A stretch of DNA of 64,000 nt from the NCBI GenBank assembly GCA_000091205.1, contig AP006499.2, one strand, 5' to 3'. How positions within the stretch are numbered: position 1 is the first letter of the stretch; every line of letters begins with the position of its first letter. The notes beneath the pieces were generated by a model. That model saw only the letters and a list, made by a program, of their open reading frames with translations, made no database searches and had not been told where the DNA came from. Origin of the DNA: Cyanidioschyzon merolae (Eukaryota). Below are positions 1 through 64,000 of the stretch, in pieces. The position numbers were made by a program, and so were the translations under genes.

Positions 1-18
1 TCCGCGAGCGATTCCGCT

Positions 19-2769
19 GTGCGAACCGCAACGCTCACACTCGTCGACCTGGCCGGATCAGAGCGCCAGAAGGACGCCAAGTCCGAAGGTTTACGTTTGA
101 AGGAGGGTGGCTACATCAACAAATCCTTGTTGACATTGGGCACTGTCATTCACAAGCTCTCGGAGGGAGGCAGTGCCCATGTACCTTATCGCGATTCGAA
201 ACTCACGCGAATGCTGCAGAGCTCCCTCGGTGGCAACTCTCGAACCGCGGTTATCTGCGCAATTACGCCGGCTGCAGCGCACGCTGAGGAGACGCTGTCG
301 ACCCTCAAATTCGCAACACGAGCCAAGAGTGTGCAAAACCGTGCCCAGCAGAACGAGGTGCTCGATGATCGAGCCCTGTTGAAACGTTACCAACAGGAGA
401 TCGCCAGTCTGCGTGCACAGCTAGCGAAACTGCAACAGGGAGATCTAAGCAAACAAGGATGCCCAAACGACTTTGTTCGTGCTCTTGAGCAGAACGCTGC
501 AGAAGCGGAACGCGAGCGTGAGCGTATCCGTTCTCAGCTAGAGGAAGCGGAGAACAGGCGTCGCCTCTACGAGGAGAAACTGGAGCGCTTGACGCGTTTG
601 ATATTGAACTCGCCAGCTCCTGCGCCGAAGGTGCGGTCGCGGGTCTCCGTGTCGACGGCGTCCTTGTCGAGTCCTCACTCGGACACGAACGAAAACAAGG
701 ACGTGGCTTCGCCCGGCGCGTTTGCTTACGAGCCTCGAACACCGCCAGCTGCTGAACCACAGCTTGATCAGCGCTTGACGAGAACGTTTCGAACGCTGCG
801 ACGGCGGACGCTTGGTGGTAGCGTCGATGGCATTGGGAGCGATGCCCAAGGCTTACTTAACTCGCCCGAGAATCATATCGTGGAGCAGGTTCGAACACTT
901 CAGCGACGAGTTGAGGCACTAGATGTGGCCCGATGGCGCGAACAGTCAGCCTCATTGAAGGCAGTCTCCTACGAACGTGAGCGTGCTGCGCAGCTGCAAC
1001 AACGTCTGCGTTCGCTCGAGTCGCAGATGCTTCGCCACACCTGCGCCGAAGTTGCCAACGAAGCGCTGCACAAAGCTGCGCTCGCAGCTGTCGATGTGCG
1101 GCTTGCTCAGATCCAGCAGTTGATGCAAAGCGAGCGGAATCGAATGCAACAGCTGCATTGTGAACTTGAACACGTTCGACAAGTCTGCGCAACCAAGCAA
1201 TCCCGACTCGAGATACTCGAACGAGAACTCGGTGAAGCGCGCAGAGAAATCGACGAACTACGCCAGCGTGAAAGAGCTGGATTTACTCAAACGCAAGCGA
1301 AGACTTTTGATCATCTACGCAATCGCGTTGCCGATCTCGAAGCGAAACTTCGTTCGCAACTCGCACTACGGCAACAAGTGGAGGCCTCGCGAGGCGGAGT
1401 CGAACGTGAACTGCGCAAATTGGAGCGCCAGAATCGAGCACTGGAAAAGGAGCTCGCCAAGCTCCGCGAACAGCGCGAACGAATCGAGCAGGCGAAGCTC
1501 ACGGTAGCGCAAGCGGAACAACTTCGCAATGCGTCAGAACAAGCGCAACGCCAAGTGCAAGCTGAGCGGGATGCGCTGCAGCGCCAGTTGAACGAACTCG
1601 AAAACGCCCACACACGCCTTCTCGCTGAGCGTGATACCTTGCTGGAGTACCGGGAGCGGCACCAGCAGGCCCTCGAGCAGCTGGAATGCGCCCAGCAGCG
1701 GATCGCGGATCTCGAAGCGCGATCTGTGCGCTCCGCTGACTGGGAAGCGCGCTGCGAATCGCTCTCCGGGCAACTCGAGGATGCCAGGCAGCGTATTGCT
1801 GCTTTGGAATCGCAGATCGAAACCAATGCCCAGGAATTGGCTTCATTACTGGACCAGGCAACAGATGCTCATCTGCAGCTAGAGGCGGTGCGATCCCAGG
1901 CTCGCGCTAGTGAGCGTTTGCAGGAACAGGTGACGGCGCAGGTGCGTGCAGAGCTGAACGCCCTGGCGGCCAGTCATGAAAAAGAGAGCGCCGAGTGGAA
2001 ACGCATGCGACTGGACACCGAGACGGAACGAGATGCGCTTCGTTCCCAGCTCGCTGACCATAAGCGTTCGCTCGAGGAGCTGCGTCTTGAATGCGCTAAG
2101 CTCGAGTCACGGGCAGCGAAGCTTCTCCAGGAAACCGCGAAGCATATCGAAGAGAAGCATCGTCTCCTCGAGACTGTGCATGCGCGCGATCGACGCATTA
2201 CCGACCTTGAAAGTCGCCTCCGCGAGTGTGTCGAAGGAGGTGGTCGCTATGCGCGTCTCTGTCGACTTGTTGAAAAGCGCGAAGCAGAGCTGACTCGCGC
2301 CCGCGAAACTCTGCGGCTGCTGGAGGAGCGTCTTGTCGCCGAAGGGCGCTCTGCAGAGTTCTGTGACCTCCATGCGAGTGCGCAGCATGAGGCCGAGCGC
2401 TTGAGCTTTGAGAAGGAGCTTGCTCGCTCCAAAGAAAAAAGCGACAAGATGCAGCAAGAACGACAACAGCTGTTACTCGAGAACAGCAAATTGCGTGACG
2501 TAGTCAAGCACAAGGACCGACAGCTTCTGAGTCTGCAGGCTAAGCTGAAGCACGCCGAGGCAACCATCTTGTCGCAGCGCGGCAATGCGAGTCTTCCTGA
2601 ACAGGGCACCGTCTCAGACATTTCCATGGGGGCAGGTGCCGCTCCTGCATGTGTAACTCAAAGTGCTCCTGGCGCTCAAGATTCCAATAACAAGGAGAAT
2701 TTGGGATGCGAACAGGATTCGGAACGTGCTGCTGCTCAGCTGTTCGGATCGCTCGACGACAACAAGTAG
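19..2769 (+). CDS. Kinesin-like protein, 5'-truncated by the window edge: C-terminal part of the motor domain followed by a ~700-aa coiled-coil stalk
   Basis: Translation starts with kinesin switch-II/neck motifs 'LAGSERQ...', 'HVPYRDSKLTRMLQSSLGGNS', 'TLSTLKFATRAK'. The remainder is heptad-rich (E/L/R/Q), typical of a kinesin stalk such as a CENP-E-like kinesin. The ORF runs to the window edge, so the N-terminus is missing. Confidence 0.85.
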   Translation: MRTATLTLVDLAGSERQKDAKSEGLRLKEGGYINKSLLTLGTVIHKLSEGGSAHVPYRDSKLTRMLQSSLGGNSRTAVICAITPAAAHAEETLSTLKFATRAKSVQNRAQQNEVLDDRALLKRYQQEIASLRAQLAKLQQGDLSKQGCPNDFVRALEQNAAEAERERERIRSQLEEAENRRRLYEEKLERLTRLILNSPAPAPKVRSRVSVSTASLSSPHSDTNENKDVASPGAFAYEPRTPPAAEPQLDQRLTRTFRTLRRRTLGGSVDGIGSDAQGLLNSPENHIVEQVRTLQRRVEALDVARWREQSASLKAVSYERERAAQLQQRLRSLESQMLRHTCAEVANEALHKAALAAVDVRLAQIQQLMQSERNRMQQLHCELEHVRQVCATKQSRLEILERELGEARREIDELRQRERAGFTQTQAKTFDHLRNRVADLEAKLRSQLALRQQVEASRGGVERELRKLERQNRALEKELAKLREQRERIEQAKLTVAQAEQLRNASEQAQRQVQAERDALQRQLNELENAHTRLLAERDTLLEYRERHQQALEQLECAQQRIADLEARSVRSADWEARCESLSGQLEDARQRIAALESQIETNAQELASLLDQATDAHLQLEAVRSQARASERLQEQVTAQVRAELNALAASHEKESAEWKRMRLDTETERDALRSQLADHKRSLEELRLECAKLESRAAKLLQETAKHIEEKHRLLETVHARDRRITDLESRLRECVEGGGRYARLCRLVEKREAELTRARETLRLLEERLVAEGRSAEFCDLHASAQHEAERLSFEKELARSKEKSDKMQQERQQLLLENSKLRDVVKHKDRQLLSLQAKLKHAEATILSQRGNASLPEQGTVSDISMGAGAAPACVTQSAPGAQDSNNKENLGCEQDSERAAAQLFGSLDDNK

Positions 2770-5700
2770 TCGCACAGGGCGATGCGAATGACGTTATCAG
2801 TTTTGACCTATATTCTCTATTCCATCGCTGAAAGCTATAAGAGATGTGTTCAGCAGAGGCGAGTCTACCTTCGACCTGGTCTCATTGAAAAGGCTGCGCT
2901 AGACGCTGTCACGTCGAATTGCTGGACACCTGCATCGTGTAGACATCGCCCAGCAAACTCATTCCCAGCGCATATAAACATATTTATGTATACGGCGTTC
3001 CGGCTTTGCTGACCTGTTCATCGTTCCACACCAGTGTCGTGCTCCAGCCAAGAATCCCATGCCGCCTGTGATGCCCGCTGATTGCTTCATCGCATTTCTT
3101 CACCCTGTTCGCACAACGCTGACGCCGAGTCGCCAAAGGACACTTCACTTGGACGCTTGCCTGGGCACGTAGCCGCTGGTCGTTCCGGAAGTCTGAGCCA
3201 TCTCCGGACGCTGATCCAAGTTTTGCAGTCTCAATGCGGAAAGTGTCTGCACGCGTGTTTGCTGGTGGCATCAAACCACAGAAAGCCTCGCGCCTGCGAT
3301 GGCCTCAGGATCTACGGTTGGTCAGCTCTTCGGAAAGCTTTTTGTGTGTCCGTCTTTAGTTCACGCTTGTCTTCGCTGCCTGGTTCACCGAGGAACGTTC
3401 TCTTGTTGCGTATGCGTTGAACTGGAGTCTTGGATGGGCTTGGTACAGCATGGATTCCTGCACGCGTTCAATGCTCTAGTCGGATGAGCAGGTGCGCAGC
3501 TTTTTCGCGCTACAGCTCGTATGGCGCCTTGGGCCTCCACCATCAAACGGAGCAAATCGTTGGTCATTGCCTTGTCAAACTCATTGAACTATTCCGCGAA
3601 TGCATGCTTCGTGCCGCCTCACAAGGGGAAGCGCTGCCGACCCCAGCGGGGTCTCTGGTATCCCTGCCAAGGAGCGTCCGCGTGAGCCGTTTGGACGCTC
3701 AGGTACGCAGTGCATGAAGCGTCCAAAGCGTCCTCCTCCACGTCAGCTGAGTACGGTACTCGGAGTGGCGAGGCGCCCGTCGCGACACCGTCGTTGCGCT
3801 CGTGCGTTTACCTCCTGGCGTCTATGATGTCTGACGCTCGTCAACATCGAGCAGCAGAAGACTTGAACAGCTTCATCTGCATGCATATTAGGTATAGGGC
3901 TCCGTCCTGTTGATATACATGCACGATGACGGCAGTGATGTGCTTCAAGCTGGATTCACGCTCACAACAAAGTCTGTTTCTTCTCCTACCTTGAATGGTT
4001 GGGAATTCGTCTCGTTACGCAGCTTGGATCCGGGTTCCACAAAGTACATGCAGATTGGTATGGCGTCGGTCTGCATCGCTCCGGTGAACTTTTTTTCAGC
4101 TGCTCCCTGTCATGGAGACAACGTAGGATGAGCTCGCCCGATGCTCTTCGCGAATCGGTTCGAGGGTTTCACAGCTGGTCGCCCCAGACCAGGTTCTTCT
4201 GCAATGCGTAACGTACGAGGCCGAGTTGCATCCATGTGACCGCCATATTCTACATCCGTTTTTTGACGTCGGGATTCAGACGCACTGGGTGGACGGTCAG
4301 ACTACAGCTCGCCATTTCGATGTATCCGTCAATAGTTCCTGGGGTGCCTGTTTGTCGCCATGTCCGTCGCGAGGACGCCGACGGCGTGAAGCGTGCCTCA
4401 CCGCTCCCTCCTGCGCATGAGCCGAGAAGCAACGCAGCAGTTCAGATCTGGAAAAGGTAGCAGAGAGCGTCTTGTCGAAGAACATCGCTAGTACGGATGC
4501 AAACGACGTGTCTGTTGATCCGAGAGTGTAGAAACCGCGATTTTCCGCAGAGAACACGCTTCGGCCTGGATTAAATCGGAGACAATGGACAGCCGTGGAG
4601 AGCTGCTTACGCCTCGACGGATGTCCACTGATGGAAAGCGCCGTTACCTAGCACCAGGACATGAACCTGTGCAGGACAAGCCATAGAGTGCTTCGACGAT
4701 GCATGGGGTGCTGAACAATCCTGTCCGTCTGGTGCATTGTGGGTGGACATTTTATTCAATTGCCACCAGGGTTGACGTGGTCGTCATTCGCGAATGACGC
4801 TTTTTTACATACATCGGTTTGCCCGTCTTTGAGCCCAATGTAAAAACGCCCACCATTTCTCCTGAATCAAATCTCATCGAGGGAGGCGATCACCCGTCGG
4901 GCCGGTTATACGTATTCGCGTTTCACTAGGAAATCGGTAGCGTGTTGTGAAACGCGCGATGGTCACTTTTAGAAGCGTGCTCGCTCTTCTTTGTCCATCC
5001 GTATCTCTCGAACGCCGTTCGTAGCACGGGTACGGAATCTTCACACCCTGCGGCTCCCTTGATCATGTTTCGTTGAGAACATATCGGTGAAATGGAATGC
5101 TTGGGAGACAGTTGTGTGAACAGAGTTTGATATGCTTTGTTCTGGGTGCATCTGGTTCAGGATAAGGACGAGGTGGCGTCCTGACCTGTGCATTTGCTGA
5201 CCGTACAGTAACTGACGCGCACGTGCAATGCCGTATTCAGCGCGTCACCTGTGACGGTATCGAGTCTCCTCATGACCTTTTTCTAACCTTCGGAGCACAT
5301 TCCATTTGCTGAATACCTACGAGAACAGAAACATATCAAAAACAGGTGCGCCTACTCAGGTACTCCGTAATGCATTGCCCTGAACTAACCCAAGCATGTC
5401 CAATGCAGAACATGCGACAGCGACAAGTACCATGGCCTCTGCTGCGAGCAAGCAGGTGCGCGAGATTCGATCCAGTGTTTACCGCCCGTCTAGGCGAGGT
5501 CCCGGTTGCAGTGGTACGCTTGTCGACTCTGTGGATCGCTCTGCGAAGCGAGGAGTGTGGCGAGCCACCAAGCGTCTCGCGCTTGCTGGTCGTCCAGGTT
5601 GCGCACGGTGCTGCTCACGACCGGTCGACCCGCGCTGAGGTCGGTTGGTACGCGCGACGACGACGACGACGACGACGTGCGGTGGCGAAGCATTGCCTTG

Positions 5701-7099
5701 CGTCCGGGACACCTGTGGCGTCCCCGATACGCTCGAGTGCCTGATCAAACCGGTGACGTCGGTATGCTGTTGGTGGCGGCGTGGAAAGCGCGTCTGTTGG
5801 ACTGACGAGTGTCTCGCGTTCGTTAGAATAGAGGTGTCGCTGCAGAGCGGTTGCGGACGGGGTTTCTTAAACGCCGCGTTCCGTCTCGTTCCGAGGCTGT
5901 CGCCACCGCTACCTGATGCACGAAAGACGCGCGTTTGGCAAAAACAGACGTTCAGAGTCTCTCGTGCTAGCCGCTACACCATGGGTCCTTTATAATTGTG
6001 TGAATCCATGCACGATTTAAGGACCCATCGGGAATCGAACCCGAGTCTAGAGATCTCTCGCTGCACAGGAAAAACACGTCTGGAATTGATATATAAAGCG
6101 TTGTACATCAGGGCAACGGCGAGGCAAATACGCGCTGTGGTGCTGGGCGCTGCTGCTCGAACGCATACCAGGTGTCGTGTCCGTTTAGTACAGTTTCGCG
6201 CCTGCCCCCGCGAGCGATTGCCCTGCCGCTCGCAATGTAACGTTTCGAGTCCGTAGCTGGGCACAGCGCGCACAGGGAGCTCTGCTGGTGCTGTCGGCTC
6301 ATGCAGCACCAGCGAAAGCAACGACAGTAGCACCGAGGACATGACTGAACGAGGGCGTGGTCGAGGGCGCATCCGCGTTCCCAATGCGGGATCCGTACGA
6401 CGTTCACTTGTACCTGTGTGCGCTGACGGCTGCTGTGGTACCGCTGGCGGGTACACCACTGAATAAGCTCTGGTGTGCAGCCTCGGTATTACGGGGGTTT
6501 AAGAAATGTGCTATTTTTGGTGCAAGCTTTAGACACAGAAGGCACTCGAAAATAAACGGGCTGGGCGAACAATCCGTGCTTTCGGTGTCCTGCGTCGTTC
6601 AGGCTGTGTCTGATCCACCGTGAGGTGCCCTAGACCAGAACGCACGCTTCGCTGCTCTCTCTACACCTGCTTGGTCTTTCGTCGAGCGTCGACCAGACCC
6701 AGCGCTGCGAGTGCGACTTGCATTCGACACGGTATCGCGAGCGAGTGCAGGACACAGATGCGGCACGCCGTACCAGGCGATGGCGGCTGGCAGGGCTCCA
6801 GCACCTCAAGGTGCACTCTCTCTAACTACGCGCCACCTGTTGAAGCGAACCCCGGACGATAATACGCGTAGGCAGCGTGGTCGTCACTGTGGATTCGTCG
6901 CAACCAGGTAGCGTTGGCGATGTATGCCCAGGACGCACGTCAGGTCCCAATGTTGCTCGTCATTCCGTTTAGAGAGCCTATACGCCTGCGCCCTAGTCGG
7001 CGGACTTGACGAGCGCCCCAAAACCCTAGCTGTGTGACGGCGATATCCAGTTAGGTGCCTCTGCGACGCGGGACAGAGGCAATCTCCGAATAAAGCTGC

Positions 7100-8932
7100 C
7101 TAGAATTTGGAGATATCTCTTCCGAGCACTCGAGTTTTCACAAAGTCTATCATCACTAGGAACCGCGATCGCCAGCTAAACAAATGCAATAGCGAGTAGC
7201 CATACCAAAGCCAGAACGCAACATTGCCATACAGCGGGTCCATAAAGGGAAATTGCAAGACCGAGACACTATTCCCAAGATAGGCGGCAGCTCCTAGGTT
7301 TCTCCACTCAAAAGGTGGATACAGGCCCGCTTCTAATTCATCAAAACCTGCCGGCCAACACCGAAATCGCTCATTCAAGAGTCGACCGAGGTAGCGACCC
7401 TGTTGGAAGGCAACTTGCGCGGTCGGTGGCAGTGCGGTGCTGTGTTCGTCGACCTTGACAAGCCACTTCTGGAACTGTTCCCGATTAATTGAGGACTGCC
7501 CTTCGTGGAAATCCGGCTCAATCATCGAAACAAATTCTGCAAGCTGTGGATACTCATCACGAACGATGCGAATAAAACGTAAAAACTCGTAGACATGAAT
7601 CCTCCCGTCGCCATCAATGTCAGCCAATTGAAAGAGCTTGTCCAGGTGGCTCTGCGTCGCAGCGCTCTGCAGGGTACTACAATCTCCGGCAGCGTAGAGT
7701 GCTCGATGCGGATCGCCAACCACTCCGAGGTGGTGGTTCACGACCAGCGCATAGCGATTCGACTGAGCCTGCGCTCCGAGACGTTCCGCTACACGTCGAA
7801 TGAGCGGATGCATCGCGAGACCCGCCGTCCAGATACAGACCCCGAACGCGAGCGTCTGTGCTTCCTGGGAAAACTTGTCCATCACCGTGAGCGCATCCGA
7901 GGTAACCTCAACTACTCGATGATTCAGCAGGAGCTGAATCCCATCGCGTCGAAACTTTTCAGTGGCGTATTCTGCGATTCGCTTCTCGAAGCCGTTCAGA
8001 ACCGTAGCACCGGACTGCACGATCGTTACGCAAACATCATCGAGGAGCGAGCGAGGGAAGAGCCTACGAGCGTCCTCGTGGAGAAAATCGTGCAACTCGG
8101 CTGCGATTTCACAACCCGATGGACCAGCTCCTACAACAACGAACTGAAGGAGGCGGTGCCGCTCTTCGGCGCTCGTGGACGGTTCGGCGGCTCCTTCGAG
8201 TGCGTCATTCAATGCGCTTCGTATGGCACGAGCATCCTCCGCGCTGCGAAGTGCGTGACAACAGCTGCGTACGGCGGGAAACCCACCGTCATTGGTGCCG
8301 GACCCCACAGCTAGCACTGCAACGTCGTACGGGACGGAAAAGCGCGCCCCGCCGTGCACCGCACTGCAGTGGACCTGTTTGGTGAGAGGGTCCACATCCT
8401 CGACGCGTGCATTGATGAAGGACCACTCGGTTGCGGGCACAGCTTGGCCGCTTTCCGTGAGCAGTTGCGGCCAGTGCCACCACCGCCGCTGGAGACGTGC
8501 CAGCAACTCCCGGGCCGGGACAACGATAGAGCGCAGCTCGACCGATCCAACACTCGCCGAGGGTAGCAGCGGCGTGTACACAAAGTGGTTCCGGTCCGAA
8601 ATCAATACGACATCGCAGAGGCGCGGATCTAGCGAGCGCAGCAACGCGTGGCTCGCCCAGCCGGTCCCGCACACGACCAGCCGAGGTCGGGCGCTGGGAC
8701 GCAACGACGGCGGCCCCGCAGGTTGCGGCGGGTTCAACACCTGAACCGACCGATACCCGAGCCACAGCGCCGTGCCAGCCCCAATGGTGTAGAGGCCTAG
8801 CCGCACGGCGTGCAGCATCCTCGTGAAACGCACCAAACGGGGTGTATTGGCGAGCGTTGCAGCAGCGCGATGAGACGGATGCATATTCGAAGGCCTTTTC
8901 GTGGCGTTCGCGTACCGGCAACGTCGCTGCAA
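7100..8932 (-). CDS. Type II NAD(P)H dehydrogenase (alternative NADH:ubiquinone oxidoreductase, NDB-type) with an EF-hand Ca-binding insert
   Basis: Dinucleotide-binding motif 'RLVVCGTGWAS', a second Rossmann motif 'VVVGAGPSGCEIAAEL', and an EF-hand loop 'DIDGDGRIHVYEF' place it in the external NDH-2 class. An N-terminal hydrophobic segment is present. The exact start Met is uncertain. Confidence 0.8.
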   Translation of the reverse strand: MQRRCRYANATKRPSNMHPSHRAAATLANTPRLVRFTRMLHAVRLGLYTIGAGTALWLGYRSVQVLNPPQPAGPPSLRPSARPRLVVCGTGWASHALLRSLDPRLCDVVLISDRNHFVYTPLLPSASVGSVELRSIVVPARELLARLQRRWWHWPQLLTESGQAVPATEWSFINARVEDVDPLTKQVHCSAVHGGARFSVPYDVAVLAVGSGTNDGGFPAVRSCCHALRSAEDARAIRSALNDALEGAAEPSTSAEERHRLLQFVVVGAGPSGCEIAAELHDFLHEDARRLFPRSLLDDVCVTIVQSGATVLNGFEKRIAEYATEKFRRDGIQLLLNHRVVEVTSDALTVMDKFSQEAQTLAFGVCIWTAGLAMHPLIRRVAERLGAQAQSNRYALVVNHHLGVVGDPHRALYAAGDCSTLQSAATQSHLDKLFQLADIDGDGRIHVYEFLRFIRIVRDEYPQLAEFVSMIEPDFHEGQSSINREQFQKWLVKVDEHSTALPPTAQVAFQQGRYLGRLLNERFRCWPAGFDELEAGLYPPFEWRNLGAAAYLGNSVSVLQFPFMDPLYGNVAFWLWYGYSLLHLFSWRSRFLVMIDFVKTRVLGRDISKF

Positions 8933-11079
8933 CGATGTCTATAAACATACTATCATATACAGGTTTCCAGTGGTGTGAGCTTTCTGGCGCGCGACACGCA
9001 GGCGCGTGCCCCATGCCACCCCGGGGCACCGCGGGTAGCAATGCCCCTCAGGGTGCGGTGCGCCCGGAAGTTCTGTTCCGGTTTCTTTCATGATTCCGGA
9101 TTGACACAGCCGAAAAGACTGTACTGGATGCGTGATTGTTCCTTGAAAACAGGGAAACGCCTCCGGTCCCCGCGCAGAGGCTTTCACGGTCCATTAGCAC
9201 CAGGTCAGCGCATCATTCAGGAACTCGGGATGGAGGCGGCCCTGCTTGATTGCCCAGGGAACTGATTTCGTGAAGCTGGTCTCGATATATCACGCGGCTC
9301 TGGCTCAAGACTGAGGTTGTTCTCAGAACCGGGCTTTATATCTCGCCTCAATACGAACACGTGAATCGTTGGACGGAAGGGTTTCGAATACGCGCTGCGA
9401 AAAGGCATCCTGCGCGGCTGTTACCATACTCATGCACCAAGGCAGCCGCATACGCAACCTGTAGGTAGGTGCGTATTCCGCGCACGCTACTGGACGACGG
9501 TACGAGGCCAAGGACTGTAAGCTGCTGGGGCGCGCGCGCGCGCCTACGCGAATGAGAAGACGACGTCGAGGGGAGACGGCTCTGCGCGATGAGCGACCCA
9601 TGACCGAGGCCCTTGGCATATTTCGCACCAAAACTGAGACAACAGCGCCTGCCGGATACGCCTGCCTTGGTTCCGTATCAGATAAAAATTGAAAACGGAA
9701 TTGATCGTTTCATTCCTGTAAATCGATTCTATGTACCGAAAATGTTTAGTTCGACAACGTCCACATTCGAACTGCAGCGATTCAGGCTTACGGCATCATG
9801 CGTAGTATAGGGATTCGCGGTCGTCGAATTTGGGGTGGCTCCTCCGACTTTTTGCCGCTGGGATTCGTTTCGGTACCGGAATCAAGATGAATCGCAACGC
9901 ACGTCAACTATGCTTCGTAGAATGGCGGGTATCATGATCCAATTCATATGAATAAGCACCCAGGCTTCAGCTCTCCTTACGCGCAGCGGGCTCAACGCTC
10001 GTGTGCTTCGAGGCAGCCATCTTTCTCTTCCAGGGCAGCGTGTGTAGGCTCAGCGATTCGCGCTGCTAGATTGACGATAAAACGCAGTCTACGTCGTCAA
10101 TCTAGGACTTGTTTTCTGGTATGGATTTTTCTTCCTATACTAGTGTCATCATGAACAACATCACGCGCCACAGATCCTCTGTCGAATGGAACGGTGAGCG
10201 CCTGCTCGTGCAGCCAACAGCGTACCCCCCGATGGAATCGACCGGAACGAGCTCGTGATTGCAGGGCACGGCACTGGGCGCAGAAACCGAGCATGGCATC
10301 TATCAAAGCCTCATCTACCCGCCAAAAAAACATGTACCAAGCGATGAAGCAAGCTTTCTGGCGCCACATGGCGGAACGCATAAGATGGTTGTGGTTGACC
10401 TGCGGGAATCCTTGACCAAAACCGAGTGTCACAAAATGCGCATGGCGCACCCCGGGCAATACGCACAGGACATGCAAATGGCAAGCGAATCGCAACCACC
10501 GCCTGTGCATCAAATTCGTCCACAAGCTGCTAGAAGCGACGAAATCCGCACCCTCTACGCTGCTAGCAACATTCTTCGACTGTTGACAATGGAGCTTCAA
10601 GGAACAGGCAGTCTGGTTCATCGCAAGCCGAAAACAGAAGAGAGGAAAAGTATTCAGTCTCAGAAAAATTCCGCAAAAGACTGATGTTGATGGTAGCGGA
10701 AAACACCCAAACTGTAGTGTGGGTGTGTGGACGCCCCAGTTCGCATCGAAGATGCGTTCCATCGCTTCCCCACCACGGGGGGGCACGGAGCGCGCGCCCT
10801 TGCACCCGATCGCGACACGCTGAGGGCACGTTCAGGTCGAGACTGGATGACCTCTCGTGTCTCATTTTACGTGTGCAACGTCGAGGCTCGCGATCGCAAC
10901 AGTCACCATCAACGCCGCAGCGCTGCGCACGGATGAGAGGCGGCGCTCCCTCGCATTGTGCATCATTTTGCCAGCGCTGGCGTCTGTATGGTGGACGCTT
11001 ACGCTCTGGAATAGAACTCACGAGTACCTCTAACGGACCCAGGAGCTGGTGCGCCCGTCCAGAACTGTTCGACAGGTGA

Positions 11080-11976
11080 GTGGAACGAGTCCCTGGACGA
11101 GGGAGCAGCAGCCTTCTTGTGCTTATGACTGATGTATCCGTACGATTTGAGCTGAGCGGCCTGGAGCCTCTGTTCGGTGTGGAGCCCTGCATCTGTGGCT
11201 CCACCCCGGAACTCGGCGAGTACGACCCACTTTTCGCAACATCCATGACTTACGACGAGTCCAGAAACGTGTTCGTCGCTTGGGTCTGCTTTCTTGAAGA
11301 GGACTATCCGGTCCGGTATCGGTACTTTTTACGAAAGCAAGTCTGGCAGCGAGCGAACGTTTGGCAGGTTCAATGGGAAGGCGATCTCGAGCCGCCATAC
11401 CAACAACATGACGATGAGGGCAACCTTGTCGAGGATGCAAACGGAGGGGCTGCGTCCGCGGGGGCGCAGTCGCCAGAGCGCAGCGGTTGGGCGCGTCGAA
11501 TCCTTCCTGTGCCTGTTAGTCCTGTGACAACAAAGGCCGCTGTGTCTCCTCTACCGGAGCGCTGGAAACAACAACTCGAAGAAGGCGCACGCGTCTTAAC
11601 GCTGCCTCAGGCTAAGAAACCCTTTGTCCAGCGCGACGAGTGGAAACCCGCTATGAATGATACGTGGATAGAACTGCCACGCGGGGTTGCGCTTCCAAAG
11701 CGACTGCGAGCACGAATAAGTGAACGCGAGCGCATTCGTCGTAAAAGAGCGAACGGCTTGAGTTCCGAGGCGCTACTTGCTGCGGGCCAACGAGAGGCTG
11801 AACAGCATCGCATTCGACAGTTGCGTCTCGCCGGGAACGAAGACGAGGCGCAGCTCGCTGATGTTCTAGAGGCTCGTCAGCGGGAACTAGAACTTGAGAA
11901 AAAAGGAACCTCTCAGGCGAACGTCGCCTCTAAGCGGAAACGAAAGACGGCGGCGCATTCGTGTCGTACGCAGTAG
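11080..11976 (+). CDS. Hypothetical protein with a CBM20-like (starch-binding) N-terminal domain and a basic/coiled C-terminus
   Basis: 'VSVRFELSG...GSTPELGEYDP...YRYFL' resembles the CBM20 signature (GSxPELGxW ... YKY). The C-terminus is K/R/E-rich. This is a weak motif-level call. Confidence 0.4.
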   Translation: MERVPGRGSSSLLVLMTDVSVRFELSGLEPLFGVEPCICGSTPELGEYDPLFATSMTYDESRNVFVAWVCFLEEDYPVRYRYFLRKQVWQRANVWQVQWEGDLEPPYQQHDDEGNLVEDANGGAASAGAQSPERSGWARRILPVPVSPVTTKAAVSPLPERWKQQLEEGARVLTLPQAKKPFVQRDEWKPAMNDTWIELPRGVALPKRLRARISERERIRRKRANGLSSEALLAAGQREAEQHRIRQLRLAGNEDEAQLADVLEARQRELELEKKGTSQANVASKRKRKTAAHSCRTQ

Positions 11977-12448
11977 ACAGAGCCGAGCGGCGTGCCATCA
12001 TCCAGCTACGATCCTGCTACCGCCACTCCGTCTGACTACGAGACATTTTGGGTTTCTGGTCATACTTCTGAACAGTAGACAATGTTGAGCCACTGGCCGT
12101 TAGAGCCGCAAGGCAGGAACAGTCTTTCAAAGGCCGCGATTTTTTCATGTTGCAGCGTCGGCCTGTCTTCTGGAAATCAAACGGCCAAGTGTTACGTCTG
12201 CCTGCGGCTCGCTCGGCGAACGTCTCCGCCGCGCATGATGCCCATGCGGTAGCGCCGTGGGCACGGCACGACCGGGGACTGGACGGGGTTAAGGTGCTGG
12301 CACACAAGTCGCAGCTGCAGTGTCGCTGAACACGTTCCCAGCGGCTGACCGGGTGTGCCTAGATCATGGTCACACGCCATCACACACACCGACCGGACAT
12401 GGTATTGCTGTGTTTTCATTATCGGCAGCGGCCATGTTGCTGCGTACT

Positions 12449-13726
12449 TTAGGATCGATGAGGTGAGCGTTCGGCGCCAGTATCGTGGCGCGAATATGGC
12501 GGACGGGCATCCCGTACTGGTGTTGACCAATGCGGGGACGCTCCTTCTTCATCGGTTTCACTCGCGAAGAGATCCTGGAGCATTGCGTTCAGACGTAGCC
12601 ATCGGCGTTGCAACTCGTCAATGACTCGTTCCTGGCGAGCGCATGCCGTATGCAATTTGCAGAGCTCTCGCTCGTAGAGTTGTTCCCTCTGAGCGTTTTC
12701 AGCCTCGGCTGTGTGCCGGACTTGCTTCAGTTGTGCCTCGAGTGACTCCCGCTCTTGTTGTGCACGTTGTTTTTCCTGGAGAGCGTTCTGCAGCAATATT
12801 TGTGTGTGTTCGTGCTCCTGTCGTAGCGCTCCGTACTGCCTGCGTGTCTCTTCAAGCTCATCACGCACTGTTCGCCAGTGCTCGCTCTTGGTCTCGAGGG
12901 CGCCTTCGAGGCGGGCGATTTGCAGACGTAACTGTCGATTTTCATTCTGGGATCTTTGGCACTGGAGCTGCAGCCTGCTGAGCTCCTCCTCAGCACTGCA
13001 TTTGGACTCGAGCAGGTTCGCAATCTGGTTCTCGAGTTCTAGCAATGAGGTGTCCGTCAGGACGGTAGCCGGGGGCGGGTGCCCAAACGGCTCCCTCGAG
13101 GCATATGGAGCCTCCTGACGCTCGCTCTGTAAAGCGTTGTGCTCCTTGTTCGACGTACACTGAGGAAAGTTGGCGGTCACTCGCTGATGATAGCTGGTCG
13201 AACCGGCCGACCGCGGCGTCGGCTCCGGGGACGATGCTTGGCCGCTTGGCGTCGACATTGCGCACTCTTGTCGCTGCTGCTGCTGCGTCGCCGGCGGTGG
13301 CGCTTGCACTGGACCGAACAGCATCTTCCGAACGGGGGGCGTCTTCGCAGTGCCATTCGCCTGATCCTTGGCGATGCGTTGTCGCCACGAAGCCGCGATC
13401 TGGTCGCACTGCGTCTCTCCTAGGGGGTTACGAAACGCCCGCTGGGCGCGCCGGTTGGTCGCTATGGAGCTCCCCGGACCAGACGCTGCCCCTGCGTTGC
13501 CGTCAGAGCGATATCGCCGTCTCAAAATGGGAGGTTGCTTCGACGAATCGACAGCTGTGCCTGTCGGTAGCAGTTTCCTTTCCAAAAGAATTTGCTCCAA
13601 CTGCTGGAGCGCGTCCCCTGGAGGGCACGCCTCTACTCTTCCCCACGCGCTGCCCAGAGACGCACTTCCAGTTATAGTCTGCGTTGGCGCCTCATTTTCC
13701 TTGTTAGGCGGGGCACTGGCCCGCAT
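12449..13726 (-). CDS. Hypothetical coiled-coil protein
   Basis: 425-aa ORF with a long heptad-like E/Q/L/R-rich region ('ENRQLRLQIARLEGALETKSEHWRTVRDELEETRRQ...'). No recognisable catalytic motif. Confidence 0.35.
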   Translation of the reverse strand: MRASAPPNKENEAPTQTITGSASLGSAWGRVEACPPGDALQQLEQILLERKLLPTGTAVDSSKQPPILRRRYRSDGNAGAASGPGSSIATNRRAQRAFRNPLGETQCDQIAASWRQRIAKDQANGTAKTPPVRKMLFGPVQAPPPATQQQQRQECAMSTPSGQASSPEPTPRSAGSTSYHQRVTANFPQCTSNKEHNALQSERQEAPYASREPFGHPPPATVLTDTSLLELENQIANLLESKCSAEEELSRLQLQCQRSQNENRQLRLQIARLEGALETKSEHWRTVRDELEETRRQYGALRQEHEHTQILLQNALQEKQRAQQERESLEAQLKQVRHTAEAENAQREQLYERELCKLHTACARQERVIDELQRRWLRLNAMLQDLFASETDEEGASPHWSTPVRDARPPYSRHDTGAERSPHRS

Positions 13727-14220
13727 GGCTGCTCGAGTGCTACCGAGCTCTGCGTCGGTCTCGAGGCGTCGGCGAGCACCCCAGCTATCAGAGCGCTCGG
13801 CCGCGCACCGTGGTAGGTCTCTCGTCTAGGAGAGGCGCGCTTCTCCCGGACAAGAGCACTGACGTACGCAGCAACGACTTGCAGCCGATCGATCGAATTA
13901 GCCAGCGCGTCAGGTAGCTGACCAGTCAGCCTTCAGCGACAAGACGCTCCCGACAGACGATCCTGACTGCGCTTTTTACGCAAACGCTTGAACGGATACG
14001 GAAGCGCTCGATTGGTGCCCGGCATCCGCTTCTCCGCGAGTGCGGCGTGCGCGCCGGCGATTCGAAACGCTCCCGAATGAGCACACGTACACGCATCCGC
14101 GCATCCGTGCACGCATGCGAACGGAATGCGTAACGCACCGCGCACACGTCGCCGCTGAACGTCACGCGTGATGGATCGCATTGCACGCCGCCGTTTGTAC
14201 ACGCGTCGATTTGCGCGCCA

Positions 14221-14223
14221 GCA

Positions 14224-14259
<36 letters not shown>
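14221..14259. repeat. (CAG)n microsatellite, ~12 units
   Basis: 'caggagcagcagcagcagcagcagcagcagcagcagcaa'. Intergenic, with no supported CDS here. Confidence 0.9.
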
Positions 14260-14260
<1 letters not shown>

Positions 14261-15784
14261 ATCGACGCTGCATCTGACTTACCTCATCGATGTTGCAGTG
14301 CGTACGCGGAGAGGTACGTATGCAGGAACCGAGCCTGGCGGACGCATCCGAGGCATATCACTTGAATGCATGTCGGTGTTGTTTCGATAATCTGGTCTGT
14401 GGTCGGCGAGTCGACCTGCATTGCCCACGTGTGTGGGGAGGTATGTGACACGGGGGGCACGCCCTCGAGCCGTTCCCGGAAATACTCCCTGATCCAGCTT
14501 TAAACCCTCGATTTGTATAGCATCCTGGGCATGGTGGTTCCAGGGTTACTGAGGATCCACGGCAACGTCCTTCGGTTCTGTTTGTTCTTCCTGAGGCGGC
14601 CTCTCGAGCATTTGCGGTATCGCTGCTGATGTTTCTCTTCCAGCACGTGACGAGAGCGTCGTCCTGGCCGATGAAGCAAGCTGCTCGTGAGCGCTGCGGG
14701 CATCTGCGAGCGATTGTCTCGACCTTCAGGCCCAAGTGACAAGCAAGCGCCTGCTGGCCGTCGGTTGTATGCATATGCTGCTCGCGGTAAAAGTTGGTTG
14801 TCGTTCCTAGACAGCGAATGGAGCATCCACCGACGAAGAGATGTACGCTTTGACGCCGACTGTTTGCCCCCTCGCCGAGAGCGACTGGTGCGGGCTCGTT
14901 GCGCGCAGTCACCGCACAGTTTCCAACGCTCGACTCTGGCCAGTGTGTGCGTGCTCGGGCGCCGCGTGGGAACACTCGGAAAGCTCCGAGTCTTTAAACA
15001 AAAGTCATGGACACAACTGGACGCCCGTGAATCCATGGCGAGCAGATCGGTGAAGCACTTGCTGTTAGCAGAAGTGGGGTTTCAACGCCATGCGCCGGTC
15101 TGCTGTAGCCGTGGTCCAGATGCCACTGACCAGACTGCATGCCAGCAAAACGTGCAGTGGTTGGTGTACGGTTTCTTGGGTGCTCATTTTTCGAGTTCCT
15201 GCGCCCCTGTGACCTGAAGACGCAAGCACGCGCAACCAAACGAACCGTGCATGCGATGCATTCGAGTTTTTGCACAGCACACAGTTCGGAGCGCTCCCAG
15301 CACCCATGTGCTCAGGCTTCGTTTAGGATATGCCGATTTCATCGAACGACACTGACGATATGGATCATATGGTGTCGTGTTTGGGTTTCCGCAGGGACCC
15401 GCAGCCACAGCACCTGGACATCCAGCTCAGCTGTCGTGCGAGGACATTCAGGACCCTCCGCTACGGGTCCGAGTTGCGCGCGCTTGCCTCGCCCGGCACC
15501 GTCGCGGCACATCTGCGAAAAGATTTCCTCGTTTTCGGTGCTTTAGGAATCTGATTATTTCAGGTTGAACAGGCTTTGCGACTTTCTGCAACGCGAGTTC
15601 GCACGTTGCCTCGCTCTCTTGGACAGCATGGAATGAAATAGAGACACTGCACACTCTGTTATAGTCGTCGTCGTCGCTTTTTCTCTGGGAGCTATCCTGA
15701 ACCCGTCGCTTCACCTAATATCCTACCACTAGCGCCATCCGATGATCCATCCTTGCATCCGAGTCCGGTTGCTCCAGCCTGCGC

Positions 15785-16954
15785 TCAGAGTTTGCTCTGC
15801 ATCTTCACAGAGAGCATCTGGCGGACATCGTACGGGGCAAACGCATCCCGAACGACGAGATCTCTCCGAATATCGGAAACTTTCTGGCACCCGCACAGCT
15901 GCATGGCGAGCTTAAATTCATCTTTCAGTAAACTGAGTAGCCGGTAGACACCCTCTTCGCCATCAACTGCTAGGCCCCAGACAATGGGCCGTCCGATGAG
16001 GACAGCATCCGCGCCCAGTGCGAGCGCCTTCACCACATCGGTTCCGCGGCGCACACCAGAATCGATGAAAACTGGGATGCGACCTCGAACACTCTGCGCG
16101 ACTTCCTCGAGGCAGTCGATGGTGGCGGTTACACCGTCCAGCTGTCGGGCCCCGTGGTTCGATATCCAGATTCCGTCTGCGCCGTACTGCAGCGCACGCT
16201 GGGCGTCTTCTGCAGTGACGACCCCCTTGAGCAGAATTGGCAGCCTCGTGATGCTCTTAAGCCAAGCGATATCGTTCCAGTTCAGCGATGCATCAATCAG
16301 CGATGCGACGTAGGATGCCAGGCCAGAAGCGCCTGCTCCGCCCTTCACTTGCGCAAAATCTTTCATATCGGCAAAATTCGCGAGAGACAAGTGCGGCGGC
16401 AACTGGAACTGGTTCCTGATATCCGCCTCACGCCGACCAAGTTGCGGCGTATCCACGGTGAGGGCTATTGCTCGGAAACCTGCGCGCTCAGCACGCCGCA
16501 CAAGGCGCTCCGTGATCGCCCGATCCTTGTACACGTACAGCTGGAAGAACTTGGGCAGACCAGGCACGTGCGCCGCAACGTCCTCAAGCGAGGTCGTTGC
16601 CCAGGATGACAGACCCATCACCGTTCCGATACGTGCAACGGCTCGGGCGGTTGCCAGCTCGCCTTCAGGGTGCGCCATGCGTTGCATGGCGGTCGGCGCC
16701 ACCATCAGCGGGAACGACAAGTCGATGCCCATAACCTGCTTCGTGATATCGACCCGAGAAACGTCTATAAGCACACGCGGACGGAAGCGTAGACGTCGAA
16801 ACGCTTCTTCGTTGTCGCGCAGCGTTTGCTCGTCGTCTGCACCGCTCGCGTAGTAGCCATAGACCATAGCGGGGAGCCGGGCCTTGGCGAACAGGTGATA
16901 TTCAGCCAAATTCAGCGGTTGTGTCGCCGGATTCACTGCTGGCTTCTCAACCAT
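15785..16954 (-). CDS. FMN-dependent (S)-2-hydroxy-acid oxidase (glycolate oxidase / L-lactate oxidase family)
   Basis: '[33 protein letters not shown]', '[16 protein letters not shown]' and '[10 protein letters not shown]' are hallmarks of the alpha-hydroxy-acid oxidase family. The start is set at the internal Met 'MVEKPAVNP' (ATG at 16954-16952, minus strand). The 66 codons upstream in the track ORF look non-coding. Confidence 0.85.
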
Positions 16955-17163
16955 CTCTACTTTGTTTCGAATACTGGTAAAACAATGTCTTTTTTGAGTT
17001 TGCGCTGAATTACCGTGGTAGATACGGCTCTGCGAACGCACCTCTACTGCGCAGTACGGGTACACAGCATCCGTAAGCAGCGCTTGCGGCAACGCATGGA
17101 CGCCAGCGTCGATCCCGAGACTAGGCGCGCGCGCCCGGGCACGCATCCACACACATGACAGAC

Positions 17164-17222
17164 GGCTGCTGCTGCTGCTGCTGCTGTTGCTGCTGCAGGA
17201 GCGGCGGCGGCTGCGGCGGCGG
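17164..17222. repeat. (GCT)n(GCG)n trinucleotide repeat
   Basis: 'gctgctgctgctgctgctgttgctgctgcaggagcggcggcggctgcggcggcggcgg', about 10 nt upstream of the start codon I assign to the glycolate-oxidase-like gene. Confidence 0.9.
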
Positions 17223-18368
17223 CGGATCGATGCTCAGTGCGCGCCCGCACCAGATCGCGGATCGCATGCGATTTGCCGCGGCGTGGCGTACGCTCCCAGT
17301 CATGTGTGCGATCAGCGAGTACTGGCAAGGGCTCCAAGCTGAATGCCCGTGTGCTGCCTGAGGCCACGAACGAGACTCTAGAAGCTCCAGGGACGCTTCT
17401 ATGTACGGTAACGTGTCGAACATTAATATCGACGAGGAGTGGAAGCTGGGTCTAACGATTGTCAAGGTGCCGTGTGTGTATTGACCACCGCACAGAGAGA
17501 CGAGGCGACGTCTTCGCTGTAGCATGGCTGGCGTCGCGTCAGTCGTACCAGCAGCGGGGCAAGCGTGCTGTTCTAGTCGAACGCACAGCGCCGGCTCCGA
17601 ATGCCATTCAGTTCGCGAGCTGATAGAGCGTTTCATGGTCGTTGTAGGGCGTCCATAGAGGAGACTGAATAACGGGTGCAGCACGCTGCTGCCGCGAGTC
17701 GTGCGAGGAGCGCCTCTGGGGTATGCGCACCGACCGGTGCGGAAACGGCGCGGCGACGCTGATTTGCAAAGTGCAAACGCAGGGCGCGCGAGTGCTCACT
17801 TGCGCTGCAGATGCCGGAACACGTGCGCTGGCCCCGAGACCGATACTCGTGGCTCCTGGAACTGTATGCGGCGCTTTGGACTCGGTTTGAGCTTTCTCGA
17901 ACCTGCTGTGGATCCGGTTATACCAACTTGCTCGGTACTAGAAGGTTCGGACGACTTTGCGCGAGGATACGACGAACAACATGGCGCAAGACAACGATGG
18001 CAACAGCGCGCTTATCGCATGCCAAGCGGGTGCCCGCGGTTGCGAAGCTGTTCGCGACTGACACGCATCTGCGTCGACCTCGTGGGAGCCATGGTGCACG
18101 AACATGTGCTCTGCATTGAGAAGCGTCTGTGCGAAAATGGAAGCAAGGTTCAGAGAGCTGGGGTTGACGCCAGGGCGGCCCTCCAATGCATGAGCAGGAG
18201 CACGAACAAAACCGGGGAAATACAAACACTGGGCACTTTAACACGAGAGCGACTTTCGTTCGCCATGTCATAGATAGGAGGAATTTTCCACGACGCGACA
18301 AGTTTTCAAGATCAAATAAGTGATGCAGTTCGCCAAAGCATTCAGAAACGATGTTGACGCCAGATCTT

Positions 18369-19865
18369 CTATTCAACAGACAGGTTCACATCGAAAGAGC
18401 CCTCGAATGCGCAGATATGGGGCAGCGCTTTTCGGACAAGTTCCAGTTCTCGACGTAGTTGCTCAAGCGTCGGGCGTTCGACGAGCTTCACCGTCTTCAC
18501 GAGTGCGTCCTGTAGCCAGTATCTGCGCACGGCGTGTGCGGCGTCGCGCTCGCTCACTGAATCGCCAAGAACGAGGAGGTTCAGATTGGCCGGGTAATTT
18601 GGATGTCTCTCAAGCTCTGCCCTGAATGCCTGCGTTTTCCAGTCCGATGGCGAGTGCGGAAAATCTGACTCGTAAATGCTTCGGGCAGAAATGATACGAA
18701 TATCGCTCGAGTCGAGATGTTGCAAAACTCGTGGCATGAAGCGGGCCGCTGAAAGTTGCACCCAACCAGTTTCCGCATTGGTAATGACACATACGCGGCC
18801 ATATTGTTGGGCGTCATCCAAAATACCAATGACGAGATCTTCTAGTGCATCCAGATTTGCGACAAGTTCCTGCGGTAACGATTCCGTGTCATCTACGCGG
18901 AAACCTAAAGTTGAGAGCCACGTCGACGAGAGCAGCGTATCGTCCCAGTCGAAAAGCATGATCGTGCAATCAGGAGCACAGATTCGCCTCGCCTGCTCCC
19001 GCTGGGTCGCGAACCCAGGGCTGTTTCGGTCGTGGTGCTCAATTTTCAAACCATTTTCCGGGACGTCCAGAAGCGACCATTCCGCGCACCTCCGTGAAAA
19101 GGAATCGGAAGGTTCGGGCGCGGTCACACGCTGGCGCTGCCATGATTCGCCGCACGTCAAATCTACACCATGGACGACAGGTGCACTGCTACTAGCACCG
19201 TCTACGTCGCCAGAGGTAAACTCCGCCGCGACTCCAGAGGACAGCATCCAGCTTCGATCATTTTTCCTAGTTTCTGTACAAACATGTACTGCAAATCGGT
19301 TGTTGTCGAAGCTCTCATACGAATCTGGTTCACATAACATTCTCAGCGAGTCCCTGGGCAGCATCTCGTCCCCGTCTGAGACAGTGCGGGAGAACGACTC
19401 TGCCGCAACGGTTGATGCGGTATCAGGTTCTGATTCGGACTCCGAATCACTCAGGTACCCAGGTAGGGCGTCGTCCTCCGGGACGAAGCGCCCTGCGAGC
19501 GAAAAGCGCACGAAAGGGGTATTTTCCTTTTCAGAGTCGCCCAAACCCTCAGATTCCGAAGCAAAGAGACTCTGCTCGTCACGCCAGGACTTGGCCGTGG
19601 AGGATGACGAGTTCGCGTGATCCTCGGCGGCGCTGATCGATAGCGAGTCTTCCGGTACCTCGGTTTCCACGGACATACTCGAGGTGTCGTCGGGTGTCAA
19701 CGAAGGACAGAAGTTCACTCGAACTGTTAGCGTCTCTTGATCCGAGGAGCTGCTCCGATCCAAGACAGAAAGGCGTCGACCTCGTTGGCGTGCGCCGCAA
19801 CCGTCTCGAAGAGTTCGAAGTCTGTTACGCTGTGAAGCTATTGAACCAGCAACTGCTCCCATCAA
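18369..19865 (-). CDS. HAD-superfamily hydrolase-like protein with a long acidic/Ser-rich N-terminal region
   Basis: HAD motif I 'MLFDWDDTLL', motif II 'VCVITNAETGW', motif IV-like 'LVLGDSVSERD'. The N-terminal ~250 aa are low-complexity (S/D/E-rich). Confidence 0.55.
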   Translation of the reverse strand: MMGAVAGSIASQRNRLRTLRDGCGARQRGRRLSVLDRSSSSDQETLTVRVNFCPSLTPDDTSSMSVETEVPEDSLSISAAEDHANSSSSTAKSWRDEQSLFASESEGLGDSEKENTPFVRFSLAGRFVPEDDALPGYLSDSESESEPDTASTVAAESFSRTVSDGDEMLPRDSLRMLCEPDSYESFDNNRFAVHVCTETRKNDRSWMLSSGVAAEFTSGDVDGASSSAPVVHGVDLTCGESWQRQRVTAPEPSDSFSRRCAEWSLLDVPENGLKIEHHDRNSPGFATQREQARRICAPDCTIMLFDWDDTLLSSTWLSTLGFRVDDTESLPQELVANLDALEDLVIGILDDAQQYGRVCVITNAETGWVQLSAARFMPRVLQHLDSSDIRIISARSIYESDFPHSPSDWKTQAFRAELERHPNYPANLNLLVLGDSVSERDAAHAVRRYWLQDALVKTVKLVERPTLEQLRRELELVRKALPHICAFEGSFDVNLSVE

Positions 19866-20235
19866 ACCTGACAGAGCCCACCCTCTATACGTACAACAGA
19901 TAAATCTAGTCCGTTCACGGACGAGAAGACCGTTCCGGCTACGCTTTCCGTTTCGCTGCAGACGTCTCCGTGCGCGCTTTTCAGAGTTGTCACAATCGCC
20001 AGCTCACTGCGTCGATAAATACCACGAACACAAACCACAGTGTGACCAGGAGCCAGTCAGAAACCAGACAAGCGCTGTGGAGTCCAAGAAAAACGAAGTT
20101 CCCACAACGCTCGTCGAGGCCTCACCTAGAACACCCCTGAAGACAAACGTCTTTGAAAAGGAGAACGCTGTCGCCGGCGGTGTACAGCAGTGGCGGCAAA
20201 CGGGTCCTAGACAAATCGTCCCCAACTGATGGGCA

Positions 20236-20338
20236 GACACCTCGCCGTCTTTCTCGACCGGTCACCCACTACTGGTTTCAACTTTTTCTCATATAGTTCC
20301 ACTTTGGAAGATTGTCCAATTAAGTTTTCTCTTGTCAG
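20236..20338 (-). other. Conserved 3' noncoding tail of the Fanzor element (candidate omegaRNA scaffold / right end)
   Basis: The ~105 nt immediately 3' of the Fanzor stop codon align ungapped at roughly 65% identity with the sequence 3' of the second fragment (39650-39775), e.g. 'caaagtggaactatatgag' vs 'caaggtcgaactctacgcg' and 'gttgaaacc' vs 'gtcgaaacc'. Beyond that point the two flanks are unrelated. Confidence 0.35.
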
Positions 20339-20726
20339 TTATGGAAGTCTTCTTTCCATCACCGCACATCTGCTTATATTGATAGCGGCATTAAAGTCAC
20401 GGTTCACGAATTCCATACGTTTCTTCCCGTTGACTGTACTTACTAATGCAAGGGGTCCACGAACTTTCGACATCCTTTCCATTTGCTCTTCCGTCAGCGG
20501 TCCATACTTTTTTATACCTTCAGGGCTCCGGTGGCACTTTTCCATCTCCACTCTCTGCAGTGTACAACCCAGCTCATGGTGTGTATACGATGTTCGAAAC
20601 TCATCTACAGGTATTGTAACAAAACGCCGTGCACACTCCATGTACGTTCTTGCCGTTGGAGCTGGTGTACACCCTTTTTGTATCCTCCGGCGCCCTGCTC
20701 CGTACGCTACCACGAGCCCTGACTTT
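20339..20726 (-). CDS. Fanzor-like nuclease, C-terminal segment (TnpB 'VDPxYTSQ'-like segment, degenerate Zn-ribbon, RuvC-III)
   Basis: 'TIPVDEFRTSYTHHELGCTLQRVEMEKCHRSPEG...VNGKKRMEFVNRDFNAAINISRCAVMERRLP*'. 'RDFNAAINI' is a near-canonical TnpB/Fanzor RuvC-III motif. The frame opens after a TGA at about 20727-20729 and overlaps the end of the previous segment, so a 1-nt frameshift or a tiny intron separates them. Confidence 0.65.
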
Positions 20727-21395
20727 CATTCTCCTTCAAGGCACTCATTAAAAAATTCGCGAACGCGCGCCGCTTCCCACAATACAGATTCATTCGCAGA
20801 CGAGCGCACCGGGGATTTGTATACTCTTCCCACAGCGCATCCCAATGAGCAACACGAACTTCCATGAATTTCCGAAAAGCTTCCAAGTCCGCTCCGCGGC
20901 TCGTCACCTCACTCAAAGCTTCCAGGTGATCCTTCATTCCTGCATTCCATGCCTCAATTTTCTTCCTTGCATTCATGATTCCCGATTCTCGATAGTATCT
21001 TGCTCTCGAGAGCCTCAAAAGACGCATGTCTTTCCGACGTAAGTTGCCGTCAGTACCATCTTCCGCACGCTTGGGTGCTGCGATGGTTGCGATATTTGTG
21101 TTTCCGGGGTCCGCGCCAACGACAAAGTCGTTATTCTGCACTTTCTGCGTCGCAGGATACGCCTCCTTCTCATCTTCATGCTTCGTTACGGACAATATTG
21201 AAGACGGCACTGGACGATCTGCCTTCAAGCGCCGATAGTGTACACACGTGGCTACTCCATCGGTTTCGATCATTCCAGTGAATACCTTTTGTTTGCTGAC
21301 TTTGAGAAGTTTGAAATTGAAGATGTTCTTCCAGTGCGTCTCCCGCTTATCAGCGGAGAACTCCTCCCTGCTGACACTGAACTCCGGACTGATCT
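20707..21395 (-). CDS. Fanzor-like nuclease, WED/RuvC-I segment
   Basis: The frame is open from about 21395. It contains beta-rich '[40 protein letters not shown]' followed by '[20 protein letters not shown]', matching the G-I-D-x-G RuvC-I motif of TnpB/Cas12/Fanzor. It ends at a TAG at 20707-20709 and is immediately followed by the next segment in a different frame. Confidence 0.6.
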
Positions 21396-21485
21396 CCTAC
21401 ATGATGCCGTAAAGGATTCTGGAGTCGATAGTCACAAAATGTGACCTGATGTTGCACATTGGAACGCCGTTGAAGCGCTTCCCCA

Positions 21486-22244
21486 TTAGGAAAGCCTTCC
21501 GTCTCTCCCACGCTTCATTTTTTCCTCACCCAGTTTCATCTCTGCCTCGCGTCCCAGTTCTCGGTCCAGGAACACAAAATATCGCAGAATGAGGCGATAG
21601 GATCTTCCCTCATCTTTTTTCAACGCTGATATCTTTTCTGCTGAATTCGCCAACCCCAGTGCCGCACGATGCTCTTTCATAGCCGCACGGATTACAGAAT
21701 CCTCATTCGTGCTCTCATTTGACTCCTTCTTCTCGACAAATTCGACCTCATCTTCACGCTTGCGATCTTTCGTGATGCCATTGATAATCGCCCATATTCC
21801 TTTACGAGACAGGTCCGGGTAGAGTGCAACTACGGCGCGTATCATGAAACGTTCGAGGTTCACGATCAGATGGTTCTTCAGGTTCGTGAGGTACTTCATC
21901 GCCCCATAGTCGTACATATCCCGGTCACCCTTGTATCGAGTACCATTAAAGCTGTAAAAGGAGTGTTTTTCGTGGAGGACGTGCACCCGCTCATTTTCCC
22001 TCCGCGCTTCCTCTGTACCAAGCATCAGGTATCGAATAAAGGTCTTGTCGAAGAACTTGTCCGGAATCTTGACCGTTTCCATTTGCGTCACGTCGCGATA
22101 CGTCTCCCTCGCCAAATGCATCAGTCCTGACGACGCCTTCACAATATTCCTGAAGTAAGAGTCGACACGTTTTTCGACAGCGTCTCGCAACTTTTCCCTG
22201 CAGGGATCCTTGATATGTCCAAGAAGAAAGGCTTTCACCACCAT
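21486..22244 (-). CDS. Fanzor-like nuclease, N-terminal (REC-like) segment
   Basis: 252-aa ORF directly upstream of, and in the same orientation as, the RuvC-containing segments. Its frame stays open upstream to about 22337 with a K/R-rich stretch (EKEEKKNRKGEALRRRPQERR). No catalytic motifs are expected in this part. Confidence 0.45.
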   Translation of the reverse strand: MVVKAFLLGHIKDPCREKLRDAVEKRVDSYFRNIVKASSGLMHLARETYRDVTQMETVKIPDKFFDKTFIRYLMLGTEEARRENERVHVLHEKHSFYSFNGTRYKGDRDMYDYGAMKYLTNLKNHLIVNLERFMIRAVVALYPDLSRKGIWAIINGITKDRKREDEVEFVEKKESNESTNEDSVIRAAMKEHRAALGLANSAEKISALKKDEGRSYRLILRYFVFLDRELGREAEMKLGEEKMKRGRDGRLS

Positions 22245-22453
22245 CTCGTCGTACTGTCGTCTTTCTTGCGGCCTTCGACGTAGAGCCTCCCCCTTTCGGT
22301 TCTTTTTCTCTTCCTTTTCTTCTGGACTCGGTAATGTTTATTGTTTTTTTTTCTGGCAGCCAGCCACACTGAGCCTCCAGGATCGTCGACTTGCTTTTTC
22401 ATAGCCTTCATTTTTTAGTTTTTTTGAAAAAGAACGCTCTTTGAACGCTTCTG

Positions 22454-22777
22454 TCATATACTGCGAAAAAACACTTTACTAGACTTGTTTGAGGTTTGAG
22501 GCACAAATGAAATGAAAAACTGCTTTTTTGTGAAACTCCAACGGAAATCCAACTTGTTCCGGTAGTACACGCTTCTGATCAGAATCGCTTTTCTCTTCAA
22601 CGGCGACATGCGCGTCTTGTCAGTTGACTGCCCGATCTCCCTGATGCGCTCACCGAGCGGGATTCTTTTTTCATTGACAAGACGTTTACTTAGGCCAGCG
22701 TTCTCCGACTGTGCGCTTTTTCTTTTCTTTCTTTTTTTATTTGGTTTTCTGCGCGCGTTGAAGTATCCATCAAACAC
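22454..22777 (-). CDS. Possible 5' exon or ORF of the Fanzor element with a basic NLS-like tract
   Basis: 'FNARRKPNKKRKKRKSAQSENAGLSKR' is a classic mono/bipartite NLS-like stretch. It lies about 120 nt upstream of the REC-like segment on the same strand, in an AT-rich patch. Confidence 0.3.
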   Translation of the reverse strand: MFDGYFNARRKPNKKRKKRKSAQSENAGLSKRLVNEKRIPLGERIREIGQSTDKTRMSPLKRKAILIRSVYYRNKLDFRWSFTKKQFFISFVPQTSNKSSKVFFRSI

Positions 22778-23269
22778 CCTACTCCCAAGTCACATTACCT
22801 AAACTTCTTCTCGGATTTTCTGGTCGTTTCATGCGTTCTATCACACACCTAATGCCTGCCCTAGTCATCCGCAATAGCGTCTTTACCTTCGGTACAGTTG
22901 CATCACGGAGACAGAACGGCGTTGCCGTACCACAGAGGGCGTCCGTTCGAACTGGGGTACGGATCATACGTGGATCGCGGCGAACGGGGTTGTGACCGGG
23001 TTCTTTGTGCGTCGCTCGAATGTGCGTTTCCTCCAATGCCCTGTAGCTGCTGGTTCAGAAGCATTCGGTTCTGGTCTTTGAATTCAGCTCCGACTTTGGA
23101 TTACATGAGAGAGCGTCAATTTTCGTGTAGGTCATACCTATTTTCAGCTTTGGTGCGGACGCGTGCACGAACGTCACGCTTTCCAACGACTACATGGAGC
23201 CCCGAGCCGTTGGGAACGATCCCAACACGACGAGCTCCGCCGCTCGAGAATACATCGGAAACGATGGTG

Positions 23270-23493
23270 CACTGCATCCACATGGAACACGAGCCGCAGT
23301 CGAAGCGTGTCCCTGCTCTGTGCCCAAGAGTGCACTGATCTAGGGCAACTCCAATATTCAATGTACCGTTTTCAAATGCACTGCATCCACATGGAACACG
23401 AGCCGCAGTCGAAGCGTGTCCCTGCTCTGTGCCCAAGAGTGCACTGATCTAGGGCAACTCCAATATTCAATGTACCGTTTTCAAATGCACTGC
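23270..23493. repeat. Direct duplication, ~110 bp x2
   Basis: 'cactgcatccacatggaacacgagccgcagtcgaagcgtgtccctgctctgtgcccaagagtgcactgatctagggcaactccaatattcaatgtaccgttttcaaatg' occurs twice in tandem (starts 23270 and 23379). It generates duplicated small ORFs in the track. Confidence 0.9.
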
Positions 23494-23764
23494 AAGCGCC
23501 AGAGTACTGCAGCGCAGGTGCGACGATGGCGAACCGGACACCAAATGAAACCTTGGACGCACTTGCGCTCCAGCGGCACACACCCGTTCTATGCGAGCTG
23601 TCTACTGCGCTATTGGGAGATACAGTGCTGTTCGGGGCTCAGCAAAGTCAAGCAATCTTTTACGACCAGGAGCCGAACTGTTAGTGGCGTCTGGGCTCTA
23701 GGGGGCGAACAGTTGAACCGGCTCGAGCCGCTCGTACCAGCGAGGTCAAAGACTTGGGGGTGTC

Positions 23765-25129
23765 GTGGTGGACACCTCGCCCGACGAGCCGCTACCGCTT
23801 AGGTCTGGTTGCGTCGAAGCGGCACGTCCGCTGATGGAAGCACCATCGAACGTGGTTCGAGTCGGCCCCGACCGTCAGTCTGCCCAGGTAGCGCTGAGCG
23901 AAACGCTGAACGCAGAGCCTCGAGAGGCGTGCCTCGGCTTTCTCGCCCAAACCTGGCGATATCGCACAGCGACAGCTTCGAGATCCACCTGGTTCGTGTC
24001 TTCTCGATTTCGTAATGCCCTGCCACAGCCAAGCCGGACTGCACCGAATCGGGGCTTGAAGCGGCGTACTGTGCCAGTAGCGCGTGCCTCGCCAAGCGAG
24101 CGCTCTCCTGCACACGCGGACAGTGGTGGTACCGCGTACCCTCGGGTGGGAGCGCCACAACCAGCGAATCGCCCAAACTGGTTTCGAGTGCCTGCTGTTG
24201 GAGCACTCCGTCCGGACTCACGCTTTCTTCGTCTGCGGGAGAGTCTCCGAGCGAGAAAACTGTCCACAGTTTGCGAGGAGGCCCAATGCCCCAATATCGG
24301 GGAATGTTGGAACGGGGAGCACGCCACCGCTACCATCATGCTGCTCGGAGATACTTGTACTCGAGGGTGCCGATTCTGTGCTGTGAAAACTGCAGCTCGA
24401 CCAGGACCACCAGATCCTGAGGAGCCCATGAATGTGGCTGCAGAGGTTGCGAGTTGGGATATTGACTACGTTGTTCTCACAAGCGTCGATCGTGATGATT
24501 TACCGGATGGGGGCGCAGCGCACTTTGCGCGCACGGTCCAGTATTTGAAGCAGTTGCGTCCACAGTCTACTAGGGTTTCTTCTGATCAGGATGCACAGCA
24601 GATGCCTCCGACGAAGCGGCCACTCTTCGTGGAGTGTCTCGTTTCCGACTTTGCCGGCAACACTGATGCCGTTCGCTGTCTGGCAACCTCTGGACTCGAT
24701 GTGTATGCACATAATCTTGAGACTGTGGAGCGCTTGCAGCAATACGTTCGGGATCCGCGAGCAAACTATGCACAATCCCTCTTCGTGCTGCGGCTAGCGA
24801 AGGAGTTCAATCCGCAACTGGTGACCAAGTCATCTTTGATGCTAGGTCTCGGTGAAACGCCACAGGAAGTCCTGCAAGCTATGCGGGACTTGCGTGATCA
24901 CCAAGTTGATGTTGTGACGTTTGGGCAGTACCTTCGTCCGACTCCGCATCACCTGTCCGTTGTCGAATGGATTCATCCGGACCAGTTTGCCACGTACAGA
25001 AAACTCGGGGAGGAGATGGGTTTTCTCTACGTGGCCTCAGGGCCCCTGGTGCGCAGCAGCTACCGAGCTGGTGAATACATGATGACGCGGCTCGTCGAGC
25101 AACGTCAGCAGTTCGCGACTCCGACCTGA
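23765..25129 (+). CDS. Lipoyl synthase (radical-SAM LipA/LIAS)
   Basis: Auxiliary cluster '[13 protein letters not shown]' and radical-SAM cluster '[13 protein letters not shown]' are diagnostic, along with '[19 protein letters not shown]' and '[21 protein letters not shown]'. The N-terminal ~150 aa of the ORF are atypical and the true start or a 5' exon is uncertain. Confidence 0.85.
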
Positions 25130-26135
25130 TTTGCATTCATGTCAGTAGTTTATCTGGATGACGAGCAAGCTTTGCGACTGAGGTCTATGAACGGCGTTCG
25201 CACGCTTGCAGACAATGGCAACGAGTCTGTGCTTGGCACGTTCGCGGCACAGCACATGAGCGCGAGTATGACGCACGGTTTGCGAACGAGAGTGCTTCGA
25301 TTTGCGCGATTCGCTTGGAACGCCACGTTCACAACTGCTACAAGAAAACGGGGATTGCTTCTCTGGTCTCGTGCCGATACTCCAAGTGGATGTATCTGGC
25401 AAACCTAGCGACTTGCAGGCGGTGAATACTTGCTTTCGCGGGGCGCGCTACGCAAACCGCCACCAGCTCTTGAACCGAATTGCCGTGGCTCTGTATCTTT
25501 TCATGATGACGCTCTGGATGGTGTCCTTGGCGACGTGTCGTTCATATATGCAGCGTTGCCGTGTTCTCGTGAAAAGCTTCATACATTCGACACATGCGTG
25601 CATGTCGCGGGACTCGCGATGTCCAGCAATGACGCACAGGTATGCGTCGAATGAAGCACCACGCAAGGGTAATGCTGCGTTGAACGATCAATTGCTGTGC
25701 TCCATTCCCCGGGATTTATTGTCTGTGATGGGTCCTTGTACCGTTCCTGGAAATCTTGTGCCCGTGCATCGCGCTGCCGCCTGCAGAACAACAAGCGCAT
25801 GCGAGTCGGCAGTGCTCCTGGGCAGACAGCAACCGTTCGTGAACGGATCTAAAACTTGGCTTTGTGCTGATATCTTTGGGGATTGCTGCTCCAAGAGGCC
25901 CGCGTGCATCGCATTCGTATCCGTCATGCACACCTGGTATGCCTGTCGATCATTCGTATCCTTCATACATGGATACTACGCGTGTACGGTACACGGGGTA
26001 GCCCGCGACTCTCGAGAAACGATCTCTCCAAAAGATCGCGAACGGTTTCATTGGAAGGACGCCAGACCTATGACGACCACGATACATCCAGTCATCTGAA
26101 ACACAGGGCGTGCCTTTATGCTGTCGAAAAAAGGG

Positions 26136-27326
26136 TTAACCTGCGGCGCGGTCACATGTCAGATGCATGGCTACACTGGTTTGGACCTCTCTTCTCCAAT
26201 CAGAGAAATGCCTTCCACGGTACTTGGCTGCAGTACGAAAGACAGCCTCACAGGTTATGCGATTGAGCACAATTGTGAACAGAAAGAGAGCCAGATCGGG
26301 CTGGCGGAGCGCCAGAAGCATTGCCAGCACTGGACGGATTGTTCGGGTGTTCCAGAAGCCGCCCCATGTGAGGATAAACCACAGCACCCGATGGAACCAG
26401 GTGTACTGCACCATCATTCGAACAGACACTGTCGGCATTTTCTGGTAAAACATATAACCCATGATACCGCGCTCCTCTTCTATTTGGACCAAGCGCGGCA
26501 TATGGTTCAGCTCGAACGGCGGCTTGTAATGGAAAGCCAATGCACCATCAGCAGCCCAGGGAAGTCGAACGTGGCGAAGCCTGCCCTGTGTCGCATGGCG
26601 CAACCGCTCGCCGCACTCCAGATCTTCCCAACCGTACAGGCAAAAGTCCTCGTCGAAGCCCCCGCATTCGCGGAAGAGCGCTCTCGAGACACTCGCATTG
26701 GAGGTACAAAAAAATGCCCGAGAAGCGTCAAAAAGCGGATGGAATCGCAGTCTCCTCTCATGAGCATCGAGCGTATGGACGTGGAGAACGGGTCCAACGG
26801 CGATGCTGGGTACCTGGGGTGCAGCGGCGTGGGCGCCCCAGTGGGCCCGCAGGAAACCCGTTGCCACCATGACGTCGCTGTCGACAAAGACGAGCACCTC
26901 ACCATTTGCGACGCTCACACCGTGGTTTCTAGCACGTGCAGGTCCCGAGTTACGTTCCAGTTGCAGCAGCCGTACGTGCGGATAGCGCTGCTCGACCTGC
27001 TGGGCAGTTCGTAGCCAGTCCGCCGTGCCGTCCGCACTAGCGTCGTCAATCACCAGTATTTCGTACGGAGAACCTGGGTCTTCCTGTTTTTCGAGACAGT
27101 CCAGGCAGACTTCAAGCACGGGACGCCTGTTGTACGTCGGCACGATGACCGAAAGCGAAGCGCTTACGCTGCAGCGTCGCTTCCTCTTTGCGACAGCTTG
27201 CGGCAGGCGCACGACTTGCCCCGCGGTGAACAGGCGACACGTTCCACGCTCATGGATAACAGCGCGGGATAAGGTTTGGAGTCTTCGAGACTCAGAAACG
27301 GCACAGTTTGCGTACATAAGCAGCAC
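26136..27326 (-). CDS. Family-2 glycosyltransferase (GT-A fold) with C-terminal transmembrane segments
   Basis: 'LSVIVPTYNRRPVLEVCLDCL...YEILVIDDASADGTADWL' and 'GEVLVFVDSDVMV' (DxD) are typical GT2 motifs. The C-terminal ~110 aa are hydrophobic. Confidence 0.7.
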   Translation of the reverse strand: MLLMYANCAVSESRRLQTLSRAVIHERGTCRLFTAGQVVRLPQAVAKRKRRCSVSASLSVIVPTYNRRPVLEVCLDCLEKQEDPGSPYEILVIDDASADGTADWLRTAQQVEQRYPHVRLLQLERNSGPARARNHGVSVANGEVLVFVDSDVMVATGFLRAHWGAHAAAPQVPSIAVGPVLHVHTLDAHERRLRFHPLFDASRAFFCTSNASVSRALFRECGGFDEDFCLYGWEDLECGERLRHATQGRLRHVRLPWAADGALAFHYKPPFELNHMPRLVQIEEERGIMGYMFYQKMPTVSVRMMVQYTWFHRVLWFILTWGGFWNTRTIRPVLAMLLALRQPDLALFLFTIVLNRITCEAVFRTAAKYRGRHFSDWRREVQTSVAMHLTCDRAAG

Positions 27327-29322
27327 GACAGCGGCGTCGCTCGAAGCACGCCGCCCGAGTTGTGTACCACTTCACGTCGCAAGTTTCTGAAGCCACGGGA
27401 TCGTGCCCTTTGATTCTCTCAGAGTTGACGTCTCACTTCGGACTCGTGCCTTTGGCGGAGCCCGCTTCCACCGGCACAGACGATAAGCCTCTCTCTGAAA
27501 AGCGTTTGTTGTGACGGTTCCTTACGGAAGCGATGATACCAGTGTTCGCTGCTGGCGTTGCGCTTGTCGATCCGGCATCGGCCGGGCAAGAGGCGTTCAA
27601 GTCACGTGTGCAGCGGCGTTCACAGACGCTCGACATACGAGCCTTCCACGTGTATGTGCTTTCGCCTCCTTGAGGAATGGTACCCGACTATATGAGCAAA
27701 TGGGAAATCGGCAGATGTCCTGTTCAGGCTTTTGTCCAGAAACGTCAAGGCTTGGAAATGTAGGGGTGTCCGTTTTCTTGGCTTCATGCCCTGAAATATG
27801 GGCGCTACACTCTTGTTGGACGCAAATCGAACGGGCGCAGTTCGTGAACTCGGGCGTACAGACATACAATGCAGGTCTCTTCCAACTGAGGTGACCATAG
27901 GCATTTGCGGGCTTTATCTGCGACTGCTACCTGTTACTGGGCCTTATCACTGGTGTTCATGAACCCGTTCTCGTCGATAACTTCACCTCCGTTCTGAGCA
28001 GACCATGAATGTTGATGACAACTTCAGCGTTCCGAGTTCGCTTTTTCCGGCTGTTGTGGACGTCTTCTACGCAAAAGACGCAAGCCGCAATCTACGCATT
28101 GCTTCCCATTTTCATCTTCTATGGATGCAGCATCGTTGTGCCTTGCAAAGTTGTAACCTTTGACTGGGGTCGGGTGTTCCTGTATGTCTTCCACACCTCA
28201 GCCTGTTCCGATAGTCACCCTTGGCGCGTGCACGCTTGCTTCATTGCTTGGTACCAGCTCCTGACAGATACAGAGGGCTCTCCTCGATGCCTTGCTCTGT
28301 TTCCGCGCCTGGTGCCGTACCCTTCGATCACGGGCTTCTTCTGGACGATCCGTTCGGCATGTACGGTGCCAGCTGCATGTGCAAGCCGAGGATGCTTCAT
28401 TCGATGAAGGTTTCACGGAACCCGATAATGTCCTCGATGAAACAACCACCAGTAGGGAATTTCAGATTAGAGAAGACATAGGGAAATTTCGATCAGTTTT
28501 CGTCTTTTTCAGACAAAGCTGACGTGTGCATGCCGCCCGAGGCAATCGTTATGATGTTTGCATTCCGAGTCCAGGACCCTTTCCATGGACACAAAAGACG
28601 AAAGAGGCCCTGGGAGCGTATCCCGTGAGAGGCAGCATACTGTTGTGGAGTGCCATTCGGTCGATGGCTGCCAATAGACAAGGATTTGTGTCTGAATAGA
28701 ATCGATGACTTAAGGTGGCAAGTTCATTGCACTGTTATGCATGAACTCGTGTGGCATTCTTCATGGGGCGGCATCGAATATTCTTCTCCTCGTCTATTAA
28801 GAAGCGCTACTCGCTGCGCTCAAGAGTTGCTTTACAACGGAAAGACCCGAAACTTGAAGAATGCGTGATTATAAAAGTTGTGCATCAAAGAAAACGCTCG
28901 AAATACACTTGCAGACCGTTGAGGGCAATATCTCGTAATAATCTGTGACGAGTTCATGCGACGGAAAGGTGCAGGTTTTAAGCTCAGCTCCTCAATCTCG
29001 TGATCAGAGCGCGCACATCATGGAACATTTACAAACTTCTCTGTCCAAGAGAGTTCTCGGAAAAATCATTGTCATGGGCATCGGGATTGCTGTCGTGACC
29101 TGGGACCCGCTCAAAGCCCTCCATAGTCGGTGTCTGCAAACCCGAAGCCGCGCATCGACAAATCCCAACTTGTGCCACAGCCGTATTTGCCAAGTCACAT
29201 CTATGCGTTTGTGGCGATGACCAGCTCCACATTCGCCCGTGTCTCCCGCTCGAATAAAGCAGATGCCGAGGCGCTGCACTTGCCACGCCAGTAGCGCGAG
29301 CATTCATCCGTTAGCATCGACG

Positions 29323-30390
29323 TCATGATCGTGGTATCGAAGCTGTTGCTGTTCTGATACGCTTGGCGCGAGGATCCATGACAGCCATCCAGAGCGGGGG
29401 CACCAGCGCCAGAAGCATCATCGCCGGAAGTCCCGCCGGGTGCTGCGGCCATTCCTCTGGTCGGTTTTCCAGCCGGGAGTACCAGCGTGCAGCATGTAAA
29501 TGGTGATCACTGTGATACTCAAGCTTGAAAAGGAGGCAGCCACTGAGCCAGTGGTGATTATTCCACGAGTGTTGGGCAGTGACCGGCTCCTCAGGCGACA
29601 TGCGTTGTAATCCATAATGCTCGACATAGTTCACGAGCTCTAGCTGGAAAACCCCGAATGCGGAACCAATCAGATAAACCATTAAACCATGGACGTACCT
29701 CGATCGTCGGCTAGTTTCGATCATGGTTTCAGTTGCTGGCCACGGTAGTGTACACGCAAAAGCGAATAGCTGAAGAATGAAACCATACGCCAGCGTGTCC
29801 AGCAAAATGCGCTCACGCGCATCGGGCCAGGTCCGTGGAGACATCACAACTCCCCGAACTGCTCGAGGCAGGAAGCGGTAGAACGACTCCCCAGGTCGTG
29901 CGGTGGCTGGATCATGCGCAAGTCCTACATTCTTATGATGCCCACGGTTATGCTCTACGGCGTACGGCCCATACCCGGCCATAATCAGCAGACATCGCGC
30001 TAACAAACGGTACATGACGTGCATCTTGTGGTTCAGTTCGTGTGCGACATTGATACCGAGAGCCATGACAATGCCCAGTGAGAGCGCCCAAAGGAACGTC
30101 TGCAACGGTGCCCAGGCTGGGCTGATCCTCGCTACCCGCCAGCTTAGCAGTAGAATTACGAGCGTTTGCACAGGGAGCCACAGAGTAAGTGGTAGGCGGA
30201 ATAGTGCAGTTTCCGCTGAGGGTTTCCATGAGTTGCGCTCTGGCAAGTCAAGCAACGGTACCAGCACGTAAACGGTGAATGGCAAGAACCACGGCCAGTT
30301 GCGCCAAATAGCCCAAGCTTCCAGTCCAGCAAGCAGGTAAATCGCCCAAAACCTCCACCAAGGTGCGCGCAATACGCTCATAAGTTCCAT
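29323..30390 (-). CDS. AlkB-type integral-membrane alkane 1-monooxygenase / fatty-acid-desaturase-superfamily hydroxylase
   Basis: Histidine boxes 'HELNHKMH', 'EHNRGHH' and 'NYVEHYGL...HSWNNHHW...LEYHSDHHLHAARWY' match the AlkB signature (HELxHK, EHxxGHH, NYxEHYGL, LQRHSDHH). Multiple TM helices are present. Confidence 0.7.
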   Translation of the reverse strand: MELMSVLRAPWWRFWAIYLLAGLEAWAIWRNWPWFLPFTVYVLVPLLDLPERNSWKPSAETALFRLPLTLWLPVQTLVILLLSWRVARISPAWAPLQTFLWALSLGIVMALGINVAHELNHKMHVMYRLLARCLLIMAGYGPYAVEHNRGHHKNVGLAHDPATARPGESFYRFLPRAVRGVVMSPRTWPDARERILLDTLAYGFILQLFAFACTLPWPATETMIETSRRSRYVHGLMVYLIGSAFGVFQLELVNYVEHYGLQRMSPEEPVTAQHSWNNHHWLSGCLLFKLEYHSDHHLHAARWYSRLENRPEEWPQHPAGLPAMMLLALVPPLWMAVMDPRAKRIRTATASIPRS

Positions 30391-30603
30391 GCAGTTGGGA
30401 ATCTTCGCAAACGTGGATGATGATGATGATGATGACGACGACGAGGATGCTTTGTCACACTATATACACTGTGGCGTCGTGCTCTGTTGCCACGCGATGA
30501 GCAGAACCGATTTTCCCACACCGAGCTCGTCGTCGTCGCCCTTCGCAGTGTTGCTAAGCGTTCTATCCAAGACGACGGCGTATCCCAGCTTTGCTAGCGA
30601 GAA

Positions 30604-30640
30604 CACACACACACCAGACAGACAGACAGACAGACAGACA
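30604..30640. repeat. Compound microsatellite (CA)n(AGAC)n
   Basis: 'acacacacacaccagacagacagacagacagacagaca', just upstream of the AlkB-like gene start. A (GAT/GAC)n run lies at 30415-30447. Confidence 0.9.
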
Positions 30641-33274
30641 AGTCGCCTTGAACAAAACGTCTAGAATTTGCGGGAGATTGCGAGACGCCCGGCGTGAGGC
30701 GCACCCGCTGCCTCCAGTGCGCCGAGTACCCCGACGTGAACTGGAGCACCGCGTGTATCTCACGCAAGAAGCGATGCAGCCAGCGTCTATGCTCATGACG
30801 AAGCGCTTTCGGAGCACTTGGCAAAGCATCGACAGCAGGATCATGAAACATATCAGGGCAAGCGCTCGTAGAAACGGACTTGTCGTACAGGATACGAGTC
30901 TTCCGAGGCACAGGCCAGGGCACCGCGCATCCCGCTATCGCCAGAGTGTGCTCGAGACAGCGCCCTGGATACCATGGCAATATCGCTGGAGCCTCAAGTC
31001 GACTTTGCTATCCAGAATCGTTATCTGGAGCGTGTAGTCATCCGATGAATGCGTACAAAATGGATGAAATGTCTCCGGGTCTGTCCATTCAGCGTCTGTG
31101 ATCCTCCATGCCGTCGCCCACATGAGGTGACGAAGACGCTGAGTCAGCAGGGGCGGCACGCTCGCCATTGCTGCGAGATGTCTCGCACAAAAGCCGCGAT
31201 GATGGAAGCGTTGCGAGCATATCCAGCGCTAGTCGGTATGCATACGAGCGAAGCGAACGCCAGCTGCAGCTGGGCGTCAGGGATTTGCCTCATCTACCGA
31301 GCGTCTCTTGCAGGGCGGAGCACTTGTTGTGGCCCAGGAATGGGCACTGATCGCAAGGGTGACGCGGTTCATGTTCCGCATGCCCGGCAAGTTCTACGCA
31401 CCGTGACACAGATATATGGGGAAGCGCTTGCGGGATCCACCATTCGCCTGGCTAGTCTGCCGACGAGCGACACCAGCGTTTCGGTTATCGATTACGGTTG
31501 CTGACACTCCGGACGCGCGGGGATCAGGTACGAGTCGTTGATGCTGCACCATAAAAGTGCGTACGACACCAGTATGTGATTCGTGGAGCGTCCAGTCTGC
31601 ATGGTTCTCTCCAGCGACATGCTTCCTTGCGTCTGCGTACTTGTCACAGTGCATACGATTGCCCGTGACGGAATGCTATCGGCCCCGAGGATGCTCCAAG
31701 CCCGTGTCCGATGAACACGGAGCACTGAATTGCAGATTCTGTTCTTGGGATTCGATTTCTTTCCGAATTTTATGATGTACATCTTTGACATTCAAAGTGC
31801 AGCAATACCGGCTGACGGACCCTCGTGTGGATTCAGGATTCTTGGACATCTGTTGGGCGTGACGCTTTCAACGTTTTGTCTGCCACTGGAACTCGTCACG
31901 TCATTGGAATCAAGATGATTCGGTGCGCTTCCGAACCAGAATTTCAAAAAAACACGTACTCGAATCCGATTCGCAAGTCGAAAGCGTCCACTATTCGCCT
32001 GTTCATACCTATGGCAAGCTCAAATCACGCCTACTTCAAGTTTTCGATCTTTCGATGTCAACACAGCTCGTGGACGCTGCAATGCATATCGCTGGATTGA
32101 TGGGGAAAGAAACTTGACGTTGCTCCTTGACGATTTGTTCACAAGCGCAAGCCGAGAATTCACTGAACTTTTCACGTCATATCATTGATTCCGTTCCAAC
32201 GCAAAAGCTTCCGCTCTTTGCGTCGATCGACGAAGCGGTGCTTGACATCAGCATGATACCTCTAAGGGAATATGCGTTTACGGGGGCTCCTGTCCCTTCT
32301 GTTTGCAGGAAACAAGGTCGTGGACGCGGACATGCGTCGCAGCCACGATCACTCCCATTCGAGCGTTCACCGGTGCGTTGCGCGAAGTCAGTGTAGACGG
32401 ATTGGAATTTCTGAACCTCTGCAGCGTGGAGCTTGCTTTTGTACTCGTTCGATCCTGGATAACATTGCGTTCCACAAATCCTGTCTCGTATGCAACAACG
32501 TGCGCTTGTGCATGTACTCTACCGAGTACTCGTAGCAGGAATCGCGTGGGAGAAGCCCCCGTATCGTTAGGATCGGCACCCGGCGCTCATACGGAGGCGA
32601 GTATCCAGGGAAACTGTCAGTATCCGTCAAGGATGTGTACCGAGCGATGAATCAGGCGTTCAAGATCTGCAGTGCAGCCTACGGAGAACGAGGTGTTGTA
32701 GTCTTCTGAGAACACCTAACCATACGCAAGTGTCACAGCTTCGAAACGGCACATCGAGGCTGTGTGCAAACTCGAAGTTGAACACAGCCAGCGATGCGTC
32801 AATCGCAACCTGTGCCTATGCATGAAATTCTCGGACAATAGCCGGAAGCAGAGAAATCGAAACCTTAACGCTTCCACCAATCTGCTTTTACAGCTGGCAA
32901 CAGAGCTGGTGGAAAAGAAGACACCGGCGTCATTAAAGCCAGAGACGAGCGAGATGGAGAAGAAGCATTCGCAGAAACAAACCCACAAAGAGCACTATTC
33001 ATAACTGGAACATGAGCCCCAGACGTTACTGCCCCAAGTCCGAGTACTCGAACGAGTCCCGGTTGATACTGGCACAGGTGCGAAATGCGCTCGAACGCCG
33101 AGCTTCACCGGAAGCGCAGCTTTCGCGCAGCTGCGGCTGCAACACTGACAACCTCGTAGCTCCTCCACTGGACTGGTTAGTAGCAGCTTCGGGAACGGGA
33201 GCGAGTGCTTTGCGCTACTTCCTTGTGTGTGTGTATGATCTCCGAGGCCTACCAAGACACCAGGGTCTGAAAAC

Positions 33275-34192
33275 ATGCACTCGAACTTAATCGTTGCGGT
33301 GGCACTCTCGACTGCAGCTGGTCTATCGACTGCGCTTGGAGGCCTTGCGGTCGTTCTGCTACCGGGCGCGAAGAGTGCTTCGGGTGAGCACAGGCTGGGG
33401 CGTTGGCAGGGCACCACTGCGGGGTTTATGGTTGGCCTCAGTTTCTTTGATCTGCTGCCGGAAGTATATCGAGCCCGGAATCAACTGCCACTGCCTTCGT
33501 CGGTGCTATGTTTTGTGCTCGGTGCACTGGTGTTTGCGCTGCTGGAGCGGCTGGTTCCAGAGCCTTTCACGGAAACAGAGGCGAGCTTGGCCGCCCCGGA
33601 CGGCATCGGTATTCGCTCGTATTCATCAGCTGAAACGCCGAGTGCGAGGCGTGGACCGTCCTGTGCGCCAAGTTTGAAAGCAGGCTTCAACGCCGAGCGC
33701 CACCGCCAAGGCACCAGAGCTGTGGCACTTCGCTCGGCGCTGCTGACGACGCTGAGCCTCGCGCTGCACAATCTCCCGGAAGGCATGGCTGTTGCGGCCT
33801 CAGCATTGAGCGGAGGACTCCGGTTGGGGTTGCCTCTGGCTATCGGTATTGCCCTGCATAACGCACCGGAGGGATGTGCGATAGCGGCGCCTGTGTACGC
33901 TGCCACGAACTCGCGCATCCAGGCCGTAACCTGGGCGTTGATCGCAGGCCTCGTAGAGCCACTGGGCGTCTTCTTCTTGATATGGTTCCGGCTTAACCGC
34001 AGGGCTTTGACGGGACTGTTGGCAGGAGTCGCTGGCATCATGACCATGCTGTCCTGTACCGAGCTGCTGCCCCAAGCGCTCCGTATGAATGAGCAGCGGC
34101 CTGGCGTCGTATTCAGTGAATTCGCTTTCGGCATGCTCCTGATGCTTGGTCTGCTTTCCGTGGTCCGATGGTCATTTGGTGTCGAACTGTGA
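33275..34192 (+). CDS. ZIP-family metal transporter (ZupT/GufA-like)
   Basis: Paired metal-binding TM motifs 'HNLPEGMAVAAS' and 'HNAPEGCAIAAP' are present. About 8 hydrophobic helices. A short variable loop carries an H/E-poor linker. Confidence 0.75.
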   Translation: MHSNLIVAVALSTAAGLSTALGGLAVVLLPGAKSASGEHRLGRWQGTTAGFMVGLSFFDLLPEVYRARNQLPLPSSVLCFVLGALVFALLERLVPEPFTETEASLAAPDGIGIRSYSSAETPSARRGPSCAPSLKAGFNAERHRQGTRAVALRSALLTTLSLALHNLPEGMAVAASALSGGLRLGLPLAIGIALHNAPEGCAIAAPVYAATNSRIQAVTWALIAGLVEPLGVFFLIWFRLNRRALTGLLAGVAGIMTMLSCTELLPQALRMNEQRPGVVFSEFAFGMLLMLGLLSVVRWSFGVEL

Positions 34193-36549
34193 AGACGGTG
34201 TCTGCGAGAGCACTGTAGAAGCTCACACTGGCACGTTTTGGCCGGAGCTCTCCAGACGATAACAGAGAGCATTGCTCCGAGGGAAGCACCTATGTGCGTC
34301 TCGATATGCGGCGTCCATCCAAGGCCGCAGTCTTCAGATTCTCAAGCGCTCCTGAGTTGCCTTACGAGGAAGCGAAATACTGGCACTTCTATCGTTGGTG
34401 TTTGCGAAGACCAGCGGCGGCACGAAACTTCCAAATGATTGTGACGCGATACAGAAGGCGAAGCTCGGTAATCCCTCGATCTATGAAGACGAAGTGTGCT
34501 GCGTTAGCATGGAGCGCATGGTGTTCCCAGAGTCCGATAAGACAACTTCCTGGATTTTTTTCTGATCTGAATGACACTGCGTCTCAGGGTAGTAGCTGGT
34601 GTCGTGCTTTCGATGTCATCCATTGCGTCTTGTACCTAAAGCGCGCTGTGAAAGCGCTAACACACAATTGATGCTTCTGGCGGTAACGTGCCTGGTGGAA
34701 TTGCTGTGAAGGCTTCCCCTGGAAAACATATCCGCGGGGAAAATCTTCCGAGTGGTGAGATGCAGGACTCCATTTGGCATCACGTAGCTTCTTACTCGAA
34801 AAAGCCGCATCGAGTTTCACGGGACTCGACGCAGCTCAATAAGCGACTCTACATTTGAGGAGCGGACGCAAGACTTCCAGCTGTCTACATTTCCATGGGA
34901 CTTTTCGATCAAACCTTTGTGCGTCGATGCAGCCAATGCACGGGACAGAAGACGTCATTCAGCCTGATGAAAAGGTCAGCGTGTTGCACATACGGGTGCC
35001 AGCATACTTCGATGCGTGGCTGCACCACCTCTTCCACAGAAACGTCTAGATCGCTGGCGCCAACGAGCGTTAGACACAGCTCACAAACCAAAACAATATG
35101 CGGGTCAATCTTGGGCGCTTCACGAAGTGCACCTCATGGGCGCCGTATTTTCTATTTACTGCCCCGAACAAGTGGGGATTGATGGAACGCGTTCCTGAAC
35201 CTGGTGATGCAAGGAAATGGCGAGTTGATGGTAGCCGAAGACGACAACATGGTGGCGAGTTCGAAAGCGATACCCCAACGAGATCGGGAGTCGCCTTGGA
35301 TCGTCGATGCTGACCGTGCATCGCTCGGCCTTGGAGCTGAGAAGCTCTCATTCAAAAGATGGTGAGATCGTGATGCTTCGCTTCCGGGAATCTTGCGTCA
35401 ATGCGTTCTGTGAAACAGAAACCGCCGCCCCAGAGCAAAAGCAGACGCGCTCTTCGAATCCGCGCGTCATCACGCTCCTCGAGCATCCATTCGATCCAGT
35501 TCTCATGTGTCAGATCAAGTCCGACGATATCGCCGTAGACACTTCTGTGCTCCACGGGGTAGTGCTGCTCGGCTTCCTCAGTGAGCTTCAGTTGATCTCT
35601 GCGAGCGAGTACGATGCAGTCAACCAACGTGAGGAGTAGTATCGGTTGTTGCCGTTCAGGGTTTCACGTTTACACGCGGGAAATCGAAAGCAGTCCACGG
35701 GTACGATGCGGCCCGCTGGCATATCCATCGAGATGCACTTTGTGAAACCTAGGTCCGAGTCAAGCGGCAAGACTCATTTGCATCTATGCGACATAAAAGA
35801 ATTGGAAGACCTTGTAGCGGGGCGTGGATCTCGGATTCAAATGCGTTATGGCCTTCGCCATTCCGCCAAATCAGGAGAACGGAGCCAAAGACCTGGACTG
35901 AAACTAGACGATGATGCTGCACAGCTTTTTTTCGTCGACAATGATCGAGACTTGGATATGCTGGACACCAGGACGCCCACCTCGATGCGCTGAACGCCGA
36001 ATCGAGTCCAGGGTGATGCCCAAGAAGCTGCATTCGGAGCGTGCATGAGCATCCCAAATGGATCACGCGGACGGCATCTTTATTTTCTTGGAAGGAATAC
36101 ATGGGAGTGCGCTGGCGTCGCCAACGTTTTCAATTGCACGGAGGAAACAAGCGTACGTTCGCCAACTTGTCCCATGAACTGGAAAAGGGACTAGCAAACA
36201 TGCCGCATCGTCTTGGGTTCGCCGCTGACGCTGGACGTATTGTGTTGCGCACGGGCTGCATACCTGCATCTTCGTTAGAGCATCCATCAAGTCCAGAAAT
36301 CGATTCTGTTGGATTTTCGTGAATGCGTTCAGGACGAGGTACACGCATCACAAACGCAGGTACACGCGGACACACTCAGAGAAGTAGAGCATGAAACAGA
36401 GCTGAATGCACGAGATGGTGTCCGGTACGCTGCCCGAACGTCGGCTGGCGAGGCAATCGAGGCTGTGCAGTTCGCCACGACATGAGTCTAACAGCGACAG
36501 CGCGCACAAGAAGTTCGCATGCACCGACCCTTGAACACCTCGATGAAGA

Positions 36550-36740
36550 CCCGTCAATGTGCACTGCCTCGGGAGCGTCCGACCGCTGGATGTCGAGCGA
36601 ACTTGCCAATGAATCGTTTCGTACGCAGCATGGGCGTTAATCAAGTCCCGTCAATGTGCACTGCCTCGGGAGCGCCCGGCCGCTGGATGTCGAGCGAACT
36701 TGCCAATGAATCGTTTCGTACGCAGTATGGGCGTTATGCT
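36550..36740. repeat. Direct duplication, ~97 bp x2
   Basis: 'cccgtcaatgtgcactgcctcgggagcg(t/c)ccg(a/g)ccgctggatgtcgagcgaacttgccaatgaatcgtttcgtacgcag(c/t)atgggcgtta' occurs twice in tandem (starts 36550 and 36647). Confidence 0.9.
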
Positions 36741-37105
36741 GAAAAACCTGAGACGTCCAACAAAGAAAAATCACCGGCCAGGAACGCGGACATTGGATTC
36801 CCCCGCCTGGAGACCAAGGCACTGGTACGGTACAATCAGCGATCCAGTAAAGCTATGGTGCCGTATACCTAGCGTGGAAACGATTTTACTGCGCAGCTGG
36901 TATACGATAATGGTGTCCCATTATGCGAAGCTGCCGCTTCCGAGTTACGAAAGCCAGTAGCAGCTACGACGCTGGGAAATGGATCCATTCTCTGGAAGCG
37001 TGCTGTCGCCCGCGTTCTCGATTCGGATTTGATGACAGAACATCGTTCGCAGCGGAGCGCGCTTTGCTTGTCAACGCTGGCGCGTGACTTTTACGACGAC
37101 CAAGT

Positions 37106-38077
37106 TTAGTCGAATAGACCAAAGCCGAGATCCTCATCGGACTCCTCTGCCGCCTCCTTCGTTTCGGCCGCTCCGGACGCGGCGGCAGTGTCCTCGGCAG
37201 ATGCCGTGCCAGCTGCCCCAGCTGCACCAATACTAGCGGCGGCGACCAATTCCTCCAGTTTGCTCGGATCTGAAAGGAGCTCTCGCAGCGATCGCGACTG
37301 CGGCATGTCGTAGTCGGCGGCGATACTCGCCGCAACGAGGTCCTTGGCGGCGCGCACCAGCAAGTGGGGAACAGCCGGCGCGGTCAGGTAGCCTGTTGCG
37401 AGTGAAATCGCCGCTATGGTGTCGACAGCTTCTCGGACTTTGTTCCGCAGATCGTCCGGAGTTATGTCGAGAACCGAGGGTTCATACATCGCGCCTTCTT
37501 CATAAATTTGTCGAATCTTCATGCCGTAGGTGAACGGCTCGATGCCCATTCTTTGTAACAGAGCAACTGCTGACGCACTAACCCGCTCATTCTGCTTGAT
37601 CACTTGCACGTCCGACACAATGCAGATCGAGCCGCGCTCTATCTTCGTTGGAATCGAAAGAGCCTGGAAGAATGAGGTCATGTCTGGGGGCATACCTGTC
37701 GGCCCGGCAGGCACGAACACATCGCACTGAGCAATCTGACCCGCCTTCGCAGGCGCTGGCACCTTGTTTCTTAGGATGCAGTCTCGAACTTCACGAAGGT
37801 CACCACGAGTGAAAACAAAGCTGACATTCCCTCGTAACGCATGGAGCACTTTCTCGAGTGCAGGCTTCCGACTGACCCGATCTTTCAGCGTTTTCCGAAT
37901 CACAGTGTTCTTGCCGCATAAGATGACGGAGTCGAGTGCTCGAAGCTCTCGACGGGCGTCTTGAAGTTGCTTCGATCCAACGTTGTCGATCTCAACGACT
38001 AGAATTTTGTCGTAGGTATCGAAGAGTTGCCCGGCTTTTACGATGTAGGCCCCTTTGCGTTCCTGTTTCGAAGGCAT
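37106..38077 (-). CDS. RPLP0: 60S acidic ribosomal protein P0 (uL10)
   Basis: 'MPSKQERKGAYIVKAGQLFDTYDKILVVEIDNVGSKQLQDARRELR' matches the P0 N-terminus. The C-terminus ends in the P-protein tail 'EESDEDLGFGLFD'. Confidence 0.9.
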   Translation of the reverse strand: MPSKQERKGAYIVKAGQLFDTYDKILVVEIDNVGSKQLQDARRELRALDSVILCGKNTVIRKTLKDRVSRKPALEKVLHALRGNVSFVFTRGDLREVRDCILRNKVPAPAKAGQIAQCDVFVPAGPTGMPPDMTSFFQALSIPTKIERGSICIVSDVQVIKQNERVSASAVALLQRMGIEPFTYGMKIRQIYEEGAMYEPSVLDITPDDLRNKVREAVDTIAAISLATGYLTAPAVPHLLVRAAKDLVAASIAADYDMPQSRSLRELLSDPSKLEELVAAASIGAAGAAGTASAEDTAAASGAAETKEAAEESDEDLGFGLFD

Positions 38078-39389
38078 TGCACGCCTCGGAGTAAGGCTAG
38101 GACGCGGTTATCTGAACTTGTCACCGTATTCGATAAACGCTCACGCAGAGTGCCGCCCTCGTGAGTAACGAAGAAAGCCGCCAAGGCAGAAGCGAGCGCC
38201 ACAGGCTACGCGTGGGTCTACAGCGTCCCCGAATGAGCGGGGTGGTGTGTGGGCCGCAGCGACGTGCGACGTCGCGCCGTCCAGCCGAACAAAGTCTACA
38301 ATCATTGTATATAATGGGAAGGAAAGGACATGAGCACCGAAAGCGCAGAGCTGTGCGCGATCGCTGTGACGCGAGCGCGCCGATCTGTCGACAGTCGTTC
38401 AGCTCGGGTCTGTTTCAGCCCTGCTGCGTGATATCGAATGCTTTTTCGCAGTGTATAGCCGGAGATCGAAATCACGTTGCAGTGAACCACATACAATGTA
38501 GGCATCTCGCGTATAGGACATATTCTTTACTGAAGATCGCAACGAGGATTGCATTCCTCGTTCGGGTCAGTTATATCGCTGTACTCAGGTGACTGAGGAA
38601 CAATGAAAGACCGCCATCAAAGCGCTCCGCGCCGAAAACCGGTGTTGTCAAAGACTGCCTGCGGCCAGTTGTAGAGAACGACACGTTTATCTTCTTGCGG
38701 AAAGCAGAAGCGACGACAGTCGTCACCGTGGGCGTCTCTGTTGCTCAACAGCCTATTCGTGTGGTCCAGAATACACTGGGTACAGTCCCAATGTAAGTTC
38801 AGGTTCATTCACAGCCATTTTCCACCGAAATAGCGACGACTACGTTGCTGGAACGTCGCGGCCTGTATGACGCACAGGGATTTCGGTTTGTTTTTTTAGT
38901 CGATGAGACTTTCCTCGGATGAGACTGTCAGAGCGTATGTAGAAATTCACGGAGAGCGAGCCTGTAGTATATAGCATGGAACTCGGAGAGAACGAAGACA
39001 TTATCTGTTCCAGCTGCAGTGGATTTATATGGCGGCCTCAGCTTCGCTGATAGGAAAGACTCATCGAACAGCACCAACCACATCGTCGAATCATTGAAGA
39101 CTTTTTCCAGACGTCTGGCGATGTCCTTCTATAGGATGACATTGTATTTCACCATCCGGCTTGCGTTCGAGCTTTCGCCGATTCTACCTGGATAGAGCTG
39201 CTTTTTGAATCCTCCGTAATCTCTATGGACTGACCCCATCGAAGAAGTGTTTTGAATCGGAAAACGTAAAGATCACTCCACTGGGCGATTCGCTGGAGTG
39301 TTCAGGACACGGCGACACACCGGGCTACATTACGTCTTTGTTGCGCAAGTGCTTGCCCCTCCGGAAAAGTCCTCATCCCGGGGCATACA

Positions 39390-39775
39390 GAAGTGTGTTT
39401 CTTTTGATGAACTAAGAAATCTGAGGGCTGAGCTGAGGCGTGCGCGTCAGAGGGTCGAGATGGAAAAGTGCCAGCGCAGCTCTGAGGACATAGAAAAATA
39501 CGGAGCGCTGACGAGGGACCAAATTGAAAACAGGGCGCAAGTTTGAGAGCTATTCGCATGAGTGTATACAACCAACGGCGGCAAGAAACGCAAAAAGTTC
39601 GTGATCCGAGACTTTAACGCTGCTATGAATACCAGGAGATGTGCGGTACTAAAAACGAGACCCGCGGAAATGACGCGAGCCAACTCCGTGGGAGAACCTC
39701 GCAAGGTCGAACTCTACGCGGAGAAGTCGAAACCTGTCGCAGGGGGCCAGTCCAAAAACGCCGGGATGCACCTGC
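39390..39775 (+). pseudogene. Degraded partial copy of the Fanzor-like element (C-terminal ~100 codons plus the conserved 3' tail)
   Basis: Translation 'VSFDELRN...QRVEMEKCQRSSEDIEKYGALTRDQIENRAQV*ELFA*VYTTNGGKKRKKFVIRDFNAAMNTRRCAV' aligns with the first copy ('VDEFRTS...QRVEMEKCHRSPEGIKKYGPLTEEQMERMSKV...VNGKKRMEFVNRDFNAAINISRCAV'). It has two in-frame stop codons and has lost the H/C residues of the Zn-ribbon. The 3' tail homology ends at about 39775. Confidence 0.65.
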
Positions 39776-39983
39776 GAATCGATATTCATTTACCCTGCAC
39801 ACTCGTGAAAACGTTTTGTCAGTTTGCGCGCGCACTCGTTCATGGGTATACGCTGATGCGCGCGGATGCGATCACGCTCGCGATGCGCCTCTGAGGCAGC
39901 CTCTGCACTGAATTGTCGGTTGAATCCGTCGACACGCTCTGAAATACGCCGAAAATGCTCTCCTAACCGCGAATCTGAAGCTT

Positions 39984-41474
39984 ATGAGCAGCCATAGTGC
40001 AAAGAGCTTTGATGTGACTGGGTCCAAGTGGGTCCATGTGCGGGGCGTGAGGTCGGGTCGGCGGCTTGAAGCGTCCGAGTGCAGCGTTCCAACTGATTCT
40101 GCGTCGTCACGGGCTCGTAACGTACGAAAGCAAAGACAGCGTGCTGGTTATGTGGATCTCGAGACGTCTCCGTTGACACCAGCAGCTTCAGGTTCCAGAC
40201 GGCAGACGGTTGCTGCTTGTGGCAGTTCTCGGCGGTATCGCCGTTTTATGAACGAATTGTACTTGCGCTTGAGTGCGGTTCATTATGGGAGTGTCGGAGG
40301 CCTCGGCACTGAGGCCTTGGATTCACCGCTGGATACCTGGGAAGTTGGCGTTGAGCGGCCTCCAACGGAAGCGGCGTGGTTGCACGAATTCTGGACAGAT
40401 ATGCGCGAGCGACACGCCGAGTCTCCCCAGATGGAACGGGTACTTCGAGGAATGGGCGACGCATGGCATTTTTGGGAACCGTTTCGTGAATGCACCGAAG
40501 AAGAGGAGAGAATCTTGCTGGACGCCTTGTCTTCGATTCGGAAGAGCGTATCCGCACGCCATCGCTCGGGTGAAGCGCGCACCCCCGAGCCCCCTATCCC
40601 GGGCAGCAGGCAGCATCGCACCGCCAGATCGAATGCGCTCGAGTCGCAGATGAAGGCGTTGCATCTTGGGAATCAACGCGACAATTCGAATGACATCGTT
40701 TGCGAGGTGGAATCTGAAGAAGAAAACTTTGCTGCGGGCATAGCCGGGCACCATCCACATGCGCGGGTTGAAGCAGCAGAGCATGTATTCCCGTTGGACG
40801 AGGATTGCCAAGTTGATCCCGCACCACCCACGTCGCAGCTCGAGATAGCGGACGCAAATGAGGTATCCAGATTGATCTTGGCATTCTTTCGTCTCAGTTA
40901 CGCCACACGAGAGCTTCTGCGCCGCTATTCCAACGATCTCTGGTTGCTCATAGCCCACCATGAATCCATTTTACACGAGCATGGCCTTGTACCGCACCTG
41001 AACCAAAACCACCTTCAGTGGCTCTTGTCTCCGGGTCGCTGTCCACGGTTGTCGAACTCACAGGGTCCAGCAACGGGCCTGCGGCCGACACGGTACGCAG
41101 CTTCGGTCCATGGGCTAGCTGATCCGGGGCCAGACTCGCGAACGTTGACCCTTGAGGCGTCATCACGTCTCCATCGGCGCATCCTGATGGCACTAGCCGC
41201 GTATCATTGTCTCGACTGCGAGCCTGTCCAGCAGTCGAGTTCCAATCTGGCAGATGTGTCCTCTGGTGCTGTGTCCCAGACAGAGACGCACACCAAAAGC
41301 AGACTCCGTCTCGCTTTGAACCAGCATCGTGCTGCCTCTGTGACCGTTCCCCTGGCGCACATTGTCTACCAGCTCAAGTTCTGTGACGCGAGCGTTGACC
41401 GGGCAGTGCGGCGTTGCGTAGAGGCACGAGTGTCTGACGTTTCGGCGCTTCCGCAGACGGCGGTGGGTCAGTAA
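39984..41474 (+). CDS. Hypothetical protein
   Basis: 496-aa ORF in a GC-rich region with codon-like periodicity and no recognisable motifs. Given the high GC content it could be a spurious long ORF. Confidence 0.3.
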   Translation: MSSHSAKSFDVTGSKWVHVRGVRSGRRLEASECSVPTDSASSRARNVRKQRQRAGYVDLETSPLTPAASGSRRQTVAACGSSRRYRRFMNELYLRLSAVHYGSVGGLGTEALDSPLDTWEVGVERPPTEAAWLHEFWTDMRERHAESPQMERVLRGMGDAWHFWEPFRECTEEEERILLDALSSIRKSVSARHRSGEARTPEPPIPGSRQHRTARSNALESQMKALHLGNQRDNSNDIVCEVESEEENFAAGIAGHHPHARVEAAEHVFPLDEDCQVDPAPPTSQLEIADANEVSRLILAFFRLSYATRELLRRYSNDLWLLIAHHESILHEHGLVPHLNQNHLQWLLSPGRCPRLSNSQGPATGLRPTRYAASVHGLADPGPDSRTLTLEASSRLHRRILMALAAYHCLDCEPVQQSSSNLADVSSGAVSQTETHTKSRLRLALNQHRAASVTVPLAHIVYQLKFCDASVDRAVRRCVEARVSDVSALPQTAVGQ

Positions 41475-43098
41475 GAAGATCCGCGACGAATTCGCACCAA
41501 TTCAAAGCGTACAATTCAACTTGCACGCATTCGGGCAGCTAGCTAAAGGACAAGTTGCGTGCTTGAGGGCCCGCCTCGTGGATCAGCGGTTTCCATTCGA
41601 GGCGCACCCCGTACTGCTGTTTATCCGTGGAAGCGCTCTTGTCCACCAAATCGAGTGGCTATCAGGTTTCCCTCCTACCCGGATCCTTGCTGTCTTTCAC
41701 TGACCTGCAACGTCCGTGCTTAGGCAAGGAACAGCAGCCCGCGCGAACCCCCAGCAAATCAACACGAGCGCACCTGAACGTGGACACTGCTCTGTACCAG
41801 TCGCTGTCCACGGTGGAAGCACGAGAGGCCGCCCCCAGCTGCTCATCTGGATACCCAGTGCTACCAAACTGCAGTGCAGGTGCTGGGGCACACACAAAAA
41901 GTCTGTCAGCCTCGACACGCCAACAGAGACGCGAAACCGAAGCCGGAAAGTGTGCAAGGTGCCCGTGTGGCACACCTGGCAAGGCGCAAGGACAACGCCG
42001 CCTAAGCGTTTCGAGAACACCACTTCCTAGTTGTTTTTTCAACAAGCGTACCAGCACGGGGTTTGCTTGCACATCAACAACTCGTCCGGGGTTACCCGCC
42101 CCAGCGAGACCTCCAAACCGCTGTCGCCGTTGCCGTGACCCAACCTCCCAAGGCGCACCGGCTGCTCCACTGCGTTGACAACACCGACTCGTCGCTTTGC
42201 AAGCGAGTCGTCGCGCACGCTGCGGGTCAGGTGCAACACGACGTATTGACCCCGGCTTTTTTCTCATTGTTTTCCTGCTTCAACCAAGTGACCGGGTCAC
42301 TGCAAAGCATGACGAATAGGGGCGGTTGGACGGCGAAGGGCTCACAAACAGAAGCACTACGCAGTACGAGAAACGACCACAACAACGACAACGAGCAGCG
42401 TCGGGCGCGCGAAACCTCTCCTTCCAGCGCTGGGACTGGTCAGACCGTGCCGGTTTTTCAGAGCGCACTCGTTGAGCAGCTCATGCGCCAACGCTGGACA
42501 GAGGTGCTCGCACTCTGGCAACGGCAGAGGCAACAGGCAGAGCGACAGGAAGTGGTCGTTTACAGCGACGCAACACCGGCGTGGAAACAGGCCTCCAAGT
42601 CGTTGACGCGGCCACGCTTCCCGGACCTGGTGCAGCAAGGGCTCCAACGTCAGCAGCAAAGCGTCAAGTCACTGGAAGCGGCAGCGTCGCTGACGCCTTG
42701 ACGCGCTGCGGACTGCGTTCGACGACGGTGCTCGTAAAGCGGCTAGTCGACAACGATGACGACACTGGGCAACCGCTGAGGCGACTCGGATACCTAGCGC
42801 CTTTCGCGCTGTAGCACTGACCATGTGTCTGCTTGGAGCGATACCGCTTTGAAGGGAATCGTCTGCTCGTTGAAGTACGCTTCAAACTGGGCTCGGATCG
42901 TGAATGTTCCTTGTCCCGGAGAATCCTCGCTGTCGATGCTAAGCAGCGGTGCCTCGTCTCTGCTGTAGCGGTTGCTGTGTTTCAGCGACGGTCTGCGTCT
43001 CTCGTGCATGGTATGCGATAGCTCTCGCTGTCCATCCGTTGCAACAGTGCCGCGGGTCTACGACTACTGCTGCTACTGCTGCAGATGATATGCTCATC

Positions 43099-44001
43099 TC
43101 ATGCATCCTTCCTGTTCCGTAGATGCCAATCTATGGCGAAAATGCAGCGAGCGAGCTGCTGCACCGCTAGACTGCCGCAAGCGTAGATCGCTCCAATCCA
43201 CAGTGGAATATGACACCAAACTTCAGGATGAGCGTAGTGGTACAGATGGAGCCCATCAATGAGCCAGAGTTCGACGAATGGACCCAGCATCGCGGTGCTT
43301 ATCATGACGCCAAACTCCGCAGCAGTGGAGCTCTCCAGTACCCAGCACTGAACTGGAAGCAAGCTCGATAGTACGAGGGCGATCATAGCCGTACCCAAGT
43401 GTCCGCTGCCGTCTAAATAAGCGCTCAGCCAGTACTGAAAGGTAAATAGCGCCACGCCAGCTGCTGTTCGCACGACGAGTTCTGGGCGAAACGGAGTCTG
43501 GCGGGACTGGAGTCCCAGACGCGCCAGCATCGACCCAGCCACGCCAAAGAGAATCGGTGTCCACCAGGTAAAGCCGACGGCGGTCTGAAAGCCGACGTGA
43601 ACGTTCCAGTTCACTTTGTGGTACTGGAGTGTACCGTAGGTCGTATGAAACGCATCCAACAGCGGTCCATATACGGTGCTCAAGAGCGCTGTCAGAAGCA
43701 CTGCACGATTGGCTGCACTGCCAGTCTCACAGGGTAGAGAAGGCTCAGTGATCAGGGGTGTTCTGAGTCTGAAACTTTTAAAAAACGTTGCATGTCGATG
43801 CTCATCGCTGCAACAGCGCACCAAAGGTACTGTACATCGAACGCTATGTCTCCGAGGCCAGCGCTTGCCCAGGCCTGACCACAGACAAGCCCCGACGCGT
43901 CTCTTTCGGGGGCGAAGCGCTGGCTCTGGTCGACAGACGCAGTCTACTACGAACAGCAGCGTCTCTGGAACTGAGCCTGCAAGCCGGTGCGCGGTGTACA
44001 T
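43099..44001 (-). CDS. Hypothetical multi-pass membrane protein
   Basis: 300-aa ORF whose C-terminal ~200 aa form 5-6 hydrophobic helices ('[16 protein letters not shown]', '[20 protein letters not shown]', '[14 protein letters not shown]', '[18 protein letters not shown]'...). The start is uncertain, because it sits head-to-head with the next gene. Confidence 0.35.
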
Positions 44002-44845
44002 GAACTCCCGAGCCGCAGACCAGCTTGAACTAGACGGTTTGCCCGGAACACCCCCAGACTTTTATCGAGAGCGACAGAGGTCGCGCGTTGAGCGGTACCA
44101 GTCGCCGGCCGGTGCCCCGCTGCAGTGTTCGGTGCAGGTGCAGACTACGCAAGAGCACCCGCTTTGGACGTCACACGTGTGGAGCGGGGCTCGCGCTCTT
44201 GCCGACACCTTGTGTTGGCAGCCCGAGCTGATCGCGGGTAAGACCGTATGTGAACTCGGTGCAGGAGCTGGCCTGGTCTCGATTGTAGCGTTTCTAGCGG
44301 GTGCGGATCAGGTTGTCGCGACCGACTACCCGGATCCGGAAATACTCAACAGCCTAGAAAGCAATATCCGAGAGCATACGGCGAATAGCTGCAGTTCTGA
44401 AACAGTCAAAAGAGCCAGCCCAAAGGTCGTACCATATCGCTGGGGCGATTCGCCCGATTCTCTTCAACGATGTACTGGCTTGCAGCGTTTCCAAGTCGTA
44501 TTGCTAGCGGACCTGCTGAGCTTTCATCAGGCGCACGATGCACTCTTACGTAGCGTGAAGATGCTCTTAGCGCTGCCGGCCAATGATCCCACCGCCGTCG
44601 CACTGGTGACATTCACTCACCATCGCCCGCACCTTGCGGAGCGCGATCTTGCTTTTTTTCGCCTTGTGAACGCAGACGGAGCACTCATCGCTGAACCGTG
44701 GCTGTCACCGCTGCAGATGGATCCGATGTTCCCGGACGATCCCGGGGATGTCTGCATCAGGGGTCAGGTGCACCGCTGGCGCCTGCGCTGGCGCTCTGCG
44801 GCGAGCGCATCTGCTAATATCCCTGCTCATGCACGGAATGAGTGA
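44000..44845 (+). CDS. Class I SAM-dependent methyltransferase, METTL21/EFM7/Nnt1-like protein-lysine methyltransferase family
   Basis: '[54 protein letters not shown]' is the typical substrate-clamp plus motif I (E/DLGAGxG ... D-Y) of this family. The start is set at the internal Met 'MNSRAADQL' (ATG at 44000). The upstream 108 codons of the track ORF are probably non-coding. Confidence 0.6.
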
Positions 44846-45108
44846 CCTCGAGAAGCGCTATGCTGTATGCATTCGACACGCAAGCTTCTACGGCTACTCG
44901 TGTTGATGAGTGACCTCGAGAAGCGCTATGCTGTATGCATTCGACGCGCAAGCTACTACGGCTACTCGTGTTGATGAGTGACCTCGAGAAGCGCTATGCT
45001 GTATGCATTCGACACGCAAGCTTCTACGGCTACTCGTGTTGATGAGTGACCTCGAGAAGCGCTATGCTGTATGCATTCGACACGCAAGCTTCTACGGCTA
45101 TTCGTGTT
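44840..45108. repeat. Tandem repeat, 68 bp x4
   Basis: Unit 'gagtgacctcgagaagcgctatgctgtatgcattcgacacgcaagcttctacggctactcgtgttgat'. The array starts inside the methyltransferase stop-codon region (stop at 44843-44845) and extends 3' of it. Copies are more than 95% identical. Confidence 0.9.
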
Positions 45109-45759
45109 GCTGTTGTTGCTGATCCTATTGTTGTGATAACGGTGGCGACGACGGACGCCTTTGGCTACGGATCATCACGCTGCGGGCGATGCTGGCAACG
45201 AGTCCGCGTGTATCCACAGCCCGCATCGTAGAGGCGTGGATACATCTCGCACGCGACTTTCTGAGAATTCCATGTCGAGTTTACAGTGTGCCTGCCCCGA
45301 TTATGTGTCGCTACCGCTGTGCCAATGCCGCTTCGATCGGAGACGTCGCGTGACTGGTCAGTGACCAAAAAACGAGCAAGAATCGACTGCGGCAGTTGCG
45401 TTACCGAGTGACTACGGGATCGGCGGTGAGGAGCGCCGAATCGCCACCGAGGATGACAGCAACAGCTTGGTTCATAGGCAGAGCGCATCGTCCAACACCT
45501 GACTTCACAATGTTGGCGTGTTTCCGGTAGAATACAGCGCGCATCCACGTTGAAGTCGCGAGGCATTGCACGGTCCCTGTGCACCATTTTAGAAAACGGA
45601 CGCGAATTGCGTGTGTGTGCGTGTTCATGGTCCATGAAAATCGCAGCCTGCAACAGTAGTGCACAGAATTTTCAACGACCTTTACGTCCAGTTTGGGGCC
45701 AAAATGGCTTTCGTATTGATGAGGGCGCGCCTTGGTCACTGTTCCGGCATCATTCTCTA

Positions 45760-45771
45760 CTGCTGCTGCTG

Positions 45772-45803
<32 letters not shown>
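45760..45803. repeat. (CTG)n trinucleotide repeat
   Basis: 'tgctgctgctgctcctgctgctgctgctgctgctgctgctgcta', about 120 nt 3' of the 45925..47580 minus-strand ORF. Confidence 0.9.
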
Positions 45804-45924
45804 AGGAATGACGCCCATGGATACATTGCAGATCCGCCGATACCCGCCAGCGCCTCGACAAGTCTTGCTTCATGTACTCAATCCCAATAAAACCGGTTCT
45901 CATCGGATTGCCTGAATTCAGACC

Positions 45925-47580
45925 CTAGTCCACGGTGGATTTCTCGGGATCCCGCGGTAGCGTCTGTTCGGTAGGCACGGACTCGAAACCGGCGCTCGTT
46001 CGATTCCGGCTCGTCGAACTTGCCTGATGTTCATTCCGGTCGCGATGGATATCGTCGGAGGCTTGCTTCTGTTTGTCTGCACGATCTGGGGCCTCGTTCG
46101 GCTGCTGGGGTTTCGATGGCATTGGCGACCGCCGCGCAGGTACCGTGCGTACATATCGCCAGGCTCTGGGGTCGTCTTCGTCGTCCTCCTCTAGATCGAG
46201 GTCATCGCCTGGAAACGTCCCCAAATCACCACCACTGCCAGCGTCGTTATCGTTATCGTCACTGAACCACGGTTTCTCTTGGGCATCGTCGTTGTCGTCG
46301 TCGTCGCCAATGAAGCGCTCCCGTGGTGCGCGCCCTGACCGTCGGACTTTGCTTGGCTTTCGTTTTGCGGGACGACGACGCTGCCCGTGCCTATACGAGC
46401 GCTCGCCGTCGAAATCGTCGCTGTCTTCATCGTCAGTATCGAACCTGTCGTAGTCATCATCGTCGGCATCATCGCGAAACCGGCGACGCGCAAATGCCTC
46501 GACCGCTGCCTCATCCACGGGTATAGGCGTCCTGCGCATAACCGACGTTCGTTGCTGTTGTTGCTGCTGTTGAGCCTGCGGCTCCAGCGCTGCATCGAAG
46601 AGCTCCAGGAAAAATTCCTTGTTCACAAACGGGTAATCACCAATCCAAACGAAATCATCGTCCTCGATGACGCCATCGTCTACCGAACCCGTTTCATCGT
46701 AGAGGTCACGAAGCTCGTCGCTGACGTCGGCAACCTCCAAGTCCGGTGGTATGAACGAGCGCGCCTCGCTCGACGACGTCAGCCGCTGAACGCGAATACA
46801 AGCATCGGAGACGCCGCCAACTCGCCGAAAGTCTGGCACATCGCTCGCAACGAGCATGCAAACATCCAGACCAGGCGAGAGAACCCGGTGTTCGCGGCTT
46901 CGAAACGGTCCAGAAATCGTGATACGACGACCGCTGGGATCGGCTGCAACCACATTAATTCTCTTCTGGACGACCTCCCGAAAACGGGTCCGACGGGAGC
47001 TCGGTATGCGCTCACGGTGCAGGACGGCCTCTGTAACGTACACTTCCCGAACAGTGCCACAGAATAGGCCAATGTAGGGGAAGCGGCGCAGCGCAAGGTT
47101 GCGTCGAGAGGCCAGGAATGCAGGCTCCAAAACCCAGTAGAAAAAGAATACCGCGTTCAGCAAAGAAGTGAGCAGATGGTTAAACAGAACGTTCGACAGC
47201 ACCGACGTGACCAGGAGACCTCCAGCGGAGATCGCCAAACGGTTCAGCAAACGGTCTGGGGTTCCCCAGTAGTACGAGACCTGTTCCAGTGTCGCCCAGG
47301 CCGGCAGCGCGTCCACGGTGGCCTCCTCTGTCAGCGGCCGTATCGCACAAGTCCACGGTCGACGAGTCGCTCGCTCCACTGGACACACACGAACACGGGA
47401 AAGCGCCTTCACCGAACCTAGTCCCTGGAAGCGACTCCAGCTGACTGATGCGCTTCGCCGACATGAAGCACGAAACGCTGGCTCCCGTCTTCCGCAGTAC
47501 AGGAAGGTTGGCTGAAACGCTACACCACGGTTGAGCGCCCGTCCAGAATGAACTTGATTCAGCAAACTCATGCTGCCCAC
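45925..47580 (-). CDS. Hypothetical membrane protein with a long acidic, low-complexity C-terminal tail
   Basis: 551-aa ORF with N-terminal hydrophobic segments ('LLVTSVLSNVLFNHLLTSLLNAVFFFYWVL'). It then has a poly-Q run (QAQQQQQQQ) and long D/E-rich tracts ('DDADDDDYDRFDTDDEDSDDFDG', 'DDDDNDDAQEKPWFSDDNDNDAGSGGD'). Confidence 0.4.
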   Translation of the reverse strand: MGSMSLLNQVHSGRALNRGVAFQPTFLYCGRREPAFRASCRRSASVSWSRFQGLGSVKALSRVRVCPVERATRRPWTCAIRPLTEEATVDALPAWATLEQVSYYWGTPDRLLNRLAISAGGLLVTSVLSNVLFNHLLTSLLNAVFFFYWVLEPAFLASRRNLALRRFPYIGLFCGTVREVYVTEAVLHRERIPSSRRTRFREVVQKRINVVAADPSGRRITISGPFRSREHRVLSPGLDVCMLVASDVPDFRRVGGVSDACIRVQRLTSSSEARSFIPPDLEVADVSDELRDLYDETGSVDDGVIEDDDFVWIGDYPFVNKEFFLELFDAALEPQAQQQQQQQRTSVMRRTPIPVDEAAVEAFARRRFRDDADDDDYDRFDTDDEDSDDFDGERSYRHGQRRRPAKRKPSKVRRSGRAPRERFIGDDDDNDDAQEKPWFSDDNDNDAGSGGDLGTFPGDDLDLEEDDEDDPRAWRYVRTVPARRSPMPSKPQQPNEAPDRADKQKQASDDIHRDRNEHQASSTSRNRTSAGFESVPTEQTLPRDPEKSTVD

Positions 47581-47813
47581 GCACCGATTCGTTAGAGAAA
47601 TCAGCTTAAAAAATAAAGACTCGCTCTGTAGACAAGTCGTTTACCGTCAGTACTGGCGTCGGTTCGCCCTCTGGTGCTCGCGTTCCTGCCAAAAGGCAGT
47701 AGCAGTTGTAGCAGCTGTAGAAGTATCAGTAGCAGCTGCAGTACCAGTGCCTCTTTACGACAGCGGGTGGCGGCGCGAGGGGCGCTGCGCGATCGCCAGA
47801 TACGACGCCACGG

Positions 47814-47970
47814 CGGTAGATAGGTGGTAGATAGGTGGTAGGCAGGTGGTAGATAGGTGGTAGGCAGGTAGTAGATAGGTGATAGGCAGGTTGTAGACAG
47901 TTGGTAGACAGTTGGTAGATAGGTGATAGGCAGTTGGTAGACAGTTGGTAGATAGGTGATAGGCAGTTGG
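47814..47970. repeat. 12-bp minisatellite (GGTGGTAGATAG / GTTGGTAGACA variants), ~13 units
   Basis: 'taggtggtagataggtggtaggcaggtggtagataggtggtaggcaggtagtagataggtgataggcaggttgtagacagttggtagacagttggtagataggtgataggcagttggtag...'. Confidence 0.9.
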
Positions 47971-49496
47971 TAGGCAGGCAGCGTACCGTGCTCGGAGGCT
48001 CGTTGACGCTGCGGTGCTGTTGCATGATGCTGAAGGACGCTCGGTGTGGTTTTTTGTATGGTTGCACACGAGGAGCCTTGCCTGGGTATTGACCAGCGTC
48101 CAGTTTCTGATTGCGCTCTGGTTATCGATATCCAGGTGTGTGTGTGCGTGTGCGTTTATGATGCTGCACCAGAGCTTCGATCGCCATGACTTTTCCATCG
48201 CATCAGATTTCGTGGTCATGTCGCTGGTTTGGCGATGCTCTACGTATGCGGTACGCGTTCGAGATCGTGTCTATGGCGTCAGAGCGTGGGTGTAGCTCGG
48301 CGAAAGAAGGACGTTGACTTGACTGGATCGTAGCACGGTGCATAGGCTGGCAGGATTCGCCGCCCGACGCTCGTGTCCGGGGTGCGCACGACCTGACCGC
48401 TCTTGCGTCATGGGAAGCGGGGGTATCTCCGATCAGGACAGAACAACGTCGTGCGGACAAGCTACGAGGCGGGCATCGACGAATGATCCGGTGGGAAAGG
48501 TTTCCGTGCGAATGGCGATTCATTCGCCACGGTACGTTTGAATCGCCACTGCGGCTGATGTCGTCGTCAGACTCGCCTATCGCTTTTTTTACGAATAGCG
48601 GTTTCCACGTCTTGGCATACCAAAATACCTGTGTTCGATTTCTCCCGAATATAATCTGATCGAGTACGACGAACACTCGTCCCGGTGGGCGTGTTCACGT
48701 TTCAGCGTGAGACCGATAGCGCAACGCGCGATGCGCTCTCATTTCTCTGAACGCGGCATTTCTCTTCATCAGCGTTCGTATCCAAGGTAGAGAAACTTGA
48801 CATGCCGTGACTTGTCTGGCAGGTTTGCGTAGCGTCCACACTGATGAGACTGGACCTAAGAGACTGTCTCCTGTTTGGATGGCGTTGTGTAAGTTGCACA
48901 ATAGGGACACGGCGTTCAGCAACGTGCCCAGGCGACGTGGCGTTCATCCAACTGCGTATCTTAGCGTGACTGCTTTGTAGAAGAAACGCCATTGTCGATT
49001 GGACACCAAAGACGACATAAAGCCTCTCCATGGCTTGTCTTGAATCTACAGGATATATTCTTTTTTGCCGGATACCTGCAAGAAACATAACCAAAACATG
49101 CACAGGTATACAAGAACGCGCTGCTCTACGTAAAACAACAGAGCGCGCGTAACGCACCCGATTTTTCTTCCGATGAACTGGAAACAGCATATACACCAAT
49201 GTTCCGCATGCAAACATCCAAGTGGCAAGCCCAAGCTGGCCCTGTCACAGCACGCTCGCGAAAACTGCAGTTGCGTCGCCGATGCGGGTATGCCCCCTGC
49301 AACCGGGTATTCAAGGGACACCAGGTGCACAGCAAGCGCCTCGTCACAAGCGTACACAAAGCGACTCCCACACTTGCTTTTATGTGATGATTCATGCACA
49401 TCGAGATCAGTACAAAGCGAAGCTCGCCGATGAAGCACCTGTCTTTGTCAATGCACGTCTGTCTATCGGTGTGTTTCTATGCTTGTCGTGAAACAA

Positions 49497-52400
49497 TCAT
49501 CTGCGCTTGTCGTCGCTCGCTGGGCAGCGCGTGAGGCCGTAGGCGTACGGACCTCGCACCCCGCCGTGCGCTCGACGATCCCACTGGCCAGTGACCTCTA
49601 GTCCAAGCGTATTCCGCAGAAAGTGCTTCATTTTCGCAACAGTTAAAACGTGACCGAGGCAACGGCTTTTCTGTCGTTCATACGAGCGGCTCCTTTCGGA
49701 GGTCGTCGAATCCTCGCAAGATGTTCCTGCAGCAGCTAACTCTGCTTTGAGCGCGCGCAAGCGAACAAAGTCCGTATGTGGTCCGAAAACCGTATTCGGT
49801 GTGAAACGATAGTGCTGCATCAGGAAGCGCGCGAAGCAGTGAAACGGTTGGTTAGGTTGCAGCGCTATCGCTGCCAATATCTCTTCGCGTTCCGCTACAC
49901 CGAGCATGCTCGCTCGCGTAGGATTGCGCTGGCCTCCACGTCGCCGTTTCTGTGGCTGCGCTGGTTCCAGGGTCACGCTCTGCGCACTCGTCGTGATAGG
50001 CGAGAGCTCCCGACCAATGTCCGCAGTCTGGACACGCTCCAGCGGGTCATTCCATGCTCGCAACTGCTCGTTTGCCGTTGCCGATGCTTGTTCCTGGTTG
50101 GCGGCAGCATCCTCTGGACCAGTTACCCAGCGGAGAAACTCATTGAGTTGCTCGGGACGCACTACACTCAGTTGCGAAGACGACCCCGAAGAGCGTCCGC
50201 CAGGCTGCATCGCACCAACTTCAGACGCTCCTGCGTCCGCACGTTCGATCCAGGAGGGCGCGTAGCCTCGTCGTTGTCGTTGTCGGCTTTCTGGCACCAA
50301 CGCTGCTGCTGTATGTACACTGCCAATGCCGAATGCTCGACGACTGTGGTTACCATAGGAAAGCGACTGAAGAGCGTTGTGCTCGACGGTCGGGGCGAGC
50401 TCCTCAATGATGGTCGTTGAGCCCCTTGAAAAGCGATCATGAAGTGCGTATGGCGTTCCATTCGTGAAAGAGAACGTTTCCATCCCGGAATCGTCCGAAT
50501 CCGATGCAGATTGCTCAAGCCACAACTGCGGCTGTTGCAGATCAATTAAAGACCACAGGGATCGGGTTGGTTGTCGCAGTACAAATACACGCCGCATGAG
50601 GTCCATGGAGTCGAGTGCTCGCGCTCGAGCCGTCCGCGAGTCCACCACCGGATGCGCATAGCAAGAGCCCAGCGCGATACCCGCTTGCGCAAGCACTGAA
50701 GCTGGCGCTCGCCACGGACGATGGACGTAACACGTAGGCAGTGCGGCCAATTCGGGTACCCAGCGCTTCACGTACTCACCATGGGGATCTTCTCTGAGCC
50801 CAAACGTGATCGGATTGACGATACACGCAAACGGGAACGCATCGGTGTGGCAGCCTGCCGTCCACTGCCACCCGAGCGTCTGACAGGCTATGTCCCCGTC
50901 GAGAACATGATCGTAAAGAAAGCGGAGACCATGCTGCCACGGAATGAGAAGGTACTTGGTCAGGAAGCCGGCGATCATGAAACGAATGCGATTATGCAGG
51001 TATCCAGTGGTACGCAACTCCCGAATCGCTGCGTCAATGATGGGATACCCGGTTTGGCCGCTTCGCCAAACCTCGAGCATGCTCTGATCGTTCCAGCGCC
51101 AAGGAAAGGCGCGGAATTCGGGCAGTAGCGGCTCTTCGAAGGCCTGTGGATTGTGAAAGAGCAGGTGATACGCGAATTCTCGGAGGCACATGTTTTTCAG
51201 GAACGCCTTCACCGCGCTGATGGTCTGTTGTGCATCTGCTGCATCGGTGTGGGTACGTGTGTTTGCCGCGAGCGCCTCGCCTGCTGTAGCGTGACGCTCA
51301 CGGTTCAGGAGCGCATGCCGTGTGCTCCTTGGAGCCGCTTGATCGGTACCACCACGACCTCCGTCGTCGTTGTCATCTGCTTCATCACCATTATTATTAT
51401 TATTATCGTCGTCGTCGTCATCCTCATGATCGTAGAGAAAGTAGGTCGTGCCACTGGAGCCTCGTGGTCGGTTCACTTGAACCCGAAGCGGAAACATCGG
51501 CGCTCGCTGCGGCTGATAACCGGGAACTGCAGCAGTAGCAGTAGCAATAGCAGTAGCATCCATGGAGTGAGGTGTTGCACTGATTCGGTGTGGCGACTCC
51601 AGGTAACCGTTCTGCTCCCTCGAATGCGCTGGTATTCCATTCCCTAGGGAAAGCGCGCTAGGCGCGTCCGACACGATGTCAGCCATGATTGCTGCATACA
51701 GCTGCCGCGGGCTAATCTCACCGAAACGAACATGCATGGAGAGGCGGCTCGTGCCGTCGAGCGCACAACGAGACTCTCGACGCCCGAATTTGGGATAACG
51801 CTCTCGGAGAAACCTTGACAACGTAATCCACGCTGCTCGCTCACCGACAAGCGGCCACATGCATTCCATCTGGGCACACCATTCCGGACTGAGATCAGAG
51901 ACCAGCTCCAGCTCATGAATCTCGACATGGGAAACGCGTTGCCGTAAACCAGGCAGCGTCTGCAGCCTCAATGGCGCTGCTACAGGTGGGGGCGGTTTCG
52001 GGAAAGCGAGCCACTTTTCCATGAAGGGGTGAAACTCATTGAATGGCTCACCGTTGTCTTGAGCAAGCTCCCACGGCTCCACAAGAAGTTCCGATTTGAA
52101 GCTAACGAGTTCAACATTCCAAACAGCAAGGCGTTGTTCCAACGTTCGGTCCACTTCTGCGGCACCGATATCGTAGCAGCGGTTGAAGTAGACTGCGCTC
52201 GCATTCGTTTCCCGCGCCAGCTCCACAATGCTTTCCACGAGGCTCCCCTGCAGAACCACCAGCCGCGCATCTTCGCCGTAGCGGTGCGCGAACTCCCGGT
52301 CCAGCGCCAGCAGCGACTCTCGCAGCCGCCAGCGCCCTGCTCTGCCAGGTTTACTCATCCACGGCAGTTGCGGGTTCCAAACGTACACAGGAACCACCGG

Positions 52401-52667
52401 CATACCCGTTTCTGCAGCCGCACAGAAGGCAGCATGATCATCTATTCGGAGGTCGTGCCCCCGGTACCATACCAGTATGGGGCGCTGTGTCGCGCCCTGC
52501 GCTGCAGCCACTGCGAGCGCTGGTGTACGTCCCGGTGGCGGATGCGCGTTCACCTCCCGCCCCGCTTCGAGCAACGGGGAGCTGCTCAAAGCAAGCCACG
52601 GACACTCCTCTCCACTAGTTTCTGAAGGAGGATACGCGGGCATCACACATGCAGCGTCAAGTTCCAC
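49497..52667 (-). CDS. Cryptochrome/photolyase-family protein with a low-complexity acidic insertion and a ~400-aa C-terminal extension
   Basis: N-terminal photolyase alpha/beta domain 'PILVWYRGHDLRIDDHAAFCAAAETGMPVVPVYVW'. FAD-binding domain 'TGYPIIDAAIRELRTTGYLHNRIRFMIAGFLTKYLLIPWQHGLRFLYDHVLDGDIACQTLGWQWTAGCHTDAFPF'. There is an inserted D/N/E-rich tract (DHEDDDDDNNNNNGDEADDNDDGG) and a long C-terminus with no photolyase homology. Confidence 0.8.
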   Translation of the reverse strand: MELDAACVMPAYPPSETSGEECPWLALSSSPLLEAGREVNAHPPPGRTPALAVAAAQGATQRPILVWYRGHDLRIDDHAAFCAAAETGMPVVPVYVWNPQLPWMSKPGRAGRWRLRESLLALDREFAHRYGEDARLVVLQGSLVESIVELARETNASAVYFNRCYDIGAAEVDRTLEQRLAVWNVELVSFKSELLVEPWELAQDNGEPFNEFHPFMEKWLAFPKPPPPVAAPLRLQTLPGLRQRVSHVEIHELELVSDLSPEWCAQMECMWPLVGERAAWITLSRFLRERYPKFGRRESRCALDGTSRLSMHVRFGEISPRQLYAAIMADIVSDAPSALSLGNGIPAHSREQNGYLESPHRISATPHSMDATAIATATAAVPGYQPQRAPMFPLRVQVNRPRGSSGTTYFLYDHEDDDDDDNNNNNGDEADDNDDGGRGGTDQAAPRSTRHALLNRERHATAGEALAANTRTHTDAADAQQTISAVKAFLKNMCLREFAYHLLFHNPQAFEEPLLPEFRAFPWRWNDQSMLEVWRSGQTGYPIIDAAIRELRTTGYLHNRIRFMIAGFLTKYLLIPWQHGLRFLYDHVLDGDIACQTLGWQWTAGCHTDAFPFACIVNPITFGLREDPHGEYVKRWVPELAALPTCYVHRPWRAPASVLAQAGIALGSCYAHPVVDSRTARARALDSMDLMRRVFVLRQPTRSLWSLIDLQQPQLWLEQSASDSDDSGMETFSFTNGTPYALHDRFSRGSTTIIEELAPTVEHNALQSLSYGNHSRRAFGIGSVHTAAALVPESRQRQRRGYAPSWIERADAGASEVGAMQPGGRSSGSSSQLSVVRPEQLNEFLRWVTGPEDAAANQEQASATANEQLRAWNDPLERVQTADIGRELSPITTSAQSVTLEPAQPQKRRRGGQRNPTRASMLGVAEREEILAAIALQPNQPFHCFARFLMQHYRFTPNTVFGPHTDFVRLRALKAELAAAGTSCEDSTTSERSRSYERQKSRCLGHVLTVAKMKHFLRNTLGLEVTGQWDRRAHGGVRGPYAYGLTRCPASDDKRR

Positions 52668-55600
52668 AAAGCACCGCTGACGTCCTCGTGTATCGACGGG
52701 TGCTGTTCGCGCGCACCTTGAACCTGTATAAAGCAGGTACCCGCAAGCACTCGGAACAAACCTACCACTTTGTCGTTACGAAGTCTACAAGCGACCAGTA
52801 GCGTACGACAAGTGTACCAGCACCCAAGTGCCTGCTTGATTGTCCCGGAAACCTGATAGCACAGAAGCCTTCCGTTTCGGACACCGGTTTGGAGGGGTCA
52901 GCTGCGACCAGCACTACGAGCACCACCAGATAATCGATCATATATGGACATTGAGGACGTCGAGGTCGCGATGCAGCGCTGCTGCCGCCGCTGCCGCTGC
53001 GCAAGCGATCATCGACTGCCCGTAACACGATGCGTAGGATACCTATGTGCTGGTGCAGTGGAGGCTGCACGTGTCGGTTGCTATGGTCACGTCTGGTGCA
53101 TGTGGGGCAATGAATTTGGGTGTAGGAATCGTGTATGGAGCCTAGGTTCTCCAAAAATCTTGGACAAGTTGCAATGAGGGGTAACGGATCTAGGTGTCGT
53201 TGGAGGGTGCTTGGAGGTCATTTGTCGGGGTGCTTGTGTGTCGCTCCTTGAGCGCTGGCGTTCGATACATCACCGGAATCAAGATGACTCATGACGCTCT
53301 TGAACAGCGGTTCGTAAAATAGCTGATATCGTGATGCAGAGCATAGGTACAGGCCCCAGGCTTTTCCGTTCTTGATGTGGAGCGTGCTCGAATCGCGCAT
53401 GCTTCGAGTTTTCTGTCTTTCTGGTTCATGACGGCGCATGTGTTGCTGGAAGAACGACGAACAAAACTGGACGTCATGTCTCGGCAATTTGTTCACCAGC
53501 TCATATCGATCGTTCACTGAACGTGTCTCGTCGAATCATCGATGCCTTTTCGAGCCACACCTGCTTGGATCCTCGTACATATCCACGGACGACATTCCGC
53601 AGCAGCGTGGCATTTCTGACGCGGGGCGCTTCTGGAGGCCCCCGTCTGCTCGGTAGACATCTGGAATAGGTCAAGGACGCGCGCTTGAGTCATCGAAGCG
53701 ACTGCTTCTGGTGGAGCGCAAGTCACCACCACCATCCACGAAAAAGGCGTAGACGGATCGAGAAATCTCGATCTCGTGTCTAGCCTGGATTCTCCTTGCG
53801 CGGCTTGTTTCATCATGGGAAACACCACGTTCCAAAAAGATTCTTTATCAAATGGAACATCGTGCTTTTGCGTGTGCCGCTTACAGGTTACGCATCGAAG
53901 GCATCGCCCGGAACAAGCCAGGAATTGCCGTGGAAGGCACCAGAGGCGCCAACGAATGAAGACACCAACCAGAGCCCTCTGTAGCCGTCAAAGGCATGTA
54001 CCGGGATGTGAAGCAAGCGTTCACCTGCCATAGGACGACGCTCGGAGGAGCAGAAGGTGCGGTTTATGTATTAGAACATCTGACCAGCGTCAAGTGTTTT
54101 CGCTGCGAAGCGCGCTCCGAGGCTATCTATATCGAAGATGCATATTGCAAGCGACGCGTAGATTGGAACTACTGCTTCTGCATGAAATGCGTCGACAGCA
54201 TCCATACGCGGCGAATTCGGGACTGGAACGTATCCATCAATACCCTTCGACTGATGATAAGGGGGCCGGAGGCACGCGAGAGACAGGCGTCTGGAAAGCC
54301 GATGAATCGAGAGAGACGAAAACGTAGCATTTGCACAAGAATTCCGCAGCGGCTGGTATCGGAGACAGTGGCAGGAGTCCCAAACCTTACAGTGCGCACC
54401 TGCGTTACGAGGCCCATTCCGTCGGAAGCTCAGGCTGGTCTGGGCGCGTGCACCATGATGATGATGACGACGACGCGCTGGTTGCCACAATGATGTTGCT
54501 CTGGACATTTCAGCTACAGAAAAACGTGCAAAACCTGATAACCAGCCACAGATGCATGGACACGAGTCAAGGCTCTCGAATCTTGCTTGCCATATCAATG
54601 TCTGCGAAAAGCTTGTACGAACACCGCATCTCCCGGGGCGAAGGAGTTCGAGCGCTGCACATGTCCTCGACTGGCCGGGAGGCATGCTGCAGGCTCGCGA
54701 CACCCAGACGATAGCTGCTGCTGCTGCTACTGCATGCGTTCTCGGGAACATCTTGTAGGTATATTTCAGCGCGAAACGCATGCGTCGACGCTCACACCAC
54801 CTCCCTGTACAAGAGCAGAGCACTTTGACGAATAAGTTTCACAGCGTACCGAGGCCTTGTCCGGCGAATCGACTCGAAAAGCGCGCTTGTTTGCTCTTGC
54901 CCCGCATCGGATCGCGAGTTATCCAAGGTTCCGATTCTTCATGTTCGAAAGCGCTGCGCCTCTGCATGAGTTACTCGGGAAAATAGATGACTTTATACGG
55001 CAAACAGCGTCAGCATTTGATTTGTCTAGGACGAGGTCTGCAAACGACACCTGCGTGGATGTCACTGCAAGCGCAGCGTTACAAACCTCAACAGCTTCTG
55101 GTACCGGCAAGTGAGCGCCCCAGGGCCAACACAGCTGGTTCACGGCTCTCGTTATCCAAGCATACAGCAGGACGCTTCCGCCCCACACGAGTGATTGCAT
55201 GCAAAGTACAGCACAGTCACGATGAAGGCACACTCGTTGCGCTACTGCTTGCGAGAGCACACGGCAGCAGGGCCAACCGTCACGTAGAACACCCACGCTT
55301 GATCAAGGAAGAGCACGCCGCATCGCTCGTGAAACCGGCATCCGCTACAGAAACACCCCAGAAAGAAAAGTTATTCTATTCACTGAAACGGATCGGATAA
55401 AGGTACGCCATCCGATCAGTGCACAAGCCAGCGTAGCGCAGCCTGGTATGCAGTTGGCCCGCAACGCGTTACGCATCTGCAAGGCGCATACCTGTCCGTC
55501 AAGGAAAAGAACACGCAGCAGCTTGTATAGCACTAGCGCAGAATCACCAGGATCCAGACCGTAACAGGCAGCGTTAAACGTAGCACAGCACCGCGTGATG

Positions 55601-55870
55601 AAAGCAAAGCATCCACCACAGCTTCCGGTTTGCACAGCACAGGTGGTATTGCCGCTTCTGCGAAGACGCCCAGTGCGTCTGTTCGCTGCCGCAGCTTCAG
55701 TGCGTCGCTATCCAGCACAGCGACGCTCATCTGACTCCTGCAAAAGACAACAGCAAGCCGAGGTGACATCGGGAACACCTCCCGCCGGCGCTCGTATTAC
55801 TGTTAATTCGTTATGCTGTCCTGCAAAACACCAACCAGTTGCAAGAGGCACACGCCAGACGTCCCACTGC

Positions 55871-56690
55871 CACTAGTCATCAGCGTTCTACTGGGTCCGA
55901 GTGTCACCTGCTCAGGCACGTGTGCTTGCAACCCTGTCATTTTCAGATCTTTAGTACCGTACCACTAGTCATCAGCGTTCTACTGGGTCCGAATGTCACC
56001 TGCTCAGGCACGTGTGCTTGCAACCCTGTCATTTTCAGATCTTTAGTAACGTACCACTAGACATCAGCGTTCTACTGGGTCCGAGTGTCACCTGCTCAGG
56101 CACGTGTGCTTGCAACCCTGTCATTTTCAGATCTTTGGTACCGTACCACTAGTCATCAGCGTTCTACTGGGTCCGAGTGTCACCTGCTCAGGCACGTGTG
56201 CTTGCAACCCTGTCATTTTCAGATCTTTGGTAACGTACCACTAGTCATCAGCGTTCTACTGGGTCCGAATGTCACCTGCTTAGGCACGTGTGCTTGCAAC
56301 CCTGTCATTTTCAGATCTTTGGTACCGTACCACTAGTCATCAGCGTTCTACTGGGTCCGAGTGTCACCTGCTCAGGCACGTGTGCTTGCAACCCTGTCAT
56401 TTTCAGATCTTTGGTAACGTACCACTAGTCATCAGCGTTCTACTGGGTCCGAGTGTCACCTGCTCAGGCACGTGTGCTTGCAACCCTGTCATTTTCAGAT
56501 CTTTAGTAACGTACCACTAGACATCAGCGTTCTACTGGGTCCGAGTGTCACCTGCTCAGGCACGTGTGCTTGCAACCCTGTCATTTTCAGATCTTTAGTA
56601 ACGTACCACTAGACATCAGCGTTCTACTGTGTCCGAGTGTCACCTGCTCAGGCACGTGTGCTTGCAACCCTGTCATTTTCAGATCGCTGC
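55871..56690. repeat. Satellite-like tandem array, 92 bp x ~9
   Basis: Unit 'cactag(t/a)catcagcgttctactgggtccga(g/a)tgtcacctgct(c/t)aggcacgtgtgcttgcaaccctgtcattttcagatcttt(a/g)gta(c/a)cgtac' has a period of exactly 92. Several variant positions alternate between neighbouring units, e.g. 'ggtaccgtacc' / 'ggtaacgtacc'. The array is the source of the near-identical small ORFs in the track at 55839-56891. Confidence 0.95.
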
Positions 56691-56884
56691 CCTAGCTTTC
56701 CTCAAGTAACGCGCTACCCCAAGGCATTCTTGGAGCGCCCCACGAGCACGAGCGCGCGACATGTCCTATCGCCGCTTGACGGTTACGCAGCCAACGCGTT
56801 AGGGCAAGTGTGTCTCAGCTGGTGCACTGTCAGAGGGCGAGGCTCAGACGTGAACCGCCAGAGGGCTTGCTTTATGTATAGTTT

Positions 56885-58450
56885 ATGCTAATACCGCAGG
56901 GCAAGTCCTTTCAAAGAGGCTCCCGTTCAGTCTCTGCCGGCTCTCTGGACAGCGACAGCGGCGGTTACGGTCGAGGTGCAGTACGTCCCAGCGAGCGGCG
57001 AGTGTCGCGTTCTCGTTGGTCAGAGATGGTTGGCAGTGCCCATGATCGACACCAAAGCGGTTATAGGGGAAGTTCGAACTCTCTTCCGACGGCCAGTAGC
57101 CGGCAGAGCAGTGTCGACCTTGAAACTGGTCGTTCGCTCCTGGACGATGCCGACGAGAACGACAAGGAGCGTCGGGGCCTCTGGTCCCTGGGTCTCGGTT
57201 TTGCGGCGAGCTCTGCGGCGAGTTCGTTGCCATCTGGTTCGGCTACATCGCTTTCAGGTACGAACGGAACGCCTCCCTCGACGAGCATTGTCGAATGGCT
57301 GCGACAACGCTCGCTGCGTGGCCTCCTGTACTGGCTTCTCGCCCTGTGTTGTATTGGCCTTCTGCTGGACTACTCGGTGAATCACCTGCTGCATCACAGC
57401 AGTTTCTTAGGAAATCATGGGCATGACTATAGAAACCGGGACATGTATCGACCCGACAGACCATGGGGACCGTTTGTTTTCGGGGTTATCACGGACATGG
57501 ATCGATTGTCTGCCGTACCTCACCGCTCGAAAGCATCCAAAAGCGAGTGGATTGCGTATTTCCGTCGAGGTGAACTGGAATACCGTGTACACGACGCTCG
57601 TGGAAACCGATCAGCTGAAGGTGTTTGGACTATCCGCTGGCACGAGCCTGCTCCCGGTGTTCGCTTGACAACGCAACTGAGCGAGGCCGGACGCGGTATG
57701 GAACTCAGCGAACTCGTTTACTGGCGAGGACGTTATCTGACGCCCTGCGATCGCACCGGCATCGTGTACGAAATTCTGAACGCTCGCTTACCGAAACCCT
57801 ATGTAGCATCGCGTTACGTGCTCGCTACCGGTGACGGTGAACACGCGAAAGGTTTCAAAGCGGAGTGGATGACCGTTCAGCATGGTGCACTATTCATTGG
57901 CGGACACGGCCGCGAAACCACGGATGCACACAACGGCACTCATGTGGTGAACGACGATGCGCTCTGGGTGAAACGCATCGCTCCAGATGGTGTAGCGTTC
58001 GTGGAGCACCTCAACTGGACGAACCGTTATGAACGGCTACGTCGAGCAGCGGGCACCGCATTTCCGGGCTACCTGGAACACGAAGCGGTTGTCTGGAGTG
58101 AACGACGCTCCCAGTGGCTCTTTCTTCCACGACGGTTCAGCGTCGAGCCATATGATGAACGAGCAAACGAATTTCGCGGTTGGAATGGTTATCTTTTAGC
58201 AGATGAGAACTTTCAGAGCATTCAGCTCAAACACCTGAATGTTCGTGTCGATGGTGAGCGCGGCTTCTCGTCTGTGAAGTTTCTGCCGTTTACCGGTGAC
58301 CGGCTTGCCATTGCGTTGCGAACGATCGAACACGAGGACGAGGGTGTGTATCGAACGTATCTGACAGTGTTCCAGGTCGACGATGGTCGCGTCCTCTTGG
58401 CCGATACGCCAGTCGGTGAGCACAAGTACGAAGGCATTGAATTTTTATAA
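56885..58450 (+). CDS. Soluble calcium-activated nucleotidase (CANT1 / Cimex-type apyrase family), type-II membrane-anchored
   Basis: 'GMELSELVYWRGRYLTPCDRTGIVYEI', 'KAEWMTVQHGALFIGGHG', 'EAVVWSERRSQWLFLPRRFS' match the apyrase/CANT1 fold motifs. An N-terminal hydrophobic anchor 'LLYWLLALCCIGLLLDYSV' follows a Ser/Arg-rich cytosolic head. The true start Met is uncertain. Confidence 0.7.
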   Translation: MLIPQGKSFQRGSRSVSAGSLDSDSGGYGRGAVRPSERRVSRSRWSEMVGSAHDRHQSGYRGSSNSLPTASSRQSSVDLETGRSLLDDADENDKERRGLWSLGLGFAASSAASSLPSGSATSLSGTNGTPPSTSIVEWLRQRSLRGLLYWLLALCCIGLLLDYSVNHLLHHSSFLGNHGHDYRNRDMYRPDRPWGPFVFGVITDMDRLSAVPHRSKASKSEWIAYFRRGELEYRVHDARGNRSAEGVWTIRWHEPAPGVRLTTQLSEAGRGMELSELVYWRGRYLTPCDRTGIVYEILNARLPKPYVASRYVLATGDGEHAKGFKAEWMTVQHGALFIGGHGRETTDAHNGTHVVNDDALWVKRIAPDGVAFVEHLNWTNRYERLRRAAGTAFPGYLEHEAVVWSERRSQWLFLPRRFSVEPYDERANEFRGWNGYLLADENFQSIQLKHLNVRVDGERGFSSVKFLPFTGDRLAIALRTIEHEDEGVYRTYLTVFQVDDGRVLLADTPVGEHKYEGIEFL

Positions 58451-59661
58451 GTAGCGGAAGCACAGCGTCATCCTGTTCGCCTGTTTGTCTGTCTGTTTCC
58501 ACGTCTATTAGTACGCGTATGCGTTGATATGTACGTGTTGAGGTTGCGGGCGTGGCTCTCCCAGCGAGCGCAAACAGGACCTGGTGCTTCGCAGGTAAGC
58601 GGCAACACCGCTCGCGTATCACTGTGTTGGCGGTGCCGGCTGCGTCCCTGCTGATATCCAGTTTTTAAACAAAAATCAAACCAGATCGTACAGTCTACCT
58701 CAACCGGATCATAAACCGCTTTTGAACGAAAACTTACCAGTCGCTCGAATAGGTGCCCGAGTTCGTTTCGCGTCTCTGACCCAGGAAAGCGTACACGTCC
58801 ATCATCTCGAGCCGGTTAAGGCCGCAACGCTGTCACCGCATCATGCCAAGCAGCAGCACCTCCGATGGATACGCTAGCCCGTGCTTCGATCTGTTCCAGA
58901 CACGTAGGCTATGTGAACGTGCCAGAAGCGTCGGAAACGCGAGTCTCAGACGCGCTGAGACACACAGGCGCTACAGGCACCTTCGTTGGCAGCGTGACGC
59001 TGACTAGTGAGCATGCGCTCGCCGCAGTGCTCTTGTTGCTGTTGTCGTCATCGTCGTAGCTGGCACTGCGCTCATTGCAGGTTGCATCAGCGAGGTGTAT
59101 TCGACTCGAACTAGGTTTCGAGTGTGGTGTGCGGCACCAGTCTACGATCCCGGTACTAGCGCAGAAACGAAATTCGAAACACTGCGGCACAGCTGGCTCC
59201 TGGTAACGTCGCCTCGACAGTGCCTTTCATGAACAAGAGGCAGCCTTGGATACGCGTACGAAACGCTGAGAAGCGGCCTCAGCGGGCACCTGCTGCGAGG
59301 TCGCGTCAGGCGGATGTCCCTGGTGTTGCTTGGCTGCATCGACACCGATGCTCAGCCCGATACGCCAATGCTGCCGGTGACTCAGAACGAAACCTCCGTT
59401 GCTCAGCAAACGCTCTCGGGTGCCTCAATCCTGGAATCGCGTTCATCCTCGAGCGTAGCGTTTCGGTTGGTCCAGTGATACCGCGGCTGCTGAACCTCGC
59501 AGAGGCAGTTCCCGCTATGCTGTGCTATGCTGCTTCGCGGGGGGCATTTCGTGCCCGACCTGGACGGCTTCTCCGTAGCCCCCTAGCCAGCAGATCGCGG
59601 AAGCAACAGCAACAACGACGCCTCTGTTGAGAGGCGCTCTAGATCAGCGCGCCTGACGCAT

Positions 59662-62190
59662 TCAGAGAGCGGGTGGCAGTTTCGACATGTCCAGTGGCGC
59701 CAGGGAGAGCGGTGGCGAGTACCTGCGCACAAGCGCGGTACGCCCTGTTGTCGTTGTCGTCGTCTCCGTTCCGGTGAGCGCACTCGGGTCCGCAGAGCCG
59801 GCATCCGCGATACCCGCTGCGGAACAATGCTCCAGTGCAGTCGTGCCTGTGGTTGGCGATACCGTCGCGTTTCGCCCTGGTGGATACTGAGGCGTACCCG
59901 CCGATTCCAGTCGCAGCCGCAGTTCCCGATCAATACGCACCAGTTCCTGGTACACCTCTGCCATCGAGGGTCGCTTCTGTGGCTGCTCCTGTAGACAACG
60001 ATTCACGAGCTGTACATACGCGCGCTTATCCTCGTGCTGCTTGCCGGCAGGCACCAGCGGCATACTCAGGCAAAGTCCTTGAAAAGCCACCGCCACCAGC
60101 ACCTGCATCGGCTGTAGACCAGCAAACGGAATGCGTCTGGTGATCACCTCCCAGGCGACCACACCAAAAGAATACACGTCGCACTTCTCGTTGTGCGGTT
60201 CGTTACGAATGACTTCGGGAGCGGTCCATTCGGGCGTGCCTCCGGCAATGCGACTCGTGAGAAACGTTCGATGTTTCGCACGGGAGAGCCCAAAGTCCGA
60301 GATTTTCACCCGCCAGTTCTCGCTAACGAGGCAGTTCATGGACTTGAGATCCCGATGGATGATCGGTGGATGGCAAGCGTGAAGATACGTCATGCCACGA
60401 GCAGCGTCCTGCATCATGGCTAGGCGCCGACGCCAGGGTAGCCGCACGCGGCGCGACGGGTCTGCAGGCGTGTGCAGCAGGTCAAAGAGGCTCCCACGCG
60501 GCATCAACTCGATAACGATGCAGAGGTTCGGTGGTGCTACCACAGCACCGAAGAACTGCACGATGCACGGGTGACGCAGGTTTGCCATGATGTCGCATTC
60601 GGCGAGAAACTCGTCGAGTTCCTCCGCGGACAGCGCTCGATCGAGAAGCGAGCGTTTCACTGCGACCTCGGTGCCTCGCCAGAGCGCTCGATGCACCGAG
60701 CCAAAGCCCCCCGCCCCAATATGTTCCAGAATCTGCAGCTCGGACTCGTCAATACACCAGCGACGACGAGCGCTCACGAGCGACTGCTCAGGATCAGGCT
60801 GTGTACATCGATGACCGACTAGAACGGGGGCCCAGGCTGGCGACGATGGACCCCGGAGGCTGCCACTACTGCCACCGGCACCACCGCCATCACCACCACC
60901 GGCACCTCGTCGCTGTTGTGGTGTTCCCAGGGCGCTCGTGACCGTATTCGCCTGTTGTTGCTGTTGCTGTGAATCCGCAATCGTTGGCGTCGTATCACCC
61001 GTTTCGGAATCATTGGCGATATCTTCGTCCATGGGGACAGGCTCGGGTCGGAAGAGCTCCTCACTGGATCGACTCCGACCCGAGGCTCGTTCCACGTCGG
61101 TGTCGCTGGCAGGCTTGGCGTTGGCGGCCTTTTCGCGTTCGCGGCGTCGCTGACGCAGGTACCAGACACCAACGCCGCTGCCCAGCAGACAAGCGCCCAG
61201 CACAGGTAGCACAGTTGCCACCGCGATGACCCAGGGCGGAGCACCTCCGGTGCCCGAACCTGGCCCCTGGAGCGTGCTGGTCGTTGGTGCGACACCCAGC
61301 GTTTCAACAGTCCCGCCAACGAGTGTAATCGGTACACCAGCTGTCCCGCTCATGGCACCGGAATTGACGTAGTTCTGGAGACCCTGCGTCGCGTTCTCCG
61401 CTTCAACCCCGCGAGGAACAATTGCGGTATAGGTAGCGTATACGGAACCTGCGTACAAGTTCGTCAGATAGAACTGCGAGGCATCGAGTATGCCGTTTGT
61501 GCTATTTGCCATCCACCGTTTCAGCTGTTCGCTGTAGAGGCTGGTAAACTCCCCCAAGGTCAGATTACGAATGTAGAGCGTCGCCTCCATGTACAAATAG
61601 TTGCTGGCAGGCGAGGGCATTGCTGGTGTTGGTACCGGACGCGCTTGTTTCTGGCCAGTCAGGAAGGTGTCGGGCGTAGGCGACGCACTTGGTGCCATAT
61701 ACACTGGAATGTTCTCGTCGACGAGCGTAACGTTCACCGCCGCCGCTCGCGACAGCGCACCACTGTCAATCCAGTCCGTCAGCGCTATGCGGACGGAGCT
61801 CGCGATTCGTGTAGGTACCTGAATCATAAATACTGCAATCCGAACCCGAGGCTCATAGTTCGTGAGCGTCACGGGCGGCGCGTGGTGCACCGACGGATAG
61901 TGCCCCAGAATGAACTGCTGCAGGCCGGTTTCCAGCCTTAACATATCGTTCTCGTTCACGCTGCCGGAAGATGCGCTCACATTTAACCGTACCAAAAGCA
62001 GCTCATCGTCTCGTGGCCAGTTTGATGGTGTCGGGCTCGGCTGCGGCAACGAACTCACGAGTAACGTCGGCGTCAAGGAAACGGGCTCCACGAGCGGCAA
62101 CGTCGAGGTGGCACTCGCTGGCCCCGAGCACACCCCCAGGAGCGCTAAGATGACAAGAAAAACGATAAGGACCGCACGACTATTGGTCAT
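59662..62190 (-). CDS. Receptor-like serine/threonine protein kinase (TKL-type kinase domain) with signal peptide, ~350-aa extracellular region and one TM helix
   Basis: Kinase motifs 'IGAGGFGSVHRALWRGTEVAVKR', 'HRDLKSMNCLV', 'ISDFGLSR' and 'GTPEWTAPE'. A TM segment 'IAVATVLPVLGACLLGSGVGVWYL' is followed by the stop-transfer 'RQRRRERE'. The start is set at 'MTNSRAVLIVFLVILALLGVCSG' (ATG at 62190), which reads as a signal peptide. The upstream 40 codons of the track ORF are probably 5' UTR. Confidence 0.8.
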   Translation of the reverse strand: MTNSRAVLIVFLVILALLGVCSGPASATSTLPLVEPVSLTPTLLVSSLPQPSPTPSNWPRDDELLLVRLNVSASSGSVNENDMLRLETGLQQFILGHYPSVHHAPPVTLTNYEPRVRIAVFMIQVPTRIASSVRIALTDWIDSGALSRAAAVNVTLVDENIPVYMAPSASPTPDTFLTGQKQARPVPTPAMPSPASNYLYMEATLYIRNLTLGEFTSLYSEQLKRWMANSTNGILDASQFYLTNLYAGSVYATYTAIVPRGVEAENATQGLQNYVNSGAMSGTAGVPITLVGGTVETLGVAPTTSTLQGPGSGTGGAPPWVIAVATVLPVLGACLLGSGVGVWYLRQRRREREKAANAKPASDTDVERASGRSRSSEELFRPEPVPMDEDIANDSETGDTTPTIADSQQQQQQANTVTSALGTPQQRRGAGGGDGGGAGGSSGSLRGPSSPAWAPVLVGHRCTQPDPEQSLVSARRRWCIDESELQILEHIGAGGFGSVHRALWRGTEVAVKRSLLDRALSAEELDEFLAECDIMANLRHPCIVQFFGAVVAPPNLCIVIELMPRGSLFDLLHTPADPSRRVRLPWRRRLAMMQDAARGMTYLHACHPPIIHRDLKSMNCLVSENWRVKISDFGLSRAKHRTFLTSRIAGGTPEWTAPEVIRNEPHNEKCDVYSFGVVAWEVITRRIPFAGLQPMQVLVAVAFQGLCLSMPLVPAGKQHEDKRAYVQLVNRCLQEQPQKRPSMAEVYQELVRIDRELRLRLESAGTPQYPPGRNATVSPTTGTTALEHCSAAGIADAGSADPSALTGTETTTTTTGRTALVRRYSPPLSLAPLDMSKLPPAL

Positions 62191-62350
62191 TGCGACAGCA
62201 TACCGAGAAAACAGAACCCTTGCTTGTTTTTTGCTGCCGCCACTCGAGTACAGCCACAGCCAGCGAACGTTCCCAGTTTGGGTCCGCGCATCGAGTGAGA
62301 AACTGACCACGATTGTGGCGCTGCTGCCTCGATGCGAATGCGCCGCTGCG

Positions 62351-62719
62351 ATCCCAGACGTCTCCGGGCGCCTCGTACTGTTTCCTGATCAGAATTGTAT
62401 AGTAATAAACAATTATAGCAATATATATCTACCTTTGGTGTTGGGCGATTGCGGACAGCACCGTCGAGGAACCATCCCAGACGTCTCCGGGCGCCTCGTA
62501 CTGTTTCCTGATCAGAATTGTATAGTAATAAACAACTATAGCAATATATATCTACCTTTGGTGTTGGGCGATTGCGGACAGCACCGTCGAGGAACCATCC
62601 CAGACGTCTCCGGGCGCCTCGTACTGTTTCCTGATCAGAATTGTATAGTAATAAACAATTATAGTCATATATATCTATCTTTGGTGTTGGGCGAATGCGG
62701 ACAGCACCGTCGAGGAACC
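62351..62719. repeat. Tandem repeat, ~122 bp x3, with an AT-rich core
   Basis: Unit 'atcccagacgtctccgggcgcctcgtactgtttcctgatcagaattgtatagtaataaacaa(t/c)tatag(c/t)aatatatatctacctttggtgttgggcga(t/a)tgcggacagcaccgtcgaggaacc'. It lies immediately upstream of the receptor-kinase start. Starts at 62351, 62474 and 62596. Confidence 0.95.
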
Positions 62720-63742
62720 CAGTGACACACGGATGTGTTTTCGAGATGGACAATGGGCATTCGTCGTTCCTAGCATTCGAAAGGGTGTTGATGATGAGGA
62801 TAACGACCGCAGCGATCCCGATACGAAATCGGGGAATTAGTGTACGTCATTCATAGCATTCGACGGGTGTCAATAGGGATGTCCATGGCGGCGATCGCGT
62901 GACGGTTTCCGTACCTGGGGTTGTTGTAGGCGCAAGCGGTGCATATACGGACGTTTCCATCTGCGCTTCATTCTCGATTTGGCTCTTCTTGTTCGTATAC
63001 AGCATCGATGTGCGATTCGGAACTGGCATGCTAGCCTGTGGTTGATTGCGGGAGCGGCGTGCCCTCGTATGTCCGCCGTATCGCCTTCTCTGGAAGCTGC
63101 ACTGCAGTGCTTGAACGCTTGCTCCATCTCTCGGCAGTTGTTCTTCATGAGCACAGAGGGCTTGCCTCGGTGCGTCTCTCCGTGTTGGCGCCATATACCA
63201 TAGTGCGGAATTACCGCGTCGTTCTGGGCGATGCTGTCCGTGAATATGCTTTCTGGTGGAAGCGCGAGCGCATGCTTACTCGTGCGATAGAGGATTTGCA
63301 GAACGCGATGTTTTCCATGATGACACGCAAGAATCGCGAGAAAAATTAAGACTGGTGGAAGCATACGAAACTTTGCAACTGTCGCTGGTCCCATGACGCG
63401 AATCGACGACGCACTCTGTACTGAAAGGGATCGCTGTGATAACGAAGTCCGAATTCTAGACCCTTTTCTACGCACACACACACATACACACAGAGAAGAG
63501 CCGGAAGTCTCCGGAAGTATACCCCACGAGATGGATCATAGGGCTGCTGCGGGCCTGCCGTTTCGTCGATAGCCACAATGAGATGAGGATTTATCGTCGC
63601 AACGGAATCGATCATGTGATTTGAGAAGGTCACGAACTGGTCGGCAGGAGCTTGTGAAGAAATCGTCAAGGGACGCCGTCGAGGTTCTTCGCTCGTCAAA
63701 GTCATGCGACGGAGATCTTTGGACGCACGCTGTTGTTTGCTT

Positions 63743-63970
63743 GAAAAGAAAGATCGAAAACTCGTACCATTTGTGATTTGAACATGCTACGCGTCAGGAA
63801 CGCAGAAATGTCGAGGCTCGTACATGTGAATTGGGCGATAATTGCGGGTGTTTTCATTCTGAAAAGAACGATCGAAAACTCGTACCATTTATGATTTGAA
63901 AATGCTACGCGTCAGGAACGCAGAAGCGTGGATGCTTCTACATGTGAACTGGGCGATGATTGCGGTTATT
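63743..63970. repeat. Tandem repeat, ~118 bp x2
   Basis: 'gaaaagaa(a/c)gatcgaaaactcgtaccattt(g/a)tgatttgaa(c/a)atgctacgcgtcaggaacgcagaa...tgaa(t/c)tgggcgat(a/g)attgcgg' occurs twice (starts 63743 and 63861). Confidence 0.85.
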
Positions 63971-64000
63971 TTAAAAATGCCTGTTCGAGGGCGTTCCACG

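Follow-up and report, generated by a model that had tools for sequence, protein, structure and literature searches.

An Interrupted Fanzor1 Gene in a Multi-Copy Element: Very Probably an Old Inactivated Copy without Introns

Introduction

CMe-1A of Cyanidioschyzon merolae is a Fanzor1 family of about 150 copies with around 80% identity to their consensus, which is about 3 kb long; the element has no TIRs and shares its 5' part with another repeat (TE-N2_CMe) (Bao & Jurka 2013, Mobile DNA 4:12, PMC3627910). Selection at the protein level was already remarked in the same study (PMC3627910). The C. merolae genome has 55% GC, and introns are found in 0.5% of its genes (PMC1955436).

The window analysed here is a stretch of DNA of 64,000 nucleotides, with a GC content of 55%. 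A Fanzor/TnpB-like gene lies on its minus strand at about 22402..20339, inside a repeat element that extends from about 22950/22663 to 20143 (~2.8 kb from 22950 to 20143). The original prediction described a Fanzor nuclease split over several frames by short gaps, and asked whether these were introns or decay. The comparison with related copies indicates that 22950/22663..20143 is very probably an old inactivated copy of a multi-copy Fanzor1 family, whose frame breaks are small indels and stops and not introns. Judging from the published description, this family is most probably CMe-1A or a very close relative.

Results

Locus and reading frames

The split-frame layout of the original prediction was borne out, since the three minus-strand frames are open at the coordinates that it gave (Table 1). 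The concatenated translation of the frame pieces gave 71 protein matches, the best one with E = 0, 67% identity and 100% coverage, and the pieces are far above chance expectation. The middle gap that had been placed between two of the frames does not exist, since the mod 3 = 0 frame is open already from 21525, with the TAG at 21399-21397 as its single interruption. As for the first gap (22454 to ~22337), the ORF upstream of it is real, but the supposed gap holds the true start ATG at 22402. The frames and coordinates of the original prediction are real, but the +2 insertion at 22352-22351 and the TAA at 22340-22338 had been missed.

Long single-exon ORFs border the element, and a lipoyl synthase in the flank shares 78% identity with that of Cyanidiococcus yangmingshanensis, the closest among the named matches. 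Three more Fanzor-like remnants were found by tblastn within the window.

Table 1. Features of the element and lesions of the window copy, listed from 5' to 3' on the minus strand (frame, first-base coordinate mod 3).
Feature	Position	Strand	Frame	Basis or remark
5' module, about 290 bp, A-rich	22664..22950	-		blastn vs 73 loci
Non-coding 5' leader of core element	22403..22663	-		5'-end alignment
Ancestral start ATG (22402-22400) and first codons, MKKQVDDPGG...	22353..22402	-	1	
Lesion 1, 2-nt insertion (AA) in A-run	22351..22352	-	1 to 2	window vs consensus indel list
Lesion 2, nonsense TAA	22338..22340	-		consensus AAA (K)
Open frame	22337..21489	-	2	stop TAA 21488-21486
Basic NLS-like N-terminus (EEKEEKKNRKGEALRRRPQERR) and helical REC-like domain	21522..22337	-	2	
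Lesion 3, 1-nt deletion scored at 21521, run GAGGAAAAAATG	21518..21523	-	2 to 0	
WED strands, RuvC-I, helical insertion	20720..21521	-	0	
Lesion 4, nonsense TAG	21397..21399	-		family AAG (K) in ILYGIMKEISPEF
Open frame	21396..20710	-	0	stop TAG 20709-20707
Single unit of 75-nt (25-aa) in-frame tandem repeat, just upstream of RuvC-I	21111..21185	-		
RuvC-I motif GADPGNT (catalytic Asp)	21097..21117	-		D484, P485 invariant in alignment A1
Open frame	20725..20342	-	1	stop TAA 20341-20339
Lesion 5, 1-nt deletion	20719..20720	-	0 to 1	consensus CAG-A-GG-CTC
RuvC-II, degenerate TNB/zinc-finger-like region, RuvC-III	20342..20719	-	1	
RuvC-II motif PVDEFRTS	20611-20588	-		
RuvC-III motif NRDFNAAINI	20404-20375	-		
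Stop TAA	20339..20341	-		
Conserved 3' region to the right end of the element	20143..20338	-		

Identity of the encoded nuclease

The predicted structure of an intact relative, P0001, was compared with the PDB by Foldseek with a cut-off of E <= 1e-3. Seven significant matches were obtained, all of them Fanzor1 structures (SpuFz, GtFz and PpFz; E = 4e-9 to 2e-5, probability 1.00). From an AlphaFold model that is itself modest (pLDDT 58, pTM 0.40), and with low TM-scores to Fanzor1 (0.22-0.33), the overall fold is predicted to be like that of the solved Fanzor1 proteins. The split RuvC carries Asp/Glu/Asp as D484, E656 and D725, which are invariant in alignment A1 together with N727, A728, I730 and N731. 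H663 and H664, between RuvC-II and RuvC-III, are conserved without clear CxxC pairs.

Profile searches gave lower scores. Pfam and NCBIfam, run on the separate ORF pieces and the intact relatives, returned sub-threshold matches only, which were left out of the classification, the Pfam Cas12f1-like_TNB match being weak (E = 0.0055, 17.3 bits, below the cut-off of 26.3), and the best PDB sequence-profile match, GtFz1, was marginal (E = 0.025). A second word-indexed protein search, with an alignment, again recovered the family fragments and added no distant relative with a name. These scores would agree with a locus that is not Fanzor-derived but another TnpB/IS605-like or unrelated repeat with a wrong label. 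Such an origin is barely credible, since the significant structural matches are Fanzor1 without exception, the GADPG / DEFRTS / NRDFNAAINI motifs are invariant, the element is multi-copy in a eukaryotic nuclear genome, and C. merolae has a published Fanzor1 family with matching properties. The Fanzor-type nuclease gene of the original prediction is thus retained.

Organization of the element

The 5' module adjoins the Fanzor core in some copies only and elsewhere occurs alone. In a blastn comparison with 73 loci, 22950..22661 runs on into the core in L014, L016/17, L023, L031, L053 and L056, and the module is separate or inverted in L001, L026, L031 and L071. It fits the shared 5' part TE-N2_CMe of PMC3627910. 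Inverted copies of the module were also observed 1.6-2.4 kb downstream of several family copies. Homology common to most copies starts near 22663 in the 5'-end alignment; the leader behind it has no codon periodicity (413/416/363) and the highest divergence of the element (16.6%), and the consensus has a stop codon 4 codons upstream of the ATG.

The ORF at 22454..22777 with 'KPNKKRKKRKS', which had been regarded as the NLS-containing part of the nuclease, is present in the window, but it corresponds to non-coding leader and begins in the 5' module, which only some copies carry and which contributes the upstream half of the ORF, K-rich stretch included. The ORF upstream of the ATG ('MSPLKRK...') was rejected as a first exon for its missing codon periodicity, its divergence and the consensus stop before the ATG. 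The basic NLS-like stretch of the ancestral protein is the N-terminus of the 21522..22337 segment.

The consensus ORF opens with MKKQVDDPGGPGSPAARKKQKTVPSPEEKEEK, and in 13 of 24 copies this ATG shares the frame of the main ORF. By tblastn, 21522..22337 matches residues 1-271 of P0001 at 73% identity, with an excess of third-position substitutions, and 20720..21521 matches residues 273-616. The 75-nt unit, single in the window copy, is repeated up to about five times in other copies, as judged from repeated blastn matches of 21185..21111 inside the loci, and the 25-aa repeats are visible in P0001 and P0009. Codon periodicity is strongest in 20342..20719 (260/710/291). Compared with copies whose frame reaches a conserved TAG ~40 codons downstream, the stop at 20339-20341 is probably premature: the consensus of alignment A3, ...CCAGAGTnGACA..., extends to GTCTAGGGCG, and P0007 and distant homologues have longer tails than the window copy. 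This call is uncertain because the periodicity of the tail is weak.

The conserved 3' sequence, of about 200 nt, ends sharply at about 20143, with copy-to-copy homology stopping at about 20172-20143. A long-range stem, CAGUAGUGG / CCACUGCUG, and a terminal hairpin lie within it, and 130 nt of the consensus fold at -52 kcal/mol with z about -2, i.e., moderately stable. We infer from this that 20143..20338 is a candidate omega-RNA scaffold with the right end of the element. The role stays at the level of a candidate because RNAalifold, applied to the 3' 286 nt in 51 copies, gave no consensus structure; Rfam found no match in 19800-23600. That dead copies still yield omega-RNA-like transcripts, or a REC-only protein of 252 aa (ORF 21486-22244), and that such products work in trans with those few Fanzor1 proteins that remain intact in this extremophile alga, is improbable.

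Comparison with related copies

The comparison set consisted of 71 related loci, which sit in differing flanks, and a majority consensus was built from 31 full-length copies. The consensus is open from ATG to stop, save a variable tandem-repeat region. P0001, P0002, P0058 and P0069-71 are continuous across all three break points, P0001 being one uninterrupted 2259-nt ORF on its contig. From these alignments, the ancestral gene was one continuous intron-less ORF of about 700 aa. The comparison with other genomic copies, which had been proposed as a check, thus showed relatives that are continuous over all the gaps, and indels that break the frame in the window copy.

Lesion 1 lies in an A-run at 22357-22349. 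At lesion 2, the repaired translation reads ...AARKKQ*TLPSPEEKEE against ...KKQKTVPSPEEKEE in the consensus. Most copies have one additional base in the run of lesion 3; 29 of the 53 copies pass through it in a single frame as ...MKLSEETNEEWERRKAFLMGKRFN, several others have differing indels there, and the run at 21518-21523 is an indel hot spot of the family. At lesion 4, nearly all of the 48 other aligned copies begin the codon with A and none with T, the exceptions being L041 (a local indel) and L066 and L034 (G). A base is inserted at 20718-20721 in all aligned copies but one, nearly always as an A at 20719, which confirms the earlier suspicion of a partly decayed copy with a 1-nt indel at 20710-20727. 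The TAG at 21399-21397 and the missing base at 20719 are, in these alignments, effectively private to the window copy. The whole frame order, mod 3 = 1, 2, 0, 1, is explained by the three indels (+2, -1, -1) and the two nonsense changes. In addition, 6-nt and 3-nt in-frame deletions are present, and the window copy differs from the consensus by ~11%, with 95 codons changed non-synonymously.

Most of the family is decayed: the main ORF is open in only one of the 42 full-length relatives (longest ORF covering >=93% of the element), and the positions of the breaks differ from one sister copy to the next, nearly all of which are affected. These relatives come from metagenome contigs, however, and part of their apparent decay could be assembly error, as L003 is broken although it is 99% identical to L001 at the protein level. 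Such error leaves the window copy's own lesions unaffected. The copies are pairwise 78-85% identical, and 85-91% (about 89%) identical to the 31-copy consensus. In the RuvC part, substitutions at the third codon position are 2-3.5 times those at other positions, and the family shows a clear signature of long purifying selection at the protein level before individual copies decayed.

Discussion

The original prediction considered that short spliceosomal introns could interrupt an intact gene, so that splicing would join the frames into a functional Fanzor mRNA. Fanzor genes of other eukaryotes did acquire introns (PMC10530073), and splice-like strings exist in the window: GT..AG-like at 21529 and 21397 (CTGG/GTGAGG at 21533-21524, CATCATGTAG/GAG at 21406-21394), as well as a pyrimidine-rich ...TTTTTTCGCAG at about 22465. 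This explanation is nevertheless highly improbable, since relatives and consensus are continuous ORFs through every break and both donor and acceptor are inside conserved coding sequence. The stretch 21529-21397 encodes conserved, partly invariant WED residues (P292, I296, T302 and G310 are invariant in alignment A1, with relatives 32-79% identical), and no intron interval is absent from the homologous proteins, which are continuous through 21529-21397 and 20727-20707. Moreover, no frame-restoring donor/acceptor pair had been found in the original prediction, and indeed excision of the 133-nt 21529..21397 fails to restore the frame: exon 1 would end one base into a codon while 21396 begins a codon downstream, and the frames mismatch. 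The switch at 20725-20710 has no space for an intron, and one missing A suffices to explain it. Both in-frame stops are single-base substitutions in Lys codons, and introns are present in just 0.5% of the genes of the likely host.

The gene could also be intact in the organism and broken by sequencing or assembly errors, e.g., homopolymer miscalls, and two of the three frameshifts are in A-runs (22357-22349 and 21523-21518), a typical context for such errors. This is very unlikely, since there are five independent lesions, including two substitutions to stop and a non-homopolymer deletion at 20719, and errors of this kind do not fit the in-frame deletions, the divergence and the codon changes described above, nor a family in which almost every sister copy is broken at other sites. 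The A-rich run GGAAAAAATG at the 21521 break, with indels in several copies, might alternatively suggest recoding, with programmed ribosomal frameshifting at A-runs and stop read-through giving the full-length protein. The chances of this are close to nil. As reasoned from the sequence, the run in the incoming frame has no X XXY YYZ heptamer, and more than half of the copies (29/53) stay in one frame through it; CAGGGCTCG, at the third frameshift, is no slippery sequence; read-through of two separate stops would also be required; and no conserved downstream structure was found by RNAalifold in the 3' 286 nt of 51 copies.

According to the preferred reading, that of an old inactivated copy, the ancestral element would have had a single intron-less ORF in the order NLS-like basic N-terminus, REC, WED and split RuvC (D-E-D), followed by the conserved ~200 nt on the 3' side, where the omega-RNA scaffold would presumably be encoded. 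Once inserted, the copy would have drifted to about 11% from the consensus and gained three frameshifts (+2 at 22352-22351, -1 at 21521 and -1 at 20719, two of them in A-runs) and two nonsense substitutions (22340-22338 and 21399-21397). As a result, the nuclease could no longer be encoded by the window copy, and splicing would play no part. How the element was mobile in the past we can only infer.

The family is already known, and the window copy would be an ordinary pseudogene. Annotators should mask the locus or call it a Fanzor1 (CMe-1A-like) pseudogene. A multi-exon model should be avoided, and the K-rich upstream ORF should be kept apart from the Fanzor gene. Where split frames are met at Fanzor loci, sister copies should be compared before introns are invoked.

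The likeness to CMe-1A covers a Cyanidiales red-algal host with 55% GC, an element of ~2.8-3 kb with many copies, a 5' region common to a separately dispersed repeat, and a majority of defective copies with few long ORFs; as in CMe-1A, which has no TIRs, no inverted copy of the element ends was seen in the window. The two differ in that the published copies are ~80% identical to their consensus, whereas the present ones are ~89% identical to a consensus of metagenome copies, and in that the window copy is a dead member of the family. With the solved Fanzor1 proteins, SpuFz1 (8GKH, 9CEU-9CEZ), GtFz1 (9CER) and PpFz1 (9CF0/1), the family shares the order REC, WED, split RuvC and TNB-like region, the RuvC D-E-D motifs, a basic N-terminal extension and a conserved non-coding 3' end, which is where Fanzor omega-RNAs are encoded and is only a candidate here. 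In contrast, sequence identity to them is just 11-14%, the window family has the 25-aa tandem repeat before RuvC-I and His-His with scattered Cys instead of a clear CxxC...CxxC zinc finger, and the window copy is non-functional. CrFNuc of Chlamydomonas reinhardtii (PMC10530073) is likewise a Fanzor1 gene in an algal nuclear genome, but it contains introns, whereas the ancestral ORF of the window family would be intron-less, in an almost intron-free host, with interruptions that are mutations. Finally, bacterial IS200/IS605 and IS607 TnpB elements have in common with the window family the RuvC fold, a hairpin near the right end and, putatively, a guide RNA whose coding sequence occupies the gene's 3' end and borders the right end of the element, while the window family is eukaryotic and has much longer N-terminal and REC parts, no TnpA was found next to the window copy, and the Pfam OrfB/TnpB models stay below threshold.

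Reading frames and homologous proteins

The minus strand of the window from 22800 to 20300 was translated in three frames. The frame layout of the original prediction was accurate, and the K-rich ORF (22454..22777) and both splice-like strings were found in the sequence as claimed. The middle gap, however, is not a gap: the mod 3 = 0 frame (labelled by the first-base coordinate of the codon) is broken only by the TAG at 21399-21397, so the region amounts to 42 coding codons and one stop.

A protein search with the concatenated window translation gave 71 matches. The best one, P0001 (752 aa, 67% identity, 100% query coverage), reads through all three break points without interruption; its ORF spans 6001-8259 of the metagenome locus L001, which shares 83% nucleotide identity with the window element across 22616..20177. 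The distant full-length proteins P0058, P0069, P0070 and P0071, with 31-41% identity to the window translation, also cross the three break points in one frame.

Lesions relative to the family consensus

The metagenome scan gave 71 related loci. By blastn, the homology common to the copies extends from ~22663 to ~20172-20143, starting at 22950 in a subset. The majority consensus of 31 full-length copies is open from an ATG, corresponding to window 22402, through to its stop, beginning MKKQVDDPGGPGSPAARKKQKTVPSPEEKEEKKNRKGEALRRRRQERRLYDEMVVKTF and ending ...NRDFNAAINIRRCAVLEKRPP; its one interruption is a tandem-repeat region whose length varies. The indels of the window copy (+2, -1, -1) produce the frame order 1 -> 2 -> 0 -> 1, which exactly matches the observed one.

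Open frames of the window copy and its differences from the consensus
Feature	Coordinates	Strand	Description
Open frame mod 3 = 2	22337..21489	-	three-frame translation
Open frame mod 3 = 0	21396..20710	-	three-frame translation; already open from 21525
Open frame mod 3 = 1	20725..20342	-	three-frame translation
Frameshift	22352-22351	-	+2 nt (AA)
Nonsense	22340-22338	-	TAA replaces consensus AAA
Frameshift	21521	-	-1 nt
Nonsense	21399-21397	-	TAG replaces consensus AAG
In-frame change	20748	-	-6 nt
Frameshift	20719	-	-1 nt
In-frame change	20431	-	-3 nt

The T of the TAG is found in no other copy, nearly all of the 48 others having A at that position. The base absent at 20719 is kept by all copies but one. 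Most copies have the extra base in the A-run near 21521, and 29 of 53 read through it in one frame; since a few further copies carry different indels there, this run is a mutational hot spot.

The ATG shares the reading frame of the main ORF in 13 of 24 copies. At the P0001 locus (L001 5922-6001) it lies 74 nt away (74 mod 3 = 2). The main ORF is intact in P0001 alone, yet even there the family ATG is out of frame, so perhaps none of the sampled copies is fully intact from the ancestral start codon.

Introns or decay

In other hosts, Fanzor genes are known to carry introns (PMC10530073), which accounts for the intron hypothesis but does not apply to this copy; the C. merolae genome has 55% GC and introns in 0.5% of its genes (PMC1955436). 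The proposed intron at 21529..21397 is coding and holds columns invariant among relatives of 32-79% identity, and excision of its 133 nt fails to restore the frame. The switch at 20725-20710 is too tight for any intron. Nor does the 'NLS ORF' belong to the nuclease: substitutions by codon position over most of it (22655-22425) are 413/416/363, with no third-position excess, whereas that of the RuvC part is strong (187/648/292 and 260/710/291). This region is the most divergent of the element, and the K-rich stretch lies upstream, in an A-rich 5' module (22950-22664) present only in some copies. The real basic NLS-like stretch of the gene is EEKEEKKNRKGEALRRRPQERR, at ~22320-22255.

The Fanzor gene was thus correctly seen as broken, and of the two explanations offered it was decay that held, with three indels and two nonsense mutations against the consensus. 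Introns are very unlikely as the cause, as are sequencing error and recoding: the breaks are decay in one member of a previously described transposon family, most of whose copies are dead.

In only 1 of 42 near-full-length copies does the longest ORF span at least 93% of the element. This count should not be read too literally: the copies at L003 and L001 are 99% identical at the protein level but one is frameshifted, through either strain differences or misassembly in the metagenomes. Identity to the consensus is 85-91% per copy and 89% for the window copy, whose substitutions by codon position (45/48/91; of the codon changes, 71 are synonymous and 95 non-synonymous) fit a history of divergence in part under selection and then of neutral decay.

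Protein identity

Pfam and NCBIfam gave no match above threshold. A profile of seven relatives against PDB sequences had Guillardia theta Fanzor1 as its best match (E = 0.025). P0001 was modelled with AlphaFold at modest quality (pLDDT 58, pTM 0.40); with this model, Foldseek against the PDB still gave seven significant matches (E = 4e-9 to 2e-5), all Fanzor1 (SpuFz, GtFz, PpFz), and no other structure with E < 1. The RuvC motifs GADPG, DEFRTS and NRDFNAAINI are invariant among the relatives and kept in the window copy. The family is large, with 4205 cluster representatives at E <= 1e-3 in an exhaustive HMM search. A 75-nt (25-aa) tandem repeat, predicted to be disordered in the AlphaFold model, lies in frame directly before the RuvC-I aspartate (window 21111-21185, L001 7226-7449 and other loci), its number ranging from 1 in the window to ~5 in other members of the family.

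Element ends

About 200 nt beyond the window stop are conserved among copies, with a sharp end near 20143. The fold of the consensus comprises a long-range stem and a terminal hairpin (-52 kcal/mol over 130 nt, z ~ -2); RNAalifold on 51 decayed copies gave no consensus structure, and Rfam gave no match for this region. By analogy with characterised Fanzor1/TnpB systems, it is a putative omega-RNA scaffold site. Many copies stay in frame past the window TAA up to a conserved TAG ~40 codons downstream, and therefore the TAA may be a sixth lesion; codon periodicity is weak in this tail.

At the other end, the ~290 bp 5' module (22664-22950) has inverted counterparts that lie 1.6-2.4 kb past the 3' end in several Fanzor copies (e.g., L023 8760-8919, L071 8582-8873, L026 4303-4592), and a different upstream flank, TCATCGATCGGTGAGGCGTCTCGCGCGGTGCACGCATC, is common to at least 10 other copies. 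This pattern points to sub-families that differ in their 5' ends, to a preference for insertion into other repeats, or to a larger composite element. Most copies have ATC as the three bases immediately beyond the 5' limit of the core element (22660-22666; GAATC, GCATC, AAATC) despite unrelated flanks, and this triplet could be a candidate target or TAM-like motif.

Genomic setting and probable assignment to CMe-1A

Window GC is ~55%. The element adjoins a lipoyl synthase gene, one long ORF whose closest named relative is from Cyanidiococcus yangmingshanensis (78% identity); between them lies a perfect direct repeat (23268-23494, 109-nt period, 118 nt at 100% identity). The window holds three more Fanzor-like remnants, at 34703-36744 (+), covering nearly the whole protein length, 3165-4091 (-) and 39373-39696 (+); they are more diverged, sharing 24-49% amino-acid identity with family members, and likewise fall into several frames.

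The transposon family of the window copy is probably one already described in the literature. The Fanzor1 family CMe-1A was reported in Cyanidioschyzon merolae (Bao & Jurka 2013, PMC3627910) with ~150 copies ~80% identical to a ~3 kb consensus, without TIRs and with TSDs undetermined; its 5' 635 bp also occurs in the repeat TE-N2_CMe, and an intact ORF is retained by some copies only. The placement of the window element in C. merolae and in CMe-1A is a well-supported inference from its match to published descriptions, as distinct from a proven identity.

Follow-up and report, generated by a model that had tools for sequence, protein, structure and literature searches.

The segment at positions 39429-39775 (+) of the analyzed window, a 64,000-nucleotide stretch of the Cyanidioschyzon merolae genome, is best explained as a dead, neutrally decaying remnant of a CMe-1 (CMe-1A) Fanzor1 element, which is internally deleted and non-coding and has no RNA-guided function (probability about 0.85). 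This segment, hereafter fragment C, corresponds to positions 2738-3084 of the CMe-1A consensus and thus to codons 611-726 of the 734-codon Fanzor1 ORF. Together with the sequence preceding it, fragment C most likely forms a single copy of a variant CMe-1 element with an internal deletion (38398-39775), composed of a leader and the last 116 codons.

A single Fanzor1 family, CMe-1A, has been described in the C. merolae genome (Bao & Jurka 2013, Mob DNA 4:12; PMC3627910). It comprises about 150 copies, each approximately 80% identical to a 3169-bp consensus; the elements lack TIRs, some copies are still intact, and the 734-aa CMe-1 protein was assigned to Fanzor1 in the same study. We aligned this consensus (supplementary file 2 of PMC3627910) to the whole window, and we used an independent nucleotide model derived from 79 CMe-1 copies in hot-spring metagenomes. 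The C-terminus of the published CMe-1 protein, ...GRRLHVSWRRFV, is the same as that of the independently built consensus. The consensus ORF ends in ...RRLHVSWRRFV / ...KKTGRRLHVSWRRFV followed by the stop codon at consensus 3108, leaving a 3' UTR of only 59 nt. GADPG and NRDFNAAINI can be recognized as motifs in the family sequence. A profile of seven family proteins matched the Guillardia theta Fanzor1 (9cer) with E=5.6e-4, only around the DPG motif. The Pfam Cas12f1-like_TNB model matched the family ORFs with E=0.0055, under the gathering cut-off, and the Pfam scan of the ORF pieces and intact homologues revealed nothing except this sub-threshold match. The last ~40 nt of the CMe-1 copies (L007-L086; CMe-1A consensus ~3130-3169) form a terminal hairpin that occurs in two sequence forms, CGTTCGA-CTT-TCGAACG and CGTTTTTC-TTTT-GAAAGGCG, each of which is self-complementary. 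In a fixed register, the covariation of this hairpin was not significant; it may be relevant to the transposition mechanism.

An earlier note on this DNA had pointed out that the region resembles a Fanzor gene located near 20 kb on the opposite strand (copy A, described below), and this resemblance is real. A BLASTN search of 19001-23500 against the whole window returned one non-self match, which pairs 20250-20576 (-) with 39758-39429 (+) at 69.4% identity over 330 nt (E=6.5e-34). In a Smith-Waterman alignment, fragment C and copy A share 229 of 327 positions and score 126, as compared to 11.4 ± 1.4 in 500 dinucleotide shuffles (z=82), so that the similarity lies far beyond the shuffled controls against which the note had proposed to judge it. 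At the protein level, the TBLASTN match covers 90 aa, of which 52% are identical (E=4e-17). In the BLASTN alignment with the published consensus, fragment C is 78.4% identical over 347 nt, ungapped, with E=4e-79, and its reading frame is colinear with the consensus across 115 codons. Chance or low-complexity similarity, which would make the whole relationship spurious, is ruled out by these values. In nhmmer with the independent model, fragment C was recovered with E=1.2e-74 at model positions 2496-2847, and copy A reaches position 2932. The nucleotide identity to the Fanzor gene, previously put at about 75%, is accordingly to be replaced by two figures, about 70% to copy A and 78.4% to the family consensus.

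Fragment C no longer encodes a protein. The frame starting at 39391 contains two in-frame stops, and its translation, 'RAQV*ELFA*VYTT', is exactly as had been reported. In the RuvC-III motif region, fragment C reads IRDFNAAMNT where the consensus has NRDFNAAINI. The mismatches between fragment C and the consensus are distributed 18/21/36 over the three codon positions (p=0.024). This bias implies that part of the divergence arose in a coding lineage, the rest being neutral decay.

Copy A (20148-22637, -) aligns with CMe-1A consensus 671-3169 at 85.5% identity and lacks consensus 1-670 in colinear form. Two frameshifts, near 21486 and 20713, disrupt its ORF, as do an in-frame TAG near 21400 and, about 40 codons short of the consensus stop, a premature TAA at 20339-20341. 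Copy A itself is thus a pseudogene. The ORF frame beyond the TAA of copy A is kept in many CMe-1 copies. What had been read as a 3' tail common to both copies therefore belongs to the coding part of the consensus, copy A merely having a premature stop, and since fragment C covers only codons 611-726, it is wholly ORF-derived. Similarly, the one-codon deletion attributed to fragment C is a 3-nt indel that represents a deletion in copy A, as fragment C aligns with the consensus without gaps.

Both copies are nearer to the consensus (85.5% for copy A and 78.4% for fragment C) than to each other (only 70%), and copy A is therefore not the parent of fragment C. This is what independent decay would produce, and the two copies are separate broken descendants of family master copies. 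On the other hand, the match to the CMe-1A consensus supports the description of fragment C as a second, inverted and pseudogenized copy of the same Fanzor family, as well as the past mobility of this family in the genome, which the published count of about 150 CMe-1A copies had already established (PMC3627910).

Just upstream of copy A, an inverted CMe-1A piece matching consensus 84-254 is located at 22778-22950 (+). The same inverted piece is found upstream of the copies in L017, L028, L029, L030, L035, L041, L044, L049 and L080. Its recurrence at these loci marks the arrangement as a subfamily feature and points to a subfamily whose 5' region is rearranged. The interval from the 5' side of copy A to the lipoyl synthase gene (23765-25129) contains a perfect tandem duplication at 23268-23494, with a 109-nt unit, 2.1 copies and 100% identity.

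At its 5' side, fragment C starts later than was previously assumed. The earlier note had placed the start at 39390, but the homology to the ORF begins at 39429, and no significant similarity links 39390-39428 with the ORF upstream of the break: the best alignment 5' of 39429 was equalled by 401 of 500 shuffles. The proposed loss of the zinc-ribbon residues, with HHELGC becoming NLRAELRR, holds in part. ELRR does correspond to ELGC, but 'NLRA' is not a mutated form of 'THHE', as the homology starts only at 39429. Reading 39390-39428 as zinc-ribbon codons ('VSFDELRN' against 'IPVDEFRT') was likewise not significant, and the 5' UTR and start region of the element explain this stretch better. In a four-way alignment, 39391-39428 corresponds to the element 5' UTR and start-codon region, with GAAGTGTGTTTCTTTT...GGCTGAG aligned with ...GTTCTTTTTCAAAAAA...GCTATGA, after which the sequence jumps to consensus 2738 (CATGAGCTGG). 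The junction to consensus 2738 sits in an ATGA/TGAG microhomology.

The sequence further upstream belongs with this 5' UTR-like segment. The region 38398-39428 (+), comprising leader X and the 5' UTR-like segment, is homologous to ~1 kb of sequence directly in front of a full-length Fanzor ORF at another locus, L038. The aligned parts, 38398-39399 and L038:1896-2900, are 70.2% identical over 1014 nt in the same orientation (E=5e-118). At L038, leader X is followed immediately by the A-rich 5' UTR and then the ATG of a CMe-1-type copy of full length, which covers model positions 362-2873 at L038 2847-5233. The identity between the two X sequences (70.2%) is about the same as that between fragment C and the 3' part of the L038 ORF (70.6%), which fits one insertion of one age, with the leader and the 3' piece arriving together.

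These observations bear on a simpler explanation, in which fragment C is a 5'-truncated, 3'-only stub and everything upstream of it is unrelated host DNA. Such a stub would agree with 39429-39775 being the only high-scoring match to the CMe-1A consensus in the region, and with the absence of a significant BLASTN match between leader X and this consensus. However, X (38398-39402) shares 70% identity across 1 kb with the sequence abutting a Fanzor 5' UTR and ATG at the non-orthologous L038, and 39391-39428 aligns with the element 5' UTR and start-codon region. Furthermore, fragment C is truncated at its 3' side as well and hence is not the RNA-proximal end. We therefore regard the stub as unlikely and favor a single internally deleted copy of a variant element. 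The earlier statement that only the RNA-proximal end survives cannot be maintained either, given that the match stops at consensus 3084, with the last 85 nt gone, and that about 1 kb of leader lies upstream.

Further comparisons concern leader X. L038 is not the orthologous locus of a diverged species, because an HSF-like gene lies on its other side and neither RPLP0 nor CMQ447C was found there by TBLASTN. Leader X has no sign of coding potential, as its mismatches are distributed 96/100/106 over the codon positions, without periodicity. The derived substitutions common to fragment C and L038 lend no specific support to a joint subfamily, as there are three in the 3' region, below the mean of 4.8 for 62 copies. 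Among the 80 loci fetched, L038 is the only other one with leader X beside a Fanzor ORF. The L038 contig stops at about consensus 3116, short of the element 3' end; the X-type variant may have an alternative 3' terminus. In strain L003, 16 private substitutions are concentrated within 38496-38835 (340 nt of leader X), with nearly identical flanks, a tract that looks like gene conversion from a paralogous X copy.

The present structure most likely arose in four steps. A variant CMe-1 element with the alternative leader X of about 1 kb would have inserted into the spacer between RPLP0 and CMQ447C. Either before or after the insertion, a microhomology-mediated internal deletion would have removed consensus ~906-2737, and with it almost the entire nuclease, from the start codon to codon 610. 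The terminal 85 nt would then have been lost or scrambled past recognition, and about 22% substitutions would have gathered, including the two stop codons.

A second internally deleted CMe-1 copy is present at L026:6406-6900 (-), where consensus 842-969 is joined to 2907-3084 at a different junction. Internally deleted derivatives thus do occur in the CMe-1 family. This copy and fragment C both end at consensus 3084. A common alternative 3' terminus was rejected because the downstream sequences are unrelated; the shared end may be a breakage hotspot or a coincidence.

At the 3' side, consensus 3085-3169 is not recognizable in fragment C. This part consists of the final 8 codons, the stop codon and the 59-nt 3' UTR with the terminal hairpin. 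A possible residual island at 39805-39831 (+), following about 30 nt of unalignable sequence, resembles the consensus around the ORF stop (TGGAGACGTTTTGTCTAGGGCGCG). The evidence for it is weak: its local alignment score of 12.5 was reached by 16 of 500 shuffles, and MAFFT places it behind a 22-nt insertion. The last ~55 nt of the element have no match downstream of fragment C.

The loss of this end bears on the suggestion that the truncated copy might still produce a guide-like RNA. In the characterized Fanzors, the transposon end gives rise to the omegaRNA, with the flanking sequence on the 3' side as its guide (PMC10432273). Ghost loci that are functional despite lacking the ORF retain both ends, with the omegaRNA beside the right end (PMC10432273; PMC10530073), and the omegaRNAs of the ghost Spu-1 loci of Spizellomyces punctatus work with SpuFz1 (Saito et al. 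2023, Nature 620:660; PMC10432273). In the CMe-1A consensus, the last 206 nt fold moderately better than shuffles (z=-1.95; 7/200), into a long imperfect hairpin that pairs codons ~712-720 with the 3' UTR, plus the terminal hairpin. Across the family, RNAalifold found no consensus structure on either 56 or 42 copies. In the consensus MFE structure, double changes were in slight excess, numbering 18 as compared to 11.0 ± 2.3, with 81.7% against 81.0% paired, and two hand-picked hairpins of the family 3' end showed no significant covariation. Of the long hairpin, fragment C retains the 5' arm alone, in mutated form; the 3' arm is missing, and so are the terminal hairpin and the element-flank junction. 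The 221 nt at its 3' side (39640-39860) fold with no excess over shuffles (z=0.04), and the Rfam scans of both copies gave no match.

On these grounds, a role of fragment C as part of a ghost-type or non-autonomous locus, from which intact CMe-1 Fanzor proteins would receive an omegaRNA or guide in trans, is highly improbable. Such a role would have its precedent in the ghost loci that act with SpuFz1, and it would make sense of the retained leader and partial 3' region, the low strain variation (1 site/347 nt) and the moderate folding of the family 3' end above shuffles. However, the missing 85 nt include the 3' hairpin arm, the terminal hairpin and the junction with the flank at which a guide would start; the part that is kept folds like random sequence and is not recognized by Rfam; the 5' arm of the predicted stem is among the places affected by the 22% divergence from the consensus; and the family as a whole yields no RNAalifold consensus structure, with weak or non-significant covariation. 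By analogy with other Fanzors, the lack of the transposon right end would leave the remnant without RNA-guided function, and our analyses lend no support to a guide-producing locus at fragment C. The earlier suggestion of a guide-like RNA is thus unsupported, in view of the missing transposon end and the shuffle-like folding.

Strain comparisons give a further view of the locus. Five syntenic metagenome contigs carry fragment C and are >99% identical to the window, indicating that the insertion predates these strains; a sixth, L006, ends at window position 38861, short of fragment C. The density of variable sites is 2.9 per kb in fragment C (1 site), 20.8 in leader X, 10.3 in copy B and 2-4 in the host genes. 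The value for fragment C corresponds to a single variable site in 347 nt in four strains, which at >99% identity gives little power, and the comparison with nearby non-coding sequence (~14/kb) yields a Poisson p of ~0.05. This is a weak hint of constraint on fragment C, possibly as a promoter or 5' UTR of CMQ447C. A stronger version, in which the whole 1.4-kb unit 38398-39775 would be an unrecognized ghost-like non-autonomous CMe-1 derivative whose leader or residual 3' region is still transcribed and either feeds RNA to intact Fanzor proteins or has been co-opted as the CMQ447C promoter or 5' UTR, is in our estimation very unlikely. Were it true, the low strain variation (1 site/347 nt) would reflect constraint.

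Fragment C lies in the 1.9-kb spacer that separates the divergent RPLP0 and CMQ447C genes. The ZupT-like gene (33275-34192), RPLP0 (37106-38077, -) and CYME_CMQ447C (39984-41474) match the C. merolae 10D proteins BAM82274, BAM82275 and BAM82276 exactly, and the consecutive numbering of these entries means that no annotated gene is present between RPLP0 and CMQ447C. Further along the window, tandem arrays are found at 44838-45109 (68 nt x4), 55870-56685 (92 nt x8.9), 62351-62719 (123 nt x3) and 63742-63972 (118 nt x2); they are 88-97% identical and bear no relation to fragment C.

Two other Fanzor1-like remnants were detected. Copy B (34700-36744, +) occupies the interval from the ZupT-like gene to RPLP0 and is complete but very degenerate. 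It was identified by colinear profile hits over hmm 22-644, the best of which is 36083-36268 (E=1.5e-9), with additional TBLASTN support. Copy B greatly predates the CMe-1A copies and may be a member of an older Fanzor1 family. A 97-nt unit present twice at 36546-36736, with 95% identity, overlaps its C-terminal end. Copy D (3240-4100, -) is an old degenerate Fanzor1-like remnant with colinear hits over hmm 332-601 (E=7e-5, 1.5e-4 and 0.02); nhmmer places 3688-3578 at E=1.5e-4. The copy possibly extends to 5217.

The proximity of copy B raises the question of whether fragment C could be its displaced 3' end, split off by the rearrangement that brought in RPLP0. Both are on the same strand, and by TBLASTN copy B runs to query residue 561 where fragment C begins at ~548-560. 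Yet copy B already includes C-terminal matches of its own, in colinear order (hmm 602-644 at 36519-36744), it is detectable only by protein profile as against the 78% DNA identity of fragment C to the consensus, and an essential host gene as well as leader X intervene. This origin is extremely improbable; copy B is a separate remnant, to which fragment C does not belong.

Taken together, fragment C is an ordinary, decayed representative of a repeat family known from the literature and brings no new biology; mild novelty is confined to the variant leader X and the deletion derivatives. In practice, repeat masking should include fragment C and copies A, B and D. The CMe-1 ORF should be taken to extend about 40 codons past the stop of copy A, and the gene at 20 kb should be treated as a pseudogene. 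Leader X and the internally deleted derivatives could help to define the CMe-1 ends, the transposition mechanism and the omegaRNA.

Among known systems, the ghost Spu-1 loci resemble fragment C in being ORF-less Fanzor1 derivatives that keep a non-coding leader. However, they keep both inverted-repeat ends and a 75-nt omegaRNA by the right end, strongly conserved over 134 copies, whereas fragment C lacks the right end, is 22% diverged and has no second copy with the same junction among those seen. A right end with an adjacent omegaRNA scaffold, as expected of a ghost locus, is absent, because the match ends at 3084 of 3169, and a structured, conserved non-coding RNA is not indicated either (z=0.04, no Rfam match). 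Another structural parallel is provided by the MITE-like internal-deletion derivatives of DNA transposons, as in both cases the coding core is gone, here with the 5' leader fused to the 3' ORF piece at ATGA/TGAG. The differences are that the deletion form of fragment C shows no sign of amplification and that the 3' terminus for mobilization is absent. As compared to CMe-1A itself, fragment C spans only 11% of the element, lacks the published termini (consensus 1 to ~785 and 3085-3169) and is joined to the ~1-kb leader X, which is foreign to the CMe-1A consensus. It is not a complete element with both termini, as only consensus 2738-3084 is kept, and in place of an open 734-codon CMe-1 ORF it has codons 611-726 with two stops. 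Nevertheless, its nucleotide homology to CMe-1A (78.4%) is near the family-typical 80%, and it shares with this family the same genome, the protein frame of CMe-1 codons 611-726 and a degree of identity typical of its members.
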